In this document: piece by piece, positions 1 to 64,000 of the stretch
Position numbering within the stretch: the first letter of the stretch is position 1
How the letters are laid out: each line of letters begins with the position of its first letter
Assembly (NCBI RefSeq): GCF_044324875.1
Contig: NZ_CP172185.1
Direction: 5' to 3' (one strand)
Length of the DNA stretch: 64,000 bases
DNA from: Escherichia coli
Lineage (GTDB): Bacteria; Pseudomonadota; Gammaproteobacteria; Enterobacterales; Enterobacteriaceae
Notes under the pieces: generated by a model
What the model was told of the DNA's origin: nothing
Databases searched by the model: none
Seen by the model: only the letters and a program-made list of their open reading frames with translations
Translations under genes and position numbers: made by a program

Positions 1-313
1 CGGTTTCCTCGCCGTAAACAGCCGTTTCAATGCTTCAGGTGATGGCGTGGCGCAACTGGGCCGCTCGCTGGATGTTGATGCTAATACCAACGGTCAGGTG
101 GTGATCCGTGATAGTGCCATCAACGAAGGTTTTAACACGGCGAAACCGTGGGCCGATGCGGTGATTTCCAATCGTCCGTTTGCGGGTAACACCGGCAGCG
201 TTGATGATAACGACGAAGTACAGCGTAATCTGAATGACACTAACTACAACCGCATGTGGGAATACAATAACCGCGGCGTGGGTAGCAAAGTGGTTGCAGA
301 GGCGAAGAAGTAA
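1..313 (+). CDS. ybhC: C-terminal fragment of a gene running in from upstream of the window; by position (convergent with ybhJ) likely ybhC, a pectinesterase-like lipoprotein
   Basis: Track ORF 47..313 is the in-frame tail of an ORF open to the window edge. Identity is from K-12 synteny only; I do not recognise the residues themselves. Confidence 0.5.
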   Translation, partial: GFLAVNSRFNASGDGVAQLGRSLDVDANTNGQVVIRDSAINEGFNTAKPWADAVISNRPFAGNTGSVDDNDEVQRNLNDTNYNRMWEYNNRGVGSKVVAEAKK

Positions 314-384
314 AAAAGAAAACCCGATAGTCTGAACCATCGGGTTAATGAAACTGGGCGCTATATTTCATAGCGCCTTTTTTT
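312..384. terminator. Two adjacent hairpins (aacccgat..atcgggtt and gggcgctat..atagcgcc) flanked by A/T runs; convergent terminators for ybhC and ybhJ
   Basis: Inverted repeats with U-runs on each strand, read directly from the sequence between two convergent genes. Confidence 0.5.
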
Positions 385-2644
385 ACATCTGACGGTTTTT
401 ATTGAAGTTAATCAAACTACCCGCCTTGATAATCTCGCGCTCTTCAGCAGTCAGACTTTCCATATAGAGCGTAATCTCTGTTACTGGCGCATCTTCATGG
501 ATCACATAACCCTTAAACGTCGTACCCGGATTATCCAGCGCCGCTTTAATGCCAGGGATGTAAATGTAATCCCCCACTTCAAACGTTGGTGCTTCCGCCA
601 TCTGCAGCGGTAACATCCCCCAGTTGATGACGTTAGAACGGTAGCGTTTAGTCGCGTACTCCTCGGCAATATTCGCCAGACCGCCAATCACACGCTGGCA
701 GCTCGCCGCCTGCTCACGCGCAGAACCATCGCCTGGTTTCACCGCATAGACCATGCTGCCAATTTCAGTTTGCAGCGGATCAATATGCTCCTGACCAGCA
801 ATCTGCTTAATGCGCGCAAACACCTCTGTCAGCTCGCTGACATTCCCCGCCAGACGCTGATTTTCCAGCTCAGCAGTCACTTTACTTCTGCCAACATAAC
901 CGGGATCGCGGCGTGACAGGGTAAACTCCGCCAGACCAATCGGATTTGAACGATAAGAAGAGGTTTCACCGGAAGGGATCAGTTCGTCGGTGGTGGTCAC
1001 TTCGTCGAGGATCTTCGAGCACACTTTGAGGACGATATTGTCAGTCAGCGCCCCCAATTCCGGCCAGTCTTTAATGTTCGGTCCGTAAATCAGCGGTTGC
1101 TGAGTTGCCCCTTTCACAAAGCCCTGATAAACACGGTTTTTATACGGCGTTACATCGAAGGCGTACTCCGGCACGTTGTCCCAGCAATCGAGTTCGCTGG
1201 CAGAAGTTAAATAGCCACCGTTTGCCGCAGTCGCAGCGATAGAACGAGCGTCCATCAACGCCACCGCTGACATCTGCCCATTGGCTGGCTTAGAGCCTTC
1301 GCGGTTCGGGAAGTTACGCGTGGTGTGGCGAATACTCAAACCGTTGTTGATTGGCGTATCGCCCGCGCCAAAGCATGGGCCGCAGAACGCGGTTCTGATG
1401 ATTGCGCCTGCGCCAATCAAATCTGCTACCACACCTTTTTTGGCGAGATCCATAAACACCGGCTGTGATGACGGGTAAACCGCTAACGAGAAGGTGTCAT
1501 TGCCACAGGATTGACCGCGCAGTGCATTCGCCGCCGCGATGACGTTTTCGTAGTTACCGCCAGAACAGCCCGCGATAATCCCCTGCTGCACTTTCAGGCG
1601 ACCATTTTCCACTTTATCCAGCAGCGAGAGTTTGGCTTTACCGTGCGCCACGCGTTCGGACTCAATTTCAATCTCACGCAGAATGTCGGTCAGGTTCTGG
1701 TTCAGCGTGTCGATTTCATACACGTTGCTCGGGTGAAACGGCAGCGCAATCATTGGTTTGATGGCGCTTAAATCAACGCTGATGCAGCCATCGTAGTACG
1801 CCATCGGTTGAGGGTTAAGCTGGCAGTAATCCTGGCCGCGACCGTGCAGCGCCAGCCAGTTATGGACTTCTTCATCGGTTTGCCAGACAGAACTTAAACA
1901 GGTCGTTTCAGTGGTCATAACGTCAACGCTGTTACGGAAATCGGTAGAGAGCGCAGCAACACCGGGACCTACGAATTCCATCACTTTGTTTTTGACGTAG
2001 CCGTTTTTGAACACGGCACCGATGATAGCCAGCGCCACATCCTGTGGCCCCACATACGGCGCTGGTTTTCCGGTCAGATGCACCGCAACAACTCCCGGAT
2101 AGTCGATATCCCAGGTGTCATTAAGCAATTGTTTTACCAACTCGCCGCCGCCCTCACCGACTGCCATTGTCCCTAATGCACCGTAACGGGTGTGGCTGTC
2201 TGACCCGAGGATCATTTTGCCGCCGCCTGCCATCATCTCACGCATATATTGATGGATGACCGCAATATGCGGAGGCACAAAAATACCGCCATAACGCTGC
2301 GCTGCCGATAAACCAAAAACATGGTCATCACCGTTAATGGTGCCGCCGACGGCGCAAAGTGAGTTATGGCAGTTGGTCAGCACATACGGCAGCGGGAAAC
2401 GTTCCATACCGGACGCTTTAGCAGTCTGTACAATCCCAACAAAGGTAATATCGTGAGAGGCTAATGAATTAAACTTAATTTTAAGTTTATCCATATTTCC
2501 GGACGTATTATGAGAAGAGAGAATAGACCAGGCAATAGTGCCTTTTTTGGCTTCTTCTTTTTTAATTTCGCCGGTGAAATGTTCTTCGGCAATTATTTCG
2601 TTATTACTGGCGAGAAACACGCCTTTTTCAGATAACTTGATCAT
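383..2644 (-). CDS. ybhJ: Aconitase-family putative hydratase (753 aa from the ATG; the track ORF starts at an upstream GTG)
   Basis: 761-aa ORF with aconitase-like Cys/Gly-rich motifs; length from the internal Met (MIKLSEKG) matches K-12 YbhJ; synteny. Confidence 0.85.
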
Positions 2645-2826
2645 CAAATGCTCCAGATATCTGCGCACCGAGAAGTGCGCAGAAAGATAATAAATGGATA
2701 TACTCTAAATAATTAGAGTTGCAGGAAGGCGACTAGCGAGTGAATCCCCAGGCGCTTACATAAGTAAGTGACTGGGGTGAGCGAACGCAGACGCAGCACA
2801 TGCAACTTGAAGTATGACGAGTATAT

Positions 2827-4260
2827 TTACAGCATGTTCCAGCCGATCAGCATATTCCACCACCACACACCGAGGGTGATATGTACCAGGAAGGTTAATA
2901 TCGTCAGTACCGCACCGACCAACCACCAGGATTTAATATCGTTGTAACCCACGCCAAAGATGACCGGACCTGCCGCGCCGCCATAGTGAGTAACCATGCC
3001 GCCATAGGAGTTGGAGAACAACAGTGCCAGCGCGGTTAACATTAACGGTGCGCCGGAGACGTTCGCCAGCATGGCAAATACCGGTAACATAGCAACGATA
3101 TAGGCACTACCGGAAGCGAAGAAATAACGAACGATGATGCTGAGGAAAATAATAACGAAGAAAGCAACGTTACCGTGACCATCAAATGCCAGGTTATTTT
3201 TAAAGACTTCAGCTAACCATTCGAAGAATTTAACTTTCGATAATAAGGAGCTTAAGCCGATAATACCGCCGTACCAGATTAAGGTATTCCAGCCGCCTTT
3301 ATTTTTAACCACGTCTTCCCAGGTAACGATACCCAGCAGCAGCATAGTCGCCATAACAACGATTGCCACGGTGGATTCATCAACCCCCAGTGACTTACTG
3401 AAAATCCAGCCCAGCAGCGCCAGCACGAAGACACCGAGCAGCATTTTTTCGCGGATTTTCATCGGTCCCAGTTCGGCAAGGCCCGCTTTGGCGATAGTTT
3501 TGTTATCCACCTTCTTAATTTCTGGCGGATACATGGTGTAAATCACCAGCGGGGTGACCAGCAGCATAATGATACCCGGCAATCCGGCGGCCAGCGCCCA
3601 TCCACCCCAGCTAATTTGCAGGTGCAGAATGTCGTTGATCATTTTCAGCGCCAGAATGTTCCCCGCCATTGCGGTAAAGAACATATAGCTGGTGGTTTTG
3701 GTGACCATGTAAATGGACATCATCAGGTAATGTCCGACACGACGCGGGCTTTTTTCAGGTTCTGACCCCAAAGCCACCGCCACGCTGTTGATGATCGGTA
3801 ACACAATGCCGCCCGCACGCGCGGTGTTAGACGGTGTTGCCGGAGCCAGTACCAGATCGAGAAATACCGTAACGTAACCCAGGCCCAGGGTAGTGCTACC
3901 AATTTTACCAATCAGCAAATAGGCAATACGTTTACCTAAGCCGGTGGTCACAAATGCGGCGCTTAAGGTAAACGCCGAGAACACCAGCCAGGTGGTACCT
4001 GAAGAGTAACCGCTTAATACGGCGGTGGTTTTAAACGCACCGTCGGATAAGTTACCGACCACCACCATGGAGGCAGCAACGGCAATTAACAGTACGACAG
4101 GTTCCGGGAAAGGCTTGATAACCAGCCCCACAATGGCCGCCAGGTAAATACCAAAAAGCACCCACGCCAGTTCGCTTAATCCTGCCGGAGCTGGCATAAA
4201 GCCAATAATACATGGGATCGCTAATATCAGAATTAGCTTCCATAACGATTTTTTATTCAT
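2827..4260 (-). CDS. ybhI: DASS-family anion/tricarboxylate transporter
   Basis: 477-aa polytopic membrane protein; length and position match K-12 ybhI. Confidence 0.85.
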   Translation of the reverse strand: MNKKSLWKLILILAIPCIIGFMPAPAGLSELAWVLFGIYLAAIVGLVIKPFPEPVVLLIAVAASMVVVGNLSDGAFKTTAVLSGYSSGTTWLVFSAFTLSAAFVTTGLGKRIAYLLIGKIGSTTLGLGYVTVFLDLVLAPATPSNTARAGGIVLPIINSVAVALGSEPEKSPRRVGHYLMMSIYMVTKTTSYMFFTAMAGNILALKMINDILHLQISWGGWALAAGLPGIIMLLVTPLVIYTMYPPEIKKVDNKTIAKAGLAELGPMKIREKMLLGVFVLALLGWIFSKSLGVDESTVAIVVMATMLLLGIVTWEDVVKNKGGWNTLIWYGGIIGLSSLLSKVKFFEWLAEVFKNNLAFDGHGNVAFFVIIFLSIIVRYFFASGSAYIVAMLPVFAMLANVSGAPLMLTALALLFSNSYGGMVTHYGGAAGPVIFGVGYNDIKSWWLVGAVLTILTFLVHITLGVWWWNMLIGWNML

Positions 4261-4335
4261 TTAAAATCCTGTTCTTTCTGTATGACTCATACAGAAGTCC
4301 TTTATTGATTGTCCTTATCCTGACAACGAATTTTT

Positions 4336-5388
4336 TCAGGGAAGAAAAACTTCACCGGAAAATATTTTTCTGGTTGTCCGAATAACAGATGCGCGTAACG
4401 TCGTGGCATCCTGACCTTCATTACTTAAATGAACGTCGAGCGCACCACTGGGGTGTTCAATATTGATATTGCCGTATCCTACAGAAGGGACGATTTGTCG
4501 GGTGACGGTGCCTTCCAATGCACAACTACTGGAAATGGCAATAGCACCGGTTATCGCCAGCGCGCGATGGCAAGAATGCGGCATAAAATAACGCACATTA
4601 ATTGCTCCGCCTTTCTGCGCTGGAGAAATAAGCACAGGTTTAGGGATAACCATATTACTGACATCGCCTAATCCCATTGCTTTACCCGCTTGTAGACGGA
4701 TAGATTCAATGCGGGCTAATAATGCTTTGTCGGCATCCAGCTCCGCCGGTAATTCATAGCCTGTTTTTCCCAGATATTCAGCAGGAATAATGACAACTGG
4801 CATCGCCATATCGATACAGGTCACCGGGACATCGTCAAAATAATCAATCTGATTATCAGTCGGGAAGATTTTTCCGGTTTTGGTTCCGGCGGCATTCAGG
4901 AAAGTGAGCGCAACCGGTGCGGCAGTACCCGGTACGCCGTCAATTCTGGCGCTACCCTCGTACTCGACAACACCATTTGGCGTTTGCACATCAGCTTCGA
5001 TGAACGTACCCGTATTGACGTTGCGGATACGTACGCGGGTAACTGGCGAAGTCGCTGCAATCAAACCATTTTCAATGGCGAATGCCCCAACCCCAGACAA
5101 CATATTGCCGCAGTTTGGTGTTGTATCGACACGCTGCTCATGGACAATAACCTGAGCAAACAGATAATCGACATCAGCACGCGGATCGTCGGAATGGCTA
5201 ATAATGGCGACTTTACTGGTCAGCGGATTACCGCCGCCAATACCGTCAATTTCCAGATCGTTACCGGAACCCATAATTGCCATCAATATTTTATCGCGCT
5301 GCGTTTGATCTTCGGGTAGATGTTCCGCTAACAGGAACGCGCCCCTCGAGGTTCCCCCTCTCATCATCACGCAGGGTATTTTTTTCAT
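4336..5388 (-). CDS. ybhH: PrpF/AcnD-accessory-like isomerase family protein
   Basis: 350-aa ORF; length and synteny match K-12 ybhH. Confidence 0.8.
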   Translation of the reverse strand: MKKIPCVMMRGGTSRGAFLLAEHLPEDQTQRDKILMAIMGSGNDLEIDGIGGGNPLTSKVAIISHSDDPRADVDYLFAQVIVHEQRVDTTPNCGNMLSGVGAFAIENGLIAATSPVTRVRIRNVNTGTFIEADVQTPNGVVEYEGSARIDGVPGTAAPVALTFLNAAGTKTGKIFPTDNQIDYFDDVPVTCIDMAMPVVIIPAEYLGKTGYELPAELDADKALLARIESIRLQAGKAMGLGDVSNMVIPKPVLISPAQKGGAINVRYFMPHSCHRALAITGAIAISSSCALEGTVTRQIVPSVGYGNINIEHPSGALDVHLSNEGQDATTLRASVIRTTRKIFSGEVFLP

Positions 5389-5571
5389 AATAATGCCCTC
5401 AATTTAAAAACATAACTTATTGCGATATGGTTACATTAAGGGCAAAGCATCTCTAATGACTTTAGCTCAACGATTAATAACATTTTTTCATTAATTTAAG
5501 TTAGCTAAATGCAGTTAAAATTTTTAACGGCCAGTCACCCAAAATCGACGCTTCCATTTTCCGGAGTAATA

Positions 5572-6525
5572 ATGAAGCATGAATTATCAAGTATGAAGGC
5601 ATTTGTCATACTGGCAGAGTCCAGTTCATTTAACAATGCCGCTAAATTACTCAATATTACGCAACCTGCATTAACGCGAAGAATAAAAAAGATGGAGGAA
5701 GATTTACATATCCAACTATTTGAGCGTACAACTCGCAAGGTTACGTTAACAAAAGCAGGAAAAAGATTGCTCCCGGAGGCGCGGGAATTAATAAAGAAAT
5801 TCGATGAAACGCTTTTTAATATTCGTGATATGAATGCTTATCATCGTGGTATGGTGACATTAGCGTGTATTCCGACCGCAGTATTTTATTTTTTACCGCT
5901 GGCAATCGGTAAATTTAATGAGCTTTATCCCAATATTAAAGTGCGGATTCTGGAACAAGGTACGAATAATTGCATGGAATCGGTGCTGTGTAACGAATCA
6001 GACTTTGGCATAAACATGAACAACGTCACAAATTCATCCATCGATTTTACCCCCCTGGTCAACGAGCCGTTCGTGCTGGCCTGTCGGCGTGACCATCCAT
6101 TGGCCAAAAAGCAGCTTGTAGAATGGCAGGAGTTAGTGGGTTACAAAATGATTGGCGTACGCTCCTCCAGCGGCAACCGACTGTTGATAGAACAACAGCT
6201 GGCCGACAAGCCCTGGAAGCTGGACTGGTTTTACGAAGTGCGTCATCTTTCGACGTCATTAGGACTGGTGGAGGCGGGACTGGGAATTTCGGCGCTTCCT
6301 GGTCTGGCAATGCCCCATGCACCCTATTCTTCGATTATTGGTATCCCGCTGGTGGAACCGGTTATACGTCGAACATTGGGGATTATTCGCCGCAAAGATG
6401 CCGTGCTTTCTCCGGCAGCTGAACGCTTTTTTGCCTTGCTGATTAATTTGTGGACTGACGATAAAGACAATTTGTGGACCAATATCGTCGAACGCCAGAG
6501 ACATGCGTTACAGGAGATAGGTTAA
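5572..6525 (+). CDS. ybhD: LysR-family transcriptional regulator, divergent from ybhH
   Basis: N-terminal HTH (FNNAAKLLNITQPALTRRIKKMEE); start placed at the internal ATG at 5572 to give 317 aa as in K-12. Confidence 0.8.
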   Translation: MKHELSSMKAFVILAESSSFNNAAKLLNITQPALTRRIKKMEEDLHIQLFERTTRKVTLTKAGKRLLPEARELIKKFDETLFNIRDMNAYHRGMVTLACIPTAVFYFLPLAIGKFNELYPNIKVRILEQGTNNCMESVLCNESDFGINMNNVTNSSIDFTPLVNEPFVLACRRDHPLAKKQLVEWQELVGYKMIGVRSSSGNRLLIEQQLADKPWKLDWFYEVRHLSTSLGLVEAGLGISALPGLAMPHAPYSSIIGIPLVEPVIRRTLGIIRRKDAVLSPAAERFFALLINLWTDDKDNLWTNIVERQRHALQEIG

Positions 6526-6565
6526 TACACCGGCGCAGAAGAGACTGCGCCGGGTAAATCAGCGG

Positions 6566-7597
<1,032 letters not shown>

Positions 7598-7715
7598 CTA
7601 AAATTAGTCGCTTTTGGCGGTGAATGCTGAATTAAAACGCAGAATTTTGTCCGATAGTGGTATCGGTGTACCATTCGCGCAGAAGAAAATTCTTAACCTT
7701 AATCTGGAATACGCC

Positions 7716-8534
7716 ATGACCACACGCGTGATTGCTCTCGACTTAGACGGCACCTTATTGACCCCGAAAAAGACCCTGCTTCCTTCATCGATAGAAGCCC
7801 TGGCCCGCGCTCGCGAAGCAGGCTATCAATTAATCATCGTCACAGGTCGCCATCACGTCGCTATTCATCCTTTTTATCAGGCGCTGGCGCTGGATACACC
7901 TGCTATTTGCTGTAATGGCACCTATTTGTATGATTATCATGCAAAAACAGTGCTGGAAGCGGACCCAATGCCCGTTAATAAAGCCCTGCAACTCATTGAG
8001 ATGCTGAATGAACACCACATTCACGGTCTGATGTATGTGGATGATGCAATGGTCTATGAGCACCCGACCGGGCATGTCATTCGCACGTCTAACTGGGCGC
8101 AAACCCTGCCGCCGGAACAGCGTCCGACTTTCACACAAGTCGCTTCTCTGGCTGAAACGGCGCAACAAGTTAACGCCGTATGGAAGTTCGCTCTGACGCA
8201 CGATGACCTGCCGCAATTGCAGCATTTTGGTAAGCATGTCGAACATGAACTGGGACTGGAGTGTGAATGGTCCTGGCACGATCAGGTTGATATTGCACGC
8301 GGCGGCAACAGCAAAGGTAAACGTTTGACGAAATGGGTTGAGGCACAAGGTTGGTCGATGGAAAACGTCGTGGCATTCGGCGATAACTTTAATGATATCA
8401 GTATGCTGGAAGCCGCTGGTACGGGCGTGGCGATGGGCAACGCCGATGACGCGGTAAAAGCGCGCGCCAACATTGTGATTGGTGATAACACCACCGACAG
8501 CATTGCCCGGTTCATTTATAGCCACCTGATTTAA
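7716..8534 (+). CDS. ybhA: HAD-family pyridoxal phosphate/sugar phosphatase
   Basis: HAD motif I (IALDLDGTLL) directly after the ATG at 7716; 272 aa as in K-12. Confidence 0.85.
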   Translation: MTTRVIALDLDGTLLTPKKTLLPSSIEALARAREAGYQLIIVTGRHHVAIHPFYQALALDTPAICCNGTYLYDYHAKTVLEADPMPVNKALQLIEMLNEHHIHGLMYVDDAMVYEHPTGHVIRTSNWAQTLPPEQRPTFTQVASLAETAQQVNAVWKFALTHDDLPQLQHFGKHVEHELGLECEWSWHDQVDIARGGNSKGKRLTKWVEAQGWSMENVVAFGDNFNDISMLEAAGTGVAMGNADDAVKARANIVIGDNTTDSIARFIYSHLI

Positions 8535-9593
8535 TCAGGCGGTTATCGACACACTTTTAATTTGCGCGTACAGCCACAGGCCAGGTTTGATCGCCAGTTC
8601 ATCCCTGGCCCACGGGCTGATACGCGCCCACAGCGTTTTACCGCCGACTTCCAGCTCCACTTCCACCTGGCCGTTGTCGTCATAACTATTAACAACTTTT
8701 GCCCGCAATACGTTACGAATGCTGGTTTGCTGCGGCGGTTGTAAAACCAGAGAAACATCGGAAGCCTGAATGCGGATACGTAGCGCAGCTTGCAGCGGTT
8801 CGTCCAGCTTATTAACCCACAAATGCTGATCGCCCAGCGCCAGCGCGGTCATCGCGTAATGCGGATGATGCTCAAGCACCGTCACTTTCAGAATGCTACT
8901 TTGTTGCTCTTTCGGCAGCCACGGATTCATCACGCTACTGCCCCACACTTCCTCCAGCGCGCCAAAGGCTTTCACCTGACCGTTTTCCAGTACCATCACT
9001 CTGTCTGCCAGATGGAGGATCTCATCCAGCGAATGGCTGACATACAACATCGGAATGTTGATTTCCCGTGTCAGCCGTTGCAGATAAGGCAACAGTTCGC
9101 GTTTACGCGGAATATCCAGTGACGCCAGCGGTTCATCCAGCAACAGCAATTCCGGTGCTGTCAGCAAAGCCCGACCAATCGCCACGCGCTGTTTTTCGCC
9201 TCCGGAAAGGCTGCCCGGTAAACGCTCAAGAAACGGTTCAATGCCTAAAAGCGCCACCAGCTTATCGAACTGATCGACCATACTTTTCGACATGCCGTAG
9301 CGCAGATTGCCACGCACTTTGTAATGCGGGAACAGCCGCGCATCCTGAAAAACATAGCCAACGCGACGCTTTTCCGGCGTCAGGCAGATACCTTTTTCGG
9401 CATCATTTAGTACCCGCCCATTGAGGACAATCCGCCCTTTTTGCGGACGCGTCAGTCCACTGATGGCGTTAATCAGCGAAGTTTTTCCGGCACCGGAGAC
9501 GCCAAAGATAGCAGTGATGCCATTGGCGGGCAGCGTTTCATTAATGGTCAGGCAATGGTTGCCCAACGTCTGGGAAAAATTCAGTTCCAGCAT
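8535..9593 (-). CDS. modC: Molybdate ABC transporter ATP-binding protein
   Basis: Walker A (GVSGAGKTS), ABC signature (LSGGEKQRV), C-terminal Mop domain; 352 aa. Confidence 0.92.
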
Positions 9594-9595
9594 GA

Positions 9596-10285
9596 TTAGC
9601 GCCCCGCCCGTTCACGGCTGATTCTGGCCAGCCATTCTGAAATCAACAGGGAGATCATCGCCAGCGCAATAGAAATAATGCACAGTCTCGCCGCGCCACT
9701 TTCCCCGCCGGGGGTCTGGATCAGGGTATACATGGCAGAGGGAATAGTTCGCGTTTCGCCAGGAATGTTCGACACAAAGGTGATGGTTGCACCAAACTCA
9801 CCGAGAGAACGAGCAAAAGCCAGTACCGTACCAACAATAATGCCCGGTAAGGTCAGCGGTAACGTGATAGTAAAGAAAACTCGCCAGCGCCCGGCCCCCA
9901 GTGTTCTTGCGGCCTGCTCCAGTTTGATATCAACACCTTCCAGCGCCAGACGAATCGCCCGCACCATCAGCGGAAAAGACATGACAGCGGCAGCGAGAAC
10001 CGCACCGCGCCAGCTAAAGGCGAAGGTAATGCCAAACCAGTCATACAGACGTTCACCGATAAATCCGCGCCGTCCCATCGAAACTAATAATAAGTAACCG
10101 ACGACCACGGGCGGTAACACCAGCGGTAGATGCAGTACGCTATCGAGCAGAGCTTTGCCCGGAAACGTGCAACGTACCAGTAACCAGGCAAAAAAGATCC
10201 CAAACGGCAGGCTAAACAGCACAGCCAGGGAAGAAACTTTCAGGCTTAATAAAACTGCCTGCCATTCTGGATCGGTCAGTATCAT
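9596..10285 (-). CDS. modB: Molybdate ABC transporter permease
   Basis: 229-aa membrane protein; synteny. Confidence 0.9.
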
Positions 10286-11058
10286 TACTTGGTTGTAAAT
10301 CCGTAACGTTTAAAGATTTCCGCAGCCTGCGGCCCCTTCAGATAATCATAAAATGCTATCACTGTCGCATTATTATGCCCTTCCACAACAGCAACCGGAT
10401 ATTCCACTTTTTTATGTGAATCTTCCGGGAAGGTGGCAACCACTTTTACCCCTTTGCTGGCAACTGCGTCAGAACCGTAAACAATACCCAGCGGCGCTTC
10501 ATTGCGTTCGACCAACGCCAGCGCGCCACGAACATCTTCCGCCGGAGCCAGTTTCGGGGAGAGCGTATCCCATGCGCCCAGTTTTTGCAGTGCTTCTTTT
10601 GCATAAATGCCAGCAGGGACATGTTCCGGATCGCCAACCGCGAGGCGACCGCCATTCAGCAGCGAAGTCCAGTTAGTTTTGCTGTCGATGGTGAAATCTT
10701 TCTGCTCGCTGGCTTTCGGTGCTACAACGACCAGGCTATTGCCGAGCAGTGTCTGGCGCGAAGCTGTATCGATCGCTTTTTTATCAACCGCATAATCCAT
10801 CCATTTCTGATCGGCAGAAATAAACAGATCCGCAGGCGCACCCGCTTCAATCTGACGGGCCAAAGTAGATGACGAAGCGAAAGAAGAAACCACATCCACG
10901 CCTTTCTCTTTTTTATACTGCGTAGCAATGTCCTGCATTGCGTTAGTCAGTGATGCGGCGGCGAACACCGTGATTTTCCCTTCATCTGCCAGTGCATTGC
11001 CAGCAACAGCGAAAGAGAGTGCCGCCCCGGTAAACAAGTTCAACCATTTACGAGCCAT
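10285..11058 (-). CDS. modA: Molybdate-binding periplasmic protein
   Basis: 257 aa with signal peptide (…AGNALA); synteny. Confidence 0.92.
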   Translation of the reverse strand: MARKWLNLFTGAALSFAVAGNALADEGKITVFAAASLTNAMQDIATQYKKEKGVDVVSSFASSSTLARQIEAGAPADLFISADQKWMDYAVDKKAIDTASRQTLLGNSLVVVAPKASEQKDFTIDSKTNWTSLLNGGRLAVGDPEHVPAGIYAKEALQKLGAWDTLSPKLAPAEDVRGALALVERNEAPLGIVYGSDAVASKGVKVVATFPEDSHKKVEYPVAVVEGHNNATVIAFYDYLKGPQAAEIFKRYGFTTK

Positions 11059-11071
11059 TGGTAACCCCTTA

Positions 11072-11101
11072 ATGTAACGTTATGTAGGCGTCAATATAAC
11101 G
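11072..11101 (-). promoter_or_regulatory. Candidate ModE operator at the modA promoter (modA-strand sequence cgttatattgacgcctacataacgttacat; TATAT-N7-TACAT)
   Basis: Motif read from the sequence; matches my recollection of the modABC operator. Exact footprint not verified. Confidence 0.5.
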
Positions 11102-11224
11102 GCAAGTTCGGAATTTTCCCAGCAGTTATTGTTAACCTTTGTGAGGTAGATGAGAAAAAATATCGGCAGGAAAAGCAGGAAGTTGAGAAAAAGAAAATGC
11201 CCGACTAAGCGGGCATTCAGGGAA

Positions 11225-11392
<168 letters not shown>

Positions 11393-11502
11393 TCATGAGA
11401 CTATTCTAACCGCTAAGCACAGAAAAGCACTCCCCTTTTGTGCGGTCAGCTTTGCGTGGCGTTCGTTTTCCGTCACAATAAGACTTTTGCCAGGACATTG
11501 TT

Positions 11503-12291
11503 ATGCAGGCCGAAATCCTTCTCACCCTTAAGCTCCAACAAAAATTATTCGCCGACCCGCGCCGCATTTCGCTACTAAAACACATTGCGCTTTCCGGTTC
11601 CATTAGCCAGGGAGCGAAAGATGCCGGTATCAGCTATAAAAGCGCCTGGGATGCCATTAACGAGATGAATCAGTTAAGTGAGCATATTCTGGTCGAGCGC
11701 GCAACAGGCGGTAAAGGTGGCGGCGGCGCAGTACTGACCCGCTATGGTCAGCGACTGATTCAGCTCTATGACTTACTGGCGCAAATCCAGCAAAAAGCCT
11801 TTGATGTGTTAAGTGACGATGACGCCCTGCCGCTGAACAGCCTGCTGGCCGCGATCTCACGTTTTTCACTGCAAACCAGCGCCCGTAACCAGTGGTTCGG
11901 TACCATCACCGCCCGCGATCATGATGACGTTCAACAGCATGTTGATGTCTTACTGGCTGACGGAAAAACACGCCTGAAAGTCGCAATTACCGCACAAAGC
12001 GGCGCGCGTCTGGGGCTGGATGAAGGCAAAGAAGTGTTGATATTACTAAAAGCGCCGTGGGTAGGCATTACTCAGGACGAAGCGGTCGCACAAAACGCCG
12101 ACAACCAATTACCGGGTATTATTAGTCATATTGAGCGCGGCGCAGAGCAGTGCGAAGTATTAATGGCGCTACCCGACGGGCAAACACTGTGCGCCACAGT
12201 GCCGGTAAATGAAGCGACTTCTCTTCAGCAAGGACAGAATGTCACGGCCTACTTTAATGCCGACAGCGTGATTATCGCCACGCTGTGCTAA
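11503..12291 (+). CDS. modE: Molybdate-responsive transcriptional regulator
   Basis: 262 aa; N-terminal HTH and C-terminal Mop domains; synteny. Confidence 0.9.
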   Translation: MQAEILLTLKLQQKLFADPRRISLLKHIALSGSISQGAKDAGISYKSAWDAINEMNQLSEHILVERATGGKGGGGAVLTRYGQRLIQLYDLLAQIQQKAFDVLSDDDALPLNSLLAAISRFSLQTSARNQWFGTITARDHDDVQQHVDVLLADGKTRLKVAITAQSGARLGLDEGKEVLILLKAPWVGITQDEAVAQNADNQLPGIISHIERGAEQCEVLMALPDGQTLCATVPVNEATSLQQGQNVTAYFNADSVIIATLC

Positions 12292-12358
12292 GCGTGTTGA
12301 CAATTTGTTATGAAACACGTATCCCTGTCAGTAATCGCTGCACAAAATGGGATATAAA

Positions 12359-36600: not shown

Positions 36601-37147
36601 ATCCCTCCTGTCGCGAAAAATGGCCTGCGTTATTGCCAGACGTAATAAAACTTTTGATTAACGTTTCTCGTACTGGTAGCACCTTCATGTACTTTTCTTT
36701 TTTACGAAAAATCAAAAGAGCTAACAAAGGTCATAATTCGCATGAATCATTAATTATTTGTTATTTTCAACATTATTTTTACATTAAGCAGAGATGAATT
36801 GCAGTGAAATTCGACTTAACTTTTATGAAATGCATTTACTCATGGCTAAAGCCACGTCACAAAAATGCAAATTAGAAGTAGATCACAAATATCTCAATAC
36901 ATCAAATCAAGTTAATTTTAAAAATTTAATATTCATGACATTAGTTGACATAACACACTGAATTATAATGAGAATTTGAAAACACACTTTAAACAATCAT
37001 TTCCCGAAAGACATTTTGAAAATAGATCAATTGCAACATTACGGTCAGATAAAGACACTCCTGTGATATTAAACCTGTGCCGTTATGAACGGCCATAAAT
37101 ACGACGTGTGTAACTTATTTTACTCTCTGTCTTACAAAGGATTACCC

Positions 37148-37597
37148 ATGAAGAAAGCAACACTTGTGATTGGCGTTATTGGCGCGGACTGCCATGCAGT
37201 AGGCAATAAAGTTCTGGACCGCGTTTTTAGCAACCATGGCTTCAGAGTCATTAATCTGGGCGTAATGGTCAGCCAGGACGAATATATTGATGCTGCCATT
37301 GAAACTGGTGCTGACGCGATTGTCGTCTCCTCTATCTATGGGCATGGCGATATCGATTGTCTGGGCATGCGCGAACGCTGCATTGAGCGTGGGCTGGGTA
37401 ACATCCTGCTCTATGTGGGCGGTAACCTGGTGGTCGGAAAACATGACTTCGCTGACGTGGAAACCAAGTTCAAAGAGATGGGATTTGATCGCGTCTTTGC
37501 CCCAAGTCATGACTTAGAAGATGTTTGTCAGCTGATGGCCCACGATATCAACCAACGTCATGACGTTGATACTCGCATTCTTGAAGAGGCAATCTGA
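37148..37597 (+). CDS. glmS: Glutamate mutase (methylaspartate mutase) S subunit, B12-binding
   Basis: B12-binding motif (GADCHAVG) and strong resemblance to clostridial GlmS/MutS; start at the ATG at 37148 (149 aa). Confidence 0.85.
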
Positions 37598-38985
37598 TGC
37601 AAATCGTCTCTGTCGATATTGGATCGACGTGGACCAAAGCAGCCCTCTTCGCCCGGGAGGGGGACGCGTTAACGTTGGTTAACCACGTACTGACCCCAAC
37701 CACCACCCATCATCTGGCGAAGGGTTTTTTCTCCAGCCTGAACCTGGTGTTAAACGTAGATAATGCCCTCCCCCTGTTTAACAACGGTGAGGTTGCATTG
37801 AAGTATTCCTCCTCTGCCAAAGGTGGGCTGGCGGTTGCCGCAATGGGGTTGGTGCCATCTATCACCCTGGAAACCGCGAAAGTAACCGCTCACTCTGCGG
37901 GGGCTAAAATTGCGCAATATTACGCCTACAAGCTGAACCGCCGTGATATCCAGGCACTGGAAGAAACGCAGCCCGATATTCTCTTGTTCACCGGCGGCAC
38001 CGACGGCGGAGAAGAAAGCTACGGCCTGAATAACGCCCGTGTGCTGGCAGAATCCAAACTCGACTGCGCCATTATTTATGCCGGAAACCGGGATATTCAG
38101 GACGAGGTGCAGGAGATCCTAGGGCATAAAGACCTGACCATCGTCGACAACGTTCTGCCCGATCTTGACCATCCGAACCCTTTAGCTGCACGCCAGGCTA
38201 TCTGCGACATATTCCTTAAACGCATCGTTAAAGGGAAAGGGCTGGATGTCATTGTTGATAAAACAGGCGAAGAACCAATGCCGACACCATGGACGGTCTT
38301 TGAACTGGTTAAGGCAATCAGTAACGTCGATCACAGCTGGAAAGAGTTCATGCTGATCGACATGGGCGGCGCAACCACCGATGTCTATTCAGCCTGTGCC
38401 AACACGCTCTCGCCCGACACCGTTTTACACGGCGTACCGGAACCCTTCGTGAAACGGACGGTGGAAGGCGATCTGGGAATGCGCGTCTCGGCAATGGTGG
38501 TTGGTGAAAGTGCGAAAGAGTTAGTCAATGTGAATTTTGCTCAGCAACCCGCACAGCTGGACGCTTTTTATCATTACCTCCGTCATCTAGTCGCTCATCC
38601 CGACTACTTACCCGCGAATGTAGAAGAAAAATATTTCGATACCGTCCTGGCCGGACTGTGTGTGGGTTATGCCACCGAAAGACATGCGGGCACCAAAAAA
38701 GAGGTCTGCACCTGCGTCGGCAATGTCGATTTACAGATGGGACGTGACCTGACAACCGTGCGTAAAGTCGTCGGATCCGGCGGATGGCTCTCGCGTGCCA
38801 GTCAGTTCGATATGCATCACTGGTTGAAATACCGCGAGTTAAACGACGACGGTAAACGCATTCTCTTACCGACCGAATTTGAATATTACCGCGATTCCCG
38901 GGGGCTATTACCACTGCTGGCAAACGTCGCCAGAGTCGATCCGCTGGCCGCCGCGCGCACCAGTATTCAATGCTTAACCCTATAA
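37597..38985 (+). CDS. glmL: Glutamate mutase-associated protein L (MutL/GlmL)
   Basis: 462 aa; start overlaps the glmS stop (TGATG); position between S and E subunits as in clostridial operons. Confidence 0.75.
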   Translation: MQIVSVDIGSTWTKAALFAREGDALTLVNHVLTPTTTHHLAKGFFSSLNLVLNVDNALPLFNNGEVALKYSSSAKGGLAVAAMGLVPSITLETAKVTAHSAGAKIAQYYAYKLNRRDIQALEETQPDILLFTGGTDGGEESYGLNNARVLAESKLDCAIIYAGNRDIQDEVQEILGHKDLTIVDNVLPDLDHPNPLAARQAICDIFLKRIVKGKGLDVIVDKTGEEPMPTPWTVFELVKAISNVDHSWKEFMLIDMGGATTDVYSACANTLSPDTVLHGVPEPFVKRTVEGDLGMRVSAMVVGESAKELVNVNFAQQPAQLDAFYHYLRHLVAHPDYLPANVEEKYFDTVLAGLCVGYATERHAGTKKEVCTCVGNVDLQMGRDLTTVRKVVGSGGWLSRASQFDMHHWLKYRELNDDGKRILLPTEFEYYRDSRGLLPLLANVARVDPLAAARTSIQCLTL

Positions 38986-39003
38986 CAATTAAGGCTGCAA
39001 TCA

Positions 39004-40449
39004 ATGGAACTTCGAAATAAGAAATTAACCCATGACGAATTCATGACCGAGCGGCAACAGGTACTGAAAACCTGGGAAACCGGCAAGGATGTTGAAAACT
39101 TTGAAGATGGCGTTAAATACCAACAAACCATTCCTGAGCATAAACGCTTCTCTCTTGTGCTGTTGAAAGCAGACAAGGAAGGTAAAACCCTTAGCCAACC
39201 GCGCGCAGGTGTGGCGCTGATGGACGAACACATCGAACTACTGAAAACACTACAAGAAGAGTGCGATCTGCTGCCGAGCACTATCGATGCATATACCCGT
39301 CTGAATCGGTACGAAGAAGCGGCTGTAGGGATTAAAAAATCCATCGAAGCCGGAACCTCTAAACTGAACGGTTTACCGGTCGTTAACCACGGCGTCGCAG
39401 CTTGCCGTCGCCTCACCGAAACTTTGCAAAAACCGCTACAGATCCGCCACGGCACGCCAGATGCGCGTCTGCTGGCTGAAATCTCGATGTCCAGCGGCTT
39501 TACCAGTTATGAAGGCGGCGGCATTTCCTACAATATTCCGTATGCCAAGCGCGTAACGCTGGAAAAATCGATCCGCGACTGGCAGTACTGCGACCGTTTA
39601 ATGGGGATGTATGAAGAACACGGGATCCGCATCAACCGCGAACCGTTTGGCCCACTAACGGGTACGCTGATCCCGCCGTTTATCTCGCACTCTATCGCGA
39701 TAATCGAAGGCTTGCTGGCGCTGGAACAGGGTGTGAAATCTATCACCGTTGGTTATGGACAGGTCGGCAGCCTGACGCAGGATGTTGCGGCGATCCAGTC
39801 TCTGCGTGAACTTGCACACGAATATTTTCAGAGCTATGGCTATACCGACTATGAATTAAGTACCGTGTTTCACCAGTGGATGGGCGGCTTTCCGGAAGAC
39901 GAATCGAAAGCGTTCGCTATTATCTCCTGGGGCGCAGCCGTCGCGGGGATGTCTGGTGCCACCAAAGTCATCACCAAAAGTCCGCACGAAGCCTGGGGTA
40001 TCCCGACTGCCGCTGCCAACATTCAGGGGCTGAAAGCCTCCCGCCAGATGCTCAACATGGTCAACGAGCAGAAATTCCCGCCGTGCCCTGCGGTTGAACT
40101 GGAAATTGAACTGATTAAGAGCGAGGTTCGCGCGGTACTGAATAAAGTGTTCGAACTGGGTAATGGTGATATTGCGCGCGGTACGGTGCTGGCATTTGAA
40201 GCGGGCGTACTGGATGTGCCGTTTGCGCCAGCCGCCTGCAACGCGGGCAAAATTCTTCCGGTCCGTGACAACACCGGCGCGATACGCGTACTGGAAGCCG
40301 GAGCCGTTCCATTGCCAAAAGATATTCTCGACCTCCACCACGATTACGTTGCGGAACGCGCACGCTTTGAAGGACGCCAACCGACATTCCAGATGGTTGT
40401 AGATGACATCAATGCTGTATCCCACAGTAAATTAATAGGAAGACCATAA
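39004..40449 (+). CDS. glmE: Glutamate mutase (methylaspartate mutase) E subunit
   Basis: 481 aa; extended similarity to clostridial GlmE (LPSTIDAYTR, GGGISYN, TVFHQWMGGFP, FQMVVDDI). Confidence 0.88.
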   Translation: MELRNKKLTHDEFMTERQQVLKTWETGKDVENFEDGVKYQQTIPEHKRFSLVLLKADKEGKTLSQPRAGVALMDEHIELLKTLQEECDLLPSTIDAYTRLNRYEEAAVGIKKSIEAGTSKLNGLPVVNHGVAACRRLTETLQKPLQIRHGTPDARLLAEISMSSGFTSYEGGGISYNIPYAKRVTLEKSIRDWQYCDRLMGMYEEHGIRINREPFGPLTGTLIPPFISHSIAIIEGLLALEQGVKSITVGYGQVGSLTQDVAAIQSLRELAHEYFQSYGYTDYELSTVFHQWMGGFPEDESKAFAIISWGAAVAGMSGATKVITKSPHEAWGIPTAAANIQGLKASRQMLNMVNEQKFPPCPAVELEIELIKSEVRAVLNKVFELGNGDIARGTVLAFEAGVLDVPFAPAACNAGKILPVRDNTGAIRVLEAGAVPLPKDILDLHHDYVAERARFEGRQPTFQMVVDDINAVSHSKLIGRP

Positions 40450-41690
40450 TGAAAATAAAACAGGCTCTGTTCACCGCTGGCTACTCCTCATTCTATTTCG
40501 ATGACCAGCAGGCGATAAAAAACGGAGCGGGTCACGACGGTTTTTTTTATACCGGGGAGCCGGTAACACAGGGGTTTAACGCCGTTCGTCAGGCCGGGGA
40601 GTGCGTATCGGTACAGTTGATTCTGGAAAACGGCGCGGTCGCCGTAGGTGACTGTGCTGCCGTACAGTATTCCGGGGCAGGTGGTCGCGATCCACTGTTC
40701 CTCGCAGAGCACTTTATTCCGTTCCTCAACGACCATATCAAGCCATTACTGGTAGGCCGCGATGTGGATGCTTTCCTGCCGAATGCCCGTTTCTTCGACA
40801 AATTGCGTATTGACGGCAACTTGCTGCATACCGCCGTGCGCTACGGATTATCACAGGCGCTGCTTGATGCTACCGCGCTGGCAACCGGCCGTCTGAAAAC
40901 TGAAGTGGTCTGTGATGAATGGCAGTTGCCACGCGTGGCGGAATCCATTCCATTATTTGGTCAGAGCGGCGACGATCGATATATCGCCGTCGATAAGATG
41001 ATCCTTAAGGGCATCGACGTGCTGCCCCATGCGCTGATTAATAACGTCGAAGAGAAGCTGGGCTTTAAAGGTGAAAAACTGCGCGAATATGTCCGCTGGC
41101 TGTCGGATCGTATTCTGAGCAAGCGCACCAGCGCACGCTACCACCCTACCCTGCACATCGATGTATACGGCACTATCGGTCTGATCTTCGATATGGATCC
41201 GCTTCGCTGTGCGCAATACATCGCCAGCCTGGAAAAAGAAGCGCAAGGCCTGCCGCTCTACATTGAAGGGCCGGTCGATGCTGGTAACAAGCCCGATCAA
41301 ATTCGCCTGCTGACCGCGATTACCAAAGAGCTGACACGCCTCGGTTCCGGCGTGAAAATTGTGGCCGATGAATGGTGTAACACCTACCAGGATATTGTTG
41401 ATTTCACAGATGCCGCCAGTTGCCACATGGTGCAAATCAAAACCCCGGATCTGGGCAGTATTCACAACATCGTCGATGCAGTTCTTTATTGCAACAGCCA
41501 CAGCATGGAAGCGTACCAGGGCGGCACCTGCAATGAAACTGATGTCAGTGCCCGCACCTGTGTCCACGTCGCCCTTGCCGCTCGCCCCATGCGTATGCTG
41601 GTAAAACCAGGGATGGGCTTTGACGAAGGCCTCGATATCGTCTTCAACGAAATGAATCGTACTATCGCGCTGTTGCAGGCTAAGGATTAA
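40449..41690 (+). CDS. mal: 3-methylaspartate ammonia-lyase
   Basis: 413 aa, enolase-superfamily-like; start overlaps the glmE stop (TAATG); typical MAL length. Confidence 0.8.
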   Translation: MKIKQALFTAGYSSFYFDDQQAIKNGAGHDGFFYTGEPVTQGFNAVRQAGECVSVQLILENGAVAVGDCAAVQYSGAGGRDPLFLAEHFIPFLNDHIKPLLVGRDVDAFLPNARFFDKLRIDGNLLHTAVRYGLSQALLDATALATGRLKTEVVCDEWQLPRVAESIPLFGQSGDDRYIAVDKMILKGIDVLPHALINNVEEKLGFKGEKLREYVRWLSDRILSKRTSARYHPTLHIDVYGTIGLIFDMDPLRCAQYIASLEKEAQGLPLYIEGPVDAGNKPDQIRLLTAITKELTRLGSGVKIVADEWCNTYQDIVDFTDAASCHMVQIKTPDLGSIHNIVDAVLYCNSHSMEAYQGGTCNETDVSARTCVHVALAARPMRMLVKPGMGFDEGLDIVFNEMNRTIALLQAKD

Positions 41691-41693
41691 CAA

Positions 41694-43064
41694 ATGGCTC
41701 GTTCTTTTAAAGTCTTATCGCCAACGGCAATCCTCGGGTATGGATTCCCGGAAGAGAGCTTCCGTAAAGCGATGGCAGAATCGCCCGATCTGATCGCCGT
41801 TGATGCAGGCTCTTCCGATCCAGGCCCCCACTACCTCGGGGCAGGCAAACCGTTTACCGATCGCGCAGGGGTCAAGCGCGATCTGCGCTATATGATCACC
41901 GCAGGCGTGCAAAATAATATACCGGTGGTGATCGGAACGGCTGGCGGTTCTGGTGCCGCACCACACCTGGAGTGGTGCCGAGAAATAATTCATGAGATTG
42001 CCCGGGAAGAGCAACTCGCGTTCTCGATGGCGCTGATCCCGGCAGACGTTGACAAAGCCATCGTCCACCAGGCGCTGGATAACGGCAAAATCACGGCGCT
42101 GGATTTTGTCCCGCCGTTAACCCACGACGCGATTGACGAAAGTACGTATATCGTCGCGCAAATGGGCATCGAACCCTTCCAGCGGGCGCTGAAAGAAGGC
42201 GCGCAAGTGGTGCTGGGCGGGCGCGCTTACGACCCGGCCTGCTTTGCTGCGCTACCGATCATGCAAGGCTTTGATGAAGGTCTGGCGCTGCATTGTGGGA
42301 AAATCCTTGAATGCGCGGCAATCGCCGCAACGCCCGGCTCAGGCTCTGACTGTGCGATGGGCATCATTGATGACAACGGCTTTACGCTGAAGACATTTAA
42401 TCCGAAGCGTAAATTTACCGAAACGTCAGCGGCTGCACACACACTGTATGAGAAATCCGATCCCTACTTCCTGCCTGGACCTGGCGGCGTGTTGAACCTG
42501 AAAGGCTGCACATTTAAAGCGGTCAATGACGGCGAAGTGTACGTCAGCGGTTCTAAGTATGAAGAAACGCCGTATTCCCTGAAACTGGAAGGTGCGCGAC
42601 GGGTGGGCTTCCGCTGTCTGACCATCGCAGGAACGCGCGACCCGATCATGATCGCCGGGATCGATAAAATCATTGATGAAGTCAAAACCAGCGTTTCGCG
42701 TAACCTGTCGCTCGACGATGACAGTATTCACATCAATTTCCACCTGTACGGCAAAAACGGGGTGATGGGCGACCATGAACCGATGCAAACTGCCGGGCAT
42801 GAGCTGGGGATTGTCCTTGATGTAGTTGCACCGACCCAGGAAATTGCCAATAGCGTTTGCTCGCTGGTGCGCTCTACCATGCTGCACTACGGCTATGAAA
42901 ACCGCATCGCTACCGCAGGTAATCTGGCGTTCCCGTTCTCCCCTTCTGATATCCAGGGCGGGCCGGTATACGAATTTTCCATATATCACCTGATTGAAGC
43001 CAACGACGCTCTGCGTTTTGATTTCCATATTGAACAGGTGACGCCAGAAGGAGTTCAGGCATGA
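41694..43064 (+). CDS. Conserved protein of unknown function, resembling the DUF1446 (AtuA-like) family
   Basis: 456-aa ORF starting 4 nt after the mal stop; family assignment from memory, not searched. Confidence 0.6.
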   Translation: MARSFKVLSPTAILGYGFPEESFRKAMAESPDLIAVDAGSSDPGPHYLGAGKPFTDRAGVKRDLRYMITAGVQNNIPVVIGTAGGSGAAPHLEWCREIIHEIAREEQLAFSMALIPADVDKAIVHQALDNGKITALDFVPPLTHDAIDESTYIVAQMGIEPFQRALKEGAQVVLGGRAYDPACFAALPIMQGFDEGLALHCGKILECAAIAATPGSGSDCAMGIIDDNGFTLKTFNPKRKFTETSAAAHTLYEKSDPYFLPGPGGVLNLKGCTFKAVNDGEVYVSGSKYEETPYSLKLEGARRVGFRCLTIAGTRDPIMIAGIDKIIDEVKTSVSRNLSLDDDSIHINFHLYGKNGVMGDHEPMQTAGHELGIVLDVVAPTQEIANSVCSLVRSTMLHYGYENRIATAGNLAFPFSPSDIQGGPVYEFSIYHLIEANDALRFDFHIEQVTPEGVQA

Positions 43065-43378
43065 AACAGTCAATTGTCTCACTGGCGCAAGTCATTCGTT
43101 CGAAAAATGCCGGACCTTACGAACTGGTTTTAGATATTTTATTTAAAACCAAAGAAAACTATGAGCGAGTTAAATCATCAGGGCAATTAACCCCAGAACT
43201 GATTGCGCGCTTATATCATGTTGAACCTGACTTTATTCATCGTATTGTCTGGTTTGATCCTTCTAACGCAGTAAAAATCGTCATGCCACGAGATATTATC
43301 TCCGGGAATGTAGGTGACAATGATGTCTATGGTGCACAGCAACATGCACCTTTATTAAATATGAGTTTCGATTTGTAA
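43061..43378 (+). CDS. Small conserved protein of unknown function (105 aa), likely the DUF4387-type partner
   Basis: ATGA overlap with the preceding gene; size and pairing typical of DUF1446/DUF4387 gene pairs as I recall them. Confidence 0.55.
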   Translation: MKQSIVSLAQVIRSKNAGPYELVLDILFKTKENYERVKSSGQLTPELIARLYHVEPDFIHRIVWFDPSNAVKIVMPRDIISGNVGDNDVYGAQQHAPLLNMSFDL

Positions 43379-43461
43379 AAATCCGAATACTTTTAGCCAA
43401 CTGACATCCCGTCACTTATTGCAGTTCAACACTTCAGCTATTTGTAAGGTTGTAATAGCAG

Positions 43462-43493
43462 GTAGATGCCTGAATCTCTATTCAGACATCTAC
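43462..43493 (+). terminator. Strong hairpin (gtagatg-ctgaat…attcag-catctac) with partial U-tract, between the DUF pair and the transporter
   Basis: 13-bp stem with one mismatch followed by ttctcctgattctgattt; seen directly. Confidence 0.45.
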
Positions 43494-43538
43494 TTCTCCT
43501 GATTCTGATTTATCGCCGTGCACCTGATGGAGGAAAAA

Positions 43539-44819
43539 ATGAAGAAAATAAGTTTAACCACGATGATTCTTTTGGCACTGGTACTTGGAATGATTATCGG
43601 CGTAGTGCTCAATAACACTGCTTCACCGGAAACCGCAAAACTCTATGCGCAAGAAATATCGATATTCACGACGATTTTCTTACGACTGATAAAAATGATT
43701 ATCGCTCCGTTAGTGGTCTCTACCCTGGTGGTAGGTATAGCTAAAATGGGCGATGCCAAAGCCCTTGGTCGTATTTTTTCTAAAACACTCTTTTTATTTA
43801 TTTGCGCCTCATTGCTGTCAATTGCCTTAGGCTTGATAACAGTAAATTTCTTCATGCCAGGCACAGGAATTAATTTTGTTGCACACGGAGCCGAAACCAC
43901 CGGAGTGGTCGCGTCAGAACCCTTTACGCTAAAAGTATTTATTTCGCATGCTTTCCCCACCAGCATTGTCGATGCCATGGCGCACAATGAAATTTTGCAA
44001 ATCGTAGTGTTCTCAATTTTCCTCGGCTGTAGCCTGACGGCGATTGGCGAGAAAGGCAGCGCCATCGTTCACGCCTTAGATTCGCTGGCACATGCCATGT
44101 TAAAGCTCACTGGCTACGTCATGCTCTTCGCTCCCCTGACCGTATTCGCCGCTATTTCAGCATTGATTGCTGAACGAGGACTGGCAGTTATGGTGAGCGC
44201 CGGGATCTTTATGGGTGAATTTTATTTCACCATGTTGTTACTTTGGGTGCTGCTTATCGGTCTGGCCATCGTTTATGTCGGCCCCTGCATCAGACGCCTG
44301 ACCCGCGCCCTTTCGGAACCCGCTCTGCTGGCATTTACCACATCCAGTTCTGAAGCGGCTTTTCCGGGAACGCTTGAAAAACTGGAGCAATTTGGCGTTT
44401 CCCCCAAAATTGCCAGCTTTGTCTTACCCATTGGCTACTCATTTAATCTCGTTGGATCAATGGCCTACTGCTCCTTCGCCACAGTTTTCATCGCCCAGGC
44501 CTGCAATATCCATTTATCCATCGGTGAGCAAATCACCATGCTGTTGATCCTGATGTTGACCTCGAAAGGAATGGCTGGCGTACCACGCGCCTCAATGGTG
44601 GTTATCGCCGCCACGCTCAACCAGTTCAATATTCCGGAAGCGGGGCTGATCTTGCTGATGGGCGTTGATCCGTTCCTTGATATGGGGCGTTCCGCGACAA
44701 ACGTCATGAGCAACGCAATGGGCGCTGCGATGGTGAGTCGGTGGGAAGGCGAACATTTCGGCGAGGGTTGTCGGGGTAAAGCATTAAAACCCAATGAATC
44801 GAACGTTGCTCTGCCCTGA
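43539..44819 (+). CDS. Dicarboxylate/amino-acid:cation symporter (GltP/DctA-like)
   Basis: Polytopic membrane protein with DAACS-like motifs; GGAGG RBS before the ATG at 43539 (426 aa). Confidence 0.8.
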   Translation: MKKISLTTMILLALVLGMIIGVVLNNTASPETAKLYAQEISIFTTIFLRLIKMIIAPLVVSTLVVGIAKMGDAKALGRIFSKTLFLFICASLLSIALGLITVNFFMPGTGINFVAHGAETTGVVASEPFTLKVFISHAFPTSIVDAMAHNEILQIVVFSIFLGCSLTAIGEKGSAIVHALDSLAHAMLKLTGYVMLFAPLTVFAAISALIAERGLAVMVSAGIFMGEFYFTMLLLWVLLIGLAIVYVGPCIRRLTRALSEPALLAFTTSSSEAAFPGTLEKLEQFGVSPKIASFVLPIGYSFNLVGSMAYCSFATVFIAQACNIHLSIGEQITMLLILMLTSKGMAGVPRASMVVIAATLNQFNIPEAGLILLMGVDPFLDMGRSATNVMSNAMGAAMVSRWEGEHFGEGCRGKALKPNESNVALP

Positions 44820-44926
44820 GGGGGATCTTAAGCAATCAGAAGCCAATGACTACGCATTTTTATAAGCCGGATCATGAAGTTAGACGGCAATTAAGTAACA
44901 CTAACGTTTAAGGTGAAAAGTGAAAT

Positions 44927-46579
44927 ATGTCCAAACCATTTATCTGGCAAGAACCGTTTCTACAAAATAAAGACGGTACAGAATATACATTAATTAGCGA
45001 TCAACATATTACAGTAACGGAATTAGACGGCGAAGAAGTGATAAAAATCGCTCCTGAAGCATTAACGCTGCTTGCCCGGCAGGCATTTTATGAAGCCTCT
45101 TTTTTCTTACGTTCCGCTCATTTGCAACAGGTCGCCAGCATTCTTAACGATCCGCAGGCCAGTAGTAATGATAAATACGTTGCGTTGCAGTTATTACGTA
45201 ATGCTGAAGTCTCAGCAAAAGGGGTATTACCCAACTGTCAGGATACCGGCACCGCAACTATTGTTGCCAGTAAAGGGCAACAGATATGGACGGGAGGTAA
45301 CGACGCTGAAGCCTTAAGCAAAGGCATTTACAGTACTTTCCAGGAAAATAATCTGCGCTTTTCACAAAATGCGCCGCTGGATATGTATACCGAAGTCAAT
45401 ACGCAAACCAATCTCCCGGCGCAGATTGATATCAGCGCTGTCGCTGGTAATGAGTACCATTTTCTCTGTGTTAATAAAGGGGGCGGCTCCGCCAATAAAG
45501 CCGCACTTTATCAGGAAACCAAATCCTTATTGCAACCAGAAAAACTGACCGCATTTTTAATCGAAAAAATGAAATCGCTGGGCACCGCTGCCTGCCCGCC
45601 TTACCACATCGCCTTTGTCGTCGGAGGGCTTTCAGCCGATCAAACCTTAAAAGTTGCCAAGCTGGCCTCTACGAAATATTACGACAATTTGCCCACCAGC
45701 GGAAACGAGCAGGGACAAGCATTCCGTGATATTGAGCTGGAAAAAGTGTTGCTCGAGGTCAGTCAGCAATTTGGTATTGGTGCGCAATTTGGGGGTAAAT
45801 ATTTCGCTCATGATATTCGCGTCATTCGTCTGCCGCGTCACGGTGGCTCTTGCCCGATAGCTATGACGCTCTCCTGTTCTGCCGATCGCAATATCAAAGC
45901 AAAAATTAACAAGCACGGTATCTGGCTGGAAAAACTCGAACACAATCCGGGGCAATATATTCCAGCCTCACTGCGGGAAGAAAATCACGCGCAACATGTA
46001 CAACTGGATCTAAACCGTCCGTTGCGTGACGTGATGCAGGATCTCGCCAGATTACCGGTAGGCACCCGCGTGTCGTTAAGTGGTCCCATCGTAGTGGCAC
46101 GCGATATCGCCCACGCCAAAATAAAAGCGCGGCTGGATAACGCCGAACCGATGCCGGATTACCTGAAGCATCATATTGTCTATTACGCTGGCCCGGCGAA
46201 AACACCGGAGAACATGGCCTGCGGTTCACTGGGTCCAACCACGGGCGGTCGAATGGACGGTTATGTCGATACCTTCCAGGCGGCTGGCGGCAGTCTGGTG
46301 ATGTTATCGAAAGGTAACCGCAGCCAGCAGGTCACCGATGCCTGTCACAAACATGGTGGCTTCAATCTGGGTAGTATTGGCGGTGCAGCTGCGTTACTGG
46401 CGCAAGAATATGTCAAAAGTCTGCGTTGCCTGGAATACCCGGAGCTGGGTATGGAAGCGGTGTGGATGATGGAAGTGGAAAATCTGCCCGCATTCATCCT
46501 GGTAGATGATAAAGGCAATAATTTCTTTAGTCAGTTTGAGCAGCAACACCGCTGCGCCAGTTGCCCTGCGGGACATTAA
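44927..46579 (+). CDS. fumD: Class I (Fe-S) fumarate hydratase paralogue; FumD-type mesaconase/fumarase
   Basis: 550 aa, alignable by eye with FumA along the whole length; clustering with glutamate mutase and methylaspartase matches published FumD. Confidence 0.8.
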
Positions 46580-46588
46580 GGAAAATGA

Positions 46589-47191
46589 ATGGAAGCGCGA
46601 ATTTCAACTGAACGGCATGTGCAGCGCCAGCAGAAATTGAAGGAACAGGTCGATACGCGCATCGCGGCGGCGATAGAGAAAAAAGGGATTTTGATTGTTT
46701 TCACCGGCAATGGCAAAGGGAAATCCACTGCCGCGTTTGGTACTGTGACGCGCGCGGTGGGTCATGGCAAAACGGTGGGGGTTGCGCAGTACATCAAGGG
46801 GCAATGGGACAACGGCGAATACAACCTTCTCCAGCCGCTGGGGGTTGAGTTTCATATTATGGGAACCGGTTTTACCTGGGAGACACAGAACCGGCAAGCG
46901 GATATCGACGCGGCGAAAGAGGTCTGGTCGGAAAGCAAACGGATGCTGGCTGACAAGCGTTACGACTTAGTGGTGCTTGATGAGCTGACCTATATGCTGG
47001 CTTACCATTATCTGGATACCGAAGAAGTGATCGCTTCTCTGCAAAACCGCCCGGCACAACAAAGTGTCATTGTCACCGGACGCGGTTGCCACAGTCAGAT
47101 ATTAAAAATGGCGGATACGGTCAGCGAAATCCGCCCCGTCAAACATGCTTTTGATAACGGCATTCAGGCCCAGCCGGGTATCGACTGGTAA
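46589..47191 (+). CDS. Cob(I)alamin/cob(I)yrinic acid a,c-diamide adenosyltransferase paralogue (BtuR/CobO-like)
   Basis: 200 aa; P-loop (GNGKGKSTAAFG) and close resemblance to E. coli BtuR. Confidence 0.85.
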   Translation: MEARISTERHVQRQQKLKEQVDTRIAAAIEKKGILIVFTGNGKGKSTAAFGTVTRAVGHGKTVGVAQYIKGQWDNGEYNLLQPLGVEFHIMGTGFTWETQNRQADIDAAKEVWSESKRMLADKRYDLVVLDELTYMLAYHYLDTEEVIASLQNRPAQQSVIVTGRGCHSQILKMADTVSEIRPVKHAFDNGIQAQPGIDW

Positions 47192-47194
47192 TAA

Positions 47195-47221
47195 CTGCGC
47201 CTGGCATCCCGCCAGGCGCAG
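47195..47221. terminator. Bidirectional hairpin (ctgcgcctggc…gccaggcgcag) between convergent cobO-like and LysR genes
   Basis: 11-bp perfect stem followed by gtttta; seen directly. Confidence 0.6.
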
Positions 47222-47224
47222 GTT

Positions 47225-48130
47225 TTACATCTCCTGCGGTACAACCGATTTCGCCAGCAACCATTCACGAAATTGCTGCAAGTGCGGTGAGTCAGACTTC
47301 TCTTCCTGCCACGTCATAATAAAACGATTACCGGTACGAATAGGCACATCACAGGGGATCACCATATCGCCACTATCCAAATCATGTTGAATAGCGAAAC
47401 GTGGTAACAGCGCCACGCCGAGATTAGAGCGCACGGCGGCAATCAGCATTGAAAGCAAATCGAAACGTGGTCCGTTGTTGACCAGCGGACTGCTAACGCC
47501 AGATAAGGCAAACCACTCTTCCCAGCCAGTAATACGGGTACTTTGATGCAGAAGTGGTAACTCTGTAAGCAGTTCTGCCACTGACAGTTTTTGATCGGAC
47601 ATTGCAAGCAAACTGCCGCTGCATACCGGCAAAATCTCCTCATCAAAGAGATATTCTACTTCCGCCCAGGGCGCGCAAAAATTTTCGCGCATAATGACAG
47701 CATCGTACTCCCGATTAAGAAAATCGCCGTTATTAGCTAAAGAGTGAATATTAACAATAATATCGGGATGTAACTTTGTGAATTCATGTAAATTTGGGAT
47801 TAACCAGTGGGTACTAAACGTAGGATTCACGGCAAGTTCAATAACCTGAACCGTAGGCTGCCAGGTCATAATGGTATTGGTATCGCGTTCCAGCTTATTT
47901 AATGTTTCTTTTACTATCCCCAGGTAATACTTCCCTGCATCATTAAGAAAAATACGTTTTTTAGAGTGTGAAAATAACGGAGTATGTAAAAATTCCTCCA
48001 GCGCACTCACTTGTCTGAATACTGCACTTTGGGTCAACGCTAACTCCTCTGCCGCTTTGGTATAACTTTCATGACGTGCGACGACCTCAAAAGTCACCAG
48101 CAGCTCCGTTTTAGGTATTTTTCCTCGCAT
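47225..48130 (-). CDS. LysR-family transcriptional regulator
   Basis: 301 aa; N-terminal HTH (YTKAAEELALTQSAVFRQVSALEE). Confidence 0.85.
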   Translation of the reverse strand: MRGKIPKTELLVTFEVVARHESYTKAAEELALTQSAVFRQVSALEEFLHTPLFSHSKKRIFLNDAGKYYLGIVKETLNKLERDTNTIMTWQPTVQVIELAVNPTFSTHWLIPNLHEFTKLHPDIIVNIHSLANNGDFLNREYDAVIMRENFCAPWAEVEYLFDEEILPVCSGSLLAMSDQKLSVAELLTELPLLHQSTRITGWEEWFALSGVSSPLVNNGPRFDLLSMLIAAVRSNLGVALLPRFAIQHDLDSGDMVIPCDVPIRTGNRFIMTWQEEKSDSPHLQQFREWLLAKSVVPQEM

Positions 48131-48169
48131 AATGCCGTCCCTTAAAAATAGTTTAAACCATCAAAAATA

Positions 48170-48191
48170 CATTACTTATTACGAAGTAATG
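48170..48191. promoter_or_regulatory. Perfect 22-bp palindrome CATTACTTATTACGAAGTAATG upstream of the LysR gene
   Basis: 8-bp inverted arms around a 6-bp spacer, 40-60 bp upstream of the start codon. Confidence 0.45.
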
Positions 48192-48693
48192 GTAACCAAA
48201 GCAGCAATAAATAATTTATAAGAATCATGATTGACATTTATAACCCAGTAAGCCTGGCGTGACAAATATCTTAATCAGATAATAATAATCCGAAAAGCAC
48301 AGCGCCTTTCGAATTATCCGGAATCACATTAAGTGAAAATTATTAAATTGATATCATTTATCATATCTGTGGATATTATGATAAACAATCAACAAAGATT
48401 TTATTTTTGATTTATAGCATATCCCTCTAAGAATTTTTGCGATGCTGCAATATCCGGGGTAAAGACCCGATCCTGGCTGACAAATGGCACGACTTGACGA
48501 TAAGCGGTGAACATCGCTTTTGTTGATTTACTTAACGCTACGGTCAAACGCTGGGAAGCCAGTGCATCAGGTAACGATTCGAAATTCGCCGTCGTTCTTA
48601 TTCGTGGCTTGCGGTCGGTTGCGGCAATCCACAGTGGCTGTGGTCATGCAGTCAAGCCAGCGGTCAGATTTCGACCGTGGTTAACATTTAAGG

Positions 48694-48720
48694 CATAAAA
48701 AAGGCCATCATACGATGGCC
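48694..48720 (-). terminator. Rho-independent terminator after sucD (ggccatc…gatggcc plus U-run)
   Basis: Hairpin then TTTTTTTAT on the minus strand. Confidence 0.7.
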
Positions 48721-48795
48721 AACCATGTCGAAACCGACAACCCTTCGCCATTCCTGTAGAGGGAAGCGGCGAGGGCTATTTCTTATTACAGATAT
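48694..48795 (-). ncRNA. sdhX: sucD 3' UTR, the region from which the SdhX (RybD) sRNA derives in E. coli
   Basis: Position only (between the sucD stop and its terminator); I could not verify the sRNA sequence from memory. Confidence 0.35.
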
Positions 48796-49665
48796 TTATT
48801 TCAGAACAGTTTTCAGTGCTTCACCGATATCCGCCAGGCTGCGAACGGTTTTCACGCCTGCGGCTTCCAGAGCAGCGAATTTCTCATCCGCAGTCCCTTT
48901 ACCACCGGCAATGATGGCACCCGCGTGGCCCATACGTTTGCCTTTCGGCGCAGTCACACCAGCGATGTAACCCACAACAGGCTTGGTAACGTGCTCTTTG
49001 ATGTACGCAGCCGCTTCTTCTTCAGCGCTACCGCCGATCTCACCGATCATCACGATCGCTTCGGTCTGCGGATCTTTTTCGAACATTTCGAGAATGTCGA
49101 TAAAGTTAGAGCCAGGGATCGGATCGCCGCCGATACCAACACAGGTCGACTGACCGAAACCGTAATCCGTGGTCTGTTTAACCGCTTCATAGGTCAGTGT
49201 ACCGGAACGGGAAACGATACCCACTTTACCCGGTTTGTGAATGTGACCCGGCTGGATACCGATTTTGCATTCACCCGGAGTGATAACGCCTGGGCAGTTC
49301 GGGCCGATCATACGAACGCCAGCTTCGTCCAGTTTCACTTTCACAGTCAGCATATCCAGCGTCGGGATGCCTTCAGTGATGGTGATAATCAGTTTGATGC
49401 CTGCATCGATGGCTTCCAGAATGGAGTCTTTGCAGAACGGTGCTGGTACGTAGATAACAGAAGCGGTAGCGCCAGTAGCAGCAACAGCTTCACGCACGGT
49501 GTTGAACACCGGCAGGCCGAGGTGGGTGGTGCCGCCTTTACCTGGGGTTACGCCGCCAACCATTTTAGTGCCGTATGCAATGGCCTGTTCTGAGTGGAAA
49601 GTCCCCTGGCTACCGGTAAAGCCCTGGCAGATAACCTTGGTGTTTTTATCAATTAAAATGGACAT
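48796..49665 (-). CDS. sucD: Succinyl-CoA synthetase alpha subunit
   Basis: 289 aa; synteny. Confidence 0.95.
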
Positions 49666-50831
49666 TATTTCCCCTCCACTGCGGCAACAACCTGCTGAGC
49701 TGCATCCGTCAGACCTTTTGCTGCAATAATATTCAGGCCGCTGTCAGCCAGTTTCTTCGCGCCGAGTTCGGCGTTGTTACCTTCCAGACGTACCACGACC
49801 GGTACGTTAACACCCACTTCCGCTACCGCGCCGATGATACCGTCAGCGATCAGGTCGCAACGAACGATACCGCCGAAGATGTTAACCAGAACGGCTTTCA
49901 CTTTGTCGTCAGAGAGGATGATTTTGAATGCTTCGGTTACACGTTCTTTGGTTGCGCCGCCGCCAACGTCCAGGAAGTTAGCCGGTTCGCCGCCGTGCAG
50001 TTTAACGATGTCCATCGTACCCATCGCCAGACCTGCGCCGTTAACCATACAACCGATGTTACCGTCCAGCGCAACGTAGTTCAGTTCCCACTGTGCAGCC
50101 TGTGCTTCACGCGGATCTTCCTGTGACTGGTCACGCATTTCGCGCAGATCAGGCTGGCGGAACAGTGCGTTGCCGTCAGCACCCAGTTTGCCGTCGAGGC
50201 AAATCAGATCGCCCTGTTTAGTGATGACCAGCGGGTTGATTTCGATCAGCGCCAGGTCGCGCTCCAGGAAAATGGTCGCCAGGCCCATGAAGATTTTGGT
50301 GAACTGCTGAACCAGTTTACCTTCCAGACCCAGTTTGAACGCCAGCTCGCGTCCCTGATACGGCATCGGGCCAGTCAGCGGATCAAGCGCAACTTTATGG
50401 ATCAGGTGCGGAGTTTCTTCCGCCACTTTTTCGATTTCCACGCCGCCTTCGGTGGAGGCCATAAAGACCACACGACGGGAACTACGGTCAACAACGGCAC
50501 CGAGATACAGCTCTTTAGCGATATCGGTCGCTGCTTCAACCAGAATCTGGTTAACCGGTTGGCCATTGGCATCTGTTTGATACGTTACCAGACGCTTGCC
50601 CAGCCAGTTTTCTGCAAAAGCACGGATGTCTTCTTTGCTGTTTACCACTTTCACACCGCCCGCTTTACCGCGGCCACCAGCGTGAACCTGACATTTCACT
50701 ACCCACGGACCGGCACCGATTTTTGAAGCGGCTTCTTCTGCTTCGCGCGGAGTAGTACAGGCATAACCCACCGGTGCTGGTAAGCCATAGCGGGCAAAAA
50801 GTTGTTTTGCCTGATATTCATGTAAGTTCAT
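49665..50831 (-). CDS. sucC: Succinyl-CoA synthetase beta subunit
   Basis: 388 aa; [13 protein letters not shown]-terminus. Confidence 0.95.
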
Positions 50832-50924
50832 GTGTTCTGTCCATCCTTCAGTAATCGTTATCTTTTAAACCGTAGACCGACACCCTATCCACGTCGGTCT
50901 ACAGTGCAGGTGAAGCTTAAACTA

Positions 50925-52142
50925 CTACACGTCCAGCAGCAGACGAGTCGGATCTTCCAGCAACTCTTTGATCGTTACCAGGAAGCCCACGGATTCGCGA
51001 CCATCGATCAGACGGTGATCGTAGGACAGCGCCAGGTACATCATCGGCAGGATCTCAACCTGACCATTCACCGCCATCGGACGATCTTTGATAGCGTGCA
51101 TACCCAGAATTGCGCTCTGCGGCGGGTTGATGATCGGCGTAGACATCAGGGAACCGAACACACCACCATTGGTGATGGTGAAGTTACCACCGGTCAGATC
51201 TTCAACCGTCAGCTTGCCGTCACGGCCTTTAACTGCCAGCTCTTTGATTTTCTTCTCGATGTCTGCCATGCCTAGGGTATCGACATCACGCAGTACCGGC
51301 GTCACCAGGCCGCGCGGCGTAGAAACCGCCATGCTGACGTCGAAATAGTTGTGGTAAACCACATCATCGCCGTCGATAGAAGCATTCACTTCCGGGTAAC
51401 GTTTCAGGGCTTCAACCACCGCTTTCACGTAGAAGGACATAAAGCCCAGACGGATGCCGTGGCGTTTTTCAAACGCTTCACCGTACTGCTTACGCAGATC
51501 CATAATCGGCTTCATATTGACTTCGTTGAACGTGGTCAGCATGGCGGTGGAGTTTTTCGCTTCCAGCAGACGCTCTGCCACACGCTTACGCAGGCGAGTC
51601 ATCGGCACACGTTTTTCGCTACGTGCAGCCAGAGCCGGTTGCGCCGCCGGAGCAGCCGCTGCCGGAGCAGACTCTTTCGCCGGGGCTTTCGCCAGATGTT
51701 TTTCCACATCTTCACGAGTCAGACGACCACCCACACCGGTGCCTTTAATGGCGCTGGCGTCGAGGTTGTGTTCAGCCAAGAGTCGGCGGATCGCCGGGCT
51801 TAACGCATCGTTGTTTTGCTCTTCCAGAGACGCCTGCTGGCGTTGCGCCGGAGTGGACGCTTTCTCTTCAGATTTGGCGCTGGTTTCTTTACCCGCGCTG
51901 TTGCCTTCACGCAGGCGACCAAGGATCTGACGAGACGTTACCGTTGTACCTTCATCTTCCAGAACCGCATCCAGAATGCCGTCTGCTGATGCCGGTACTT
52001 CCAGTACCACTTTGTCAGTTTCGATTTCTACCAGCACTTCATCACGTACGACTGCGTCGCCGGGTTTTTTATGCCAGGTTGCGACGGTGGCATCGGCTAC
52101 GGATTCAGGCAGGTCAGGGACCAGAATATCTACGCTACTCAT
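50925..52142 (-). CDS. sucB: 2-oxoglutarate dehydrogenase E2 (dihydrolipoyl succinyltransferase)
   Basis: 405 aa; lipoyl domain and catalytic DHRLIDG motif. Confidence 0.95.
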
Positions 52143-52156
52143 TGTGTATCCTTTAT

Positions 52157-54958
52157 TTATTCGACGTTCAGCGCGTCATTAACCAGATCTTGTTGCTGTT
52201 TCTGGTGAACGGACATATACCCTACCGCCGGAGAGGCGGAGGCCGGGCGGCCTGCATAACGCAGAGAAGCCCCAAACGGAATCACTTCACGGAAATGATG
52301 CTGGCTGCAGTACCATGCGCCCTGGTTGAGCGGCTCTTCCTGGCACCAGACAAAATCCTTGACGTGAGCAAACTGCTGCAACACTTCCTGCATCGCTTTA
52401 TGCGGGAACGGGTAGAGTTGCTCGATACGCACAATGGCGACATCGTGTTGATTGTTCTTACGACGTTGTTCCAGCAGGTCGTAATAAACCTTACCAGAAC
52501 ACATCACTACGCGCTTCACGCCCTTCGGATCAAGCTCGTCGATTTCACCGATGGCTGGCAGGAAGGTGCCGTTCGCCAGTTCTTCGAGGCTGGATACCGC
52601 CAGCGGATGACGCAGCAGGGATTTCGGCGACATCACGACCAGTGGACGACGCATCCCGCGCAACGCCTGACGACGCAGCATGTGGTAAACCTGTGCCGGG
52701 GTAGACGGTACGCACACCTGCATGTTTTGCTCAGCGCAAAGTTGCAGATAACGTTCCAGACGCGCGGAGGAGTGCTCCGGTCCCTGCCCTTCGTAACCGT
52801 GCGGCAGCAACATCACCAGGCCACACATCCGGCCCCATTTCTGCTCGCCAGAGGAGATGAACTGGTCGATAACCACCTGAGCACCGTTAGCGAAGTCACC
52901 GAACTGTGCTTCCCAGATAGTCAGAGTGCGTGGTTCTGCGGTGGCATAACCGTATTCAAACGCCAGCACTGCTTCTTCAGACAGTACAGAGTCCCAGACA
53001 CGGAACGCGCCCTGGCCGTTATGGATGTGTTGCAGCGGCGTGTAAGTGGAACCGTTAGACTGGTTGTGGATCACCGCGTGGCGGTGGAAGAAGGTACCGC
53101 GACCGGAGTCTTCACCCGACAGGCGAACCGGAATGCCTTCGTCAACCAGCGTGGCGTAAGCGAGGTTTTCCGCGCCGCCCCAGTCGAACAGTTTCTCACC
53201 GGCAGCCATCGCCTGGCGATCGCCATAAATCTTGGCAACGCGAGACTGCATTTCAACTGCTTCCGGCACCGTGCTGATGCGTTTAGCCAGTTCCTGCAGG
53301 CGCTTCATCTCAACTTTGTTCGGGTACTCTTCGTCCCATTCGTGGTTGAGGTACGGTGACCAGGTGAAAGAGTGCATGTTCATCGGACGCCACTCTGCTA
53401 CCACGCAATCGCCAGCATCCAGCGCATCGCGGTACAGGTTAACCATCTCGGTGGCATCTTCCAGCGTCGCGACTTTTTCTTGCTCCAGCTTGTCAGCGTA
53501 GATTTTGCGCGGCGTCGGATGTTTTTTGATTTTCTGATACATCAGCGGCTGGGTTGCGCTCGGCTCGTCGGCTTCGTTATGGCCATGACGGCGGTAGCAC
53601 ACCAGGTCGATGAAGACATCACGTTTAAAGGTGTTACGGAAATCGAGCGCCAGACGGGTCACAAAGGCAACGGCTTCCGGATCATCCGCGTTAACGTGGA
53701 AAATCGGTGCCTGAACCATCTTACCGATATCAGTACAGTACGGCGTCGAACGGGCATCCAGCGGGTTAGAGGTGGTGAAGCCAACCTGGTTGTTGATAAC
53801 GATACGTACCGTACCGCCAACTTCATAGCCACGCGCTTTCGACATGTTCAGGGTTTCCTGAACCACGCCCTGCCCGGTCACTGCGGCGTCACCGTGGATG
53901 GTAATTGGCAGCACTTTGTTGCTGCTCGGCTCATCAAGTCTGTCCAGACGGGCACGAACAGAACCGATAACTACCGGGCTTACAATCTCAAGGTGAGACG
54001 GGTTAAACGCCAGCGCCAGGTGCACCAGGCCGCCATCGGTCTGGAAGTCAGACGAGAAGCCCATGTGGTATTTCACGTCGCCTGTGCCAAGGTGTTCTTT
54101 ATGTTTACCGGCGAACTCGTCGAACAAGTCTTGCGGTTTTTTACCCAGCACGTTCACCAGCACGTTCAGACGACCACGGTGCGCCATCCCGAGAACCACT
54201 TCCCGGGTGCCGCTGTTGCCAGCGTGGCGGATCATCTCTTTAAGCATCGGGATTAACGCGTCACCGCCTTCCAGTGAGAAGCGTTTTGCGCCAGGGAATT
54301 TTGCGCCGAGGTAACGTTCAAGGCCTTCAGCGGCGGTCAGTTCGCTTAAGAAGCGTTTTTTCTCTTCGCTATTGAAAGTCGCGCGACCAGACTCGATACG
54401 CTGTTGGATCCAGCGTTTTTCTTCGGTGCTGGTAATGTGCATATACTCGGCACCAATCGGGCCGCAGTAGGTTTGCTTGAGGGCTTCCAGCAGCTCGCCG
54501 AGTTTCATGGTTTCTTTGCCGCTGGCAAATGAACCGACGTTGAAGGTCTCCTGGAAGTCTGCTTCGGTCAGATCGTGGAAAGACGGATCCAGATCGGCCA
54601 CTTTATCTTGCTGCCACAGTCCCAGCGGATCGAGATTCGCATGCTGGTGACCACGGAAGCGGTATGCGTTAATGAGCTGCAGGACTTTAACCTGCTTCAC
54701 ATTGGTGTCAGGGTCGGAGATCGTTGAAGAGTAACGTGAAGCGTCTTTCGCCAGGCGGCGGAAATATTCACGCGTTTGAGAGTGGAATTGATCCGGTTTG
54801 ACTCCCGTACCAGGTAACTGCTGGAACGTCGAACGCCAGTTAGCGTCAACCGAGTCAGGATCGGTTAAGAAGTCTTCATAGAGCTGTTCTATCCAGCTCT
54901 GGTTTGCGCCAGAGAGGTAAGAAGAGTCCAACCAGGCTTTCAAAGCGCTGTTCTGCAT
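52157..54958 (-). CDS. sucA: 2-oxoglutarate dehydrogenase E1
   Basis: 933 aa; synteny. Confidence 0.95.
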
Positions 54959-55120
54959 CGTGATCCCTTAAGCATCTTTTTTATGCTTACTTCGCCGTGG
55001 ATACTACCACGCACAGTGATGTGCGTGCCGGGGTTCACTTGCGAGCTCTTGTCTACGTAGTGGCTCGCGAAGGAACCTTTAAAAACTGTCTTAGTGTCAG
55101 GGGCAGTTTTTAAAGATTTC

Positions 55121-55303
55121 CTGCATTTCTTTTGTAGGCCGGATAAGGCATTCACGCCACATCCGGCGCTGTTTGCCTGATGCGACGCTTGCGCGTCTTA
55201 TCAGGCCTACGATTTCTGCATTTCTTTTGTAGGCCGGATAAGGCGTTCACGCCGCATCCGGCACTGGTTGCCTGATGCGACGCTTGTGCGTCTTATCAGG
55301 CCT
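55121..55303. repeat. Tandem duplication (period about 95 bp) of a REP/BIME unit in the sdhB-sucA intergenic region
   Basis: Two near-identical units starting ctgcatttcttttgtaggccggataaggc… at 55121 and 55216. Confidence 0.8.
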
Positions 55304-55307
55304 GGGT

Positions 55308-56024
55308 TTACGCATTACGCTGCAACAACATCGACTTGATATGGCCGATGGCGCGCGTCGGGTTCAGCCCCTTCGGACATACACTGACGCAGTTCATGAT
55401 GCTGTGACAGCGGAATACACTGAATGCATCGCTCAAACCGTCGAGGCGGCTGTCAGTCTCGGTATCACGGCTATCGATCAGGAAACGATATGCCGCTAAC
55501 AAGCCTGCCGGGCCGATAAACTTATCGGGATTCCACCAGAAAGACGGACAAGAGGTTGAACAACATGCGCAGAGAATACATTCATACAGCCCGTCGAGTT
55601 TTTCGCGCTGCTCTGGCATCTGTAAATGCTCGCGAGCTGGCGGATTTTGTCCATTATTCAACAGGTAAGGCTTAATTTTCTCATATTGCGCATAGAATTG
55701 TCCCATGTCTACCACCAAATCGCGGATCACCGGTAAACCTGGCAGCGGGCGAATCACAATCTTCTTGCCCGGCTGGTTGAGTGCCGAAATCGGGGTAATA
55801 CAGGCCAGACCATTCTTGCCGTTCATGTTCAGACCGTCGGAACCGCACACACCTTCACGGCAGGAACGGCGGAACGACAGGCTGGGATCTTTCTCTTTCA
55901 GCTGGATAAGCGCATCCAGCAGCATCATGTCGCGACCTTCATCCGCTTCCAGGGTGTAATCCTGCATACGCGGAGCATCATCAACATCCGGGTTATAGCG
56001 ATAAATTGAAAACTCGAGTCTCAT
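55308..56024 (-). CDS. sdhB: Succinate dehydrogenase iron-sulfur subunit
   Basis: 238 aa; Cys clusters. Confidence 0.95.
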   Translation of the reverse strand: MRLEFSIYRYNPDVDDAPRMQDYTLEADEGRDMMLLDALIQLKEKDPSLSFRRSCREGVCGSDGLNMNGKNGLACITPISALNQPGKKIVIRPLPGLPVIRDLVVDMGQFYAQYEKIKPYLLNNGQNPPAREHLQMPEQREKLDGLYECILCACCSTSCPSFWWNPDKFIGPAGLLAAYRFLIDSRDTETDSRLDGLSDAFSVFRCHSIMNCVSVCPKGLNPTRAIGHIKSMLLQRNA

Positions 56025-56039
56025 TTTCCTGTCTCCGCA

Positions 56040-57806
56040 TTAGTAAGTACGAATCTTCGGCGGGAATGCCGGGCGCAGTTTCGGTTCCATGTTGACGCTT
56101 CGGCGCGTCATGGATTCCGACTCTGGCAGATACAGGGAGTGGCACAGCCAGTTTTCATCATCACGATCCGGGAAGTCGAAGCGGCTATGCGCGCCACGGC
56201 TTTCGGTACGGAAGTTGGCAGAAACAGCCGTTGCATACGCCGTTTCCATCAGGTTATCCAGTTCCAGGCACTCAACGCGCTGGGTGTTGAACTCGCTGGA
56301 AGTATCATCCAGACGGGCATTTTTCAGACGCTCGCGGATAACTTTCAACTGCTCAAGCCCTTTCGCCATCGCATCACCTTCACGGAAGACCGAGAAGTTA
56401 TGCTGCATACATTCTTGCAGTGCTTTACGGATCGCCACCGGATCTTCACCGTTACGGTTGTTGTTCCAGCGGTTCAGACGATCCAGAGACGCTTCTACAT
56501 CAGACTCGCTGGCATCGCGCAGTGCGCCCTGCTCAGCAATAGACTCTTGCAGATGCAGACCTGCCGCACGACCAAATACTACCAGGTCCAGCAGCGAGTT
56601 GCCGCCCAGACGGTTAGCGCCATGTACCGATACACAAGCGATTTCACCAACGGCAAACAGCCCCGGAACAACCACATCTTCGCCTTTCTCATTCACCGTC
56701 AGCGCCTGACCGGTCACTTTGGTCGGAATACCGCCCATCATGTAGTGACAGGTTGGGATAACCGGAATCGGCTCTTTCACAGGATCAACGTGAGCGAAGG
56801 TACGGGAAAGCTCCAGGATACCCGGCAGACGGGATTCGAGAACTTCTTTACCCAGGTGATCGAGTTTCAGTTTCGCGTGTGGCCCCCACGGACCATCACA
56901 GCCGCGACCTTCACGGATTTCAATCATGATGGAACGCGCCACCACATCACGGCCCGCCAGGTCTTTGGCGTTCGGCGCATAACGCTCCATAAAGCGTTCG
57001 CCATGTTTGTTCAGCAGATAACCGCCTTCACCACGGCAACCTTCGGTGACCAGTACGCCCGCACCGGCAATGCCGGTCGGGTGGAATTGCCACATTTCCA
57101 TATCCTGCACCGGTACGCCTGCGCGGATAGCCATGCCGACGCCGTCGCCAGTGTTAATGTGGGCGTTGGTAGTGGACTGATAAATACGCCCTGCCCCGCC
57201 AGTCGCCAGCACGGTAGCGCGGGCTTTGAAATAAACCACTTCACCAGTTTCGATGCACAGTGCGGTACAACCGACCACCGCGCCATCCTGGTTTTTCACC
57301 AGATCCAGCGCATACCACTCGGAGAAAATGGTGGTGTGGTTTTTCAGGTTCTGCTGATAAAGGGTGTGCAACAGTGCGTGACCGGTACGGTCAGCTGCCG
57401 CCGCAGTACGTGCCGCCTGCTCGCCGCCGAAGTTTTTCGACTGACCGCCAAACGGACGTTGATAGATACGACCATCATCAAGACGCGAGAACGGCAGGCC
57501 CATATGTTCCAGTTCCAGAATCGCTTCCGGCCCGGTTTTACACATATATTCAATCGCGTCCTGGTCACCGATATAGTCCGAACCTTTTACGGTGTCGTAC
57601 ATATGCCATTCCCAGTTATCTTCATGGGTATTACCCAGCGCAACGGTAATGCCGCCTTGCGCAGAAACGGTATGGGAACGGGTCGGGAAGACTTTAGAGA
57701 GCAGCGCACAGGTCTGACCGCTCTGGGAAATTTGCAGCGCCGCGCGCATACCTGCGCCACCGGCACCAATCACAACTGCATCAAATTCTCTGACTGGCAA
57801 TTTCAT
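56040..57806 (-). CDS. sdhA: Succinate dehydrogenase flavoprotein subunit
   Basis: 588 aa from [19 protein letters not shown] (FAD-binding fold). Confidence 0.95.

Positions 57807-64000: not shown

Follow-up and report, generated by a model that had tools for sequence, protein, structure and literature searches.

The ybhD–ybhHIJ locus at positions 383–6,525 of the window (the whole 64-kb stretch of Escherichia coli DNA that was analyzed) raises the question of which organic acid its four genes handle. The initial annotation recognized here a LysR-type regulator divergent from an isomerase, a transporter and a hydratase. The open reading frames (ORFs), Pfam matches and RefSeq names all agreed with this cassette, with the gene identities and with the layout, and its limits run exactly from the ybhJ stop codon to the ybhD stop codon. 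Intact copies of ybhJ, ybhI and ybhH were present on the minus strand. In the RefSeq annotation of the closest genome the same four genes occur at offsets matching the window, flanked by ybhC on one side and pgl on the other. The features of the locus are as follows.

356–378, both strands: terminator-like hairpin in the convergent ybhC/ybhJ gap (consensus match only)
383–2644, minus strand: ybhJ, [4Fe-4S] aconitase-family hydro-lyase of 753 aa, proposed aconitate hydratase of an "anaerobe type" (ORF 383–2668; probable true start at 2644)
2698–2826: ERIC/IRU repeat filling the ybhI–ybhJ spacer, outside the pathway
2827–4260, minus strand: ybhI, DASS-family di/tricarboxylate transporter of 477 aa, proposed importer and probably an exchanger
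4336–5388, minus strand: ybhH, PrpF-family allylic isomerase of 350 aa, proposed aconitate isomerase (trans to cis)
5389–5571: divergent ybhD/ybhH control region, an AT-rich spacer of 183 bp
5473–5495: ATTAAT-N11-ATTAAT dyad, a LysR-type T-N11-A box and probable YbhD operator
5572–6525, plus strand: ybhD, LysR-type regulator of 317 aa, repressor of ybhH(IJ) (ORF 5509–6525; annotated RefSeq start at 5572)

The hairpin between ybhC and ybhJ has a 9-bp stem with 5 G-C pairs, and a T-run follows it on the plus strand.

Conservation of the cassette

The description of this locus as core DNA was correct. Positions 1–7,000 of the window were matched in 5,425 of 5,426 complete E. coli genomes, and at least 80% of this segment was present in 5,316 of them. 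dN/dS values relative to E. albertii were 0.024–0.045 across ybhD, ybhH, ybhI and ybhJ, and purifying selection on all four genes is strong. The cassette also relocates as one unit: Klebsiella aerogenes and Edwardsiella hoshinae have it at different chromosomal positions, and in K. aerogenes it lies next to a citrate-fermentation locus together with an extra CitMHS transporter. As the initial annotation had stated, the searchable literature that mentions ybhJ or ybhH assigns neither a substrate nor a function, and we found in it no enzyme or growth experiments on the E. coli YbhD or YbhHIJ proteins. ybhD–ybhHIJ is a real, conserved and still substrate-unassigned E. coli cassette.

YbhH and its relatives

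YbhH scored 554 bits against the Pfam PrpF model, far over the curated cut-off, and its own crystal structure is available (PDB 6OTV, "putative isomerase YbhH"). The protein is 46% identical to LigU, and its K59 and C93 line up with K66 and C100 of LigU, reportedly the catalytic residues of that enzyme. LigU/GalD, the (4E)-oxalomesaconate delta-isomerase, belongs to the same fold family and catalyzes a 1,3-allylic shift of the same kind; its substrate is a tricarboxylate distinguished from trans-aconitate by a single carbonyl. However, LigU and GalD function in protocatechuate 4,5-cleavage and gallate pathways, whereas no gene for a ring-cleavage dioxygenase, LigJ/GalB hydratase or LigK/GalC aldolase was found near ybhH or in the related loci examined. 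YbhH also scored 515 bits against the NCBIfam 4-oxalomesaconate tautomerase model, for which the cut-off is 440. Because LigU (541 bits), a Pseudomonas protein (528) and YbhH score alike, this model fails to discriminate. We consider the RefSeq product name "4-oxalomesaconate tautomerase" doubtful for YbhH.

Counterparts of YbhH in Pseudomonas, Dickeya and Pantoea were 62–64% identical to the E. coli protein. In each case a LysR gene on the minus strand is followed by a divergent operon that begins with the isomerase gene. The operon continues with SDF, CitMHS and OprD genes in Pseudomonas, with MFS, FAH-family and citrate lyase genes (citCDEF) in Dickeya, where the sequence examined stops, and with MFS, FAH-family and citCDEFXG genes in Pantoea. 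No gallate or protocatechuate genes were found near the YbhH and YbhD counterparts in these loci.

Four assayed Pseudomonas enzymes, AI-7-1, AI-16-1, AI-32-1 and AI-41-1, had 88–101% of the forward aconitate isomerase activity of TarA, and PrpF-proper paralogues had 2–4% (PMC11495376). The primers for the four enzymes specify an N-terminal QRIPCV(L) and a C-terminal [FLA][RQ]RLAG (PMC11495376), matching the termini MQRIPCVL...QRLAG of the Pseudomonas YbhH-like group. Thus, as matched by primer-encoded termini and not by full sequences, the fully active enzymes appear to be members of the YbhH-like group. AI-79 from Providencia rettgeri had less than 1% activity (PMC11495376); it ends in GDVYVP like enterobacterial YbhH, but the construct begins at RGGTSK, without the first conserved strand.

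YbhJ and its relatives

YbhJ matched the Pfam models Aconitase (295 bits, far over the curated cut-off) and Aconitase_C, domains that are common to mitochondrial aconitase, PRK07229-type enzymes, AcnA and AcnB. It matched NCBIfam PRK11413 with 1,537 bits over ORF residues 9–761, and in June 2026 NCBIfam still named it "hydratase". The three cluster ligands (C360, C421 and C424) are kept, as are H93, H131 and S641 (His101, His147 and Ser642 in pig aconitase) and D149-S150-H151, E246, R443, R448, R565 and R643, the counterparts of Asp165-Ser166-His167, Glu262 and four arginines of aconitate hydratases. Retention of all four substrate-binding arginines fits the tricarboxylate-type label given by the initial annotation. 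In contrast, Asp100 of pig aconitase is replaced by C92, a Cys throughout the YbhJ family, and further family replacements are Gln72 to His, Asn170 to Tyr, Asn258 to Val, Asn446 to Thr, Ser571 to Ile and Ser643 to Ala. YbhJ also has extra N-terminal and internal segments compared with classical aconitases, scores only 122–176 bits against mitochondrial aconitase and is ~27% identical to the 650-aa bacterial type.

At least 599 YbhJ relatives were found in a genome scan, mostly in gut anaerobes, and E. coli YbhJ is 66–72% identical to the gut-anaerobe proteins over its full length (~760 aa). Identity at all 22 checked aconitase active-site positions, which include the three cluster cysteines, Ser642, His101 and Arg447/452/580/644, was found in 75 of 82 sequences, E. 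coli YbhJ among them. In six loci the gene for a YbhJ relative forms a tight operon with the genes for citrate synthase and isocitrate dehydrogenase, at spacings of 3–55 bp, and in four others it abuts the citrate lyase genes citDEF. The cluster cysteines are lost in some distant relatives. In some Firmicute loci a YbhJ paralogue occurs with PrpF, Iso_dh and an RraA-like aldolase; these paralogues form a distant subgroup (40–48% identity) with a differing residue pattern.

YbhI and the ybhI–ybhJ spacer

YbhI scored 648 bits against Pfam Na_sulph_symp, far over the curated cut-off, and 553 bits against TIGR00785. The nearest solved structures are the plant DiT1/DiT2 dicarboxylate transporters and the bacterial DASS protein 6WTW. 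YbhI is also 33% identical (E=7e-85) to E. coli CitT, which imports citrate and is annotated as a citrate:succinate antiporter. The gap between ybhI and ybhJ is 182 bp because an ERIC/IRU element occupies the spacer. This 129-bp imperfect palindrome, of which the median E. coli genome has 4 copies, exactly matches at 2762–2783 what we take to be the ERIC2 primer sequence. From ORF to ORF, the window and E. albertii both have a gap of 158 bp, versus 32 bp for Citrobacter and 43 bp for Edwardsiella.

YbhD and the control region

YbhD matched the Pfam models HTH_1 and LysR_substrate far over the curated cut-offs, and it is 54–58% identical to the LysR proteins whose genes adjoin those of the isomerases in Pseudomonas, Pantoea and Dickeya. 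In published work, deletion of ybhD strongly increased ybhH expression in RNA-seq, indicating derepression, ChIP-exo reported one YbhD site, and the deletion caused a growth phenotype dependent on L-malate (PMC9068703). E. albertii, Citrobacter, Edwardsiella and Dickeya share conserved blocks of the control region. ATTAAT-N11-ATTAAT occurs only once in the window, with 0 occurrences expected by chance. E. albertii and Dickeya dadantii carry the identical dyad between their LysR and PrpF genes, and one-base variants are found in Citrobacter and Edwardsiella. From the sequence, this dyad is the probable YbhD operator.

Proposed trans-aconitate pathway

With somewhat better than even confidence, we propose that ybhD–ybhHIJ is a variant of the Bacillus tarR–tarAB trans-aconitate system, in which the transporter is of the DASS family and a dedicated aconitase is added. 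Aconitate itself is the probable substrate, and it would enter in the trans form. YbhD, for which repression has been demonstrated, would bind the putative operator and hold ybhHIJ off, subject to a postulated inducer. YbhI, of the CitT/DiT exchanger group, would import the tricarboxylate, probably against a dicarboxylate; in this way trans-aconitate, alone or mixed with other aconitate isomers, would be directed to citrate metabolism. YbhH would then convert trans-aconitate to cis-aconitate by a 1,3-proton shift involving Lys59 and Cys93, a step that we infer because the orthologues, at 62–64% identity, seem to include enzymes with measured aconitate isomerase activity. YbhJ, of the [4Fe-4S] aconitase type that would serve gut anaerobes as their working aconitase, is predicted from its identical active-site residues and from operon contexts to hydrate cis-aconitate to citrate or isocitrate. 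The products would enter the TCA cycle or, anaerobically, could be cleaved by citrate lyase. We speculate that an extra aconitase is carried because trans-aconitate inhibits the housekeeping aconitases, which may also be low in the anaerobic gut. trans-Aconitate is a plant acid, and isolates that assimilate it include Enterobacter, Citrobacter and Providencia.

In the tarR/tarA–tarB system of B. velezensis, as in the ybh cassette, a LysR gene is divergent from an operon in which a PrpF-superfamily isomerase comes first and a transporter next (PMC11495376). The published table of TarA homologues at ~40% identity includes Shigella/Escherichia YbhH, with entries for Shigella, E. albertii, E. fergusonii, Edwardsiella, Klebsiella and Citrobacter (PMC11495376). 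Both systems have short palindromic operator hexamers, TTATAA in tar and the putative ATTAAT in ybh. However, TarR is an activator whereas YbhD behaves as a repressor, the tar transporter belongs to the MFS family, and the ybh cassette has a dedicated aconitase as a third gene. The four Pseudomonas, Dickeya and Pantoea modules share an orthologous isomerase and regulator with the cassette, and the exact dyad is common to ybh and Dickeya; in place of a DASS protein they have SDF and CitMHS transporters with an OprD porin, or an MFS transporter, and all are without an aconitase gene. The AcnD–PrpF pair of the Shewanella 2-methylcitrate cycle also combines aconitase-family and PrpF-family enzymes around an aconitate-type double bond (PMC5690661). 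The ybh proteins nevertheless fall far under the equivalog cut-offs (AcnD, 63 versus 1,420; PrpF, 185 versus 441) and have no prpB/prpC neighbors, and the ybh transporter and dedicated regulator point to an external substrate, unlike the AcnD–PrpF pair.

Alternative explanations

The AI-79 result, the ybhJ knockout discussed below, the Asp100 to Cys replacement and the likeness of YbhH to LigU were counted against trans-aconitate, as was the use of this acid by Pseudomonas, Dickeya and Bacillus without the dedicated aconitase that the ybh cassette has. So too was the build-up of trans-aconitate in engineered E. coli W3110, for which published figures reach 12.9 g/L; the native system is thus inefficient at removing it under aerobic glucose conditions. 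It is unlikely, in our judgment, that YbhH shifts the double bond of a different aconitate-like tricarboxylate and YbhJ hydrates the product, candidates being 4-oxalomesaconate/ring-cleavage products, 2-methylaconitate/2-methylcitrate, homoaconitate/homocitrate and hydroxycitrate. Such a substrate would accord with the YbhH tautomerase score and the conserved LigU Lys and Cys, but the tautomerase model does not discriminate, and no dioxygenase, LigJ/GalB-type hydratase or aldolase, or prpBC gene was found near ybhH or its 62–64% identical homologues. Pairs of a PrpF-family isomerase with an aconitase-type enzyme are known for dimethylmaleate (Mii/DmdAB) and methylaconitate (AcnD/PrpF), although the equivalog scores argue against the latter. 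Likewise, the family-specific YbhJ changes at Gln72, Asp100 and Ser643 could reflect another substrate, yet they are common to proteins of citrate synthase–isocitrate dehydrogenase operons, and the Firmicute loci with PrpF and the RraA-like aldolase carry the other, more distant subgroup. The initial annotation had suggested that enzymes acting on an unknown unsaturated C5/C6 acid could intersect with the mesaconate/citramalate products of an accessory block, at 37.6–48.1 kb, which encodes glutamate mutase, methylaspartate ammonia-lyase, a class-I fumarase-like hydratase, an adenosyltransferase and a LysR regulator. This link was not supported: the island is more than 30 kb distant with its own fumarase-type hydratase and LysR gene, and the cassette is unchanged in species and contexts without it. 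Among C5 unsaturated dicarboxylates, the candidates were itaconate, mesaconate and citraconate; we consider such a substrate, with or without a link to this methylaspartate-pathway island, very improbable. Mii, a PrpF-family enzyme and the third-best structural family match to YbhH (3G7K, 228 bits), reportedly interconverts itaconate and citraconate weakly, aconitase-family enzymes hydrate citraconate (isopropylmalate/citramalate isomerase matches), dicarboxylates are the cargo of the nearest solved relatives of YbhI, and the ybhD deletion phenotype depends on L-malate. YbhJ, however, retains the four arginines, Arg580 among them, that bind three carboxylates, at its 22 checked positions it matches proteins of citrate/isocitrate operons, and no CoA-transferase, lyase or citramalate-cleaving gene was found near the cassette.

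That the operon has no carbon-source function, with YbhJ a non-catalytic paralogue in a stress or regulatory role, seems quite unlikely to us. To our knowledge there is no organic-acid growth phenotype for the cassette, and the cluster cysteines are missing from some distant YbhJ relatives. Blank, Green and Guest reportedly observed in 2002 that an acnAB mutant kept the same residual aconitase activity when ybhJ was inactivated, which could also come from repression by YbhD. This knockout, in which the operon was YbhD-repressed, is said to be the only source for calling YbhJ inactive. That label, "catalytically inactive", is used in PMC4054840, where a ybhJ deletion was sensitive to H2O2 and low in NADPH. 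Against a cryptic cassette, the catalytic and cluster residues of YbhJ are all intact, dN/dS is about 0.02–0.05 in all four genes, and the four genes relocate together between genomic sites. We give hardly any credence to a reverse flow in which YbhJ would convert citrate to cis-aconitate, YbhH would form trans-aconitate and YbhI would export it, a scheme resembling tbrA–tbrB of Bacillus thuringiensis. The aconitate isomerase reaction runs both ways, with the transporter reportedly setting its direction (PMC11495376, PMC13188880), trans-aconitate producers include Enterobacter, Citrobacter and Providencia isolates, and a supply role would suit a dedicated aconitase. However, the nearest DASS relatives of YbhI, including CitT, are exchangers, the orthologous isomerase precedes catabolic citrate lyase in Dickeya and Pantoea and is paired with an OprD-type uptake porin in Pseudomonas, and unmodified E. 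coli had to be given an isomerase and an exporter from elsewhere before it made trans-aconitate.

The ybhD-ybhHIJ cassette is intact and conserved in E. coli

Matches to Pfam and NCBIfam models confirmed the families of the products of all four genes, ybhD and the divergent ybhH-ybhI-ybhJ. The cassette is present and intact, at exactly the coordinates given in the initial annotation (383-6525), judging from its open reading frames (ORFs), the family models and the RefSeq annotation of the nearest genome, which places these genes at identical offsets. The features of this region are as follows.

To 313, plus strand: 3′ end of ybhC (the window begins inside this gene)
356-378: hairpin between the convergent ybhC and ybhJ genes
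383-2668, minus strand: ybhJ ORF, probable start 2644; 753 amino acids, aconitase family
2698-2826: ERIC/IRU repeat filling the ybhI-ybhJ spacer; 129-bp imperfect palindrome
2827-4260, minus strand: ybhI; 477 amino acids, DASS transporter
4336-5388, minus strand: ybhH; 350 amino acids, PrpF family
5473-5495: perfect ATTAAT-N11-ATTAAT dyad within the 183-bp ybhD-ybhH spacer
5509-6525, plus strand: ybhD ORF, annotated start 5572; 317 amino acids, LysR family
After ybhD: pgl

The mechanically called ORFs overshot the annotated starts of ybhD by 21 codons (5509-5571) and of ybhJ by 8 codons (2645-2668); the shorter versions, beginning at 5572 and 2644, respectively, were backed by the family models and by RefSeq. 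In many E. coli database entries (P0029 and P0036-P0057) YbhJ has 634-648 rather than 753 amino acids, which may reflect lineage-specific truncation or differing start calls.

A match was found in 5425 of 5426 complete E. coli genomes, and at least 80% of window 1-7000 was present in 5316 of the 5426, which bears out the earlier designation of the cassette as core DNA. The dN/dS values relative to E. albertii were about 0.024-0.045 for all four genes, indicating that they are maintained by selection and excluding gene decay. Identity over window 1-7000 was 95-99% for nearly all complete E. coli genomes and did not exceed 98.9% in any of the 5426, suggesting that the lineage of the window is poorly represented among complete E. 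coli genomes. Klebsiella aerogenes and Edwardsiella hoshinae also carry the ybhD-ybhHIJ genes as a group, at unrelated sites in the chromosome, and in K. aerogenes (L001, 8683-9945 and 14016-22286) an additional CitMHS transporter gene lies between ybhI and ybhJ. Within a few genes of the cassette, the K. aerogenes locus carries a sensor kinase/response regulator pair, oadGAB-type genes, a 2HCT-family transporter gene and a citC-like gene, a cluster that we read as cit/oad citrate-fermentation genes.

We considered the 182-bp gap between ybhI and ybhJ as a separate promoter or attenuator and rejected this because the gap reflects an ERIC insertion specific to Escherichia. The ORF-to-ORF spacer is 158 bp in the window and in E. 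albertii, which shares the ERIC/IRU insertion, and 32 bp in Citrobacter and 43 bp in Edwardsiella, which lack it. Since the repeat fills the gap, we conclude that the gap contains no regulatory region of its own. The ERIC2 primer sequence is matched exactly at 2762-2783, and E. coli genomes contain a median of 4 copies of the element.

Regulator, putative operator and isomerase form a conserved unit

YbhD contains an N-terminal HTH_1 and a C-terminal LysR_substrate domain, and the divergent promoter contains a T-N11-A dyad that constitutes a putative operator. ATTAAT-N11-ATTAAT occurs only once in the 64-kb window, where 0 copies would be expected by chance. The Dickeya spacer carries the exact box, and in Citrobacter and Edwardsiella it is present with one base changed. 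Deletion of ybhD was reported to strongly derepress ybhH, and one ChIP-exo site was identified (PMC9068703). The same study described Nac control of ybhHI and a growth phenotype of the ybhD deletion that depended on L-malate, and suggested no substrate beyond ‘malate-related’. No function or substrate was assigned in any of 39 papers found to mention ybhJ or ybhH.

The closer homologues of YbhH, at 62-64% identity, come from Pseudomonas, Dickeya, Pantoea and Azotobacter. The Pseudomonas gene is followed by genes for an SDF transporter, a CitMHS transporter and an OprD porin, whereas an MFS transporter gene, a FAH-family gene and cit genes follow in Dickeya (citCDEF, at which the locus sequence ends) and Pantoea (citCDEFXG). 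In all three cases the isomerase gene is divergent from a LysR gene whose product is 54-58% identical to YbhD, and the arrangement of ybhD and ybhH-ybhI, with a divergent LysR gene and an adjacent carboxylate transporter gene, is repeated in these loci (L089, L091 and L092). From the identities of the regulators and isomerases and the shared box we conclude that regulator, operator and isomerase are one conserved unit. A fixed unit of this kind combined with varying transporters and downstream enzymes would be expected for modules that share one substrate and yield a central metabolite.

YbhH is probably related to assayed aconitate isomerases

Assimilation of trans-aconitate by Bacillus velezensis involves tarR, a divergent LysR gene, tarA, which encodes a PrpF-superfamily aconitate isomerase, and tarB, which encodes an MFS importer (PMC11495376). 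This layout resembles that of ybhD and ybhH-ybhI in its divergent LysR gene, isomerase and transporter. Sixteen TarA homologues from trans-aconitate-using isolates were assayed in that study (PMC11495376), and we compared the proteins encoded by the published primers with YbhH relatives. The primers of the Pseudomonas homologues AI-7-1, AI-16-1, AI-32-1 and AI-41-1 encode an N-terminal QRIPCV(L) and a C-terminal FRRLAG, LRRLAG or AQRLAG (primers from PMC11495376), and Pseudomonas YbhH-like proteins start with MQRIPCVL and end with SQRLAG. When compared as DNA, the primers had no match within 3 mismatches in the Pseudomonas locus, whereas the comparison at the protein level matched; the gene start in L089 differed from the primers at synonymous positions only. 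On the basis of these termini, we infer that the four homologues are YbhH orthologues of 62-63% identity. Their forward activities were 88-101% of that of TarA, and those of PrpF-proper paralogues (MAHVPQV...VPGDSF) were 2-4% (PMC11495376).

The Providencia rettgeri homologue AI-79 was inactive as an aconitate isomerase (PMC11495376); its construct was N-terminally truncated and missing the first conserved strand. The C-terminus of AI-79 is like that of enterobacterial YbhH, so that it is probably an enterobacterial-type enzyme. Shigella, E. albertii, E. fergusonii, Edwardsiella, Klebsiella and Citrobacter were reported to hold tarA at ~40% identity (PMC11495376), and Enterobacter, Citrobacter and Providencia isolates assimilate trans-aconitate.

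YbhH matched PF04303 with 554 bits, and its K59 and C93 align with the catalytic Lys/Cys pair K66 and C100 of LigU, an oxalomesaconate isomerase to which it is 46% identical; identity to the PrpF-like genes of Firmicute loci was 34-39%. The crystal structure of YbhH (6OTV) is titled just ‘putative isomerase’. (4E)-Oxalomesaconate differs from trans-aconitate in having an oxalyl group in place of one carboxyl, and the isomerisations of both compounds are 1,3-allylic shifts. The 4-oxalomesaconate tautomerase model NF033377 (cut-off 440) gave 515 bits with YbhH, 528 bits with the aconitate-isomerase-type protein of Pseudomonas and 541 bits with LigU. Thus NF033377 is unable to separate the two activities, and the RefSeq product name, which is probably over-propagated, provides no evidence for oxalomesaconate as a substrate. 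Scores were near-equal, at 515-541 bits, across window 4336-5388, LigU and the proteins P0362, P0352 and P0380. The gene contexts of those other than LigU point to aconitate isomerase, and the Pseudomonas group also has the enzyme assays assigned by inference.

Two other identities were rejected. No gallate or protocatechuate 4,5-cleavage genes (dioxygenase, OMA/KCH hydratase or CHA aldolase) were detected in the window flanks or in the Klebsiella, Edwardsiella, Pseudomonas, Dickeya and Pantoea loci, and a lower pathway for these compounds was ruled out because its partner genes were missing from all of the loci examined. An AcnD/PrpF-type methylcitrate function was rejected because scores fell far under the cut-offs (63 bits versus 1420 for the AcnD model TIGR02333 and 185 versus 441 for the PrpF model TIGR02334) and no prp genes were found near the cassette in the window.

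YbhJ retains most of the aconitase active site

YbhJ matched PF00330 with 294.9 bits (cut-off 28.7) and PF00694 with 28.4 bits (cut-off 22.8), and was only weakly similar to mitochondrial aconitase (122 bits with a single sequence and 176 bits with a family profile). Profile alignment to 1ACO together with a residue table placed C360, C421 and C424 of YbhJ at the [4Fe-4S] ligands Cys358, Cys421 and Cys424 of pig aconitase. Equivalents of His101, His147, Asp165, His167, Glu262 and Ser642 are also kept, with Asp100 replaced by Cys92, and R443, R448, R565 and R643 correspond to the conserved Arg447, Arg452, Arg580 and Arg644, which bind the three carboxylates in aconitase.

In a search of representatives at 50% identity, which yielded mostly fragments, the YbhJ family seemed small. 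This was corrected when a YbhJ-family alignment was used to scan a single genome of each species, which identified at least 599 relatives, the best of them from Lachnospiraceae, Collinsella, Megasphaera, Acidaminococcus, Ellagibacter and other gut anaerobes. Over ~760 residues, the identity of E. coli YbhJ to the gut-anaerobe proteins is 66-72%, not far below the 76% shared with Klebsiella YbhJ, and in a neighbour-joining tree the enterobacterial YbhJ clade is sister to the anaerobe clade. ORFs were called in the loci of the relatives and clustered, and recurrent neighbours were annotated with Pfam. Genes for aconitase, citrate synthase and isocitrate dehydrogenase occur in that order with gaps of 3-55 bp in six loci (L013, L014, L020, L021, L029 and L030), and are present but divergent in L033 and L087. 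The YbhJ-type gene abuts the citrate lyase genes citDEF in L015, L036, L077 and L088, and citDEF lies ~2 kb upstream of it in L011.

At 22 aconitase active-site positions, 75 of 82 sequences, including that of E. coli, were identical to one another. The family keeps the three cluster cysteines, His101, His147, Asp165-Ser166-His167, Glu262, Arg447, Arg452, Asp568, Arg580, Ser642 and Arg644, and as a whole replaces Gln72 with His, Asp100 with Cys, Asn170 with Tyr, Asn258 with Val, Asn446 with Thr, Ser571 with Ile and Ser643 with Ala. The simplest reading of these sequences is that many anaerobes use a member of the YbhJ family as their working aconitase and that YbhJ would keep that chemistry. 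Cys92 (window ~2369-2371, minus strand; motif TNCHNSLC) is an extra cysteine near the cluster that is conserved family-wide; it occupies the position of Asp100, which in classical aconitases is paired with the catalytic His101. Four full-length YbhJ-like proteins of 34-39% identity (P0148, P0154, P0216 and P0232 in alignment A2) no longer carry the Fe-S cysteines or the Asp-Ser-His motif and are probably non-catalytic relatives.

A ybhJ knockout was found to be H2O2-sensitive with low NADPH, and YbhJ was termed a ‘catalytically inactive paralog’ with reference to Blank et al. 2002 (PMC4054840). The ybhJ transcript increased 18-fold in co-culture with Chlamydomonas. Blank et al. reportedly found the residual aconitase activity of an acnAB strain to be the same after inactivation of ybhJ, nothing further being shown.

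A possible route from trans-aconitate to citrate or isocitrate

The cassette is best classed as a tar-like trans-aconitate system with an anaerobe-type aconitase, and on balance we think it likely that it serves trans-aconitate uptake and conversion. The initial annotation had suggested uptake, isomerisation and hydration of a di- or tricarboxylate; our results support this sequence of steps for a tricarboxylate and narrow the probable substrate to aconitate. YbhD, whose repression of the operon is experimentally established, would act from the dyad, and an aconitate-type inducer would lift repression. YbhI, a full-length match to TIGR00785 (553 bits; cut-off 199) that also matched PF00939 (648 bits), shares 33% identity with CitT and has plant dicarboxylate transporters among its nearest structures; it would bring the acid in, probably by exchange. 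YbhH would then convert trans-aconitate to cis-aconitate, which YbhJ would hydrate to citrate or isocitrate. Grasses, maize and sugar cane contain abundant trans-aconitate, which inhibits aconitase. As speculation, a private aconitase might provide relief from this inhibition or compensate for low AcnA/AcnB in anaerobiosis. More tentatively, at a little under even chances, we propose that a third true aconitase with Cys for Asp100, a LigU-like aconitate isomerase and a DASS exchanger form a core gut route of E. coli and its relatives for plant trans-aconitate.

The accumulation of trans-aconitate in E. coli production strains, the inactivity of the truncated AI-79 and the unaltered residual aconitase activity after loss of ybhJ were counted against aconitate as the substrate, as was the reliance on primer-encoded termini for the orthology of the assayed Pseudomonas enzymes. 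The cassette could act instead on another aconitate-like tricarboxylate, which we consider unlikely. It is improbable that the cassette is cryptic or moonlighting: YbhJ has been called inactive and its loss affects H2O2 tolerance, while the four genes are under selection and the active-site pattern of YbhJ is that of the anaerobe proteins. We give still less credence to C5 dicarboxylates, which the initial annotation had tentatively linked to the accessory methylaspartate block. Nothing was found to connect the two: the island is more than 30 kb from the cassette, has its own hydratase and is absent from most contexts holding the cassette, and cross-talk was rejected on these grounds. Operation in the reverse direction, with production and export, is the least probable of these alternatives.

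If the trans-aconitate reading is correct, a function would be assigned to four conserved y-genes of E. coli K-12, and E. coli would have a third aconitase, sharing ~70% identity with the housekeeping enzyme of gut Firmicutes and Coriobacteriia. An aconitase subclass would be defined by the NCHN motif (Cys for Asp100), seemingly as the working enzyme of many gut anaerobes. The name ‘4-oxalomesaconate tautomerase’, spread over thousands of genomes, would be wrong for the YbhH clade, and the RefSeq name would need correction. A dedicated enteric trans-aconitate pathway would bear on herbivore gut ecology, and ybhHIJ could be a hidden sink or source in trans-aconitate production by engineered E. 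coli. Although an aconitate result would not surprise specialists, the hypothesis is specific and cheap to test.

The accessory methylaspartate-pathway island lies at window 37597-48130. It encodes a MutL-like protein, the GlmE glutamate mutase subunit (E chain), methylaspartate ammonia-lyase, an AtuA-like protein, an SDF transporter, a class-I fumarase-like hydratase, a corrinoid adenosyltransferase and a LysR regulator, and is flanked by cydA (32779-34350) and by presumed suc genes, so named from ORF sizes and gene order only.

Several elements are combined under LysR control in three anaerobe loci (L008, 199-10202; L035, 8567-15872; L019, 4741-12432). Loci of this type contain a canonical aconitase of 655-680 amino acids, a divergent YbhJ paralogue, a PrpF-like isomerase and an Iso_dh-family dehydrogenase of 385-407 amino acids, with an RraA-like aldolase additionally in L035 and L019. 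The divergent paralogue has 40-48% identity, Pro at the Gln72 position and Ser at Ser643. L019 is an exception in that it has no PrpF gene and its 762-amino acid aconitase is 69% identical to YbhJ with the standard YbhJ-family residue pattern. These loci look like a separate tricarboxylate pathway.

Follow-up and report, generated by a model that had tools for sequence, protein, structure and literature searches.

In enterobacteria, catabolic operons that depend on vitamin B12 are governed by transcription factors and not by a cobalamin riboswitch: eut is controlled through EutR, and pdu and cob are controlled through PocR. A second point of reference is provided by promoters served by LysR-type transcriptional regulators (LTTRs), such as GcvA at gcvT, AmpR at ampC, and DsdC at dsdXA; in this family, a regulator gene that lies divergent from its target and is subject to autoregulation is common but not obligatory. 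Cobalamin riboswitches that have been characterized repress, and they precede genes for B12 synthesis or uptake or for B12-independent isozymes (PMC9600662); metE is an example of the latter.

The glutamate-fermentation (methylaspartate pathway) cluster of Escherichia coli O157:H7 and other Enterobacteriaceae was described by Kronen and Berg (2015; PMC4682846). Its gene order is glmS-glmL-glmE-mal-DUF1446-DUF4387-gltP-fumD-cobO plus a LysR gene, between cydA and sucD, and about 90% of O157:H7 strains carry the island (PMC4682846). In the same study, no growth condition tried with E. coli O157:H7 yielded detectable methylaspartase; the failed induction attempts ("all attempts to find conditions") covered anaerobiosis, glutamate, and three cobalamins (PMC4682846). 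That paper covers the genes and FumD, and the promoter and the conserved block that we report here are absent from its description (PMC4682846). Our literature searches, by topic and by Sakai and EDL933 locus tags, found no papers on the regulation, promoter, block, start site, or expression of the operon.

The window analyzed here, a 64-kb stretch of the E. coli chromosome, runs from the lysT-valT tRNA cluster through cpoB-pal-tolBARQ-ybgC and cydXBA (minus strand) and then along the accessory island to sucD. The island begins with two unannotated orphan genes (35153 to 36097 and 36178 to 36600), whose proteins matched no family in Pfam, NCBIfam, PADLOC, or PHROGs; no terminator was found for the upstream orphan gene. 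They are followed by the subject of this analysis, a gap of 547 bp (36601 to 37147) that is present in a single copy per genome and has exact bounds, the stop of a 140-amino-acid (aa) open reading frame (ORF) at 36600 and the glmS ATG at 37148. The first gene of the operon, glmS (37148 to 37597, plus strand; RefSeq annotation; Pfam B12-binding, E = 1e-14), encodes the B12-binding small subunit of glutamate (methylaspartate) mutase. [quoted passage not shown] The only regulator gene of the cluster encodes a LysR-type protein of 301 aa with HTH_1 and LysR_substrate domains (47225 to 48130, minus strand) and is convergent with the operon. The island is found in 1,135 of 5,426 complete E. coli genomes (21%), and among the records listed from these 1,135 genomes with the gap, RefSeq places no feature inside it. 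With a G+C content of 31.8%, against 50.3% for the entire window, and 27 to 33% in each 200-nucleotide (nt) step, the gap is the uniformly AT-rich, noncoding stretch that a preliminary description, made from this sequence alone, had taken it to be.

The same description had stated that no B12-riboswitch-like element is present ahead of glmS, and covariance-model scanning agreed. When the whole window was scanned with Rfam, no match fell in the gap at gathering thresholds, and a search of 36000 to 37700 with permissive filters and E ≤ 10 returned only three chance matches, to eukaryotic RNA families, all with E > 2. As a positive control, the same scan recovered the cobalamin riboswitch RF00174 (gathering score, 31.5 bits) in two of the related loci, those of Lelliottia and Buttiauxella (L022 and L031; 104.4 and 99.8 bits), where it sits beside cobalamin-biosynthesis genes on the strand opposite to glmS, 4.4 kb upstream. 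In none of 24 related loci (12 from Enterobacterales and 12 from other phyla) did a riboswitch lie ahead of glmS. A degenerate B12-box pattern had no match in the gap at ≤3 mismatches, and its 4 matches in the window compare with 3.2 expected. The folding of the gap was no better than that of shuffled sequence (z = −0.22 across 560 nt, the whole gap, and −0.73 across its proximal 106 nt). The consensus fold of the short leader or 5′ untranslated region (5′UTR) across 13 genera reached −0.27 kcal/mol with no covarying or compensatory pair, and at about 82 nt the 5′UTR predicted below would be too short to hold the 189-position model of the cobalamin aptamer. We conclude that the gap is plain intergenic DNA that contains neither a cobalamin riboswitch nor another structured RNA.

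The premise of the preliminary description, that a cobalamin riboswitch might be expected here, is weak in light of the 24 loci and of the sign of the known switches. The sole likeness to RF00174 is the expectation raised by a B12-dependent enzyme, and because known switches repress, the absence of one before a B12-dependent mutase is itself expected; an OFF switch would be counterproductive at this position. Two further candidate contents of the gap were considered and rejected. Four small ORFs (36633 to 36797, 36794 to 36961, 36976 to 37098, and, on the minus strand, 36551 to 36727; 40 to 58 aa) gave no Pfam match above noise, and for each of them at least one other E. coli lineage has stop codons or frameshifts. 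A repeat or mobile element was rejected as well, as the gap has one copy per genome and holds just short chance-level repeats; its 40-bp-spaced repeat of TTTGAAAA is missing in O157:H7.

The gap was compared by BLAST with 80 loci encoding GlmS relatives, from one genome per species. Three tiers of similarity were apparent. The entire gap is recognizable solely in E. coli-like sequences; Escherichia whittamii keeps just its last ∼290 bp; and a block of 29 to 45 nt alone is found in Citrobacter, Klebsiella, Salmonella arizonae/diarizonae, Enterobacter, Lelliottia, Pluralibacter, Buttiauxella, and Pseudescherichia. Within E. coli, the proximal segment (36991 to 37147) is 98.6 to 100% identical between lineages, compared with 82 to 94% for the distal gap and ∼97% for the glmS coding sequence; the whole gap is at least 99% identical to the window in 134 of the 1,135 island genomes. 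As judged from these comparisons, selection is confined to the proximal ∼157 bp, and all detectable regulatory information lies there.

The distal part (36601 to 36990) evolves fast and has no BLAST similarity outside Escherichia. Its first portion, ∼36601 to 36741, is present only where both orphan genes are present, while the sequence from ∼36742 onward is common to E. whittamii, with which it is collinear, as it is with loci of Escherichia sp. Relative to E. whittamii, which has a 1,380-bp gap and no orphan genes, E. coli has the orphan genes and their flanks inserted at ∼34993 to 36742; in most genera the cluster directly abuts cydA, with a common gap of ∼1.2 kb. From this pattern, the distal ∼390 bp is read as AT-rich filler that changes quickly and that came in part with the two orphan genes inserted between cydA and glmS. 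The sole element discerned in the distal part was a weak TTGAT-containing motif (36952 to 36967, plus strand; cross-genus consensus AAC..TTGAT..AAA), with 60 to 80% column conservation among 30 nonredundant Enterobacteriaceae sequences; the E. coli copy is degenerate, with CTGAA replacing TTGAT.

Within the conserved segment is a 44-bp block, here termed the glm box (36992 to 37035, plus strand; TAAACAATCATTTCCCGAAAGACATTTTGAAAATAGATCAATTGC), which we propose is an operator. Its 21-bp core, TTTTGAAAATAGATCAATTGC, occurs with 0 or 1 mismatch in 38 Enterobacteriaceae loci and is unique within the 64-kb window at ≤3 mismatches. Among the 30 nonredundant sequences, the mean frequency of the most common base is 0.88 in the block versus 0.56 to 0.65 in its flanks. 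A 37-nt stretch (37004 to 37040) is 100% identical in at least 1,131 of the 1,135 island-bearing E. coli genomes, in one copy per genome, and is absent from E. coli genomes that lack the island. Recognizable variants of the block (AAGAnnTCCTGAnAATAnATCAATTGT and relatives) extend to Yersinia, Budvicia, Hafnia, Morganella, and Yokenella, and the stretches TGAAAATAGATCAATTG and ATCAATTG also belong to the block. A conserved dyad of the form TGA-N7-TCA, a T-N11-A arrangement, lies inside it (37017 to 37029, plus strand; TGAAAATAGATCA), a form that is nonspecific in AT-rich DNA, as the gap contains 16 matches to TNA-N7-TNA. The near invariance of 21 bp across genera exceeds what a regulator site typically needs. 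The block may contain overlapping sites, or its conservation may partly reflect recent horizontal spread of the island. We regard it as a putative operator that was previously undescribed.

The downstream end of the block overlaps a predicted promoter. The predicted −35 element (37031 to 37036, plus strand; TTGCAA) reads TTGCnn or TTGTnn in all Enterobacterales compared, and 17 nt past it is the predicted −10 element (37054 to 37059, plus strand; GACACT), for which GAAACT, CACACT, CACATT, and CATATT are found as variants. The 17-nt spacer, which falls within the 16 to 18 nt of a sigma-70 promoter, was seen in every Enterobacterales sequence inspected. Within the −10 element, positions 1, 3, and 5 vary and A2, A4, and T6 are always kept (nAnAnT), which is how a −10 element would be expected to vary under selection. 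A conserved promoter at 37031 to 37059 would place the start of transcription, on the basis of the −10 position, near 37066 (37065 to 37067) and give a 5′UTR of ∼82 nt. The predicted transcript would begin with a conserved TATTAA (37067 to 37072, plus strand; about +1 to +7) and carry a Shine-Dalgarno sequence, AGGA (37138 to 37141, plus strand), 6 nt ahead of the ATG, with GAGGAT or AAGGAT kept in all Enterobacterales. A small hairpin in the predicted 5′UTR (37076 to 37095, plus strand; stem GCCGTT/AACGGC) is confined to Escherichia, being absent or different elsewhere, and is not followed by a T run.

TTGCAA-17 nt-GACACT agrees with the consensus at 8 of 12 positions. Our simple promoter scan, which had a threshold of 9 of 12, missed it because of this match and the poor first position of the −10 element. 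The promoter is probably weak and dependent on an activator, since the −10 element lacks the usual first T and the overall match is 8 of 12. A weak promoter in need of an inducer would be consistent with the lack of expression seen in the laboratory.

The preliminary description had pointed instead to a TTGACA hexamer (36945 to 36950) and a TATAAT hexamer (36964 to 36969) and had treated the whole ∼550 bp as leader. Both hexamers are present, 13 nt apart on the plus strand, 80 to 120 bp upstream of the promoter that we predict, and the promoter scan called no plus-strand site there. They are unlikely to form a promoter because they are not conserved and because a 13-nt spacing is beyond the range of sigma-70; in O157:H7 and other E. 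coli lineages, TATAAT is replaced by TAACAT or TAAAAT, and TTGACA is replaced by TTGGCA or TTGGTG. The long leader likewise gives way to the ∼82-nt 5′UTR that the conserved promoter predicts.

To look for further copies of the block, a 28-position position weight matrix (PWM) was built from the aligned blocks and scanned over the 64-kb window and 888 kb of related loci. The glmS site scored 41 bits, and nothing else was found in the window. Across the 888 kb, eight further sites exceeded 11 bits, compared with one to three in locally shuffled controls, and five of the eight are in meaningful places, in two Yersinia species, Yokenella regensburgei, Enterobacter sp. ENT03, and Telmatospirillum. 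In the two Yersinia species, and in a third where the score is 12.1 bits, the copy lies between the LysR gene and fumD, faces fumD, and is followed by TTGCTT, 16 nt, and AATAAT. In Y. regensburgei and Enterobacter sp. ENT03, it occupies a divergent gap beside the LysR gene, is followed by TTGCCT, 17 nt, and TATATA, and heads a btuC-btuD-btuB-btuF operon, of which BtuC, BtuB, and BtuF score above curated NCBIfam cutoffs and an ABC ATPase lies between. In Telmatospirillum, an alphaproteobacterium, a 14-nt core, TCTGAAAATAGATC, is upstream of glmS. A PWM match in Morganella (L049 1135, L050 459) was set aside as probably due to chance because it lies in an AT-rich gap with no downstream gene.

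These placements bear on which protein binds the block. The cluster's regulator belongs to the GcvA/DsdC/AmpR subgroup of LysR proteins. Its orthologues remain with the glm cluster through rearrangements. In E. coli, Salmonella, and Enterobacter the gene stands at the far end, in Yersinia and Yokenella it lies upstream, and Rhodoferax and Aromatoleum have it immediately divergent from glmS. The more distant homologues P0057 (69% identity) and P0099 (45%), also LysR proteins, were discarded as paralogues because they lie outside glm clusters. Since the block is found only at promoters within the cluster, and in one arrangement within a classic divergent LysR gap, we favor the reading that it is the putative operator of the cluster's LysR regulator, to which we give somewhat better than even odds. 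In E. coli, 10 kb separates the LysR gene from the glmS promoter, and the gene is convergent rather than divergent. No conserved block precedes it in E. coli, Salmonella, or Enterobacter, whose regions upstream of the gene are themselves not conserved; nor is a block recognizable in the divergent LysR-glmS gaps of the betaproteobacteria Rhodoferax and Aromatoleum. A block-like sequence ahead of the E. coli LysR gene (48334 to 48350; TGAAAATTATTAAATTG) is probably a chance match because it is not conserved in Salmonella or Enterobacter.

Compared with the LTTR promoters introduced above, the glm locus has the linked regulator gene, the predicted weak promoter, the expected small-molecule inducer, and the conserved AT-rich block of ∼44 bp, which reaches the −35 element and contains a sequence of the loose T-N11-A form, and in Yokenella the block sits in a divergent gap between LysR and target. 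It differs from them in that the E. coli regulator is at the far end and convergent, in that the regulator's own promoter lacks a conserved block, and in that binding here is predicted. In sequence, we take the glm block to be unlike the published GcvA and AmpR sites.

A gap with no RNA sensor and a conserved block joined to a weak promoter therefore point to ordinary transcriptional control. We propose that the block adjoins a weak sigma-70 promoter that would start transcription near 37066 and produce an unstructured 5′UTR of ∼82 nt that carries an ordinary ribosome-binding site. The promoter would probably be turned on by an activator that occupies the block, centered ∼43 bp upstream of the predicted start, and the likeliest activator would be the cluster's LysR-type regulator (47225 to 48130), with glutamate, methylaspartate, mesaconate, and a corrinoid as candidate inducers. 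The distal AT-rich DNA may be coated by H-NS and so contribute to the silence of the operon. What we infer from these patterns is where transcription starts, that the regulator activates and does not repress, which protein binds, and any role of H-NS. We assign a probability of about 65% to this model as a whole, i.e., a riboswitch-free gap, a block plus a weak promoter, and activation by the LysR regulator. The preliminary description had likewise favored transcriptional control; that part appears to be right, and the LysR regulator, one of the factors it had named, seems the most plausible specific one.

An alternative activator would be a global regulator, either an anaerobic or carbon regulator of the CRP/FNR family or IHF or Fis, bound to the block in place of the cluster's LysR protein. 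In favor of this reading, glutamate is fermented anaerobically, a perfect ATCAA half-site occurs within the block, and a center ∼43 bp before the predicted start is the place of a class II CRP or FNR site; moreover, the core also occurs in an alphaproteobacterium, and the LysR gene's own promoter is without the block. Against these points, the dyad (TGA-N7-TCA) is one base wider than the TGA-N6-TCA of FNR and CRP. With TTGAT-N4-ATCAA and TGTGA-N6-TCACA as the FNR and CRP test sites, the gap contained no FNR match at ≤2 mismatches, and CRP-like matches with 2 or 3 mismatches fell outside the conserved block. The gap likewise held no exact match to the IHF consensus, and scans for FNR, CRP, ArcA, NarL, IHF, Fur, Lrp, ArgR, and sigma-54 consensus sites gave no good match in the block. 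Finally, the block occurs once per E. coli genome, in island carriers only, and elsewhere was found only at glm-cluster promoters, as would be the case for a local and not a global regulator. Because the dyad is too wide and the gap has no FNR site at ≤2 mismatches, a global regulator of anaerobic type is the weaker alternative, and we consider a global regulator at the block unlikely.

The model put forward in the preliminary description was H-NS silencing over AT-rich DNA as the main control, with the block as the place where silencing is relieved. Several observations are consistent with it. The gap has 31.8% G+C in a window of 50%, and the distribution of the island, which 21% of E. coli genomes carry, is of the kind usually seen for acquired DNA. 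The 300 nt ahead of glmS has 25 to 42% G+C in 53 of 53 Enterobacterales loci and ≤37% in all but one. The operon has not been inducible in the laboratory (PMC4682846), and one 8-of-10 match to the high-affinity H-NS motif overlaps the block at 37023 to 37032. However, because H-NS has a loose sequence preference, it cannot account for the invariant 21-bp core or for the nAnAnT pattern. In addition, the distal AT-rich part is conserved in neither sequence nor length, with the gap before glmS ranging from 297 to 1,574 nt across Enterobacterales loci. As the main control, H-NS silencing seems to us improbable; it would complement, and not replace, activation of the weak promoter through the block. 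A long leader transcribed from a distal promoter, e.g., TTGACA/TATAAT, and carrying an undescribed RNA switch or leader peptide could be imagined from the length of the gap, its ORFs of 40 to 58 aa, and its promoter-like hexamers, but it is highly improbable given that the hexamers and ORFs are not conserved even among E. coli, that there is no cross-genus BLAST similarity upstream of 36992, and that the sequence folds like its shuffles, lacks conserved or covarying structure, and has no Rfam match.

Activation of the glm operon by a LysR protein at the block would resemble the eut/EutR and pdu/PocR systems in placing a B12-dependent pathway under a transcription factor, with cofactor-supply genes embedded in or adjoining the cluster; it would differ in that the regulators there belong to the AraC family and the one here belongs to the LysR family. 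Cofactor supply is represented in or next to the glm cluster by cobO (E. coli), sumT and pduX (Yersinia), and btuCD-btuB-btuF (Yokenella). Rfam found no riboswitch at the btu uptake operon of ENT03 or at that of Yokenella, which adjoins glmS, and this riboswitch-free operon under the same block hints at co-induction of cofactor scavenging. More tentatively, then, the block and the LysR regulator may form a protein-based circuit that turns on the B12-dependent pathway together with its cofactor supply, a reading we hold to be possible but doubtful. If true, such a circuit would be a feed-forward scavenging of corrinoid, induced by a pathway substrate or by a corrinoid, and the opposite of riboswitch feedback. 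Under the circuit reading, the identity of the inducer would also explain the missing expression of the O157:H7 operon.

In itself, the missing riboswitch is a routine negative, as B12-dependent catabolic operons are not expected to bear cobalamin riboswitches. The glutamate-fermentation island is nevertheless carried by about one-fifth of complete E. coli genomes, yet conditions that induce it have never been found (PMC4682846). The comparisons presented here place the conserved regulatory information in a proximal segment of ∼157 bp, with a sharply defined putative operator and no RNA sensor, and thereby make the question of how this operon is induced directly testable.

The conserved 44-bp block proposed as the operator upstream of glmS (36992-37035), together with its predicted promoter, recurs in front of other genes in related loci, which are numbered here with one genome per species and cited in their own coordinates. 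In Yokenella regensburgei (L053), the LysR gene and glmS flank a full set of btuC, an ABC ATPase gene, btuB, and btuF (915-5703), and a copy of the block and promoter stands at the head of this btu operon (1026-1076). The BtuC, BtuB, and BtuF proteins scored above the curated NCBIfam equivalog thresholds used as cutoffs. The gene arrangement at the btu set of Enterobacter sp. ENT03 (L052) matches that of Yokenella. A cobalamin riboswitch is usual at btuB of enterobacteria; none was found in the Y. regensburgei locus.

In three Yersinia loci, a second copy of the block, TTGCAGATAGAACAATTGCT, was detected on the minus strand upstream of fumD-cobO (L041, 2254-2281; L042, ∼2305; L043, ∼2197), genes that in this genus are not cotranscribed with glmS. 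This copy is weaker and is followed by a −35/−10 pair.

True cobalamin riboswitches were found in Lelliottia (L022, 1464-1638; 104 bits) and Buttiauxella (L031, 1268-1442; 100 bits), in both cases on the minus strand, opposite to glmS and 4.4 kb upstream of it. The Lelliottia glm cluster adjoins cobalamin biosynthesis genes, which encode a tetrapyrrole methylase, a CobD-like aminotransferase, and a PduX-like kinase. Other Rfam matches in the E. coli window were routine: seven tRNAs with RtT repeats (24354-25252), the cpoB/ybgF thermometer (26178-26316), and two naRNA4 (REP-type) elements (55137-55302).

Around the block, the motif AAC..TTGAT..AAA is weakly conserved across genera ∼65 bp upstream (36952-36967); its TTGAT resembles an FNR half-site, and E. 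coli reads CTGAA there. A TATTAA at the predicted transcription start (37067-37072), kept in most Enterobacteriaceae, is a possible second protein contact or alternative −10. In Citrobacter amalonaticus S646 (L014, ∼5757-6000), the block is 244 nt from the glmS ATG, compared with 110 to 138 nt in other Enterobacteriaceae, and the predicted 5′UTR is therefore ∼110 nt longer; the extra sequence has a higher G+C content and is possibly a small inserted repeat.

On the cydA side, two AT-rich orphan genes of E. coli (35153-36097 and 36178-36600) constitute an insertion separating the cydA control region from the glm promoter. Their products (314 and 140 amino acids) had no matches in Pfam, NCBIfam, PADLOC, or PHROGs. 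Both genes are missing in E. whittamii and other genera and are decayed in Escherichia sp. MOD1-EC7003 (L028).

In the search of E. coli genomes, 1 of 1135 copies of the locus was carried by a record labeled as plasmid, not chromosome. The 14-nt core of the enterobacterial block, TCTGAAAATAGATC, is also present upstream of glmS in an alphaproteobacterium, Telmatospirillum sp. (L068, 5770-5797), where it sits within an AT-rich patch of a genome with 64% G+C. This placement suggests that the promoter moves together with the operon during horizontal transfer.

Follow-up and report, generated by a model that had tools for sequence, protein, structure and literature searches.

A compact Escherichia coli gene cluster for the methylaspartate pathway of glutamate breakdown, with a predicted two-subunit citramalate lyase

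Gene content and genomic setting

The window analysed here is a 64,000-nt stretch of Escherichia coli chromosome (NZ_CP172185.1), in which six genes at 37148-43378 (glmS, glmL, glmE, mal and two genes for the domain families DUF1446 and DUF4387, here cmlA and cmlB) lie within an accessory island flanked by cydAB and sucABCD (Table 1). Three further genes of the same pathway follow cmlB on the same strand, encoding a symporter, FumD and CobA, the last two separated by 9 nt. GlmS, GlmL, GlmE, Mal, FumD and CobA were identified with NCBIfam profiles, all scoring above the curated cutoffs, while for the symporter the GltP and DctA models both remained below cutoff. The start codons are trustworthy, as the NCBIfam alignments begin within residues 1-6 of each protein and the RefSeq starts are identical; for CmlA and CmlB the annotated starts are backed by PDB chains covering residues 1-456 and 1-104, respectively. 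All nine ORFs are intact, with 98-100% identity to RefSeq proteins. Upstream, a 314-aa hypothetical ORF was considered as a divergent copy of a 315-aa P-loop gene of other phyla, which was rejected (hhalign probability 0.1%). In the Sakai annotation, locus tags ECs0752-0757 denote the suc genes and their neighbours.

Table 1. Features of the cluster, with coordinates in the window
Feature	Position	Strand	Assignment and evidence
Conserved 21-nt motif TTTTGAAAATAGATCAATTGC	37014..37034	+	Lies ~115 nt before glmS, candidate operator or promoter element; unique in the window
glmS	37148..37597	+	Methylaspartate (glutamate) mutase subunit S, B12-binding; NF002612, 252.7 bits (cutoff 110), residues 1-147; RefSeq concurs
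glmL	37597..38985	+	Glutamate mutase accessory/reactivating protein; NF040745, 507 bits (cutoff 475); TIGR01319, 885 bits
glmE	39004..40449	+	Methylaspartate mutase subunit E; TIGR01503, 863.5 bits; PDB 6H9E/1CCW glutamate mutase epsilon, ~630 bits
mal	40449..41690	+	3-Methylaspartate ammonia-lyase; TIGR01502, 543.9 bits; PDB 1KKO, 898 bits over 1-413
cmlA (DUF1446, AtuA family)	41694..43064	+	Predicted citramalate lyase large subunit; Pfam PF07287; PDB 9ERQ/9EVF chain A
cmlB (DUF4387)	43061..43378	+	Predicted citramalate lyase small subunit; Pfam PF14330; PDB 9ERQ/9EVF chain B
Conserved RNA hairpin	43457..43497	+	Inside the 160-nt spacer; dG -16.6 kcal/mol; without Rfam match
Dicarboxylate/amino acid:cation symporter gene (GltP/DctA-like)	43539..44819	+	Presumed glutamate importer; RefSeq concurs
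fumD	44927..46579	+	Class I fumarase/mesaconase; NF011921, 1279.6 bits (cutoff 1060)
cobA/cobO	46589..47191	+	Cob(I)alamin adenosyltransferase, makes the AdoCbl cofactor; NF004637, 296 bits; TIGR00708, 246.6 bits
Intrinsic terminator hairpin	47195..47221	+	3 nt past the cobA stop; 11-bp stem with 9 G-C pairs, then GTTTTAC
LysR-family regulator gene (GcvA-like)	47225..48130	-	Candidate regulator, convergent with the operon; NF008352, 221 bits, below cutoff; RefSeq concurs

The island was found in 1135 of 5426 complete E. coli genomes (21%), and the cluster is present at 95-99% identity in 1117 genomes; a 10.6-kb query occupied a median of one place per genome (megablast). A methylaspartate-pathway gene cluster of this kind was published in 2015 (Kronen & Berg, PLoS One, Fig. 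5; PMC4682846), comprising glmS, glmL (mutL), glmE, mal, DUF1446, a glutamate transporter, fumD (mesaconase), cobA and a LysR regulator, with the transporter gene labelled GltP. The cluster described here has the same gene set and order as that of O157:H7 and other Enterobacteriaceae, with no substantive difference: it includes both glutamate mutase subunit genes together with those of GlmL and methylaspartate ammonia-lyase, DUF1446 lies downstream of mal, and FumD (an extra class I fumarase), cobA and LysR genes are co-localised. The strain distribution is also similar, as Kronen & Berg reported the cluster in 26.5% of strains (PMC4682846). The six-gene observation that gave rise to this analysis is thus correct and ordinary, since it concerns a glutamate-breakdown cluster that had already been described. 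In that earlier description, however, DUF1446 remained an unknown, the small DUF4387 gene went unmentioned, and it was left open what becomes of citramalate.

The DUF genes as a predicted citramalate lyase

The two DUF proteins strongly resemble the subunits of a crystallised enzyme. CmlA matches chain A of PDB 9ERQ/9EVF, 'Citramalate lyase, subunit A (cmlA)', with 966 bits over residues 1-456 at 91.4% identity, and CmlB matches chain B, 'Citramalate lyase, subunit B (cmlB)', with 193 bits over residues 1-104. Both pairs have the same two-subunit build, a 456-aa PF07287 protein and a 105-aa PF14330 protein encoded by adjacent genes. The CmlA chain in the PDB is 100% identical to the product of the syntenic gene of Klebsiella michiganensis, which shares with the E. 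coli gene both its position after mal and the -1/+3/-4 junctions. The crystallised and assayed CmlAB is a protein of the Klebsiella/Raoultella group, whereas the protein pair described here is its E. coli orthologue by sequence; our literature search returned no report on the activity of the E. coli orthologue. According to a preprint in which the CmlAB used was the enzyme of the I. Berg laboratory (bioRxiv 10.64898/2026.01.16.699985), the Raoultella Cml/cmlAB splits citramalate directly into pyruvate and acetate and sustains growth that depends on mesaconate. The assignment of DUF1446 and DUF4387 as the two subunits of a citramalate lyase is based on the PDB molecule names and on this one preprint using the enzyme. 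The proposal of the first-pass annotation that the DUF proteins are functional pathway members rather than passengers is strongly supported, by the PDB match, the preprint and the conserved adjacency of mal, cmlA and cmlB described below.

The name of the AtuA family comes from AtuA of the acyclic terpene utilisation (atu) cluster of Pseudomonas, a cluster that includes geranyl-CoA carboxylase and related genes; CmlA shares Pfam PF07287 with AtuA (E=6.4e-19). Atu genes are absent from the vicinity of cmlA, which instead lies in the context of glutamate mutase, Mal, mesaconase and cobA; given this setting and a close orthologue that is a citramalate lyase, the AtuA name is a family label and not a function. 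The current RefSeq names at this locus, 'acyclic terpene utilization AtuA family protein' and 'DUF4387 domain-containing protein', should therefore become citramalate lyase CmlA and CmlB. A search for Rosetta-stone fusions of DUF1446 and DUF4387 found that the best 120 homologues of each protein all stand alone.

With this assignment, the predicted CmlAB supplies the pathway step missing in 2015 and completes the route of E. coli and its relatives from glutamate through methylaspartate, mesaconate and citramalate to pyruvate and acetate. The six genes would thus provide the core enzymes for glutamate catabolism by the methylaspartate (mesaconate) pathway, in which GlmS and GlmE would form the adenosylcobalamin-dependent glutamate mutase that converts glutamate to 3-methylaspartate, GlmL would reactivate this mutase as an accessory protein, and Mal would remove ammonia to yield mesaconate. 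FumD, encoded downstream, would hydrate mesaconate to (S)-citramalate, and CmlAB would split the latter to pyruvate and acetate. The FumD of E. coli O157:H7 has been characterised biochemically as a mesaconase (PMC4682846).

The clostridial cluster (mutS/glmS-mutL/glmL-mutE/glmE-mal) has the first four genes in the same order and shares the pathway up to citramalate (PMC4682846), and GlmE and Mal match the clostridial structures 1CCW and 1KCZ. Clostridia, however, use a two-subunit mesaconase (mesAB) and an acyl-carrier citramalate lyase (citDEF/citCXG), in whose role CmlAB would act here. No homologues of CitC/D/E/F/X/G were detected near the 80 cmlA loci sampled below or at locus L001 (blastp with E. 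coli K-12 queries against all ORFs, E<=1e-5), and a CitDEF-type lyase cluster was ruled out, as neither a Cit subunit nor an activation gene lies at these loci. The haloarchaeal methylaspartate cycle differs in that it assimilates acetate by way of mesaconyl-CoA, formed by activation of mesaconate, with neither a mesaconase nor a citramalate lyase.

Gene junctions, their conservation and translational coupling

The junctions reported in the first-pass annotation were recovered in every case. The glmS stop TGA (37595-37597) overlaps the glmL ATG by one nucleotide (TGATG), the glmE stop TAA overlaps the mal ATG in the same way (TAATG), and the cmlA stop TGA (43062-43064) overlaps the cmlB ATG by four (ATGA); mal and cmlA are separated by 3 nt, and glmL and glmE by 18 nt. 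This run of three overlaps, one 3-nt gap and one 18-nt gap over five junctions exceeds the expectation for random same-strand neighbours. Of the other same-strand pairs in the neighbourhood, 10 of 37 have gaps of at most 3 nt (RefSeq annotation), and since all 10 sit within the known mod, gal, tol, cyd, suc and sdh operons, tight junctions are a normal operon signature and nothing unusual; the packing is in keeping with an operon and gives no insight beyond that.

Gene order and junctions were compared across cmlA loci sampled from 80 species of many phyla. The order glmS-glmL-glmE-mal-cmlA-cmlB is retained in almost all of them, in taxa that include Proteobacteria, Riflebacteria, Aminicenantes, Spirochaetes, Firmicutes and Lentisphaerae; mal lies no more than 300 nt from cmlA in 71 of the 80 species, and cmlB follows cmlA in 79. 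The exact overlaps are lost outside the Proteobacteria, with gaps of 10-30 nt in Firmicutes, and junction types drift between taxa (-1 to -4, and 3 to -1, 1 or 2).

Translational coupling and stoichiometric co-production of the six proteins had been proposed from these overlaps. The stop/start overlaps agree with this proposal and coupling of the six genes is plausible from the sequence, yet each gene carries a Shine-Dalgarno (SD) site of its own, which leaves the coupling unproven. SD sites precede all nine genes at normal spacing, with binding energies between -3.7 and -9.3 kcal/mol, and the regions around the starts are as open as background or more so (unpaired probability of 0.41-0.66 versus 0.41), so that the downstream starts are neither sequestered nor lacking an SD site. 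Fixed stoichiometry is meaningful only for GlmS:GlmE, whose genes are not adjacent, and for CmlA:CmlB.

These observations bear on an alternative in which the overlaps are a neutral by-product of compaction, generated by deletion bias and by the capture of starts beside stops, with protein ratios set by the initiation of each gene; we place its probability somewhat short of even. Neutral overlaps agree with the individual SD sites, with the open start regions, with the drift of junction types between taxa and with the occurrence of equal junction types in the comparison operons named above. Moreover, fixed ratios of GlmL and Mal to the neighbouring proteins are not obviously needed. The SD sites of glmE and mal, however, are weak (-3.7 and -4.2 kcal/mol), so that both genes may depend on re-initiation, and 48 of 66 species have a -4 or -1 overlap between glmE and mal. 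Similarly, 42 of 79 species across many phyla have a -4 or -1 overlap between cmlA and cmlB, which suggests some constraint, at least for the CmlA:CmlB heteromer. In the explanation that we prefer for the locus as a whole, given in the next section, the overlaps of 1-4 nt would reflect the usual compaction of operons, and terminating ribosomes might re-initiate alongside initiation at the genes' own SD sites.

Extent of the transcription unit and the structured spacer

The claim of a single compact operon is supported at the sequence level by the location of the six genes on one strand, the gaps of at most 18 nt and the conserved order, but the six genes are probably not the whole unit. Within 37148-43378, promoter- and terminator-like signals did not exceed those of shuffled sequence in a consensus scan, which cannot exclude signals within coding sequence; weak matches are located at 41331 (promoter-like) and at 43005 and 43331 (terminator-like). 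The sole strong terminator of the region follows cobA (dG -28.1 kcal/mol, z=-6.25; none of 200 shuffles folds as well). From this arrangement, the unit probably extends over nine genes, through the symporter gene, fumD and cobA to the strong terminator. Our best explanation, which we hold with considerable confidence, is that the six genes, carried on an accessory island, supply the core enzymes of the methylaspartate pathway and are co-transcribed, probably as part of this nine-gene unit. Transcription would start at a promoter that depends on an activator and lies in the AT-rich 547 bp before glmS, read through the structured spacer after cmlB into the symporter gene, fumD and cobA, and stop at the hairpin after cobA. 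Of this picture, the gene identities, junctions, synteny and orthology to the crystallised CmlAB are established, and the single transcript, the coupling, the promoter and the regulator are inferred.

The spacer between cmlB and the symporter gene (43379-43538) is 160 nt long, in contrast to the short gaps inside the six-gene block, and holds two hairpins conserved through compensatory changes across Enterobacterales (6 of 9 pairs in one, 11 of 15 in the other), whose G-U pairs lie on the + (sense) strand. For the hairpin listed in Table 1, the compensatory changes at 11 of 15 pairs were seen in 17 enterobacterial sequences, and none of 500 shuffles reached this covariation. A stable hairpin soon after cmlB is present in every enterobacterial genus examined, with a T-rich tail behind it in Pseudescherichia, Enterobacter sp. 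ENT03 and Hafnia. A dispersed (REP-like) repeat was rejected as the origin of the spacer hairpin, as the 10.6-kb query occupies a median of one place per genome at megablast sensitivity. Its role may be that of an attenuator, a processing site or a stabiliser.

Because such a hairpin could terminate or process the transcript, the unit may comprise six plus three genes rather than nine, with a separate promoter or regulated read-through driving the symporter gene, fumD and cobA; enzymatic core and transport/cofactor genes would then be tuned separately. We consider this division unlikely, though it is in keeping with the unusual length of the spacer, with the two covarying hairpins and their sense-strand G-U pairs, with the hairpin after cmlB in all genera examined, T-tailed in three, and with the variability of the downstream part, where most genera carry an inserted glutaminase A and where fumD and cobA are missing in the examined flank of Yersinia, Hafnia, Budvicia and Morganella. 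Against it, no U-run comes after the large hairpin in E. coli and the Citrobacter group, the consensus scan found no sigma-70-like promoter in the 160-nt or 107-nt downstream spacers, and the only strong terminator lies after cobA. Separate expression would also break the pathway, since fumD is required between Mal and CmlAB. A related and rather doubtful idea is that the spacer holds an undescribed cis-acting RNA element that splits a tightly coupled six-gene core from the symporter gene, fumD and cobA by attenuation, processing or 3'-end protection, and that might sense a pathway metabolite; if true, the six-gene block would be a real regulatory sub-unit and not the mere front of a nine-gene operon. 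The nine-gene unit with read-through of the spacer remains our preferred reading.

Upstream region, regulatory candidates and expression

Upstream of glmS, the core of the 21-nt motif is invariant in Escherichia, Citrobacter, Klebsiella, Salmonella, Lelliottia and Buttiauxella, and ATATCAATTG is retained in Yersinia, Hafnia, Budvicia and Morganella; the motif may be an operator or a promoter element heading the operon. The consensus scan detected no sigma-70-like promoter in the 547-bp upstream region. The LysR-family gene lies at the same place in Citrobacter (locus L007) and may encode the regulator of the operon. A B12 or other riboswitch or a known sRNA was ruled out as a candidate, with no Rfam match across 34300-48500 at an E-value threshold of 1.

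The searched literature contained no transcript or expression data, including for the Sakai locus tags ECs0759-ECs0764, and for O157:H7 no condition was found under which the genes were expressed or Mal activity was present (Kronen & Berg; PMC4682846). The latter result, together with the presence of the island in only about a fifth of complete E. coli genomes and the lack of a recognisable sigma-70 promoter in our scan, would agree with a silent or decaying island whose operon layout is a relic. We regard such a relic as very improbable, in view of the nine intact ORFs and their near-identity to RefSeq proteins, the identity kept in more than a thousand genomes and the conservation of junctions and upstream motif across genera; Kato & Asano, moreover, measured Mal activity in many enterobacteria, according to Kronen & Berg (PMC4682846). 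The switch by which enterobacteria turn on this B12-dependent pathway would best be sought in the upstream motif, the LysR gene and the structured spacer. Control of the upstream motif by FNR was rejected, as the motif does not match the FNR consensus at up to 2 mismatches; the only perfect FNR consensus of the area is located at 34685-34698, adjoining cydA.

Identity and extent of the cluster

The window derives from an E. coli chromosome, in which a 10.6-kb segment (36600–47200) located between cydA and sucD carries the genes of the methylaspartate pathway (see table). This segment was present in 1,135 of 5,426 complete E. coli genomes at 95–99.5% identity, nearly always as a single copy per genome. 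GlmS, GlmL, GlmE, Mal, the class I fumarase and CobA were identified by NCBIfam equivalog models, all with scores exceeding the curated cutoffs (for the fumarase, NF011921, 1279.6 bits versus a cutoff of 1060); in addition, Mal matched PDB 1KKO (898 bits), GlmE matched clostridial glutamate mutase 6H9E/1CCW (~630 bits) and the seventh gene was found to encode a GltP/DctA-like symporter. The cluster is already known, having been described in 2015 by Kronen & Berg (PMC4682846), who showed mesaconase activity for FumD of E. coli O157:H7, found no citramalate lyase and left the fate of citramalate unclear.

Features of the cluster and its surroundings
Feature	Coordinates	Remarks
FNR consensus TTGATTTATATCAA	34685–34698	upstream of cydA
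Hypothetical ORF, 314 aa	35153–36097	+ strand
Hypothetical ORF, 140 aa	36178–36600	+ strand
21-nt motif TTTTGAAAATAGATCAATTGC	37014–37034	~115 nt upstream of glmS
glmS	37148–37597	shares TGATG with glmL, 1-nt overlap
glmL	37597–38985	18-nt gap before glmE
glmE	39004–40449	shares TAATG with mal
mal	40449–41690	3-nt gap before cmlA
cmlA (DUF1446 gene)	41694–43064	ATGA overlap with cmlB
cmlB (DUF4387 gene)	43061–43378	ATGA overlap with cmlA
cmlB–symporter spacer	43379–43538	160 nt
Larger spacer hairpin, E. coli copy	43457–43497	dG −16.6
Symporter gene	43539–44819	same strand as block, 160-nt gap upstream
fumD	44927–46579	same strand as block, 107-nt gap upstream
cobA	46589–47191	same strand as block, 9-nt gap upstream
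Strong terminator hairpin	47195–47221	3 nt past cobA stop codon; dG −28.1 kcal/mol, z = −6.25

The first-pass annotation had read the six genes from glmS to cmlB as a single compact operon; the sequence supports the operon reading, and the extent given was probably incomplete. Three more genes of the pathway lie downstream of cmlB in the same orientation. Within the six-gene block, a consensus scan returned weak matches only, with totals not above those of shuffled sequence (20 promoter-like matches versus 23.1 expected, and 18 terminator-like matches versus 16.8), and the hairpin downstream of cobA was the only strong terminator. Given that FumD catalyses the step linking those of Mal and CmlAB, a nine-gene transcription unit ending at this hairpin would make physiological sense. 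In most Enterobacterales a glutaminase A gene lies between the symporter gene and fumD (for example, L007:12823-13824 among the compared cmlA loci L002–L016, L020 and L023), and this gene is also drawn, as glsA, in Fig. 5 of Kronen & Berg (PMC4682846); E. coli and Salmonella enterica subsp. arizonae are without it and have a symporter–fumD gap of only 107–117 nt.

Gene packing

All junctions first described for the six-gene block were confirmed exactly by the ORF map and by the sequence at each junction. Three observations make the start codons credible: NCBIfam profile alignments begin at residues 1–6 of each protein of the block, the PDB relatives of both DUF proteins align from residue 1, and RefSeq places the starts at the same positions in a genome with 99.5% identity across the cluster. 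For comparison of gap sizes, we took 37 further pairs of adjacent same-strand genes from the RefSeq annotation of the same chromosomal neighbourhood. Gaps of ≤3 nt were found in 10 of these 37 pairs (modC–modB, +2; modB–modA, −1; galT–galK, +3; galK–galM, −7; tolR–tolQ, +3; tolQ–ybgC, −4; ybgE–cydX, −1; sucD–sucC, −1; sdhA–sdhD, −1; and sdhD–sdhC, −7), and all ten belong to well-known operons; distances of −4 and −1 are the commonest within E. coli operons. Tight packing at four of the five junctions is therefore a good but ordinary operon signal.

Conservation of gene order and the role of CmlA and CmlB

A CmlA alignment, used to scan a single genome from each species, yielded 80 loci (CmlA at 57–91% identity) spanning Enterobacterales, Betaproteobacteria, Riflebacteria, Aminicenantes/Acidobacteriota, Spirochaetes, Firmicutes, Lentisphaerae, Chloroflexi, Planctomycetes and others. 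The order glmS-glmL-glmE-mal-cmlA-cmlB was conserved in almost all of them: cmlB followed cmlA in 79 of the 80 loci, the exception being a truncated contig, and in 71 loci mal preceded cmlA at a distance of ≤300 nt. Junction sizes (−1, 12–18, −1, +3 and −4) were nearly invariant in the Escherichia–Citrobacter–Klebsiella–Salmonella group and varied in more distant taxa, with −4 or −1 at the glmE–mal junction in 48/66 loci and at the cmlA–cmlB junction in 42/79, and with gaps of 10–30 nt at every junction in many Firmicutes and others. Thus, adjacency and order are strongly conserved, the exact overlaps only partly.

The 456-aa and 105-aa DUF proteins (Pfam AtuA/PF07287 and PF14330/DUF4387, respectively) gave full-length matches to the two chains of PDB 9ERQ and 9EVF (966 and 193 bits), which the depositors named "Citramalate lyase, subunit A (cmlA)" and "Citramalate lyase, subunit B (cmlB)"; the pair has been solved and named. 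Each Cml sequence accounts for four chains across the two entries. Chain A is 100% identical to the product of the syntenic gene of Klebsiella michiganensis (locus L002), and its identity to the window protein is 91.4%. According to a preprint (10.64898/2026.01.16.699985), in which cmlAB was expressed with one RBS per subunit, growth on mesaconate is Cml-dependent and label reaches acetyl-CoA. Clostridial mal clusters contain citDEF-type lyase genes (Kronen & Berg, PMC4682846), whereas the cmlA loci carry CmlAB, with no CitC/D/E/F/X/G homologue within 10 kb at any of the 80. This complementary distribution independently supports CmlAB as the supplier of the last step. The predicted citramalate lyase function of CmlAB is an assignment based on the PDB names, the preprint and the genomic evidence. 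The earlier proposal that the DUF proteins belong to the pathway rather than being passengers proved right, and their membership is now established elsewhere.

RefSeq product names for 41694–43378 ('acyclic terpene utilization AtuA family protein' and 'DUF4387 domain-containing protein') have yet to catch up with the PDB names CmlA and CmlB; some database entries label the DUF1446 protein '3-methylaspartate ammonia-lyase', an error pointed out by Kronen & Berg (PMC4682846). The cmlA–cmlB pair was also found without glm or mal neighbours at L062, L073 and L077 (Shewanella), L030 (Accumulibacter), L065 (Desulfospira), L051 and L070, among unrelated genes (HrpA, protease, FadE; RND efflux system, MalQ; histidine kinase), and CmlAB may therefore also act on citramalate or mesaconate in metabolic settings other than glutamate fermentation.

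Translational coupling and subunit stoichiometry

Tight packing had also been taken to argue for translational coupling and stoichiometric co-production. A recognisable Shine–Dalgarno sequence at normal spacing was found for all nine genes, with energies ranging from the weakest at glmE and mal (−3.7 and −4.2 kcal/mol) to the strongest at cmlB and the symporter gene (−8.3 and −9.3 kcal/mol). The start regions showed no excess of structure over randomly placed sites in the operon (unpaired probability 0.41–0.66 versus a background mean of 0.41), and nothing compels dependence on an upstream ribosome. Termination–reinitiation would be possible in the six-gene block and plausible at the weak glmE and mal sites. 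Fixed stoichiometry is meaningful for two pairs only, GlmS:GlmE and CmlA:CmlB. In the clostridial enzyme, GlmS and GlmE assemble into an E2S2 tetramer, and their genes are not adjacent here; in the PDB entries, CmlA and CmlB have the same number of chains. Of the other two proteins, GlmL has an accessory role and Mal is an independent enzyme.

Structured spacer and upstream region

With the cluster published and its packing ordinary, the residual interest lies in the structured spacer after cmlB, the motif upstream of glmS and a conserved P-loop gene, missing from E. coli, that other phyla have after cmlB. Alignment of 17 enterobacterial spacer sequences revealed two hairpins with compensatory changes across Enterobacterales, in which 6/9 and 11/15 pairs were changed on both sides; besides the window, the homologous spacer of loci L002–L016, L020 and L032 shows this feature. 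Pairing was seen in 93.6% of all cells, compared with 28–43% after sliding the partners, and the observed covariation was reached by none of 500 shuffles; G–U pairs on the + strand point to structure in the sense RNA. Every enterobacterial genus examined had a stable hairpin shortly 3′ of cmlB, followed by a T-rich tail in some cases and by none in E. coli or Citrobacter. Around the two covarying hairpins, the ATTCATGCGGTTGGTCA block and the CCCTACAC motif were conserved in the Citrobacter/Klebsiella group. The spacer had no Rfam match. The six-gene block may therefore be a sub-unit set off from the last three genes (6 + 3) by attenuation, processing or 3′-end protection.

The 547-bp region upstream of glmS is AT-rich and contained no match to the sigma-70 consensus in the consensus scan. 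The core of TTTTGAAAATAGATCAATTGC was invariant in six enterobacterial genera and partly retained in four more. The motif did not fit the FNR consensus at up to two mismatches, and FNR control through it was rejected. The nearby GcvA-like LysR regulator, for which the motif would be a candidate operator, is encoded at 47225–48130; its gene is convergent to cobA and occupies the same place in Citrobacter. Kronen & Berg (PMC4682846) found no expression conditions for the cluster genes and reported no laboratory expression, which an activator-dependent promoter would fit.

Two hypothetical ORFs lie between cydA and the glm operon in a stretch of 38% GC, where the RefSeq annotation is also hypothetical; neither matched Pfam, NCBIfam, PADLOC or PHROGs, and a relationship to the P-loop gene of other phyla was rejected on comparison. 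Upstream of cydA, TTGATTTATATCAA is a perfect FNR consensus, and no other site in the 64-kb window matches with zero mismatches; presumably it is part of the cydAB promoter rather than of the glm cluster.

Follow-up and report, generated by a model that had tools for sequence, protein, structure and literature searches.

The classical citramalate lyase (EC 4.1.3.22), as found in Clostridium tetanomorphum and homologous to citrate lyase (CitDEF, with CitC/CitX/CitG), is a three-subunit complex in which an acyl carrier protein bears a phosphoribosyl-dephospho-CoA prosthetic group; the reaction proceeds through an acetyl thioester with acyl exchange, and activating enzymes are needed. Cleavage of free citramalate would have to generate an acetate carbanion, and it is for this reason that the classical enzymes use thioesters. 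A second route, known from mesaconate and itaconate degradation and from the 3-hydroxypropionate bi-cycle, employs succinyl-CoA:citramalate CoA-transferase and citramalyl-CoA lyase and likewise converts citramalate into pyruvate and a C2 unit (PMC4682846). It requires activation with CoA and yields acetyl-CoA, which sets it apart from a third type of enzyme, CmlAB. This is represented in the Protein Data Bank by entries 9ERQ and 9EVF, whose molecules are named 'Citramalate lyase, subunit A (cmlA)' and 'subunit B (cmlB)', and whose titles are 'Citramalate lyase - AMPPNP - citramalate complex' (released 2025-10-22) and 'Citramalate lyase - ADP - pyruvate complex' (2025-10-08). In the protein collection searched, the exact sequence of chain A carries the label Klebsiella michiganensis; it is 96–98% identical to the counterparts in Klebsiella, Citrobacter and Raoultella loci (96.9% for the locus of an uncultured Raoultella sp. 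metagenome-assembled genome).

Functional evidence for this third type comes from a preprint (bioRxiv 10.64898/2026.01.16.699985) in which cmlAB from Raoultella planticola allowed mesaconate to supply acetyl-CoA in an Escherichia coli auxotroph. Growth of the auxotroph on mesaconate evolved only in the presence of the cmlAB plasmid, and isotope labelling confirmed that mesaconate carbon had entered acetyl-CoA. The genes of E. coli itself were considered earlier by Kronen and Berg in 2015 (PMC4682846), who characterised FumD of strain O157:H7 as a mesaconase, found genes for glutamate mutase and methylaspartase in 90.6% of the O157:H7 strains surveyed, and already remarked on a DUF1446 gene downstream of mal. 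Cells of O157:H7 grown on citrate, acetate or propionate showed no citramalate lyase activity, and the authors did not succeed in inducing expression of the cluster. Those authors called the fate of citramalate unclear; the initial annotation of the locus described here, which had taken that fate to be reported as unresolved in E. coli, is in this respect true to the 2015 account.

The window analysed here is a stretch of 64,000 nucleotides from an E. coli genome, and the two genes of interest lie on its plus strand. The gene cmlA (41694..43064) starts with ATG and encodes a protein of 456 amino acids of the AtuA/DUF1446 family, the large subunit of citramalate lyase; cmlB (43061..43378) also starts with ATG and encodes the small subunit, a DUF4387 protein of 105 amino acids. 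The TAA stop codon of mal (41688–41690) is separated from the ATG of cmlA at 41694 by the three-nucleotide spacer CAA, and the ATG of cmlB (43061–43063) overlaps the TGA of cmlA (43062–43064) in the sequence ATGA. Each start is preceded at a distance of seven nucleotides by a Shine-Dalgarno sequence that lies within the 3' end of the preceding gene: AAGGA at 41682..41686, plus strand, within mal, and AAGGAG at 43048..43053, plus strand, within cmlA. The initial annotation had described a 456-aa and a 105-aa reading frame of DUF1446/DUF4387-like type, placed just after the methylaspartase stop codon and overlapping each other by ATGA, and both the reading of the sequence and the Pfam matches agree with it. 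The larger protein matches Pfam AtuA (PF07287) over residues 63–394 (E 6.4e-19, 68.5 bits) and the smaller one DUF4387 (PF14330; E 2.9e-39); no NCBIfam model matches either protein.

The genes upstream are equally tightly packed. On the plus strand, and assigned from open reading frames and the RefSeq annotation of a 99% identical locus (L001), glmS (37148..37597) encodes the B12-binding subunit S of glutamate (methylaspartate) mutase. It is followed by glmL/mutL (37597..38985), annotated in RefSeq as the accessory (reactivating) protein of glutamate mutase, whose orthologues elsewhere carry the Pfam MutL domain, by glmE (39004..40449), which encodes mutase subunit E, and by mal (40449..41690), which encodes the 413-aa 3-methylaspartate ammonia-lyase, the last two likewise assigned from reading frames and RefSeq. 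The glmS/glmL and glmE/mal junctions are one-nucleotide overlaps and the glmL/glmE gap is 18 nt, so that between glmS and cmlB no overlap exceeds 4 nt and no gap exceeds 18 nt. This spacing suggests that CmlA and CmlB are made together by translational coupling, from one transcript with glmSLE and mal. For glmS there are two candidate starts: an alternative reading frame begins at 37085 (170 aa), and the RefSeq product of 150 aa corresponds to the start at 37148.

Downstream of the pair, also on the plus strand, lie a gene for a dicarboxylate/amino acid:cation symporter of the GltP/DctA family (43539..44819; alternative start GTG 43518), named from RefSeq, its NCBIfam DctA and GltP matches all falling below the curated cut-offs; fumD (44927..46579), which encodes a class I fumarase/mesaconase for the conversion of mesaconate into (S)-citramalate (NCBIfam NF011921, 1279.6 bits, above the cut-off); and cobO/cobA (46589..47191), which encodes a cob(I)yrinic acid a,c-diamide adenosyltransferase (TIGR00708/NF004637, above the cut-off) whose role is the supply of adenosyl-B12 for glutamate mutase. 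The row of plus-strand genes is closed by an intrinsic-terminator-like hairpin (47195..47221, plus strand) of 11 pairs, 9 of them GC, which was the strongest such site in a scan of 36400–48400; the same scan gave no convincing terminator in the gap between cmlB and the transporter gene. Beyond the hairpin, in divergent orientation on the minus strand, is a gene for a LysR-type regulator (47225..48130), which is kept with the cluster in Enterobacterales; LysR genes were found in 18 loci. A scan of 34300–48800 with Rfam returned no B12 or other riboswitch, and promoter-like matches were fewer than in shuffled sequence.

Comparison with the solved enzyme identifies the pair. In a phmmer search the 456-aa protein matched chain A of 9ERQ/9EVF with E 1.5e-290, residues 1–456 aligning with residues 1–456, and with 417 of 456 residues identical (91%). 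A family alignment of 14 sequences has 59 invariant and 48 nearly invariant columns, and not one of the 39 differences falls on any of them. Chain B is matched by the 105-aa protein over residues 1–104 (E 5.2e-57) with 85% identity, 16 of the 104 positions being different, and in both subunits the substitutions are mostly conservative. The pair in the window has the same three-dimensional fold as the solved enzyme, and searches of the PDB with CmlA and CmlB gave no match besides 9ERQ/9EVF.

The setting of the genes in other bacteria was surveyed using one genome per species and the 14-sequence alignment as query, which yielded 80 loci in which CmlA is 56–92% identical. The survey reaches relatives of at least 56% identity, more distant AtuA paralogues lying outside it, and it spans Enterobacterales, Rhodocyclales, Riflebacteria, Lentisphaerae, Acidobacteriota, Spirochaetes, Chloroflexi, Planctomycetota, Bacillota and others. 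Neighbours were counted by tblastn with the window proteins, loci with enough flanking sequence being treated as informative. Of 77 loci informative for this junction, 76 have cmlB as the gene immediately after cmlA. That such pairs should be found together with glutamate mutase and methylaspartase genes had been put forward in the initial annotation as a check on its proposal, and the association proved very strong: of 74 informative loci, 65 have mal immediately before cmlA in the same orientation, three more contain it at another place, and in one glmSLE lies downstream. The order glmS-mutL-glmE-mal-AtuA-DUF4387 recurs around all of four distant homologues (62–67% identity), which come from Rifleibacterium and three metagenomic contigs.

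This context also bears on the name under which the larger protein appears in databases. RefSeq calls it 'acyclic terpene utilization AtuA family protein', and the Pfam match to AtuA might be taken to mean that it is a true AtuA of the degradation of citronellol and geraniol. CmlA and the AtuA of Pseudomonas do belong to the same protein family (PF07287), as compared here by family model and description. The match is a moderate one (E 6e-19, 68.5 bits), a similarity that is low for CmlA and that supplies a family label rather than a function. Pseudomonas AtuA sits in an atu cluster, whereas CmlA sits among glm and mal genes: the window cluster has no other atu-type gene (carboxylase, acyl-CoA dehydrogenase or hydratase), and glutamate mutase, methylaspartase and mesaconase are the neighbours in 65–69 of the 74 informative loci. 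The substrates of the two proteins are presumably different, and a role in terpene utilisation is effectively refuted by gene context and by the ligand-bound structures, leaving it with a probability close to nil.

In about five of the 74 loci cmlAB occurs without glm or mal genes, and the pair is therefore not strictly tied to glutamate breakdown. One of these loci, from a member of the Holophagaceae (L040:9633-13764), contains only cmlA, cmlB, a gene for a P-loop protein and the alpha and beta genes of a two-subunit class I fumarase, and is just a mesaconate-to-pyruvate module. Orphan pairs with neither glm/mal nor fumarase genes nearby were found in Accumulibacter, Desulfospira and two species of Shewanella (L027, L063, L070, L074); the Shewanella pairs come after an open reading frame of about 1370 aa. 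A two-domain P-loop protein is encoded next to cmlB in many of the clusters outside the enterobacteria; it was sought in the window by tblastn and is absent (best E 0.11).

It could be argued that the pair acts on some other intermediate, activating, phosphorylating or epimerising 3-methylaspartate or mesaconate, and does not cleave citramalate: cmlAB directly follows mal and not fumD, the bound adenine nucleotide would suit a kinase or ligase, and some databases label CmlA as a '3-methylaspartate ammonia-lyase'. Yet the crystal complexes hold citramalate and pyruvate, the substrate and a product of a lyase; in vivo, cmlAB together with only the fumarase of the host turns mesaconate into a source of acetyl-CoA (bioRxiv 10.64898/2026.01.16.699985); in the Holophagaceae locus a fumarase is the only enzyme of the pathway encoded beside cmlAB; and the 'methylaspartase' label attached to the DUF1446 protein is without known basis according to Kronen and Berg (PMC4682846). 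Action on another intermediate is on this evidence very improbable, and the alternative offered in the initial annotation, another 3-methylaspartate-linked activity, finds no support.

By every feature tested the pair is of the CmlAB kind. We put at roughly 0.9 the probability that the 456-aa protein is CmlA and the 105-aa protein CmlB, that together they form a non-canonical citramalate lyase independent of both CoA and acyl carrier protein, and that the operon constitutes a complete route; for the E. coli proteins the activity itself, conversion of (S)-citramalate into pyruvate and acetate, is predicted from their likeness in sequence (91% and 85% identity) to the Klebsiella/Raoultella CmlAB of 9ERQ, 9EVF and the R. 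planticola preprint (bioRxiv 10.64898/2026.01.16.699985). The initial annotation had singled out the pair, from gene context, as a two-protein complex for the missing step after (S)-citramalate, a proposal borne out by the structures of so close a pair solved as citramalate lyase, by the cmlAB preprint and by the co-occurrence just described. That pairs of this type are citramalate lyases is already known, having been established and deposited by others.

CmlAB carries out the same reaction as the classical lyase with two subunits instead of three, is described as CoA-independent, and in the close homologue binds ATP/ADP; no relation in sequence or fold connects the two, the searches of Pfam, NCBIfam and the PDB having given no match other than AtuA/DUF4387 and 9ERQ/9EVF. 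The genes between 37085 and 48130 include no acyl carrier protein and none of the CitE-like, CitF-like or CitC/CitX/CitG types, so that a classical CitDEF system is not encoded there. As the initial annotation had noted, the cluster has no recognised citramalate lyase or CoA-transferase: neither the CitDEF type, nor a lyase of the CitE/HpcH type, nor a CoA-transferase is present among its annotated genes.

In the route proposed for the window, glutamate would be taken up by the GltP-like carrier, for which glutamate uptake is the probable function, and rearranged to 3-methylaspartate by GlmS/GlmE, whose B12 cofactor GlmL and CobO would support; Mal would then deaminate 3-methylaspartate to mesaconate, FumD would convert mesaconate into (S)-citramalate, and CmlAB would cleave this to pyruvate and acetate without CoA. 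In the close homologue the A/B complex, which forms pyruvate and acetate independently of CoA, was crystallised with citramalate and AMPPNP and with pyruvate and ADP. The reading we prefer is that ATP would not be consumed overall. It might serve as a recycled phosphoryl cofactor, with citramalyl phosphate and acetyl phosphate formed transiently so that no free acetate carbanion arises, or it might be an obligatory activator. In the specific form that we consider, citramalate would be transiently phosphorylated by ATP on its C4 carboxylate and then split into pyruvate and acetyl phosphate, after which the phosphoryl group would be returned to ADP; the nucleotide would be a catalytic cofactor without net consumption. 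We offer this only tentatively, as a scheme with perhaps less chance of being right than wrong by a wide measure; it would be the phosphate-based counterpart of the acetyl-thioester cycle of the classical citrate and citramalate lyases. The authors of the preprint suspect that acetate at 20 mM disfavours cleavage thermodynamically (bioRxiv 10.64898/2026.01.16.699985), and such an effect, which is their conjecture and not a measurement, fits a reaction that is not driven by net hydrolysis of ATP. If the recycled-phosphoryl scheme is correct, other 2- or 3-hydroxy acids might be cleaved in a nucleotide-dependent manner by members of the wider AtuA-DUF4387 family, fusions included; the P-loop protein encoded next to cmlB outside Enterobacterales might be an accessory factor with which enterobacteria dispense; and glutamate would be converted in E. 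coli into pyruvate, acetate and ammonia by the products of a self-contained operon that depends on B12 but not on CoA.

Evidence that the two proteins belong together extends beyond the close relatives. A search of 1.84 billion representatives gave 2394 clusters of the AtuA family at E ≤0.001; among the best 150 of these, all 17 members longer than 520 aa have a C-terminal DUF4387 domain and are thus A–B fusions. Because such fusions occur in the wider family, CmlA and CmlB are taken to act as one unit, and the A/B unit to be a conserved module.

Of 5426 complete E. coli genomes, 1125 contain the same 1685 bp at 95–99% identity, with the products annotated as 'AtuA family protein' and 'DUF4387 domain-containing protein', and a CmlA identical to that of the window is on record from E. 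coli. Against the orthologues from Citrobacter, Salmonella and Klebsiella, dN/dS is 0.03–0.06 for both genes with dS above 1, and selection on cmlA and cmlB is therefore strongly purifying. This selection, the presence of the pair in so many E. coli genomes and its retention across phyla mean that the two open reading frames are not due to chance. A decaying pseudogene or remnant was considered and rejected, the low dN/dS at such dS arguing against it. There is also the view that the E. coli genes, though capable of encoding a citramalate lyase, are a silent, horizontally acquired remnant with no physiological role. Expression of the cluster was not inducible in O157:H7 (PMC4682846), the island is confined to those 1125 of 5426 complete genomes, and it lies between cydAB and sucCD beside an AT-rich stretch. 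All its reading frames are nevertheless intact, the ratios just given and the 95–99% conservation of the pair within E. coli point the other way, and genes that are silent in laboratory media need not be so in the gut, which offers both B12 and glutamate. A silent remnant appears very improbable.

With CmlAB as its last enzyme the operon would encode a full B12-dependent pathway that turns glutamate, an abundant compound in the gut, into pyruvate, acetate and ammonia, and would close the gap left in 2015. It is carried by about one-fifth of complete E. coli genomes and by many other enterobacteria. As an enzyme CmlAB, which has no close relative among solved structures, does with two proteins and a nucleotide the job for which the classical lyase uses an acyl-carrier-protein complex, and it is already in use in synthetic pathways. 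The practical value of the present assignment lies in annotation, since RefSeq offers only 'AtuA family' and 'DUF4387' and neither subunit is covered by an NCBIfam model. In several public records (P0002, P0060, P0077 and P0129) CmlA goes under the name '3-methylaspartate ammonia-lyase', an error remarked on by Kronen and Berg (PMC4682846). The 90% cluster of CmlA also lists true methylaspartases of 413 aa, which looks like a clustering artefact.

The base composition of the two genes differs, cmlB having 38% GC (GC3 32%) and the overlapping cmlA 55% (GC3 60%). The gap is about 12 percentage points in Enterobacterales and about 5 elsewhere, and the AT-richness of cmlB is for this reason a lineage-wide feature at the level of codons.

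Some variation was also seen around the pair. In most relatives of the Citrobacter/Klebsiella group, fumD begins about 2.4–2.6 kb after the start of the transporter gene, as against 1.4 kb in E. coli (loci L007–L017 and L055, from Citrobacter, Klebsiella, Salmonella, Lelliottia and the uncultured Raoultella sp. metagenome-assembled genome), which implies one extra gene of about 1.1 kb there, without counterpart in the E. coli cluster. The extra gene between the transporter gene and fumD has been described as a glutaminase gene (PMC4682846). To the left of the operon, the stretch from cydA to glmS (34350–37100) has 33–39% GC and contains open reading frames at 35153–36097 (314 aa) and 36178–36600 (140 aa), each annotated 'hypothetical protein' in E. 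coli LR-28 and neither matched by an NCBIfam model; they look like separately acquired cargo at the left edge of the island. The right flank differs between strains. In the window, sucD lies about 660 nt past the LysR gene, and in E. coli LR-28 (L001:14532-19685) a gene for a HAL/PAL-type ammonia-lyase and hutG/hutI are found beyond it.

Follow-up and report, generated by a model that had tools for sequence, protein, structure and literature searches.

The window analysed here is a stretch of 64,000 nucleotides of Escherichia coli DNA (NZ_CP172185.1, assembly GCF_044324875.1). It carries the methylaspartate (glutamate-fermentation) gene cluster, an island flanked by cyd and suc genes that roughly one in five complete E. 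coli genomes carries. Open reading frames, read together with the RefSeq annotation of the identical O157:H7 region, define an upstream module on the + strand (37148–43378) that consists of glmS, glmL, glmE, the methylaspartate ammonia-lyase gene, an AtuA-family gene and a DUF4387 gene (43061–43378). The genes of this module overlap or lie at most 18 nt apart. An untranslated intercistronic gap on the + strand follows (43379–43538), in which no sigma-70-like promoter was called and no Rfam match was found; its length is 160 nt, as a first-pass annotation of the sequence had it. Beyond the gap, the same sources define a downstream module, also on the + strand (43539–47191). It comprises a DAACS (GltP-like) transporter gene (43539–44819), annotated in RefSeq as a dicarboxylate/amino-acid:cation symporter, fumD (44927–46579), annotated as a class I fumarate hydratase, and cobO (46589–47191). 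A gene for a LysR-family regulator (47225–48130) is convergent with cobO. The first-pass annotation had described this gene context correctly, and had been right to see a hairpin in the 160-nt gap as the divider of two expression modules.

A strong + strand hairpin followed by GTTTTACATC lies at the end of the operon (47195–47221). It was called by the terminator scan and folds at −28.1 kcal/mol (z −6.25). This hairpin is probably the operon terminator, acting bidirectionally and shared by cobO and the convergent LysR-family gene, and it served as our reference for what a terminator-like site looks like. Apart from the 160-nt gap, the operon has one sizeable gap, between the transporter gene and fumD (44820–44926); when folded, it gave no structure (z +1.22). 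At the other end of the cluster, perfect TTGACA and TATAAT hexamers only 13 nt apart (36945–36969) sit in an AT-rich region of ∼550 nt 5′ of glmS, where an operon promoter was not obvious.

A 640-nt query around the gap hairpin was 99.7% identical to E. coli DSM 103246 and matched 1,124 of the 5,426 complete E. coli genomes, O157:H7 among them. FumD (ECs0757) was characterized, and the cluster described as one of ‘glutamate fermentation’, by Kronen and Berg (PMC4682846). These authors found no condition in which the cluster genes were expressed, so that the cluster was silent in the laboratory conditions tested, and their paper does not mention the hairpin. Literature searches by the locus tags ECs0750–0757 and by enterobacterial glutamate mutase retrieved no account of how the cluster is transcribed. 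Among the starts listed in the Cappable-seq tables for strain EDL933 (PMC10469882), none lies in the cluster in the sense direction; those at 844418, 845113, 847581 and 848411 of NZ_CP008957.1 are antisense starts inside fumD and the AtuA-family gene (PMC10469882). For the gap itself, none of the starts listed there falls within 8465xx–8467xx, which is weak evidence as the operon was probably silent.

Within the gap, an inverted repeat pairs positions 43462–43475 (GTAGATGCCTGAAT) with 43480–43493 (ATTCAGACATCTAC), giving a stem of 14 positions closed by the loop CTCT (43476–43479). A 13-bp stem with one mismatch had been reported at 43462–43493, and inspection confirmed it at exactly this place: the core contains 13 Watson–Crick pairs and a single C43469·A43486 mismatch. 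The stem is lengthened by a G43461·U43494 and an A43460–U43495 pair, so that the 5′ arm extends over 43460–43475 and the 3′ arm over 43480–43495, both on the + strand. Column for column, the 5′ arm aligns with its counterpart in nine genera, and the 3′ arm was placed from both fold and alignment. The loop is conserved in neither length nor sequence (4–11 nt in relatives). The sequence 5′ of the stem is AU-rich.

Folded as RNA, a 51-nt segment containing the hairpin reached −17.1 kcal/mol (z = −3.84), a stability equalled by none of 200 shuffles; the folding-energy calculation proposed as a check in the first-pass annotation therefore came out in favour of the hairpin. The hairpin is present in both the minimum-energy and the centroid folds of the whole 162-nt gap segment, although the overall structure of the E. 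coli gap is unremarkable (z −1.49). Inverted repeats with 14-nt arms, at most one mismatch and a loop of 3–10 nt were counted in the window; there are three, as compared with a mean of 0.1 in dinucleotide shuffles. The window also contains 41 + strand hairpins of −17 kcal/mol or below, so the mismatched allele is unexceptional by energy alone. The E. coli consensus allele (−24.3 kcal/mol) would place among the top four hairpins of the window.

The ribosome-binding site of the transporter gene, GGAGG (43529–43533), lies 35 nt after the last base of the core stem (43493) and precedes the ATG at 43539, the start annotated in O157:H7. This initiation region (43529–43541, + strand) lies outside the hairpin, and a GATGGAG block at the ribosome-binding site is kept in all relatives. 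The first-pass annotation had placed the hairpin just upstream of the ribosome-binding site; the spacing of 35 nt means that the site is not occluded.

The mismatch at 43486 is a peculiarity of the strain. A43486 is private to it, being absent from about 1,123 other E. coli genomes, where the position is G, and this single C·A mismatch costs ∼7 kcal/mol. The 81 nt around the hairpin in the window had an exact match in none of the 1,124 E. coli records (0 at a level of 99% or more), while the O157:H7 version, with G at 43486, was matched exactly by 610. With G43486 all 16 bp of the stem are formed, and the hairpin folds at −24.3 kcal/mol (z −5.73). The helix is also preserved in all three other sampled E. 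coli alleles: in AR_0006 and SCU-482 an A–U pair has become G·U, by a change in the 5′ arm in one and in the 3′ arm in the other, and in strain 64A:C a G–C pair has become G·U and the loop is enlarged. In E. coli strain 100416 (NZ_CM128593.1; L065:1–273) an IS1 element lies within the 5′ arm and the stem is lost.

Species-representative genomes were scanned with the AtuA-family protein, which yielded 61 loci. The gene order DUF4387–gap–transporter is kept across the Enterobacterales loci, and a stable hairpin was found 3′ of the DUF4387 gene in all of them (51/51; best fold −12.9 to −40 kcal/mol). Outside the Enterobacterales the gaps of the clusters are short and the genes are ordered differently, so that these clusters are not comparable. 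A hairpin at the same position as that of E. coli is present in nine genera (Escherichia, Citrobacter, Klebsiella, Salmonella, Enterobacter, Lelliottia, Buttiauxella, Pluralibacter and Raoultella), the orthologous hairpins folding at −17 to −40 kcal/mol with stems, where examined, of 10–16 bp. It starts 64–85 nt past the DUF4387 stop codon in all loci but one; the exception is Klebsiella oxytoca L052, in which an insertion moves the start to 280 nt past the stop. The distance from the end of the stem to the start codon of the transporter gene is likewise conserved, at 40–48 nt.

Two of the loci, Citrobacter amalonaticus S646 (L045:7686–7967) and K. oxytoca NBRC 105695 (L052:7686–8049), carry additional imperfect-palindrome insertions of ∼115–195 nt in the gap, of ERIC-like appearance. 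In L045 the insertion is 3′ of the hairpin, which has itself been remodelled and scores only 19 bits against the model. Contigs from two metagenome-assembled genomes, ‘Collinsella sp.’ (L003) and ‘Citrobacter sp.’ (L002), are 98–100% identical to the E. coli cluster and are probably mis-binned E. coli DNA.

The stem arms of the orthologous hairpins fall in register in a plain MAFFT alignment, and covariation was assessed in a set of 35 distinct sequences from the nine genera. In this set 93.2% of cells were paired, as compared with 21–48% when the 3′ partner was slid by 1–3 columns, and both-sided changes were present at 12 of the 16 pairs. The covariation score was 0.428 against 0.247 in shuffles, and 0 of 500 shuffles reached the observed value. 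RNAalifold recovered the same helix independently. Between E. coli and the Citrobacter group there are double substitutions at five consecutive pairs; over the same comparison the four-fold sites of the flanking genes are saturated (0.36–0.44 identity) and the gap outside the stem is no more alike than these sites. Pairing has thus been kept despite saturated neutral divergence, which indicates that the stem has been maintained by selection through a complete turnover of its sequence. At the level of comparative sequence analysis, these data establish that the hairpin is under selection as an RNA structure and is kept by compensatory change.

The form of the substitutions also points to the strand that is read. 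The alignment contains 72 G·U cells as against 13 A·C cells, and in 31 of 36 sequences the + strand gave the more stable fold. Both biases are those of an RNA in the sense transcript, and would be unexpected for a site in duplex DNA or for an antisense RNA. A covariance model built on the hairpin (R1) identified a single copy at each locus, together with its palindromic echo; this search covered 795 kb, made up of the window and the loci, and returned no further copy. In E. coli genomes the hairpin had a median of one place per genome. No match at E ≤ 1 was obtained when positions 35000–49000 of the window were scanned against Rfam 15, and a scan of the orthologous gap at five other loci, in other genera, was also without a match. 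A repeat of the REP, BIME or ERIC type was rejected, as there is one copy per genome or locus. A conserved upstream open reading frame beginning at the invariant ATG of CATGCGG was rejected as well: the differences in loop length are not multiples of three, and the codon is ATA in one species. The evidence for a conserved RNA stem-loop in the gap is good; the element is present in single copy and had not been annotated before.

The sequence that follows the stem was described in the first-pass annotation as pyrimidine- and U-rich. It is indeed pyrimidine-rich, but the description as U-rich did not hold: in the tail UUCUCCUGA there are 4 U in 9 nt, and 43462–43493 was not called by the terminator scan. 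The corresponding tails in Citrobacter, Klebsiella, Salmonella and Enterobacter (CACCCTACA) contain 1–2 U, and the Citrobacter hairpin site was not called either. Because the U-tract is absent in these genera, the conserved feature is the stem and not an intrinsic-terminator signal. The earlier suggestion of a partial terminator is weakened, its U-tract basis being weak in E. coli and missing in orthologues that keep the stem. What does accompany the stem is a pyrimidine-rich spacer without a U-tract (43496–43528, + strand, in E. coli), C-rich and G-poor in relatives and less so in E. coli. Across the 35 loci the ∼30 nt after the stem contain on average 13 C and 1.8 G; in the E. coli window the bias of this spacer is weaker, with 10 C and 6 G.

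More distant Enterobacterales have other hairpins at this junction. Yersinia, Hafnia, Morganella, Pseudescherichia and their relatives have a different hairpin 10–41 nt past the DUF4387 stop codon, and Budvicia has a different one 111 nt past it; the covariance model matched none of the post-stop hairpins of the more distant genera. In Yersinia alsatica the hairpin after DUF4387 is a textbook terminator with T6. Two members of the genus Escherichia, E. whittamii (L032:7686–7975) and Escherichia sp. E1V33 (L046:7686–7953), are without the transporter gene; here DUF4387 is followed after 270–290 nt by fumD, and a different, AT-rich hairpin lies 25 nt past the stop. A hairpin after DUF4387 persists also where the transporter start is 100–250 nt away. 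As a hairpin is present whatever gene comes next, its constant association is with the end of the upstream module. In the window, a terminator-like hairpin, GGTGCACAGCAACATGCACC followed by TTTATTAAAT, was also seen within the 3′-terminal 50 nt of the DUF4387 reading frame (43331–43350), and its GGTGCA...TGCACC element makes post-stop hairpins in Yersinia, Hafnia and Budvicia.

Some orthologous gaps hold more than the main hairpin. In Citrobacter, Klebsiella, Salmonella and Enterobacter (L016:7686–7853 and its orthologues) a second hairpin, P1, lies ∼25 nt past the DUF4387 stop and has double changes at 5 of its 9 pairs (alignment A3, columns 27–35 with 55–63). The gaps of these genera also share the block ATTCATGCGGTTGGTCAC, which is invariant and includes a GGTTGGT able to base-pair with ACCARCC ∼70 nt downstream (columns 75–81 with 151–157). 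This pairing would enclose the main hairpin; no double-sided change was seen in the enclosing helix. Across the Citrobacter group the whole gap is conserved above the level of synonymous sites (0.65–0.85 as compared with 0.41–0.69).

A promoter within the gap was sought in two ways. Promoter scans were run on the E. coli, Citrobacter and Yersinia gaps without yielding a candidate on the + strand, and a search by eye of the conserved block for sigma-70 and sigma-54 elements revealed no acceptable spacing. With no promoter-like site and no listed start in the gap, the downstream genes are probably expressed by read-through. Protected 3′ ends within operons of E. coli are known to be marked by hairpins free of a U-tract: of 34 gene pairs with a stabilized upstream gene, 26 had such a hairpin (PMC5927463). 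The hairpins of that study, for which malE–malF is the paradigm, are often conserved in Salmonella and Enterobacter (Dar & Sorek, 2018; PMC5927463).

The explanation we favour, and to which we give about an even chance of being right, is that the stem defines and protects the 3′ end of the upstream message, from glmS to DUF4387, as a 3′-end hairpin of the malE–malF or Rho-dependent type. One long polycistronic message running from glmS to cobO would contain the stem-loop in its sense strand. RNA polymerase would pass through the hairpin, there being no U-tract for release, and the transcript would then be terminated by Rho or cut by an endonuclease in the untranslated spacer 3′ of the stem, which would make 43496–43528 a possible place for Rho to load or for an endonuclease to cut. 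Exonucleases working 3′ to 5′ would trim the new end back and stall at the stem, leaving a stable upstream message. The transporter, FumD and CobO would be expressed only from molecules that had been read through and remained uncut, and the net outcome would be that the enzyme module and the transporter/FumD/CobO module are expressed in a set proportion. The co-transcription of the modules, the 3′ end and the protection from decay are all features that we infer. The first-pass annotation had also offered an RNA processing site, and a processing or stability site that sets the module ratio suits the anatomy better than a terminator. Against a protective hairpin, the gap-wide conservation of the Citrobacter group, P1 and the invariant single-stranded blocks exceed what a simple barrier to exonucleases needs, the excess of C over G in the spacer is smaller in E. 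coli itself, and the conserved distance from the stem to the transporter start leaves room for a role in the 5′ region of the downstream message.

The reading of the hairpin as a weak intrinsic (Rho-independent) terminator or attenuator, at which partial release at the stem and its UUCUCCU tail sets the read-through into transporter, fumD and cobO, seems unlikely to us. The long stable stem and the 4 U that follow it in E. coli are what such a signal would look like, and the canonical stem and T6 of Y. alsatica indicate that termination at this junction does occur in the wider family. The Yersinia hairpin, however, is another element at another position that the covariance model does not match. 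The E. coli site went uncalled in the terminator scan, and 30-odd orthologues that keep the stem have only 1–2 U, so the U-tract is not the selected feature. We consider it equally improbable that the transporter gene has a larger structured 5′ leader, with the hairpin as one of its helices, that senses a metabolite, protein or small RNA and controls translation or transcript elongation of the downstream module. The conservation of the gap above four-fold sites in Citrobacter, Klebsiella, Salmonella and Enterobacter, the covariation of P1 at five of nine pairs, the potential of ATTCATGCGGTTGGTCAC to pair with ACCARCC around the main hairpin and the constant distance from stem to start codon are all consistent with a leader of this kind. 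It is difficult to reconcile with the lack of an Rfam match, with the absence of double-sided change in the enclosing helix, with the variable loop and with a ribosome-binding site that pairs with nothing conserved. Moreover, in E. coli and Escherichia sp. MOD1-EC7003 the stem is retained but most of the supposed core is not, a clear P1 or P2 is missing, and the E. coli gap as a whole shows no unusual degree of structure (z −1.49). A narrower form of this idea, in which the transporter gene of Citrobacter, Klebsiella, Salmonella and Enterobacter has a previously undescribed leader of ∼165 nt with the hairpin as its best-conserved helix and a reduced version in E. coli, is in our estimation decidedly unlikely. 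Such a leader would combine two covarying hairpins, an enclosing helix and invariant single-stranded blocks, and would be more tightly constrained than synonymous sites. If it were true, the leader would sense a pathway metabolite or bind a dedicated protein and gate the uptake/hydratase/adenosyltransferase module.

The stem might instead cap the transporter–fumD–cobO message at its 5′ end, after an RNase E cut 5′ of the stem or an RNase III cut within it. The AU-rich region 5′ of the stem would suit the former, and the perfect 16-bp stem, as double-stranded RNA, the latter. RNase III substrates have about two helical turns (about 20 bp or more), so that 16 bp is short, and the stems examined, at 10–16 bp, are shorter than classical substrates. 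In addition, a hairpin stays after DUF4387 where the transporter is absent or 100–250 nt off, and we regard a 5′ stabilizer or processing site as having little chance of being correct. Far less probable is that the palindrome acts as DNA, as the operator of a dimeric regulator such as the adjacent LysR-family protein. The palindrome is near-perfect, the regulator gene is close by (47225–48130) and the inner CCTGA/TCAGG positions are highly conserved. The spacing of the half-sites varies, though, from N8 in E. coli to N14 in Citrobacter; in Escherichia sp. MOD1-EC7003 one half-site has been lost and is now loop; and the outer arm sequences have been replaced wholesale with pairing kept. The 72 to 13 excess of G·T over A·C is strand-specific and so meaningless for duplex DNA, and there is no promoter nearby. 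A functionless palindrome, arising by chance or neutrally, is the least credible reading of all. It could draw on the modest −17.1 kcal/mol of the window allele and on the 41 equally stable + strand hairpins, but it is contradicted by the three repeats observed against 0.1 in shuffles and by compensatory changes in nine genera at saturating neutral divergence.

The gap hairpin can be compared with several known systems. Like malE–malF and the other hairpins of Dar and Sorek (PMC5927463), the methylaspartate-cluster element is a stable hairpin without a U-tract between co-directional operon segments, and it is conserved in related enterobacteria. As in malEFG, the bulk enzymes are encoded by the upstream segment, and a membrane transporter is the product of the gene that comes first after the hairpin. 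The malE–malF element is a multi-copy REP sequence, whereas the methylaspartate hairpin is single-copy. Most of the Dar and Sorek structures lie inside the downstream coding region; the present hairpin lies in a 160-nt untranslated gap. It resembles the hairpins at Rho-dependent 3′ ends in having a terminator-like energy, reduced U, no upstream A-tract and an excess of C over G in what follows. Rho-associated sites end transcription units, however, and this hairpin is inside an apparent operon, so termination there would have to be partial.

With intrinsic terminators the element shares a stable, G+C-containing stem-loop directly 3′ of a gene; it differs from them in its U-tract, for which about 5 U or more would be expected in the 8 nt directly after the stem, and which is weak in E. 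coli and absent from most relatives that conserve the stem. With REP/BIME and ERIC elements it shares an intergenic imperfect palindrome that forms an RNA hairpin within an operon; its sequence differs from that of the REP-type hairpins at 55171–55267 of the window. Other parts of the window, at 55171–55267 and 2740–2779, contain typical hairpins of the REP/BIME type and a palindrome resembling ERIC, which served as a contrast to the single-copy hairpin. By analogy, the element is best classed with the protective or Rho-associated 3′-end hairpins that lack a U-tract and lie within operons.

The one long gap between the modules of this operon thus holds an RNA structure under selection, and this structure may offer a mutable handle on the balance between the enzyme module and the uptake/cofactor module. 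The cluster is found also in many opportunistic enterobacteria, and the conserved non-coding blocks of the Citrobacter group are candidates for a part in its regulation. In E. coli and its relatives, the hairpin would be a further example of a common bacterial way of tuning gene ratios within operons.

Follow-up and report, generated by a model that had tools for sequence, protein, structure and literature searches.

A DAACS-family transporter gene in the methylaspartate island of Escherichia coli, predicted to import an acidic amino acid by proton symport

The locus reported here is the gene cluster from which FumD was characterised as a mesaconase/fumarase, and the key genes of which are reported from 90.6% of O157:H7 strains as well as from many Enterobacterales that are opportunists (Kronen & Berg 2015, PMC4682846). 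Its gene order, glmS-glmL-glmE-mal-DUF1446(AtuA)-...-GltP-FumD-CobA-LTTR, is that of the present island. In the same study the transporter was drawn as 'GltP, glutamate transporter' from annotation only (Fig. 5 legend), no conditions were found for induction of the cluster in E. coli or for growth on glutamate, and the fate of citramalate was left open; the AtuA/DUF4387 pair has since been named CmlAB (PDB 9erq/9evf). Both the transporter gene and its presumed role with glutamate are therefore already known, as published there. The study further notes that methylaspartase activity had been reported in enterobacteria before, Citrobacter amalonaticus and Morganella morganii among the species. 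E. coli is unable to synthesise B12 de novo, and this may account for the earlier failures to observe activity. Literature searches on the pathway and on the Sakai and EDL933 locus tags returned no functional study, whether of uptake or of binding, of this transporter or a close relative. The present analysis leaves the basic picture of the island unchanged, and adds residue-level and comparative support for the uptake of an acidic amino acid, the completeness of the block, and an aspartate-to-valine change in the NMDG motif.

The analysed window is a stretch of 64,000 nucleotides of E. coli (contig NZ_CP172185.1, assembly GCF_044324875.1). The island lies on the chromosome between cydA and sucD, an interval that in K-12 contains mngR-mngA-mngB instead, and consists of two hypothetical ORFs, glmS, glmL, glmE, mal, an AtuA-family gene, a DUF4387 gene, the transporter gene, fumD, cobO, and a convergent LysR-family gene. 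The glutamate mutase and reactivase genes (glmS, glmL, glmE) and mal, encoding methylaspartate ammonia-lyase, occupy 37148..41690 (+), as annotated in RefSeq at a 99%-identical locus. They are followed by the AtuA-family (456 aa) and DUF4387 (105 aa) genes at 41694..43378 (+), which have Pfam matches to those families and match chains A and B of PDB 9erq/9evf over their full lengths, with the A chain about 90% identical. In the depositions these chains are named 'Citramalate lyase, subunit A (cmlA)' and 'subunit B (cmlB)', and by these matches the two ORFs are orthologues of the two-subunit citramalate lyase CmlAB. With CmlAB present, the block is predicted to encode every step that takes glutamate to pyruvate, acetate and NH3. 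To the right of the transporter gene, fumD and cobO occupy 44927..47191 (+), assigned from NCBIfam and RefSeq. The fumD product (mesaconase/fumarase) scores 1279.6 bits with NCBIfam NF011921, for which the cut-off is 1060, and cobO encodes cob(I)yrinic acid a,c-diamide adenosyltransferase. Next comes the convergent LysR-family regulator gene at 47225..48130 (-), which RefSeq, profile and synteny data show to be conserved with the cluster. An earlier note on this sequence placed the transporter gene between the mutase/lyase genes and fumD, and this is borne out, with glmS-glmL-glmE-mal on its upstream side and fumD on its downstream side. The note passed over two ORFs that intervene between mal and the transporter gene, the AtuA-family and DUF4387 ones (41694-43378).

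The transporter (426 aa) is encoded by a DAACS/SDF-family gene at 43539..44819 (+), which coincides with the RefSeq CDS WP_000724204.1 ('dicarboxylate/amino acid:cation symporter'). The enclosing ORF spans 43518-44819 (+) and the CDS starts at the ATG at 43539, preceded at a spacing of 5 nt by a Shine-Dalgarno sequence, GGAGG (43529..43533, +), of which GGAG is kept in the orthologous gaps across the Escherichia-Citrobacter-Salmonella group. Comparison with orthologues from Escherichia sp., Citrobacter and Salmonella gives dN/dS values of 0.047-0.052, with dS near saturation. The gene is real and under strong purifying selection.

The transporter gene is separated from its same-strand neighbours by gaps of 160 nt (upstream) and 107 nt (downstream), and a search of these two gaps for promoter-like sites found none. 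A strong terminator-like hairpin is seen only after cobO (47195..47221, +; 11 bp, 9 of them GC) and is the probable end of a glmS-to-cobO transcription unit, in which the transporter gene would be co-transcribed with the enzymes that its product would feed. A stable intercistronic stem-loop, which complicates this reading, is predicted by folding in the cmlB-transporter gap (43460..43495, +), about 45-80 nt upstream of the transporter ATG; it has a 9+6 bp stem and a 4-nt loop, and is not followed by a U-tract. Similarly placed hairpins with different stem sequences are present in Citrobacter, Enterobacter, Lelliottia, Buttiauxella, Salmonella and Pluralibacter, and the structure may modulate processing or relative expression. 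A scan of positions 34300-48800 against Rfam (E<=0.1) found no RNA family and hence no known riboswitch or leader.

An orthologue scan with one genome per species returned 80 loci. Where identity is 74% or more (about 50 Enterobacterales species), the orthologue immediately follows glmS-glmL-glmE-mal(-cmlA-cmlB) or immediately precedes fumD-cobO in every case but one, and the departures from the usual arrangement include an orphan copy in Trabulsiella and one MAG that lacks cmlAB. The genera with a syntenic transporter gene include Escherichia, Citrobacter, Enterobacter, Lelliottia, Buttiauxella, Pluralibacter, Salmonella (S. arizonae), Yokenella, Pseudescherichia, Morganella, Yersinia, Hafnia and Budvicia. 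Relatives with 57% identity or less (Chitinophaga, Zymomonas, Crenothrix, and assorted MAGs) have no cluster genes nearby. Among complete E. coli genomes the transporter gene is present in 1121 of 5426, about a fifth, and the counts for glmE-mal and for fumD are the same (each at 80% coverage or more). The transporter gene is accessory in the species, whereas the housekeeping gltP gene is core (5420 of 5426). That the transporter is dedicated to the methylaspartate block, as the earlier note had it, is well supported by the strict synteny in about 50 species and by these matching genome counts.

Assignment to the GltP/DctA (DAACS) family is confirmed by a Pfam SDF match (PF00375, E=2.2e-102) in which residues 6-402 cover the entire profile (1-387/387), and the protein is related to both GltP and DctA. 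Residues 5-406 are collinear with residues 2-391 of AncInt, a reconstructed ancestral aspartate transporter, and residues 8-404 with 14-417 of GltPh, through TM1-TM8, HP1 and HP2; these are the closest solved structures (AncInt, E=1e-68; GltPh, about 1e-54; PDB 1xfh, 9bgz, 9bh0). Scores with the NCBIfam models are all far below the curated cut-offs, at 302 bits against 638 for GltP (equivalog NF008440), and at 312 against 513 and 275 against 570 bits for DctA (NF002461 and NF009587 respectively). A division into GltP-like or DctA-like by overall similarity was tried and dropped, since 302 and 312 bits, both below cut-off, do not separate the two, and the choice therefore falls to site-specific residues.

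In GltPh, which is Na+-coupled and aspartate-selective, the substrate is held by D394 at its alpha-amino group and by R397 at its side-chain (distal) carboxylate. Alignments to GltPh and AncInt and to GltP and DctA place the codons for D381-M-G-R384, which were verified, in TM8 at 44679..44690 (+), with D381 and R384 equivalent to D394 and R397. Together with D377 and N388, which align with GltPh D390 and N401, they complete the acidic-amino-acid pattern D-x3-D-x2-R-x3-N. At the D381 position, where the island transporter has L-D-M-G-R, a serine stands in E. coli DctA and in all of the DctA-type sequences recovered (M-S-E-A-R). Because D381 and R384 are both kept, an acidic amino acid is favoured over mesaconate or citramalate as the cargo, although the homologues used in these comparisons are only about 33-40% identical. 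The earlier note called for a binding-site comparison with characterised DAACS members and left the substrate as either glutamate or a C5 dicarboxylate. The comparison places the pocket in the acidic-amino-acid type of GltP and GltPh, without the DctA-type serine, so the amino-acid half of that proposal is favoured and the C5 half is disfavoured.

An arginine in HP2 (R350, within GVPRAS) was considered as a distinguishing oddity and set aside as typical of a large amino-acid-type branch; an arginine of this type is present in 58 of 81 D381-type representatives and 1 of 16 others, counts that are not corrected for phylogeny. The gene contexts of the nearest Asp-bearing outgroups, in Zymomonas and Chitinophaga, were uninformative. 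A near outgroup in one gammaproteobacterial MAG adjoins a gene with tandem Asp/Glu racemase domains, in keeping with an acidic amino acid.

Transport of a C5 dicarboxylate would nevertheless make sense of part of the gene arrangement, either as uptake of mesaconate or citramalate for scavenging by FumD and CmlAB or as release of these products. The transporter gene is directly upstream of fumD, and in Morganella there is another paralogue, some 35 kb away from the first, that travels with fumD-cobO (directly upstream of them) and apart from the mutase genes. Members of the family can carry C5 diacids, in that deletion of dctA2 abolishes mesaconate uptake in Methylorubrum extorquens (PMC9529712; DctA2 is by name a homologue of DctA), and with NCBIfam the score for DctA is marginally above that for GltP. 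However, D381 is kept where all DctA-type sequences seen have a serine, and an unpaired carboxylate beside a dianionic substrate would be unfavourable. The TM7, HP2 and TM8 motifs of the fumD-linked Morganella paralogue are identical to those of the mutase-linked copy, which does not suggest a separate specificity. The upstream half of the pathway, beginning at glutamate, is also complete in the cluster, and a putatively secreted glutaminase encoded beside the transporter in other species points to amino-acid input. We regard a C5 dicarboxylate as a distinctly unlikely substrate.

The glutaminase gene, recognised by Pfam, is immediately after the transporter gene in 29 loci, all in species other than E. 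coli; the E. coli island has no such neighbour. Its product has a conserved, signal-peptide-like N-terminal extension (e.g. MNKAMIGVSLFTFSVLFSTATLA|QP) and is apparently exported. This neighbour fits a scheme in which periplasmic glutamine is converted to glutamate prior to uptake.

The pocket residues are less informative within the acidic amino acids, as D381 and R384 would suit aspartate or 3-methylaspartate equally with glutamate. A main substrate of L-threo-3-methylaspartate or L-aspartate would be in keeping with the D381/R384/N388 pocket, which is the aspartate-binding one of GltPh and AncInt, and Mal, whose gene is in the operon too, also acts on 3-methylaspartate. Against this, the B12-dependent mutase and reactivase genes are always in the cluster, and the adenosyltransferase gene is in most genera, yet all three are needed only for entry from glutamate. 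The glutaminase neighbour would likewise yield glutamate, and free 3-methylaspartate is not, to our knowledge, an abundant gut nutrient. We therefore think it unlikely that either compound is the main substrate in place of glutamate, while a broad specificity for glutamate, aspartate and methylaspartate is quite possible and compatible with glutamate import.

The residues that determine cation coupling have been delineated for the glutamate transporter family by Reddy et al. 2025 (PMC12668577). In GltPh numbering, the Na+ sites comprise [S/T]92-93, N310, [M/S]311, [D/E]312 and [D/E]405, and the H+-coupled clade has the signature [A/L/I/V/M/F]92, L311 and N405 with a putative protonation site at S279E. 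The island transporter has this full H+-clade signature (A90, L304, N392 and E272), and its Na+-site set is incomplete (A90-S91, N303, L304, V305, N392). The tip of HP1 is serine-rich, with S269-S270-S271-E272 aligning with R276-S277-S278-S279 of GltPh; E272 (codon 44352..44354, +; within 'SSSE') corresponds to S279 and is, from the alignment and the assignment of Reddy et al. 2025, the putative protonation site. Proton symport is the default prediction for the transporter.

One feature is unusual. In TM7 the sequence NLVGS (44445..44459, +) replaces NMDG(T) or NLDG(T), such that in N303-L304-V305-G306 the Asn and Gly are retained and the conserved Asp, equivalent to GltPh D312, is Val; the codons were verified. 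V305, and a serine at the G391 position beside N392, do not vary among the cluster-linked orthologues, whereas NLDG and GN are kept in the nearest outgroups. Among 97 related 50%-cluster representatives, 26 have neither Asp nor Glu at the V305 position, and V305 is only marginally coupled to G391S or to R350 among the representatives (Fisher p about 0.06 each). The idea that a non-Asp residue here tracks the methylaspartate pathway outside the Enterobacterales was rejected, as the two cases examined have unrelated contexts: representative P0125 (NLTG) adjoins genes for a class-I (Glu/Gln-type) aminoacyl-tRNA synthetase and an alanine racemase, and the neighbours of P0128 (NLVG) are unrelated genes. 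V305 appears to be a lineage feature, and coupling or specificity may differ from those of characterised members.

The valine raises the question of whether the transporter is coupled to a cation at all, since loss of the carboxylate equivalent to D312 might leave an uncoupled carrier or a precursor/product exchanger, taking up glutamate, for example, and releasing an acidic product. Fermentative pathways often use precursor/product antiport. The invariance of V305 in the cluster-linked clade, with Asp in its nearest outgroups, would fit such a mode, as would the changes of T92 to Ala and D405 to Asn and the existence of a natural Na+-independent intermediate state in the family (Reddy et al. 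2025, PMC12668577). Set against these are the complete H+-clade signature, with the putative protonation site E272, and the occurrence of non-Asp residues at this position in unrelated contexts among the 26 representatives, which is not specific to the pathway. An uncoupled or exchanging transporter is accordingly very unlikely in our estimate. A related and rather doubtful scenario is that the lineage, on its recruitment to the cluster, lost the last carboxylate of the ancestral Na1/Na3 site (NMDG Asp to Val, along with G391 to Ser) and became a 'cation-site-erased' glutamate transporter, with a single proton at E272 or an uncoupled or exchange mode. A clade naturally without the NMDG aspartate is in any event a handy test case for the role of this residue in proton-coupled members.

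Taken together, these comparisons suggest that the transporter is probably a proton-coupled DAACS importer of an acidic amino acid, most likely L-glutamate. The first enzyme of the cluster uses L-glutamate, which supports glutamate import at the entry to the pathway. In the proposed scheme, external glutamate would enter via the transporter, with substrate, coupling and direction all as predicted above, and would be converted to 3-methylaspartate by GlmSE, together with GlmL and adenosylcobalamin made by CobO. Mal would then form mesaconate and NH3, FumD would convert mesaconate to (S)-citramalate, and CmlAB would cleave citramalate to pyruvate and acetate. Many sister genera would also gain periplasmic glutamate from glutamine, through the putatively secreted glutaminase encoded beside the transporter. 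E. coli already has glutamate carriers, the core gltP product among them and GltS and GltIJKL besides, and the need for another is not obvious, which counts against a glutamate importer.

The earlier note proposed that the transporter substrate decides whether the block serves glutamate fermentation or C5-dicarboxylate scavenging. This is weakened by the presence of CmlAB, which completes the route from glutamate to pyruvate and acetate, so that the view of the block as serving C5-dicarboxylate scavenging alone loses most of its force. The island, which is present in about one in five complete E. coli genomes, would provide for the entire conversion of external glutamate or glutamine to pyruvate, acetate and ammonia. 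This pathway is open to testing and could matter in gut colonisation.

Among characterised transporters, E. coli GltP (glutamate/aspartate:H+ symporter, b4077) has the same length as the island transporter and is 39% identical over 422 residues. The two share TM8 L-D-M-x-R-x-x-x-N...N, HP1 SSSE and TM7 N-L-x-G, and H+ coupling is predicted for the island transporter as well. They differ in that GltP has NLDG, GVPGVS and, in TM3, 'YFE..TT', where the island transporter has NLVG, GVPRAS and 'FLFICAS', and they are not orthologues, as the NF008440 score of the island transporter is below cut-off. E. coli DctA (C4-dicarboxylate/orotate:H+ symporter, b3528) is 37% identical and also has HP1 SSSE and N-L-x-G, but its TM8 has M-S-E-A-R, with Ser at the island D381 position, and its HP2 has GVTGSG. 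The substrate-binding residues D394, R397 and N401 and the HP1 serines of GltPh, GltTk and AncInt are conserved in the island transporter, whereas the Na+ sites of GltPh are dismantled (T92->A, M311->L, D312->V and D405->N).

Two ORFs at 41694–43378, immediately upstream of the transporter gene in the methylaspartate island, encode an AtuA-family (DUF1446) and a DUF4387 protein and are orthologous to the pair in PDB entries 9erq and 9evf, titled 'Citramalate lyase subunits CmlA/CmlB'; the A chain of these entries and the AtuA-family ORF of the window are ~90% identical. RefSeq gives both ORFs generic names only, and their function was unknown in the description of the enterobacterial cluster by Kronen & Berg 2015 (PMC4682846). 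With this assignment, the final reaction that the methylaspartate pathway of enterobacteria had lacked is accounted for. A stable intercistronic stem-loop (43460–43495) lies between cmlB and the transporter gene; it is not followed by a U-tract and may play a part in processing or stability. Hairpins with different stem sequences are present near the equivalent position of this gap in at least six other genera.

The organization around the transporter gene varies among species. At 29 loci (L009, coordinates 11455–12591, and 28 others), a glutaminase gene (PF04960) is situated between the transporter gene and fumD; the N-terminus of the encoded protein is conserved and resembles a signal peptide. 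These loci belong to Citrobacter, Enterobacter, Lelliottia, Buttiauxella, Pluralibacter, Yokenella, Hafnia, and other genera, whereas E. coli, Salmonella arizonae, Morganella, and Yersinia lack the gene. The Morganella cluster (loci L035–L039 and L041 compared with L043–L045, L048, and L049) is split into two halves, glmS to cmlB and fumD-cobO, separated by ~35 kb. Each half has its own transporter paralogue (78% and 74% identical to the E. coli protein); dN/dS between the two is ~0.10 and their binding-site motifs are the same. In an Enterobacteriaceae MAG (L040) glmS-glmL-glmE-mal is followed directly by the transporter gene without cmlAB, and Trabulsiella odontotermitis (L030) has an orphan transporter copy (80% identity), within 10 kb of which there are neither genes nor remnants of the cluster.

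In searches of 5426 complete E. coli genomes, the two parts of the island, 37148–43064 and 43539–46579, differ in how often they have near-identical matches. The glmE-mal segment has ≥99% identity to only 59 E. coli records, whereas the transporter segment does so to 1024; similarly, glmL through cmlA are 98.1–98.8% identical to the RefSeq-annotated locus L001, and the transporter gene and fumD 99.7–99.8%. These differences between segments suggest that the island is mildly mosaic through recombination within it. One E. coli genome contains the island segments twice, with one copy on a plasmid-classed record. A 7.3-kb contig labelled as a Collinsella sp. MAG (L004, JAIJJM010000101.1) spans mal to cobO with proteins 98–100% identical to those of the E. 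coli island. It almost certainly derives from Escherichia and was assigned to an actinobacterial MAG by a binning error.

Between cydA and glmS there is a stretch of low GC content (~38–41%) with two ORFs of 314 aa (35153–36097) and 140 aa (36178–36600), both annotated as hypothetical in RefSeq and neither with a Pfam match; Escherichia sp. L005 has a homologue of the former (50% identity). The sucD-cydA interval contains the methylaspartate island in the window (34350–48796), whereas in K-12 (765153–770611) it contains the mannosylglycerate utilisation genes mngR-mngA-mngB. A single chromosomal site thus carries one or the other of two accessory cassettes.

Follow-up and report, generated by a model that had tools for sequence, protein, structure and literature searches.

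A fumD-type class I fumarase/mesaconase gene in a methylaspartate-pathway cluster between cydA and sucD of Escherichia coli

The class I fumarase paralogue FumD was described and named by Kronen & Berg in 2015 (PLoS One 10:e0145098, PMC4682846). For the anaerobically purified ECs0757 enzyme, they reported kcat/Km values of 2x10^6 M-1 s-1 with mesaconate and 7.5x10^5 M-1 s-1 with fumarate (Table 2 of PMC4682846), and found that FumA and FumB hydrate mesaconate with 4% and 19%, respectively, of their own fumarate efficiency. The mesaconate preference of FumD is just 2- to 3-fold, and the enzyme is also a good fumarase; compared with FumA and FumB, these published kinetics amount to a 10- to 60-fold relative specificity towards mesaconate. 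Different class I fumarases have independently given rise to mesaconases on several occasions (Kronen & Berg, PMC4682846). The clostridial MesAB enzyme and the class I fumarase/mesaconase of Burkholderia xenovorans, which we set beside FumD by their description, belong to the same superfamily and catalyze the same reaction, and clostridial mesaconase genes are also found in methylaspartate-pathway clusters (PMC4682846). Unlike FumD, MesAB is a two-subunit, heterodimeric enzyme. In class I fumarases, three cysteines hold the [4Fe-4S] cluster, whose fourth iron binds the substrate hydroxyl or water, and the acid/base roles fall to Asp/His and Thr/Arg (bioRxiv 10.1101/2022.09.03.506457).

Here we analyzed a 64,000-nucleotide stretch of E. 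coli DNA (contig NZ_CP172185.1), referred to below as the window. On its + strand, positions 44927-46579 hold an uninterrupted ORF, from an ATG start to a TAA stop at 46577-46579, that codes for a class I [4Fe-4S] fumarate hydratase paralogue of 550 aa. A previous sequence-only reading of the window had noticed that this protein aligns with FumA along its full length and had proposed that it is a FumD-type mesaconase. The first observation was borne out by an end-to-end alignment with K-12 FumA (373 of 547 positions, or 68.2% identical; 366 of 547, or 66.9%, for K-12 FumB) and by both Pfam domains, PF05681 (Fumerase) spanning residues 50-325 with an E of 1e-73 and PF05683 (Fumerase_C) spanning residues 331-536 with an E of 6e-78. 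The protein therefore has the single-chain architecture (Fumerase + Fumerase_C) of class I Fe-S fumarases. Among the NCBIfam models, it passes the FumD equivalog model NF011921, which has 550 positions, with 1279.6 bits against a cut-off of 1060, and fails both the FumA model NF011919 (924.3 against 1105) and the FumB-type model NF011920 (920.1 against 1094).

The proposal of a FumD-type mesaconase can be made more specific, as the gene is fumD itself by the agreement of primer sites, protein identity, and gene order with the O157:H7 locus. The gene-specific parts of the published fumD cloning primers, ATGTCCAAACCATTTATCTGGC and TTAATGTCCCGCAGGGCA, designed for O157:H7 ECs0757 / ECATCC700728_0849 (PMC4682846), match the window with 0 mismatches at 44927-44948 and 46562-46579, which are the two ends of the ORF. 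The window protein is 98.4% identical (541/550) to Sakai ECs_0757, and the two group in the tree with 100% bootstrap. Like the O157:H7 gene, it codes for 550 aa ending in a CASCPAGH tail, has the same flanking genes, and lies between cydA and sucD, an interval that in Sakai houses the same set of genes in identical order. We conclude that the ORF is almost certainly fumD, which some E. coli strains carry as a fourth fumarase gene and which encodes the third catalytic step of the methylaspartate pathway cluster. It is thus an already characterized gene, whose kinetics, cluster context, and distribution were published in 2015, and its identification brings little novelty, as RefSeq annotation already has a separate equivalog model for FumD.

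Unlike the O157:H7 gene, the window allele comes from a non-O157 lineage, with commensal or environmental isolates as its closest complete genomes, and its product differs from Sakai FumD by nine substitutions. These are mostly conservative (P76Q, N175D, V243I, V278A, T314A, N405S, A406G, D411E, and V447I), and none of the nine falls on a catalytic residue; T314A lies three residues from the cluster ligand C317. At the nucleotide level, the two alleles differ at 21 positions, 12 synonymous and 9 non-synonymous, with a dN/dS of ~0.21. From the 98.4% identity to ECs0757, we infer that the window allele would have the published FumD activity. The sequence-only reading had also stated that class I fumarase paralogues in such a context hydrate mesaconate to (S)-citramalate, and the ECs0757 kinetics agree with it (PMC4682846).

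FumD shares with FumA and FumB the fold, the domain order, the three Cys ligands, ten substrate/catalytic residues, a CxxC motif, and some mesaconate hydration. It differs from them in its sequence (67-68% identity), its placement in a separate clade, its inverted preference (mesaconate over fumarate), and the accessory, rather than core, nature of its gene. These differences bear on whether the ORF could have arisen by a recent duplication of fumA or fumB within the genome. Such an origin would fit the full-length alignment with both proteins, but the protein identities of 68% and 67%, and a DNA identity of ~69%, are far from the 90% identity between K-12 FumA and FumB. In a neighbor-joining tree (519 ungapped columns; outgroup, the Leishmania enzyme), FumA and FumB are sisters (100% bootstrap), and the FumD clade, with members from Escherichia, Citrobacter, Enterobacter, Buttiauxella, Klebsiella, Salmonella, E. 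fergusonii, and Pseudescherichia, branches outside this pair with 100% bootstrap of its own. A group of Hafnia, Yersinia, and Providencia sequences is the sister of the FumD clade (90% bootstrap). Orthologs in the same gene context in Citrobacter, Klebsiella, Salmonella, Buttiauxella, E. fergusonii, and Pseudescherichia are also at odds with a duplication within one genome. The possibility of a recent fumA/fumB duplicate, which the earlier reading had named as the finding that would contradict its proposal, is refuted by the identity values, the DNA distribution, and the tree, and we consider its probability negligible. With both cut-offs failed, 67-68% identity, and a position outside the FumA+FumB clade, the window protein is not a member of the FumA/FumB housekeeping class.

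To place the active site, the first-shell residues listed in bioRxiv 10.1101/2022.09.03.506457 were mapped onto FumD through an alignment with Leishmania major FH-2 (LmFH, PDB 5L2R), which is 59% identical to FumD over residues 18-536 (E 4e-211). With this mapping, the cluster ligands C104, C223, and C317 and the first-shell residues Q105, D106, R144, G187, H305, R392, T438, T439, R442, and K462 are all present in FumD, and all first-shell residues are conserved with the Leishmania enzyme. FH-2 differs from FumD in that it is a fumarase of a eukaryote, outside any mesaconate context, and has no CxxC tail at its C-terminus. This CxxC (C543 and C546, encoded at 46553-46564) lies beyond the Fumerase_C domain and the end of the alignment with the Leishmania structure; FumA, FumB, and FumD all have it, as do >90% of the 24 sequences in the alignment.

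The sequence-only reading had suggested that the active-site differences that set the substrate preference could be read directly from the protein. This does not hold for the substrate-contact shell: the 13 first-shell and cluster-ligand residues are the same in FumA, FumB, FumD, and LmFH (13/13), and substrate preference is therefore not readable from substrate-contact differences. An identical first shell fits a preference difference that is quantitative and the promiscuity of all three E. coli enzymes. Given this identity, the search for specificity determinants must aim at second-shell positions. Six residues that are invariant within the FumD clade but differ from FumA, FumB, and LmFH (N183, G307, L315, V389, G440, and S461) lie within 1-4 residues of a first-shell residue in the sequence, with S461 before K462, L315 before C317, and V389 before R392. 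Further FumD-clade positions that differ from FumA, FumB, and LmFH are T111, A193, N480, A487, and M514. The stand-alone Providencia fumarase also has N183, G307, G440, T111, and A193, and these five may thus mark lineage rather than determine specificity. One could imagine that the shift from fumarate to mesaconate is encoded wholly outside the substrate-contact shell, with S461, L315, V389, and N480 as candidate positions, possibly together with G440, G307, and N183. We regard this proposal as speculative and rather unlikely; if it were true, moving the candidate residues to FumA would for the first time provide a sequence rule that separates mesaconases from fumarases, with the window allele as one natural test variant.

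Four relatives in the alignment were treated apart. Two metagenomic proteins (P0084 and P0085) look like FumA/FumD mosaics in the discriminating positions and were set aside as possible assembly chimeras. Two others deviate at catalytic positions (LPG for CQD in P0048 and H305Y in P0003) and were taken as sequencing errors or defective copies.

The genes around fumD form a cluster with the layout of Fig. 5 of PMC4682846 and of the Sakai genome, in which fumD is co-localized with glmS, glmL, glmE, and mal. On the + strand, as is fumD, the window codes for the B12-binding subunit S of methylaspartate (glutamate) mutase (glmS, 37148-37597; NF002612 and TIGR01501 above cut-off, and so named by RefSeq), the glutamate mutase accessory or reactivating protein (glmL, 37597-38985; 884.8 bits to TIGR01319 and 507 to NF040745 against a cut-off of 475), the mutase subunit E (glmE, 39004-40449; TIGR01503, 863.5 bits against 390), and 3-methylaspartate ammonia-lyase, which makes mesaconate, the substrate of FumD (mal, 40449-41690; TIGR01502, 543.9 bits against 286). 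Each of these four genes, spanning 37148-41690, scores above an NCBIfam equivalog cut-off. Two further genes follow on the same strand, coding for an AtuA-family (DUF1446) protein of 456 aa (41694-43064, Pfam PF07287) and a DUF4387 protein of 105 aa (43061-43378, Pfam PF14330), and after them a gene for a GltP/DctA-like dicarboxylate/amino acid:cation symporter (43539-44819), so annotated by RefSeq and a putative glutamate importer, with matches to the GltP/DctA models below their equivalog cut-offs. The transporter gene was named GltP, and the regulator LTTR, by Kronen & Berg (PMC4682846). With mal, these two genes, and the transporter gene in the interval between glmE and fumD, the earlier description of fumD as lying next to the glutamate mutase genes needs qualification: the shared strand and cluster stand, but fumD begins ~4.5 kb downstream of glmE.

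The same reading had placed fumD 9 nt upstream of a corrinoid adenosyltransferase gene, and this was confirmed. The fumD stop is separated by a 9-nt spacer, GGAAAATGA, from the ATG (46589) of a cobA/cobO-type gene on the + strand (46589-47191), whose 200-aa product is a cob(I)yrinic acid a,c-diamide adenosyltransferase according to TIGR00708 (246.6 bits against a cut-off of 167.75), NF004637 (296 bits, above cut-off), and RefSeq, which names it cobO. A LysR-family, GcvA-like transcriptional regulator is encoded on the opposite strand (47225-48130), convergent with the operon; it was assigned by RefSeq, with a best NCBIfam match (NF008352) that is below cut-off. Between the convergent stops of cobA and the LysR gene, a consensus scan found, as a pattern match only, a strong, GC-rich hairpin (47195-47221) with an 11-bp stem that has 9 G-C pairs, which probably acts as a bidirectional terminator at the end of the operon. 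From glmS through the DUF4387 gene, starts and stops abut or overlap, with gaps of ~160 nt before the transporter gene and ~107 nt before fumD, an arrangement suggesting that fumD-cobA and the upstream genes make up one or two operons. All ten genes of the cluster are intact in the window. Upstream of glmS, a 548-nt AT-rich non-coding stretch (36600-37148) presumably serves the cluster as promoter and regulatory region; no strong + strand sigma-70 site was found there by the consensus scan.

These genes can be arranged into a pathway. Glutamate would be imported by the GltP-like carrier and rearranged by GlmSE, an adenosylcobalamin-dependent glutamate mutase, with GlmL as its probable reactivase and CobA as the probable maker of its coenzyme; by its position, the cobA gene seems to supply adenosylcobalamin to the glutamate mutase. 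Methylaspartate ammonia-lyase would then deaminate the rearranged glutamate to mesaconate. FumD, as a presumably oxygen-sensitive, homodimeric class I [4Fe-4S] hydro-lyase, would reversibly hydrate mesaconate (2-methylfumarate) to (S)-citramalate while still accepting fumarate. As for the last step, Kronen & Berg could not identify a citramalate lyase, and what becomes of citramalate was left undecided in their study (PMC4682846). The AtuA/DUF4387 pair most probably splits citramalate into pyruvate and acetate. RefSeq names the two window proteins only as ‘AtuA family protein’ and ‘DUF4387 domain-containing protein’, and both have orthologs of known structure: the AtuA-family protein matches chain A of PDB 9ERQ/9EVF over its full length (E 1.5e-290, ~91% identity), and the DUF4387 protein matches chain B (E 5e-57, residues 1-104). 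These chains were deposited as ‘Citramalate lyase, subunit A (cmlA)’ and ‘subunit B (cmlB)’. Based on these molecule names and on the methods section of a preprint using a Raoultella Cml enzyme, the pair is most probably the citramalate lyase CmlAB. If this assignment is true, the accessory block encodes a complete methylaspartate route from glutamate to pyruvate and acetate, and the question raised in 2015 on the fate of (S)-citramalate appears to be answered by two adjacent genes.

The cluster lies in an accessory segment of roughly 14 kb (approx. 34700-48696), delimited by junction alignments with K-12, whose cydA-sucD interval carries mngR-mngA-mngB in place of this segment. On the sucD side, the window is identical to K-12 through the sdhX terminator and diverges at ~48696, directly after the terminator of the SdhX sRNA; on the cydA side, K-12 homology resumes at ~34610-34730, upstream of cydA. 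The rest of the window is core genome, with ybhC, gal, mod, tol-pal, and cyd on one side and suc, sdh, gltA, and ybgD/Q on the other. A search with the 12.2 kb around fumD matched chromosomes of E. coli with identities reaching 99.4%, and RefSeq annotates the best-matching genome with glmS-glmL-glmE-mal-AtuA-DUF4387-symporter-fumarate hydratase-cobO and a convergent LysR gene between cydA and sucD. The proposal that fumD sits in an accessory block was thus upheld: the 12.2-kb cluster is present in 1138 of the 5426 complete E. coli genomes (~21%), and 1117 of them cover at least 80% of it. This is close to one fifth, against the 26.5% reported in 2015 (PMC4682846). The fumD gene itself occurs at no less than 95% nucleotide identity in 1122 complete-genome records; in genomes without it, the best match is fumB at ~69%, and no match falls between 80% and 95% identity. 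All carriers were described in 2015 as (opportunistic) pathogens (PMC4682846). For the closest cluster-carrying complete genomes found here, the sources are human and chicken faeces, sewage, sediment, and soil or leaf litter. Given these source habitats, the 2015 statement looks too narrow. If the cluster is complete as proposed, about one fifth of complete E. coli genomes, non-pathogenic isolates included, have a block for the conversion of glutamate to pyruvate plus acetate.

Outside E. coli, the full cluster is found in Pseudescherichia vulneris (L011), in the same gene order and the same cydA-sucD slot but without cobA. On a metagenomic scaffold of Hafnia alvei (L009, 1-11255), a FumD-like gene lies between genes for a LysR regulator and CobA, and glmS/MutL are nearby, separated from it by cobalamin-biosynthesis genes (CbiA-like, CobS, and CobT-like); the Hafnia locus arranges the same set of functions differently. 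Within the same sister group, the Providencia copy is stand-alone, unlike the Hafnia copy with its LysR and CobA neighbors.

From a physiological perspective, any role of FumD in vivo is tentative, because Kronen & Berg found no conditions for expression of the cluster, no methylaspartate ammonia-lyase activity, and no growth on glutamate. One could argue that FumD is a third, redundant class I fumarase isozyme for the TCA cycle or fumarate respiration, whose mesaconase activity is nothing but family promiscuity. Its fumarase activity is indeed high (kcat/Km 7.5x10^5 M-1 s-1), FumA and FumB hydrate mesaconate as well (4% and 19%), the first-shell residues do not separate the three enzymes, and fumD adjoins the suc and sdh operons of the TCA cycle. 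However, this proximity to sucABCD reflects the insertion site of the island, as mngRAB is found there in K-12, and promiscuity is set against the 10- to 60-fold relative specificity shift to mesaconate. In addition, fumD travels strictly with glmSLE and mal across genera, and ~79% of E. coli genomes do without it. We therefore find a redundant isozyme a very improbable explanation of FumD, and prefer the assignment of the enzyme to the mesaconate step of the methylaspartate pathway.

A different concern is that the cluster, fumD included, is a cryptic remnant, effectively silent in E. coli and now without a physiological function. E. coli does not synthesize B12 de novo, which would agree with a glutamate mutase pathway that has fallen out of use. 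In strain ATCC 700728, moreover, no condition under which the cluster is expressed was found, nor any methylaspartate ammonia-lyase activity or benefit for growth on glutamate (PMC4682846). Nevertheless, the ten genes of the window are intact, the cluster is kept at 95% identity or more in >1100 genomes (with at least 80% coverage in 1117), and fumD has a dN/dS of 0.21. The cluster also has an adenosyltransferase and a regulator of its own, and methylaspartate ammonia-lyase activity was found in other enterobacteria by earlier work (cited in PMC4682846). Taken together, these observations make a silent remnant quite improbable, and a maintained methylaspartate-pathway function of FumD remains the preferred reading.

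Finally, two ORFs of the + strand lie at the cydA-side edge of the accessory segment, at 35153-36097 (314 aa) and 36178-36600 (140 aa), in a region of 38-41% GC. Searches of Pfam, NCBIfam, PADLOC, and PHROGs gave no match for either. O157:H7 Sakai has both ORFs, namely ECs_0767 (35153-36097) and ECs_0766 (36178-36600).

Follow-up and report, generated by a model that had tools for sequence, protein, structure and literature searches.

The eut and pdu operons share a design in which an adenosylcobalamin (AdoCbl)-dependent radical enzyme comes with a chaperone and an adenosyltransferase of its own. The reactivase-like chaperones are EutA and PduGH and the adenosyltransferases EutT and PduO, respectively, with PduS as an additional component of pdu. 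CobA-type adenosyltransferases, represented by CobA of Salmonella enterica and BtuR of Escherichia coli, are unrelated in sequence to both EutT and PduO. A further AdoCbl-dependent system is the enterobacterial methylaspartate (glutamate mutase) cluster described by Kronen and Berg (2015, PLoS One 10:e0145098, PMC4682846), who characterised FumD of O157:H7 biochemically and gave the frequency of the cluster as 26.5% among E. coli and 90.6% among O157:H7 strains. The legend to their Fig. 5 labels 'CobA, cob(I)alamin adenosyltransferase' together with a LysR regulator in the enterobacterial clusters.

We have analysed a 64,000-nucleotide stretch of E. coli DNA, referred to as the window, which carries this cluster and, as its last gene, a 200-codon ORF with an ATG start at 46589..47191 (+ strand) in the ORF listing. 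The cluster is that of Kronen and Berg (2015), with no structural difference, its frequency being about 21% of the genomes surveyed here. Both the cluster and its adenosyltransferase gene are already known, the latter as cobO in RefSeq on an identical cluster and as CobA in Kronen and Berg (2015); we refer to it as island cobA. Added here are a paralogue phylogeny, a selection analysis, a residue comparison and strict linkage statistics. Island cobA probably encodes a functional CobA-type enzyme dedicated to cofactor maintenance for the methylaspartate cluster, a reading drawn from sequence comparison and based on an intact active site, operon position, linkage across genera and purifying selection.

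Assignment of the 200-aa ORF to the BtuR/CobO family, as originally predicted, is borne out by every comparison made. Island CobA scores 246.6 bits against the NCBIfam equivalog TIGR00708 'cobA' (curated cut-off 167.75) and 296 bits against PRK05986 (cut-off 185), and matches Pfam PF02572 (CobA_CobO_BtuR) over model positions 1-172 of 172 with an E value of 6e-64. A weaker match is observed to PF12557 (Co_AT_N; E 6.4e-4, residues 8-25), the N-terminal helix which in the CobA family caps the active site of the neighbouring subunit. BtuR, encoded at the yciK-btuR-rluB locus of E. coli, is 67% identical and 83% similar over 196 residues with 0 gaps. The S. enterica CobA structures 1G5R and 4HUT are matched end to end (E 3e-88), the alignment to 1G5R residues 2-196 being free of gaps, with an identity similar to that observed for BtuR. 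Unlike CobA and BtuR, island CobA has a 4-residue N-terminal extension. The ORF apparently encodes a bona fide and catalytically intact member of the CobA/BtuR family. A chance ORF is ruled out by the family, BtuR and structure matches, and an exact btuR duplicate by the 67% identity, in keeping with the prediction of a paralogue additional to the housekeeping gene.

The alignment used to assess active-site conservation comprised 17 island-type and 29 housekeeping proteins, together with the Morganella copy and, as outgroups, 6 remoter homologues. Outside the island clade 38 columns do not vary, and 37 of these are retained by the window protein, the sole change being a conservative one, F64 to Y. 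The P-loop, GNGKGK(S/T)T, is present as G40-N-G-K-G-K-S46-T47, its serine (position 42) also occurring in some housekeeping and outgroup proteins, and is accompanied by the Walker-B-like pair D131/E132 (D127/E128 in S. enterica numbering). F95 and W97, invariant in the 17 island, 29 housekeeping and 6 outgroup sequences, are the equivalents of S. enterica F91 and W93, residues which, according to the title of Moore et al. (2012, Biochemistry 51:9647), are critical for generating the four-coordinate form of cob(II)alamin. R165 of the window protein, equivalent to S. enterica R161, is also retained. Island CobA therefore resembles S. enterica CobA and E. coli BtuR in family, fold, P-loop, D/E pair, F91/W93 equivalents, R161 and N-terminal helix.

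These observations bear on the reading that the gene is inactive or decaying in a silent island. Such a reading could draw on the report that no condition leading to expression of the O157:H7 cluster was found in the laboratory, with or without cobalamins, and that methylaspartate ammonia-lyase activity was undetectable (PMC4682846). A literature search by the Sakai locus tags ECs0755-0762 returned no expression data for the cluster genes, nor was a published assay of the island adenosyltransferase found. However, the ORF is intact with 37/38 family-invariant residues, the cobO annotation is that of an intact CDS in all genomes sampled and purifying selection is strong, rendering inactivity extremely improbable. 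A pseudogene is ruled out by the residue conservation and selection results combined.

Gene order in the window is glmS-glmL-glmE-mal-atuA-DUF4387-transporter-fumD-cobA, all on the + strand, with cobA last and a convergent LysR gene beyond. glmS (37148..37597), assigned from RefSeq annotation and its translation, encodes the methylaspartate (glutamate) mutase B12-binding subunit S, which carries the cobalamin-binding DxHxxG motif (GADCHAVG). It is followed by glmL (37597..38985), encoding a glutamate mutase accessory protein and presumed reactivating chaperone; the earlier glmL call is upheld by 507 bits against the NF040745 equivalog 'methylaspartate mutase accessory protein GlmL' (cut-off 475) and 885 bits against TIGR01319. 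Methylaspartate mutase catalytic subunit E is encoded by glmE (39004..40449; TIGR01503, 863 bits) and methylaspartate ammonia-lyase by mal (40449..41690; TIGR01502, 544 bits). The dicarboxylate/amino acid:cation symporter gene (43539..44819), presumed to function in glutamate uptake, is GltP/DctA-like on the basis of sub-threshold NCBIfam DctA and GltP matches and the RefSeq name, and fumD (44927..46579) encodes a 550-aa class I fumarase/mesaconase (NF011921, 1279.6 bits). The LysR-family regulator gene (47225..48130, - strand), with a GcvA-like NCBIfam match, is found downstream of cobA in 13/13 island-type loci.

Between mal and the transporter lies an AtuA-family (DUF1446) and DUF4387 gene pair (41694..43378), named from RefSeq and from PF07287 and PF14330 in orthologous loci. 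The two ORFs (456 and 105 aa) overlap at stop and start, the pair is conserved in the E. coli, Salmonella, Citrobacter and Enterobacter clusters and neither member was matched in the NCBIfam or PADLOC scans. The fate of citramalate is stated as unknown by Kronen and Berg (2015; PMC4682846), and this pair is therefore an obvious candidate for a missing step. PADLOC scanning of the uncharacterised cluster and flanking proteins detected no defence-system matches.

The island cobA ATG is located 9 nt past the fumD stop codon (TAA, 46577-46579). A Shine-Dalgarno-like AAGGA read from the sequence (46578..46582, + strand) overlaps this TAA and ends 6 nt before the cobA start, an arrangement which suggests co-transcription and coupled translation of cobA with fumD. 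Between the convergent cobA and LysR genes, a terminator-like hairpin of 11 pairs, 9 of them G-C, followed by GTTTTA (47195..47221, + strand), is the top-ranked terminator-like site within 36000-48900.

The island locus is like eut and pdu in that an adenosyltransferase gene lies in the predicted operon of an AdoCbl enzyme, a linkage conserved across taxa, and in that the same predicted operon contains a gene for a reactivase-like chaperone, GlmL, whose proposed function follows the diol dehydratase reactivase analogy cited by Kronen and Berg (2015; PMC4682846). It is unlike them in that the adenosyltransferase is CobA-type and in that neither a PduS analogue nor microcompartment genes are present in the cluster; no PduS-like cobalamin reductase was found among its annotated or Pfam-typed genes. 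A PduS-like reductase is also missing from eut, so this feature is not defining for a dedicated module.

Distribution of the gene was surveyed in 5,426 complete E. coli genomes. Island cobA is present at at least 95% identity in 1,122 genome records and the whole 11.3-kb cluster in 1,117 genomes, and these near-equal counts indicate that the extra copy travels with the cluster. btuR, with 67-68% nucleotide identity to island cobA, is present in virtually all E. coli genomes. Among the matches listed, island-positive genomes have two places each, an island copy at at least 99% and btuR at 67-68% nucleotide identity. eutT, which adjoins the reactivase gene eutA in the eut operon, is detected in 5409/5426 genomes. 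The original prediction of a second adenosyltransferase consequently holds for enzymes of the CobA type, whereas, EutT being nearly universal, island CobA is the third adenosyltransferase of these strains overall. Plasmid-borne matches in the collection amount to 7 places for cobO and 2 for the cluster.

Beyond E. coli, the closest database proteins, 83-87% identical and all 200 aa long, are those of Citrobacter, Enterobacter, Salmonella enterica and relatives. The cobA gene is again located 9 nt behind the fumarase gene in the same cluster of Salmonella, Citrobacter amalonaticus and Enterobacter cloacae, and it directly follows fumD in Salmonella, Citrobacter, Enterobacter, Klebsiella, Lelliottia, Buttiauxella and Morganella. 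Linkage was quantified by a scan of one genome per species, as representative proteins clustered at 50% identity were too coarse to part island from housekeeping copies. All loci at 80% identity or above (13/13) are preceded by FumD and followed by LysR. In every housekeeping-type locus (66/66; 65-71% identity) the upstream gene is yciK, and nine genomes contain both kinds of locus. Across the 13 island-type loci FumD, LysR and the transporter are near-identically placed; the FumD matches end at 3985-3988, ahead of cobA at 4001. In one further locus, a 68% identical Morganella morganii copy also follows FumD.

The gene content around the cluster varies between genera. In Salmonella, Citrobacter and Enterobacter a glutaminase gene (7224-8256 in loci L003, L005 and L007) separates the transporter gene from fumD. 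It is missing from the E. coli cluster, in which the transporter gene and fumD are only ~107 bp (44820-44926) apart. In Salmonella and Citrobacter, genes for a TP_methylase ('SumT', uroporphyrinogen-III methyltransferase-like) and a PocR-domain AraC regulator are located just past LysR (11979-13644 in loci L003-L006), genes which are not present in the window. Their position beside LysR connects corrin metabolism with the surroundings of the cluster in genera known to produce B12.

E. coli depends on corrinoid salvage, and the original prediction framed island CobA as belonging to an organism that cannot make B12. Salvage dependence stands, but as an explanation for the gene this framing does not, as Salmonella and Citrobacter, which are known to produce B12 anaerobically, carry the same gene in the same position. 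Island cobA is thus a feature of the cluster rather than compensation for the missing B12 synthesis of E. coli.

Phylogenetic analysis separates the two groups of proteins. Island CobA is 80-85% identical to other island proteins and 65-71% identical to housekeeping proteins, and the island clade is monophyletic in 100/100 neighbour-joining (NJ) bootstraps. In the NJ bootstrap, support for the alternative placements of this clade, as the sister group of the housekeeping copies as a whole or of the Morganella copy, is low (32-35%). Island cobA is under strong purifying selection, dN/dS between island orthologues being 0.03-0.06 and their synonymous sites saturated or nearly so. Island CobA falls outside the housekeeping BtuR/CobA orthologue group, as it does not follow yciK, forms a separate clade and lacks the Arg165 of S. 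enterica CobA. Combined, these results indicate that island cobA is an old, selectively maintained paralogue which is tied to the cluster.

Simple redundancy is the main rival to a dedicated role in cofactor maintenance. Island CobA would then be a functional enzyme carried along by the island with no special tie to glutamate mutase, BtuR being sufficient and the extra copy adding only gene dosage. BtuR occurs in essentially all genomes and EutT in 5409/5426, so the island copy could be dispensable, and S. enterica CobA has a broad substrate range and serves several AdoCbl enzymes. In addition, the Fig. 4 legend of Kronen and Berg (2015; PMC4682846) has no adenosyltransferase in the clostridial clusters for glutamate fermentation, indicating that a linked adenosyltransferase is no intrinsic requirement of the mutase. 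However, all island-type loci examined, which come from at least seven genera, Morganella among them, have the gene 9 nt behind fumD, and the low dN/dS with saturated synonymous sites reflects long-term selection, which is unexpected for a merely redundant gene. Redundancy is, on balance, unlikely, and a dedicated function of island CobA in maintaining the cofactor of glutamate mutase is preferred.

This dedicated function may be envisaged as follows, by extension from S. enterica CobA and from the eut and pdu systems. Once the LysR regulator switches the operon on, island CobA would bind salvaged cob(II)alamin, which in E. coli has to come from outside, and force it into the four-coordinate state. 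Flavodoxin or free dihydroflavin, the reductants summarised for CobA in PMC4083273, would act as electron donor for reduction to cob(I)alamin, which would then attack C5' of ATP to yield adenosylcobalamin and triphosphate. The product would then be loaded onto GlmS, the B12-binding subunit of the His-on type. Should glutamate mutase become inactivated, GlmL, presumed by analogy to be an ATP-dependent reactivase-like chaperone, would release the damaged cofactor, which island CobA could re-adenosylate. The original prediction that the block carries its own AdoCbl supply and repair capacity is supported by the physical and evolutionary tie of cobA to the glutamate mutase-GlmL cluster evident from synteny, although 'supply' would cover only the final adenosylation step.

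Residues distinguishing the island clade raise the possibility of a further alteration in function. Ten positions (74, 78, 90, 92, 115, 137, 140, 144, 169 and 170 in window protein numbering) tell every one of the 17 island proteins apart from each of the 29 housekeeping proteins, the changes including R165 to S/T/A, R74 to Y, D136 to H and H111 to E in S. enterica numbering. These substitutions, which together with the clade and the position after fumD rather than yciK set island CobA apart from CobA and BtuR, are a small new detail beyond published descriptions of the cluster. The residue at S. enterica position 165 is Arg in 29/29 housekeeping proteins; in 17/17 island proteins it is Ser, Thr or Ala (S169 in the window protein). 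R9 and R165 of CobA are reportedly needed for flavodoxin-dependent activity but not for activity with a chemical reductant. Replacement of Arg165 throughout the clade therefore suggests that interaction with the electron donor may differ from that of the model enzyme.

An altered electron-donor or partner specificity of the island clade is nevertheless a low-probability lead. Based on replacement of Arg165 and nine other clade-specific residues, the cluster-linked clade might be specialised, being freed from flavodoxin A, using another donor or handing AdoCbl directly to GlmS/GlmL, which we consider doubtful; such a dedicated cofactor-delivery complex would have an analogue in the way the human adenosyltransferase passes its product to methylmalonyl-CoA mutase. 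That direct hand-off through docking to GlmS/GlmL by altered surface residues, or use of a donor other than flavodoxin A, constitutes the main role of the enzyme is very unlikely. Although all ten positions, R165, R74, D136 and H111 among them, part the two groups completely, position 165 is variable in distant CobA homologues (R, R, D, K, P and E in the six outgroups), so that loss of Arg165 need not alter function. In addition, R9 is retained in island CobA and no reductase gene is evident in the cluster. The Morganella morganii copy (locus L067, 2268-6515), a 196-aa CobA encoded directly after a FumD homologue and 67-71% identical to the island clade, is linked to the cluster yet has housekeeping-type residues, R165 included. 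In this locus a truncated LoiP-like M48 protease ORF lies between the CobA and LysR genes.

If island CobA is active, the methylaspartate cluster, as carried by O157:H7 and roughly one in five E. coli strains, shares the eut/pdu design, and gut glutamate catabolism would depend on corrinoids cross-fed by the microbiota. This would be a modest extension of well-established biology. The larger questions surrounding the cluster concern its inducer, the role of AtuA/DUF4387 and the further metabolism of citramalate, while the remaining value of island CobA lies in its biochemistry and clade-specific substitutions.

An Rfam scan of the whole window revealed no cobalamin riboswitch or other B12-linked RNA, the only matches being tRNAs, RtT, naRNA4 and the cpoB thermometer. 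These comprise a seven-gene tRNA array, two RtT elements, a cpoB/ybgF RNA thermometer and two naRNA4 elements (24354-26316 and 55137-55302), the two REP-derived naRNA4 elements being located between sucA and sdhB. At the edge of the island opposite cobA, two ORFs annotated in RefSeq as 'hypothetical protein' (35153-36097, 314 aa; 36178-36600, 140 aa) lie between cydA and glmS and gave no significant Pfam or PADLOC match. At the cobA edge, a 660-bp AT-rich non-coding stretch (48131-48795) separates the LysR gene from sucD. The corresponding interval is filled by rtcB, mngB, mngA and mngR in E. coli strain 7/2 and is short, as in the window, in TUM14771, indicating that the island occurs in at least two flank configurations.

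Follow-up and report, generated by a model that had tools for sequence, protein, structure and literature searches.

The 665 bp that separate the open reading frame of a LysR-family regulator from sucD (positions 48131-48795 of the window, by which we mean the whole 64,000-nucleotide stretch of Escherichia coli DNA analysed here) are non-coding, and they are very probably a composite produced by gene loss, in which an intact SdhX small-RNA tail, fragments of an rtcB gene and of a histidine-ammonia-lyase-type (HAL) gene, the old 3' flank of that HAL gene and the LysR upstream region now lie side by side. An earlier sequence-only reading had described a non-coding interval of about 650 bp, which agrees well with what we find, and had missed that 48401-48698 is ex-coding DNA, in which blastn and tblastn pick out four collinear relics, two of the rtcB family on the + strand and two of HAL/hutH type on the - strand. 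The description of the interval as AT-rich holds for 48131-48400 (28.9% GC) and fails for 48401-48698, where a GC content of 45-51% agrees with the relic content. We read this second part as leftover pieces of a deleted rtcB paralogue and of a histidine-ammonia-lyase-type gene, which is nothing more than ordinary decay of genes, an already known kind of event, at a locus known to be variable.

The coordinates of the relics are collected in the table below. At the protein level all four pieces match their sources with 78-90% identity and E-values from 6e-25 to 8e-7 (tblastn); HAL relic 1, for example, reaches 90% with E = 8e-8, and the two rtcB relics match RtcB residues 376-398 (78%) and 451-465 (81%), with E-values of 3e-13 and 8e-7. 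The relic blastn E-values lie between 1e-10 and 1e-15 overall. The full-length source genes belong to Lyase_aromatic and RtcB in Pfam, and what is left of them is 66 of 556 HAL codons and about 34 of 465 RtcB codons, or some 195 bp and 100 bp of DNA, respectively. The two HAL relics sit in one frame, and the two rtcB relics in different ones. Position, order and orientation of the relics are those of the intact genes between LysR and sucD in E. coli RM14723 and MEC2025-PR, and indeed MEC2025-PR gives the same collinear pattern as RM14723 by blastn.

Table. Features of the LysR-sucD interval and its flanks, with counterparts in the RM14723 reference (L005); a slash marks a join.
Feature	Window position	Strand	L005 position	Basis and remarks
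LysR-family regulator gene	47225..48130	-		Pfam HTH_1 and LysR_substrate; annotation; at the end of the fumD/methylaspartate block
LysR 5' end, spacer, last 46 HAL codons	47900-48538		13800-14438	
Candidate LysR promoter, TTGTCA (48265-48260)-17-TATAAA (48242-48237)	48237..48265	-		inferred
15-bp-stem hairpin (48284-48318) with U-rich tail	48272..48318	-		kept in hut-bearing alleles
AT-rich palindrome TTTATCATA-N11-TATGATAAA	48357..48385			16-44 nt 3' of the HAL stop codon
HAL relic 2, last 46 codons and stop	48401..48541	-		tblastn aa 511-556, 89%, E = 6e-25; blastn
63-aa ORF	48507..48698	+		spurious
HAL relic 1, codons 378-397 of the HAL/PAL/TAL gene	48533..48594	-	14781-14842	blastn 87%, E = 1e-13
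Main junction HAL/rtcB, CGTCGTTCT/TATTCGTGGCTTGCGG (also CGTCGTTCT/TATTCGTGG)	48590..48614			at most 1 nt of homology
rtcB relic 1, codons ~376-394	48598..48654	+	23926-23982	blastn 93%, E = 6e-15
rtcB relic 2, last ~14 codons and TAA (48696-48698)	48655..48698	+	24156-24199	blastn 93%
End of collinearity with K-12 and mngR-type alleles	48689..48694			just past the sucD/SdhX U-tract
sdhX and sucD, aligned part	48693-48900		29804-30011	
sucD 3'UTR = sdhX (source of the SdhX/RybD sRNA)	48697..48795	-		99 nt, stop codon to U-tract end; K-12 identity
Rho-independent terminator, stem-loop GGCCATCGTATGATGGCC	48697..48720	-		stem 48703-48720, U6 48697-48702; scan, fold
SdhX seed UUCGACAUGGU (core CGACAU; DNA TTCGACATGGT)	48722..48732	-		exact match to the published seed
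SdhX substitution C56U	48740	-		G to A on the + strand; only difference from K-12
sucD, flanking core gene	48796..49665	-		ORF and RefSeq annotation of matching genomes

Beyond sucD, whose stop codon occupies 48796-48798 on the - strand, and away from the interval follow sucC, sucB and sucA; on the LysR side there is an accessory block with cobO, a class I fumarase, a dicarboxylate symporter, DUF4387, an AtuA-like gene, methylaspartate ammonia-lyase and glmE/L/S, at the far end of which come two hypothetical genes and then cydA. This block corresponds to the FumD/methylaspartate cluster published for E. coli O157:H7 and other enterobacteria (Kronen & Berg 2015, PMC4682846): according to passages of that paper, the published cluster has the same gene set, likewise ends in an LTTR, is patchily spread in Enterobacteriaceae and belongs to a minority of E. 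coli, 26.5% there against about 21% here, our figure being the sum of the scar, intact hut/rtcB and LysR-ERIC spacer-rtcB genomes among 5426 complete E. coli. The passages of PMC4682846 drawn on here contain neither the sucD junction nor neighbouring hut or rtcB genes or relics, and the word sucD occurs 0 times in the text of the paper. Our literature search turned up no paper that treats the sucD locus of E. coli as a site of hut genes or relics.

Where the resemblance to K-12 ends can be placed to within a few bases. In a megablast comparison with the 5426 complete E. coli genomes, K-12-like genomes match the window only from 48689 rightwards, and the K-12 counterpart of 48689 is the first base of the mngR stop codon. 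The bases TAAG (48689-48692) are a microhomology common to the rtcB end and the mngR end, and homology by descent to the mngR-type flank begins at CAT, 48694, while the alleles of E. albertii and TPR-type E. coli match from 48695. It follows from these start points that all junction types, whether with mngR, rtcB, TPR or E. albertii sequence, converge within about 8 bp of the U-tract end. On the cydA side, K-12 homology stops at 34814. The alignment with K-12 that the sequence-only reading had proposed thus puts the breakpoint inside the interval; collinearity with K-12 over the whole of it, which on that reading would have moved the junction elsewhere, is not seen. Every variant keeps the U-tract, presumably since the terminator is required for the expression of SdhX and sucD.

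Related genomes carry the locus in a variety of states. RM14723 has all the modules, running from cydA through the fumD/methylaspartate cluster, LysR, a hut operon, rtcB and mngBAR to sucD. MEC2025-PR carries LysR, HAL/PAL/TAL, hutG, hutI, hutD, a permease and hutU (all on the - strand), then an RtcB-family gene (+) and sucD, without mngBAR; genomes of the wlxctx60 type have LysR, an ERIC-containing spacer, rtcB, mngBAR and sucD, without hut, and their spacer is unrelated to hut, with no hut trace between LysR and rtcB. AF22 has a TPR gene only, and in TPR-type E. coli relics of hutU and of the spacer survive. Over the whole interval, WP4-S18-ESBL-07 and the window are 100% identical. Outside E. 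coli, Escherichia sp. E1V33 (L072) has the same main-junction 25-mer as the window, which is found in other window-type E. coli too; E. albertii has the first hypothetical gene, part of the second, and the hutU-rtcB spacer and first rtcB codons as relics at 68-73% identity; and E. whittamii has the HAL 3' end, a hutU fragment, a 3' relic of rtcB and an rtcB-sdhX junction as in the window. A pattern scan of genome contigs returned 66 loci, only 8 of which are enterobacterial sucD ends, the rest being chance matches. Among the 5426 complete E. coli genomes, the scar allele is present over the whole interval in 835, at 95-100% identity (O157:H7 and O145:H28 are included, at 98.8%), the intact hut/rtcB region in 144, an rtcB 3' end abutting sucD in 157 and the wlxctx60-type LysR-ERIC spacer-rtcB arrangement in 145. 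The k-mers that mark the junctions are CGTCGTTCTTATTCGTGG for the main scar, TTTAAGGCATAAAAAA for rtcB-sdhX and GATAAGCA[CT]AAAAAA for mngR-sdhX.

We favour the view that an old, long arrangement has been whittled down differently in each lineage, K-12 included. The block and mngRAB stand together in RM14723, which argues that the window allele arose by deletions and not by insertion, and the collinear HAL and rtcB relics suggest that the interval records deletions from a longer arrangement; from these comparisons we infer deletion, rather than insertion, as the direction of change. The ancestor in Escherichia would have had cydA, the two hypothetical genes, the methylaspartate/fumD cluster, LysR, the hut operon, rtcB, mngBAR and sucD. 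In one step, some 5.6 kb with mngBAR would have been lost at TAAG, so that the second-last codon of rtcB came to adjoin the first base beyond the mngR stop; the rtcB end ...GTTTAAGG/GGTAA and the mngR end ...GATAAG/CATAAAAAAGG combine to ...GTTTAAGGCATAAAAAAGG, which would give rtcB a new last codon and a stop overlapping the terminator A-run. The main junction would be explained by another deletion, which covered about 8.9 kb between HAL codon ~314 and rtcB codon ~375 and would have taken most of HAL, hutG, hutI, hutD, the permease, hutU and four-fifths of rtcB.

The relics may then have been trimmed by later, smaller deletions of slippage type between direct repeats of 8-9 bp or so, namely CGCCGTCG (8 bp), CTAA[T/C]GCCA, and CAGCCAGCG (9 bp) or TCA. 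E1V33 is informative here: it retains a HAL piece of 383 bp (14650-15032) with two copies of CGCCGTCG 186 bp apart, and the window has one, so that the window allele appears to have lost a further 186 bp between the 8-bp repeats. The internal HAL deletion in the window amounts to 342 bp, is in frame and lies between CTAATGCCA and CTAACGCCA. The internal rtcB deletion of E1V33 runs between two CAGCCAGCG copies, and in the window's own the left end lies 13-21 bp deeper, for which either a second step after that of E1V33 or an independent event could account. By spread or by persistence, the scar allele would then have come to be carried by about 15% of E. coli, O157:H7 and O145:H28 included. K-12 would represent a different loss, from the hypothetical genes through rtcB, and a separate loss of this sort would explain why K-12 and the window diverge exactly at the SdhX terminator.

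Such a sequence of events, a large inactivating deletion and then small deletions between short direct repeats, is what one expects of pseudogene erosion by deletional bias, which Mira, Ochman and Moran are said to have described in bacterial genomes in 2001, and here too relatives preserve intermediates; what is peculiar locally is only that each allele ends no more than about 8 bp from the SdhX U-tract. In Escherichia, the cydA-sucD segment looks like a locus of differential loss and not like an insertion hotspot, with K-12 itself a deletion derivative, and a complete hut (histidine utilisation) operon has apparently been lost several times in E. coli, of which about 3% still keep it.

Could the order of events be the other way round at the terminator? 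It is possible, if unlikely, that rtcB next to the SdhX terminator is the ancestral state and that mngBAR, and possibly hut, were inserted later, in which case the window would not have lost mngBAR at all and would need only the HAL-to-rtcB deletion and small trims. The observed sequences also fit an insertion of mngBAR between rtcB and the terminator. In addition, the junction TAAGG/CAT is common to E. coli, E1V33, E. whittamii and a 'Citrobacter sp.' MAG, its identity in the first three implying that it is old, and the wlxctx60-type genomes, which lack a hut trace between LysR and rtcB, are in keeping with a later arrival of hut; with their ERIC spacer in mind, hut could have entered between LysR and rtcB and then been lost again. 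However, Franconibacter helveticus has an mngR homologue (65% amino acid identity) that is convergent with sucD and whose end abuts the terminator, which implies that the adjacency of mngR and sucD predates Escherichia, and an ancestral rtcB-sdhX state needs mngBAR to have arrived independently at the same base. The identity of the window interval would be unchanged under either order.

A second alternative, close to what the sequence-only reading had in mind when it placed an insertion point here, is that the fumD/methylaspartate block is a horizontally acquired island that took the place of mngRAB when it was inserted just past the SdhX terminator, the interval being its featureless junction. 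We consider this very unlikely. A break with respect to K-12 does exist, and it is sharp, with homology ending at 48689; the block is slightly AT-richer than its surroundings, a mild deviation (47.6% GC against 50.7-51.8% in the flanks); and the cluster is patchy in Enterobacteriaceae according to passages of PMC4682846. In these respects, a strain-variable multi-gene block with a sharp K-12 boundary, the locus does resemble integrase-mediated, tRNA-associated islands. The insertion itself is another matter, since RM14723 and wlxctx60 hold the block and mngBAR together, HAL and rtcB relics lie within the interval, and relics of the block ends are found in E. albertii and E. whittamii.

Moreover, the block in the window has none of the machinery of integrase-type islands: it comes without an integrase, a tRNA/tmRNA target or flanking repeats, and its GC shift is mild. 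The longest word shared by the block ends (34765-34865 against 48640-48740) is 8 nt, within the range of shuffled sequences (mean 6.5, maximum 12), ARAGORN finds 0 tRNA or tmRNA genes in 30000-52000, and no integrase or transposase is annotated from cydA to sucD in the strain with the identical interval, the ORFs there corresponding to metabolic genes. The sequence-only reading had itself remarked on the lack of direct repeats and of an integrase remnant, and we concur on both counts, as we do on its failure to see an mngR fragment: a remnant of mngR was sought with tblastn of MngR against the interval and rejected, the best hit being noise at E = 0.17. Block variation is explained by differential deletion, and not by an island of the integrase type.

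That a genuine small protein is made from the interval, whether from the 63-aa + strand ORF or from a - strand ORF of the 84-aa type (hypothetical protein WP_001309348.1 in GMM076, RefSeq/PGAP), is hardly credible: the - strand frame does stay open over both HAL relics, since the internal loss of 342 bp between them preserves the frame, and PGAP calls it in GMM076, but in the window it is closed by a TGA at 48646-48644, its product would consist of an antisense-rtcB leader and about 66 residues drawn from two stretches, not adjacent to each other, of a 556-aa enzyme, the interval is unannotated in most RefSeq genomes, neither a Pfam domain in the interval nor a Pfam match to the 63-aa ORF was found, and the + strand ORF follows the RtcB frame only for its last 16 codons, running out of frame through rtcB relic 1 and antisense through the HAL relic before that. 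The sequence-only reading had likewise taken the 63-aa ORF as probably non-coding and as running into the terminator, and indeed its stop codon, TAA (48696-48698), overlaps the run of A opposite the U-tract. In terms of annotation, the 63-aa ORF can be discarded, and about 300 bp that are blank or hypothetical (WP_001309348.1) in RefSeq become HAL and rtcB pseudogene fragments.

The 270 bp nearest to LysR are the old HAL-LysR spacer, 87% identical to hut-bearing alleles. They hold a hairpin that folds significantly in the window (z = -5.85) and in L005 (z = -5.66), and this is probably the old terminator of the hut operon. The sequence-only reading had placed the LysR promoter in this AT-rich DNA; both hexamers of our candidate, from which a transcription start near 48230 would be predicted, show no variation across six alleles whose identity averages 89%. 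A strict sigma-70 scan returned no - strand promoter, and the candidate fails that scan. The palindrome pointed out in the sequence-only reading is real, though statistically marginal, since a 9-nt perfect arm occurs in 4% of shuffles (p ~0.04), and within this 9-nt-arm palindrome lies an ATC-N9-GAT dyad, the motif of LysR-type operators (T-N11-A box), ATCATATCTGTGGAT, at 48360-48374. As an operator for LysR it was considered and rejected: there is no second copy, a similar dyad occurring neither in front of glmS nor elsewhere in the window, the arms are no better conserved than their surroundings in the six-allele alignment, the fold is not significant (z = -1.4), and the palindrome sits about 95-120 bp upstream of the candidate -35, away from the expected operator placement near -65.

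A regulatory consequence of the deletions can at least be imagined. They left the LysR gene in the same orientation as the very highly transcribed sdh-suc operon and only about 566 bp downstream of it, so that read-through could follow, past the SdhX and relic hut terminators, and couple transcription of the TCA-cycle operon to the LysR regulator in scar-allele E. coli. We regard this as a long shot; if true, a glutamate-fermentation regulator would be coupled to the TCA operon in 15% of E. coli, O157:H7 included.

What all alleles keep is the SdhX sRNA and its terminator. SdhX (RybD) was reportedly the subject of a study by De Mets et al. in 2019, and it is known as an Hfq-dependent sRNA processed from the 3' end of the sdhCDAB-sucABCD mRNA, in which, in the numbering of Miyakoshi et al. 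2019 (PMC6393394), G62, which is specific to E. coli, is needed for fdoG and the C34 region for katG. The sequence-only reading had named the sucD terminator and 3'UTR as the source of SdhX, and rightly so: the 99-nt stretch agrees with K-12 at all but one base and folds as its K-12 counterpart does, the GC-rich terminator stem of 7 bp and the U-tract, which is the Hfq site in SdhX, match K-12, and G62 and the C34 region are unchanged. The seed, whose conservation that reading had proposed to check, is the one published by Miyakoshi et al. (PMC6393394), lies just 5' of the terminator and is invariant in a 4-way alignment. In position 3' of sucD, seed, G62, katG-pairing region and terminator, this is thus the SdhX locus of K-12, and the difference comes past the U-tract, where an rtcB relic is found here and mngR in K-12. 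With Rfam 15, in gathering and E-value modes, no family reaches threshold in the interval (the best overlap is isrD, E = 1.3), and an SdhX/RybD family surfaced in neither search of the window, so the identification rests on K-12 identity and the published seed. The sole Rfam matches in the window are naRNA4/REP, outside the interval. By its sequence, then, the SdhX tail is intact in the window allele. The single substitution, C56U, lies on the 5' side of the seed (by 8 nt) and of G62 (by 6 nt) and costs the upstream stem its last pair, the predicted fold being about 2 kcal/mol weaker (-38.6 against -40.8 kcal/mol); it might shift the target preference of SdhX, and it is rare, the exact 57-mer being present in 44 of the 5426 complete E. 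coli genomes.

The cydA-side end of the block, which is the fumD/methylaspartate cluster lying between cydA and sucD, is also old, because the two hypothetical genes that come next after the limit of K-12 homology on that side (window 34814/34815, about 465 bp upstream of cydA) persist in E. albertii, where we find degraded versions of both at 55-68% amino-acid identity. At the other end of the block, RefSeq annotates a ‘hypothetical protein’ over the relics beside sucD in strain GMM076, and this product is a chimera of two HAL (hutH-type ammonia-lyase) relics and an antisense rtcB relic, whose frame is interrupted by a TGA in the window.

Descriptions of E. coli usually give the species as hut-negative. 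In ~3% of complete E. coli genomes, a hut operon that looks intact lies beside sucD, and it comprises genes for a HAL-type lyase and a permease together with hutG, hutI, hutD and hutU, without hutC.

Coordinates of the features discussed
Feature	Sequence	Coordinates	Strand	Detail
Hypothetical gene, cydA side	window	35153-36097
Hypothetical gene, cydA side	window	36178-36600
WP_001309348.1	E. coli GMM076 (L075)	1202-1456 (= window 48401-48655)	-	84 aa; RefSeq annotation
hut operon	E. coli RM14723 (L005)	14301-22041
hut operon	E. coli MEC2025-PR (L003)	11202-18943
IS200/IS605 tnpA	E. coli Ch1 (L001)	19389-19847
IS200/IS605 tnpA	E. coli Ch1 (L001)	2710-3168
naRNA4 (REP/BIME-type)	window	55137-55207		77.6 bits
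naRNA4 (REP/BIME-type)	window	55232-55302		86.8 bits

SdhX, the sRNA from the sucD 3' UTR, carries C56U in the window (48740), a rare allele that just 44 of the 5426 complete genomes of E. coli share and that falls between the katG-pairing region and G62. In the rtcB-mngB spacer of RM14723 there is a hairpin, GGCCATCCGAAGATGGCC (L005 24286-24305), similar to the SdhX terminator stem, GGCCATCGTATGATGGCC; this hairpin did not serve as the deletion junction.

The closest full-length match to the window is Ch1, and the window lacks both of its tnpA insertions, one of which separates cobO from LysR and the other of which sits close to ybgC. An ERIC-like element (L006 5723-5857) fills the LysR-rtcB spacer of strain wlxctx60, and an intergenic ERIC-like repeat at window 2690-2825 shares 83% identity with it.

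Spacer lengths in the suc-sdh region vary between strains. Both naRNA4 elements lie in the sucA-sdhB spacer, which measures ~350 bp in the window and Ch1 as against ~200 bp in WP4-S18-ESBL-07, while the sucB-sucC spacer spans 93 bp in the window (50832-50924) and ~274 bp in the K-12 derivative (L002 8143-8416), the longer form presumably reflecting a REP insertion in K-12.

Follow-up and report, generated by a model that had tools for sequence, protein, structure and literature searches.

The spacer between sdhB and sucA in the Escherichia coli DNA analysed here (the window, a stretch of 64,000 nucleotides) contains a long direct repeat. This raises the question of what the repeat is, how it came to be duplicated, whether its copy number differs between strains and what it could do to a transcript that runs through it.

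Two REP-pair units follow sdhB

A repeat finder places one 91-nt copy at 55118-55208 and a second, in direct orientation, at 55213-55303. Their starts lie 95 nt apart and their sequences are 93% identical; a match of this length and identity cannot have arisen by chance. With Tandem Repeats Finder the array is recovered at 55115-55303 (period 95, 2.0 copies, 93% matches, score 336). Both copies carry one imperfect palindrome of the form GCCGGATAAGGC...GCATCCGGC (55138-55167 and 55233-55262) and one of the form GCCTGATGCGACGC...GCGTCTTATCAGGC (55175-55206 and 55270-55301). A sequence-only reading had seen here two near-identical units with a period of about 95 bp, each a pair of REP palindromes, and this observation is confirmed. 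Its label, a REP/BIME unit that is tandemly duplicated between sdhB and sucA, is also correct and can be made more exact: the array is of the BIME-2 type and consists of two Z2+Y units.

The array is wholly extragenic and occupies the sdhB-proximal (5') part of a 349-nt spacer (54959-55307). It is flanked by open reading frames of 238 and 933 aa, named sdhB and sucA, respectively, after the RefSeq annotation of genomes with 99.9% identity over 741 nt. Since both genes lie on the minus strand, the window must be reverse-complemented to give the sdh-suc transcript. Read along that transcript, a 95-nt unit opens with a Z2-type REP, (GTAG)GCCTGATAAGACGCGCAAGCGTCGCATCAGGC, passes through a 7-nt spacer into an inverted Y-type REP, GCCGGATGCGGCGTGAACGCCTTATCCGGCCTAC, and ends with the 18-nt linker AAAAGAAATGCAGAAATC. 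The spacer that separates Z2 and Y head to head is either AACCAGT or AAACAGC. REP 2 has CTAC at its end on the transcript strand, and only 6 nt lie between the TAA of sdhB and the first REP stem base (55301). The features of the locus are collected in Table 1.

Table 1. Features of the sdhB-sucA region, listed in the direction of transcription
Feature	Position	Strand	Evidence and remarks
sdhB CDS	55308..56024	minus	ORF list and RefSeq annotation; stop TAA 55310-55308
REP 1, Z2-type, sdhB-proximal unit	55270..55301	minus	Inverted repeat; K-12 comparison; hairpin -21.1 kcal/mol, z -7.5
REP 2, Y-type, proximal unit	55229..55262	minus	Inverted repeat; inverse to REP 1, 7 nt away; -21.3 kcal/mol
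Inter-unit linker AAAAGAAATGCAGAAATC	55211..55228	minus	Near-duplicate of the sequence after the last unit, 55115-55133
REP 3, Z2-type, distal unit	55175..55210	minus	Inverted repeat; GTAG foot intact; -21.9 kcal/mol
REP 4, Y-type, distal 'terminal-type' unit (AAACAGCG...GAATGCC)	55134..55167	minus	Inverted repeat; -19.7 kcal/mol
A/U-rich hairpin, 15-nt arms, 93% complementary	55074..55118	minus	Inverted repeat and RNA folds; outside the repeat
Remaining sucA 5' leader	54959..55073	minus	Hairpins 55040-55069 and 55008-55027 and sucA ribosome-binding region; RNA folds, allele comparison
sucA CDS	52157..54958	minus	ORF list and RefSeq annotation

The array is of the BIME-2 type

The feature is an ordinary BIME-2-type REP array of two Z2+Y units with the REPs in inverse orientation. 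Its palindromes are Y and Z2, the latter (GCCTGATGCGACGC..GCGTCTTATCAGGC) having the longer stem, and no Z1 occurs in the two-unit array. Both have close counterparts in the Y and Z2 REPs of the sucB-sucC repeat in K-12, a repeat named BIME-2 in the literature. BIME-2 elements have been described as z2 and y joined by a short linker and present in multiple tandem copies (Ton-Hoang et al. 2012), with copy numbers that differ between strains. Apart from the foot of one REP, the defining features that can be judged from sequence appear in the array: alternating inverse Z2 and Y, extragenic position, tandem arrangement, strain-variable copy number and units that are well conserved within one locus. 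The head-to-head linker is the short (S) form of 7 nt, not the long, IHF-binding L linker of BIME-1. Nothing essential differs from BIME-2; the array has in addition a CCAG foot and a tail-to-tail linker specific to the locus.

Three of the four REPs have a GTAG/CTAC foot. The exception is the sdhB-proximal Z2, which reads CCAG where K-12 and a further sequenced allele (L016) read GTAG. At 55302-55307 this foot is ACCCAGGCC in the window versus ACCGTAGGCC in K-12 and L016. GTAG is reported as required for recognition by TnpA-REP, and the proximal Z2, being without it, may thus no longer be a TnpA-REP substrate.

REP palindromes are dispersed through the genome, a 741-nt query around the site finding a median of at least 37 places per E. 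coli genome. The RefSeq annotation of MG1655 carries no REP features at the sdhB-sucA locus, and a search for literature naming REPs together with sdhB returned nothing relevant.

The Rfam model naRNA4 (RF02564) matches each unit on the plus strand, with 86.8 bits at 55232-55302 and 77.6 bits at 55137-55207 against a gathering score of 59.5, and these are its only matches within the 64-kb window. This orientation is antisense to the sdh-suc transcript, and the operon mRNA has the complement of naRNA4. Because both units exceed the gathering score, they might be taken as genes for small RNAs of the naRNA4 kind, which would bind HU and have an organising role in the nucleoid. The model, built on one Z2+Y unit of the REP325 array, simply describes a Z2+Y REP pair, however, and a scan of the spacer found no sigma-70-like promoter on either strand from which the antisense form, or any other, might be made. 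Moreover, a 2026 preprint finds no role in nucleoid compaction for REP325 or naRNA4. Hence we regard such small RNAs as extremely improbable.

Unit number varies among E. coli strains

Split-flank BLAST was used to determine allele lengths in those complete E. coli genomes, 5,425 in all, in which the locus is present. Queries of 200 or 300 nt combined one piece of sdhB with one piece of the sucA start, and the two pieces were joined only if the distance between them did not exceed 500 nt plus half the length of the query. Shifting the sdhB piece then yielded a cumulative length distribution from the '80% covered' counts. Local BLAST confirmed that this logic is sound for test loci. The resulting classes are given in Table 2 beside the spacers that were sequenced.

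Table 2. Length classes of the sdhB-sucA spacer in complete E. coli genomes and sequenced representatives
Class	Genomes	Share	Sequenced spacers
Up to about 255 nt	1,770	32.6%	200 nt, no REP, small hairpin GCCGGGGAAATCCCCCGGC in its place; 254 nt, one unit
256-330 nt (K-12 type)	2,268	41.8%	300 or 308 nt, K-12 type, Z2-Y-Z1
331-405 nt (two units)	1,051	19.4%	349 nt, two units, present window; 360 or 361 nt, two units, other downstream hairpin haplotype
Three units	about 206	3.8%	444, 455 or 456 nt, three units
Four units	about 128	2.4%	550 nt, four units, e.g. ATCC 25922 / Seattle 1946
Above 590 nt	2

The sequence-only reading had proposed a comparison of copy number across E. coli genomes, and the survey bears out its claim that the number varies between strains: alleles with 0, 1, 2, 3 and 4 units were sequenced, one further allele probably has five, K-12 has Z2-Y-Z1, and the arrangement is therefore not identical in all E. 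coli. About 33% of complete genomes have no REP at the site, a figure that equates with the class of up to about 255 nt, whose sequenced representatives include both the REP-free 200-nt spacer and the one-unit 254-nt spacer. The exact allele of the window (two units in a 349-nt spacer) accounts for roughly 9% of genomes as judged from 159 sampled rows. The ST131 strains EC958 and JJ1886 have two units and ATCC 25922 has four, and several O111:H2 and O45:H2 strains are REP-free among the rows listed.

A query for the inter-unit junction gave a separate count. It was found at 1,837 places in 1,377 genomes, with a maximum of four per genome, versus 1,842 places predicted from the class sizes. Among the E. 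coli genomes, sdhB-sucA is the only locus with the junction and plasmids have none. IS1397, an IS3-family element, is an insertion sequence that targets REPs, and one of the two genomes above 590 nt (NZ_AP046542.1; L009, locus 707-2502) has a two-unit array with IS1397 inserted in the first Z2 REP, at its loop; this insertion splits the operon. The second long allele is probably a five-unit array, since one genome shows four junction places.

Two ways of counting were abandoned. Allele counting by query coverage was dropped as joined pieces reuse the same stretch of the subject, such that a short allele 'covers' a longer query. A test meant to separate three-unit from four-unit alleles at a=100 left 225 genomes unjoined, versus 130 in a second design (a=150) whose figure is consistent with the junction arithmetic, and the first test was discarded because it conflicts with the sampled rows, with the junction count and with the 130-genome design. 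The roughly 95 genomes that were unjoined at a=100 and joined at a=150 may have a variant of sdhB around 55408-55507. Some RefSeq genomes (rows H81, H136, H183, H206 and H296) list a 'hypothetical protein' under the sdhB-sucA match; this may be a spurious open reading frame that spans the spacer.

These data also dispose of the idea that the duplication is an artefact of assembly or sequencing. Nothing speaks in its favour, and it is refuted, to our minds practically with certainty, because spacers of two-unit length occur in about 1,050 complete genomes and the sequenced examples show the same arrangement, some of them at 99.9% identity over 741 nt.

Turnover of the units

Across the sequenced alleles, which range from none to four units, the period is always exactly 95 nt, and the units fall into two kinds. 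A terminal unit (AAACAGCG...GAATGCC, then GCAGGAAATCTTT) ends every array examined in both E. coli and E. albertii. Terminal units of the two species differ at only 3-4 nt and are therefore orthologous. Internal units differ from one another at 0-2 positions within one genome and have lineage-specific changes in common, such as AACCAGAG and AAAAGGAATG in E. albertii and GAACGCTTT in another allele (L015). Such a pattern marks a single unit that has been amplified and homogenised locally. In the one-unit allele the 5' part of unit 1 is joined to the 3' part of unit 2, a chimera of the kind that a deletion by unequal exchange would leave.

The linker between the units resembles the sequence that follows the last unit, and the junction is found nowhere else in E. 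coli genomes, from which it follows that the duplication arose in place. The locus gains and loses whole 95-bp units, with unequal recombination or replication slippage as the likely routes. A further route of unit change could be TnpA-REP (RayT), the REP-associated transposase, which in vitro recombines BIME substrates into forms with added REPs.

The site after sdhB in related species

A scan of species-representative genomes yielded seven loci for comparison. E. albertii NBRC 107761 (L019) has four units in the 550 nt upstream of sucA, followed by a leader of the 360 type, and the species-specific substitutions shared by its internal copies indicate that the array has evolved in concert. 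A REP-free hairpin like that of the 200-nt E. coli allele is present in Citrobacter FP75 and On2M; the REP-free form is hence old and possibly ancestral. In Citrobacter MGH106 and Intestinirhabdus alba, other REP pairs stand directly after the sdhB stop. Indeed, a REP pair or another hairpin lies just past the sdhB stop in every enterobacterial genome examined, which suggests that a structured 3' boundary after sdhB has been retained across the enterobacteria.

These comparisons bear on whether the array does anything at all. It could be an essentially neutral, self-propagating repeat that turns over by recombination or RayT and leaves sdh and suc expression without meaningful change. About 33% of genomes are without the array and about 42% have a different combination of REPs, copy number changes frequently within lineages, and the units evolve in concert as those of a neutral minisatellite do, all of which fits such a repeat. 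The occupation of the post-sdhB site by a REP pair or hairpin throughout the enterobacterial genomes examined speaks against neutrality, however, as do the regulated internal terminator and the RNase III processing of the K-12 spacer, and we consider it a possible but doubtful account.

Neighbouring elements of the operon

The A/U-rich hairpin just past the array (55074-55118) is present in every E. coli allele examined, the REP-free one included. In the Citrobacter version the stem arms are conserved and the loop lengths vary. It is a candidate site for RNase III, as double-stranded RNA, or for other processing in the sucA leader.

Farther on, the hairpins at 55040-55069 and 55008-55027 exist in two haplotypes (compared in L003, L005, L006, L019, L020 and L023) that differ in sequence and both still fold. 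One has CGCGAGCC...GCTCGCA with the loop TCAC; the other has GCGGACGCAG...GTCCGC and a loop of the second hairpin that is 11 nt longer. Since both haplotypes also occur in Citrobacter, they represent either an old polymorphism or exchange between species.

The sucB-sucC spacer of the same operon differs from that of K-12 as well. Here it is 93 nt long (50832-50924) and contains a plain hairpin, GTAGACCG...CGGTCTAC, whereas in K-12 (L012, 141-414) it is 274 nt long and a two-unit BIME-2 lies inside the same hairpin. The operon thus has a second, independent REP presence/absence polymorphism. Elsewhere on the minus strand, the window holds seven tRNA genes with two RtT elements (24354-25252) and, adjoining this tRNA cluster, the CpoB/ybgF RNA thermometer (26178-26316), both standard for the region.

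RNA structure and the sdh/suc boundary

Folded as RNA, single REPs of the array reach -19.7 to -21.9 kcal/mol and one unit about -44 kcal/mol. The whole spacer folds at -157.8 kcal/mol with a z score of -10.6. A terminator scan of 54800-55500 found no hairpin followed by a U-run on either strand. Just past the array the transcript has a weak excess of C over G, too weak to serve as a hint of Rho utilisation.

Stable, G+C-rich hairpins and the mention of 'intrinsic termination' within the operon in one paper could be read as marks of a classical intrinsic (Rho-independent) terminator that divides the sdh and suc transcription units. We exclude this, as a very improbable reading, because no hairpin in the array is followed by a U-run. 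It is at odds, too, with the 10-kb sdh-suc read-through transcript documented in K-12, for which the sources include Cunningham and Guest 1998 as reported by the papers that cite it.

The best explanation, and one that we hold to be highly probable as a whole, is a length-polymorphic two-unit BIME-2-type array that most likely acts as a stabiliser and leaky attenuator at the sdh/suc boundary. Four hairpins starting 6 nt past the sdhB stop would block 3'-to-5' exonucleases, and the upstream sdhCDAB segment would survive; such protection would follow termination or endonucleolytic processing in the spacer. The same hairpins would attenuate read-through into sucABCD in a leaky, non-intrinsic and partly Rho-dependent manner. 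The first of them may also dampen translation termination of sdhB, since it lies within 15 nt of the stop codon. Translation of a gene is reported to fall when a REP follows its stop codon at fewer than 16 nt (Liang et al. 2015, as cited elsewhere), and the stop-to-stem distance of 6 nt places the array in the class so defined (REP within 15 nt).

The K-12 and REP325 literature makes the roles of mRNA stabiliser and attenuator the most likely ones for the array. In K-12 the sdh-suc operon has an internal terminator with partial, condition-dependent read-through and a secondary promoter. The sucA leader is cut by RNase III at three sites, and the small RNA GlnZ pairs further downstream in it. 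The strongest RNase III-dependent depletion of RNA-seq reads falls at NC_000913.3:758515, which by MG1655 coordinates is nt 110 of the K-12 spacer and lies inside the third REP (Z1), a placement relative to the REPs that rests on one RNA-seq peak position. These data concern another allele, Z2-Y-Z1, not the two-unit form. The REPs of K-12 are alike in standing a few nucleotides past the stop, and the first Z2+Y pair and the leader are near-identical. They differ in that the 300-nt K-12 spacer has three REPs, an atypical BIME, whereas the window has four (Z2-Y-Z2-Y) and is 49 nt longer. The RNase III-sensitive peak, moreover, lies in the Z1 REP, and the window allele is without Z1.

REP325 (naRNA4; yjdM-yjdN of K-12) is the best-studied REP array and resembles the present one in having tandem Z2+Y units inside an operon; the Rfam model derived from it matches both units here. 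It stabilises the mRNA of the upstream gene more than 160-fold in the operon context, attenuates the downstream gene in a partly Rho-dependent manner and gives rise to a ladder of RNAs that end at hairpins. REP325, however, has six units (12 hairpins) versus two here, the operon and its expression level differ, and the naRNA4 orientation is antisense at sdhB-sucA. A preprint on REP325 further stresses that what a REP does varies strongly with its context and that, across the genome, REPs show no association with longer mRNA half-lives.

REP hairpins between malE and malF, likewise genes of one operon, reportedly protect the upstream mRNA from 3' exonucleases, a finding said to go back to Newbury et al. 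in 1987. That stabiliser belongs to another locus and is not known as a copy-number polymorphism.

The proposal of the sequence-only reading that the units can affect mRNA stability and read-through between sdh and suc agrees with the published K-12 spacer data and the REP325 work. That the number of units grades the effect on expression is pure inference, plausible from the REP325 ladder. The array is dispensable and any effect must be modulatory, because a third of complete genomes are REP-free and two Citrobacter genomes have a REP-free hairpin at the site.

An action at the level of DNA has to be weighed against this. BIME-2 is a preferred site of gyrase, and the main role of the array could be to relieve supercoiling in a 10-kb, highly transcribed operon through gyrase binding and cleavage, with more units providing more sites. 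Gyrase cleavage sites are over-represented in BIME-2 elements, mainly at Y REPs, and the sucB-sucC BIME-2 of the same operon in K-12 is among the strongest examples. The sdhB-sucA REPs, however, are not named among the prominent sites of the cited study, and the strain of the window does without the sucB-sucC BIME-2, so that gyrase sites are evidently not required in the operon. As the main role this remains, in our estimate, a minority prospect. It would not exclude stabilisation and attenuation of the mRNA, to which a local effect on supercoiling is a possible addition.

Implications

The kind of element, the presence of REPs at sdhB-sucA and the variation of BIME-2 copy number between strains are already established. 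Allele frequencies, the analysis of unit classes and the comparisons with E. albertii and Citrobacter add detail, not novelty. The K-12 spacer, on which all work on RNase III, the terminator and GlnZ is based, represents about 42% of complete E. coli genomes, and it is advisable to check the allele before K-12 findings on post-transcriptional regulation of sucA are carried over to other strains. The natural variants with 0-4 units also provide material for testing, in an operon with high expression, how the number of REP hairpins affects attenuation and the stability of the mRNA.

A more far-reaching idea, which we think rather unlikely, is that unit number acts as a heritable, stepwise 'dial': through graded attenuation and RNA stabilisation it would set how much succinate dehydrogenase is made relative to 2-oxoglutarate dehydrogenase and succinyl-CoA synthetase. 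If it were true, lineages with the REP-free, K-12-form, two-unit and four-unit alleles would run measurably different stoichiometries of the TCA cycle, and units that come and go rapidly would be a source of regulatory variation in central metabolism.
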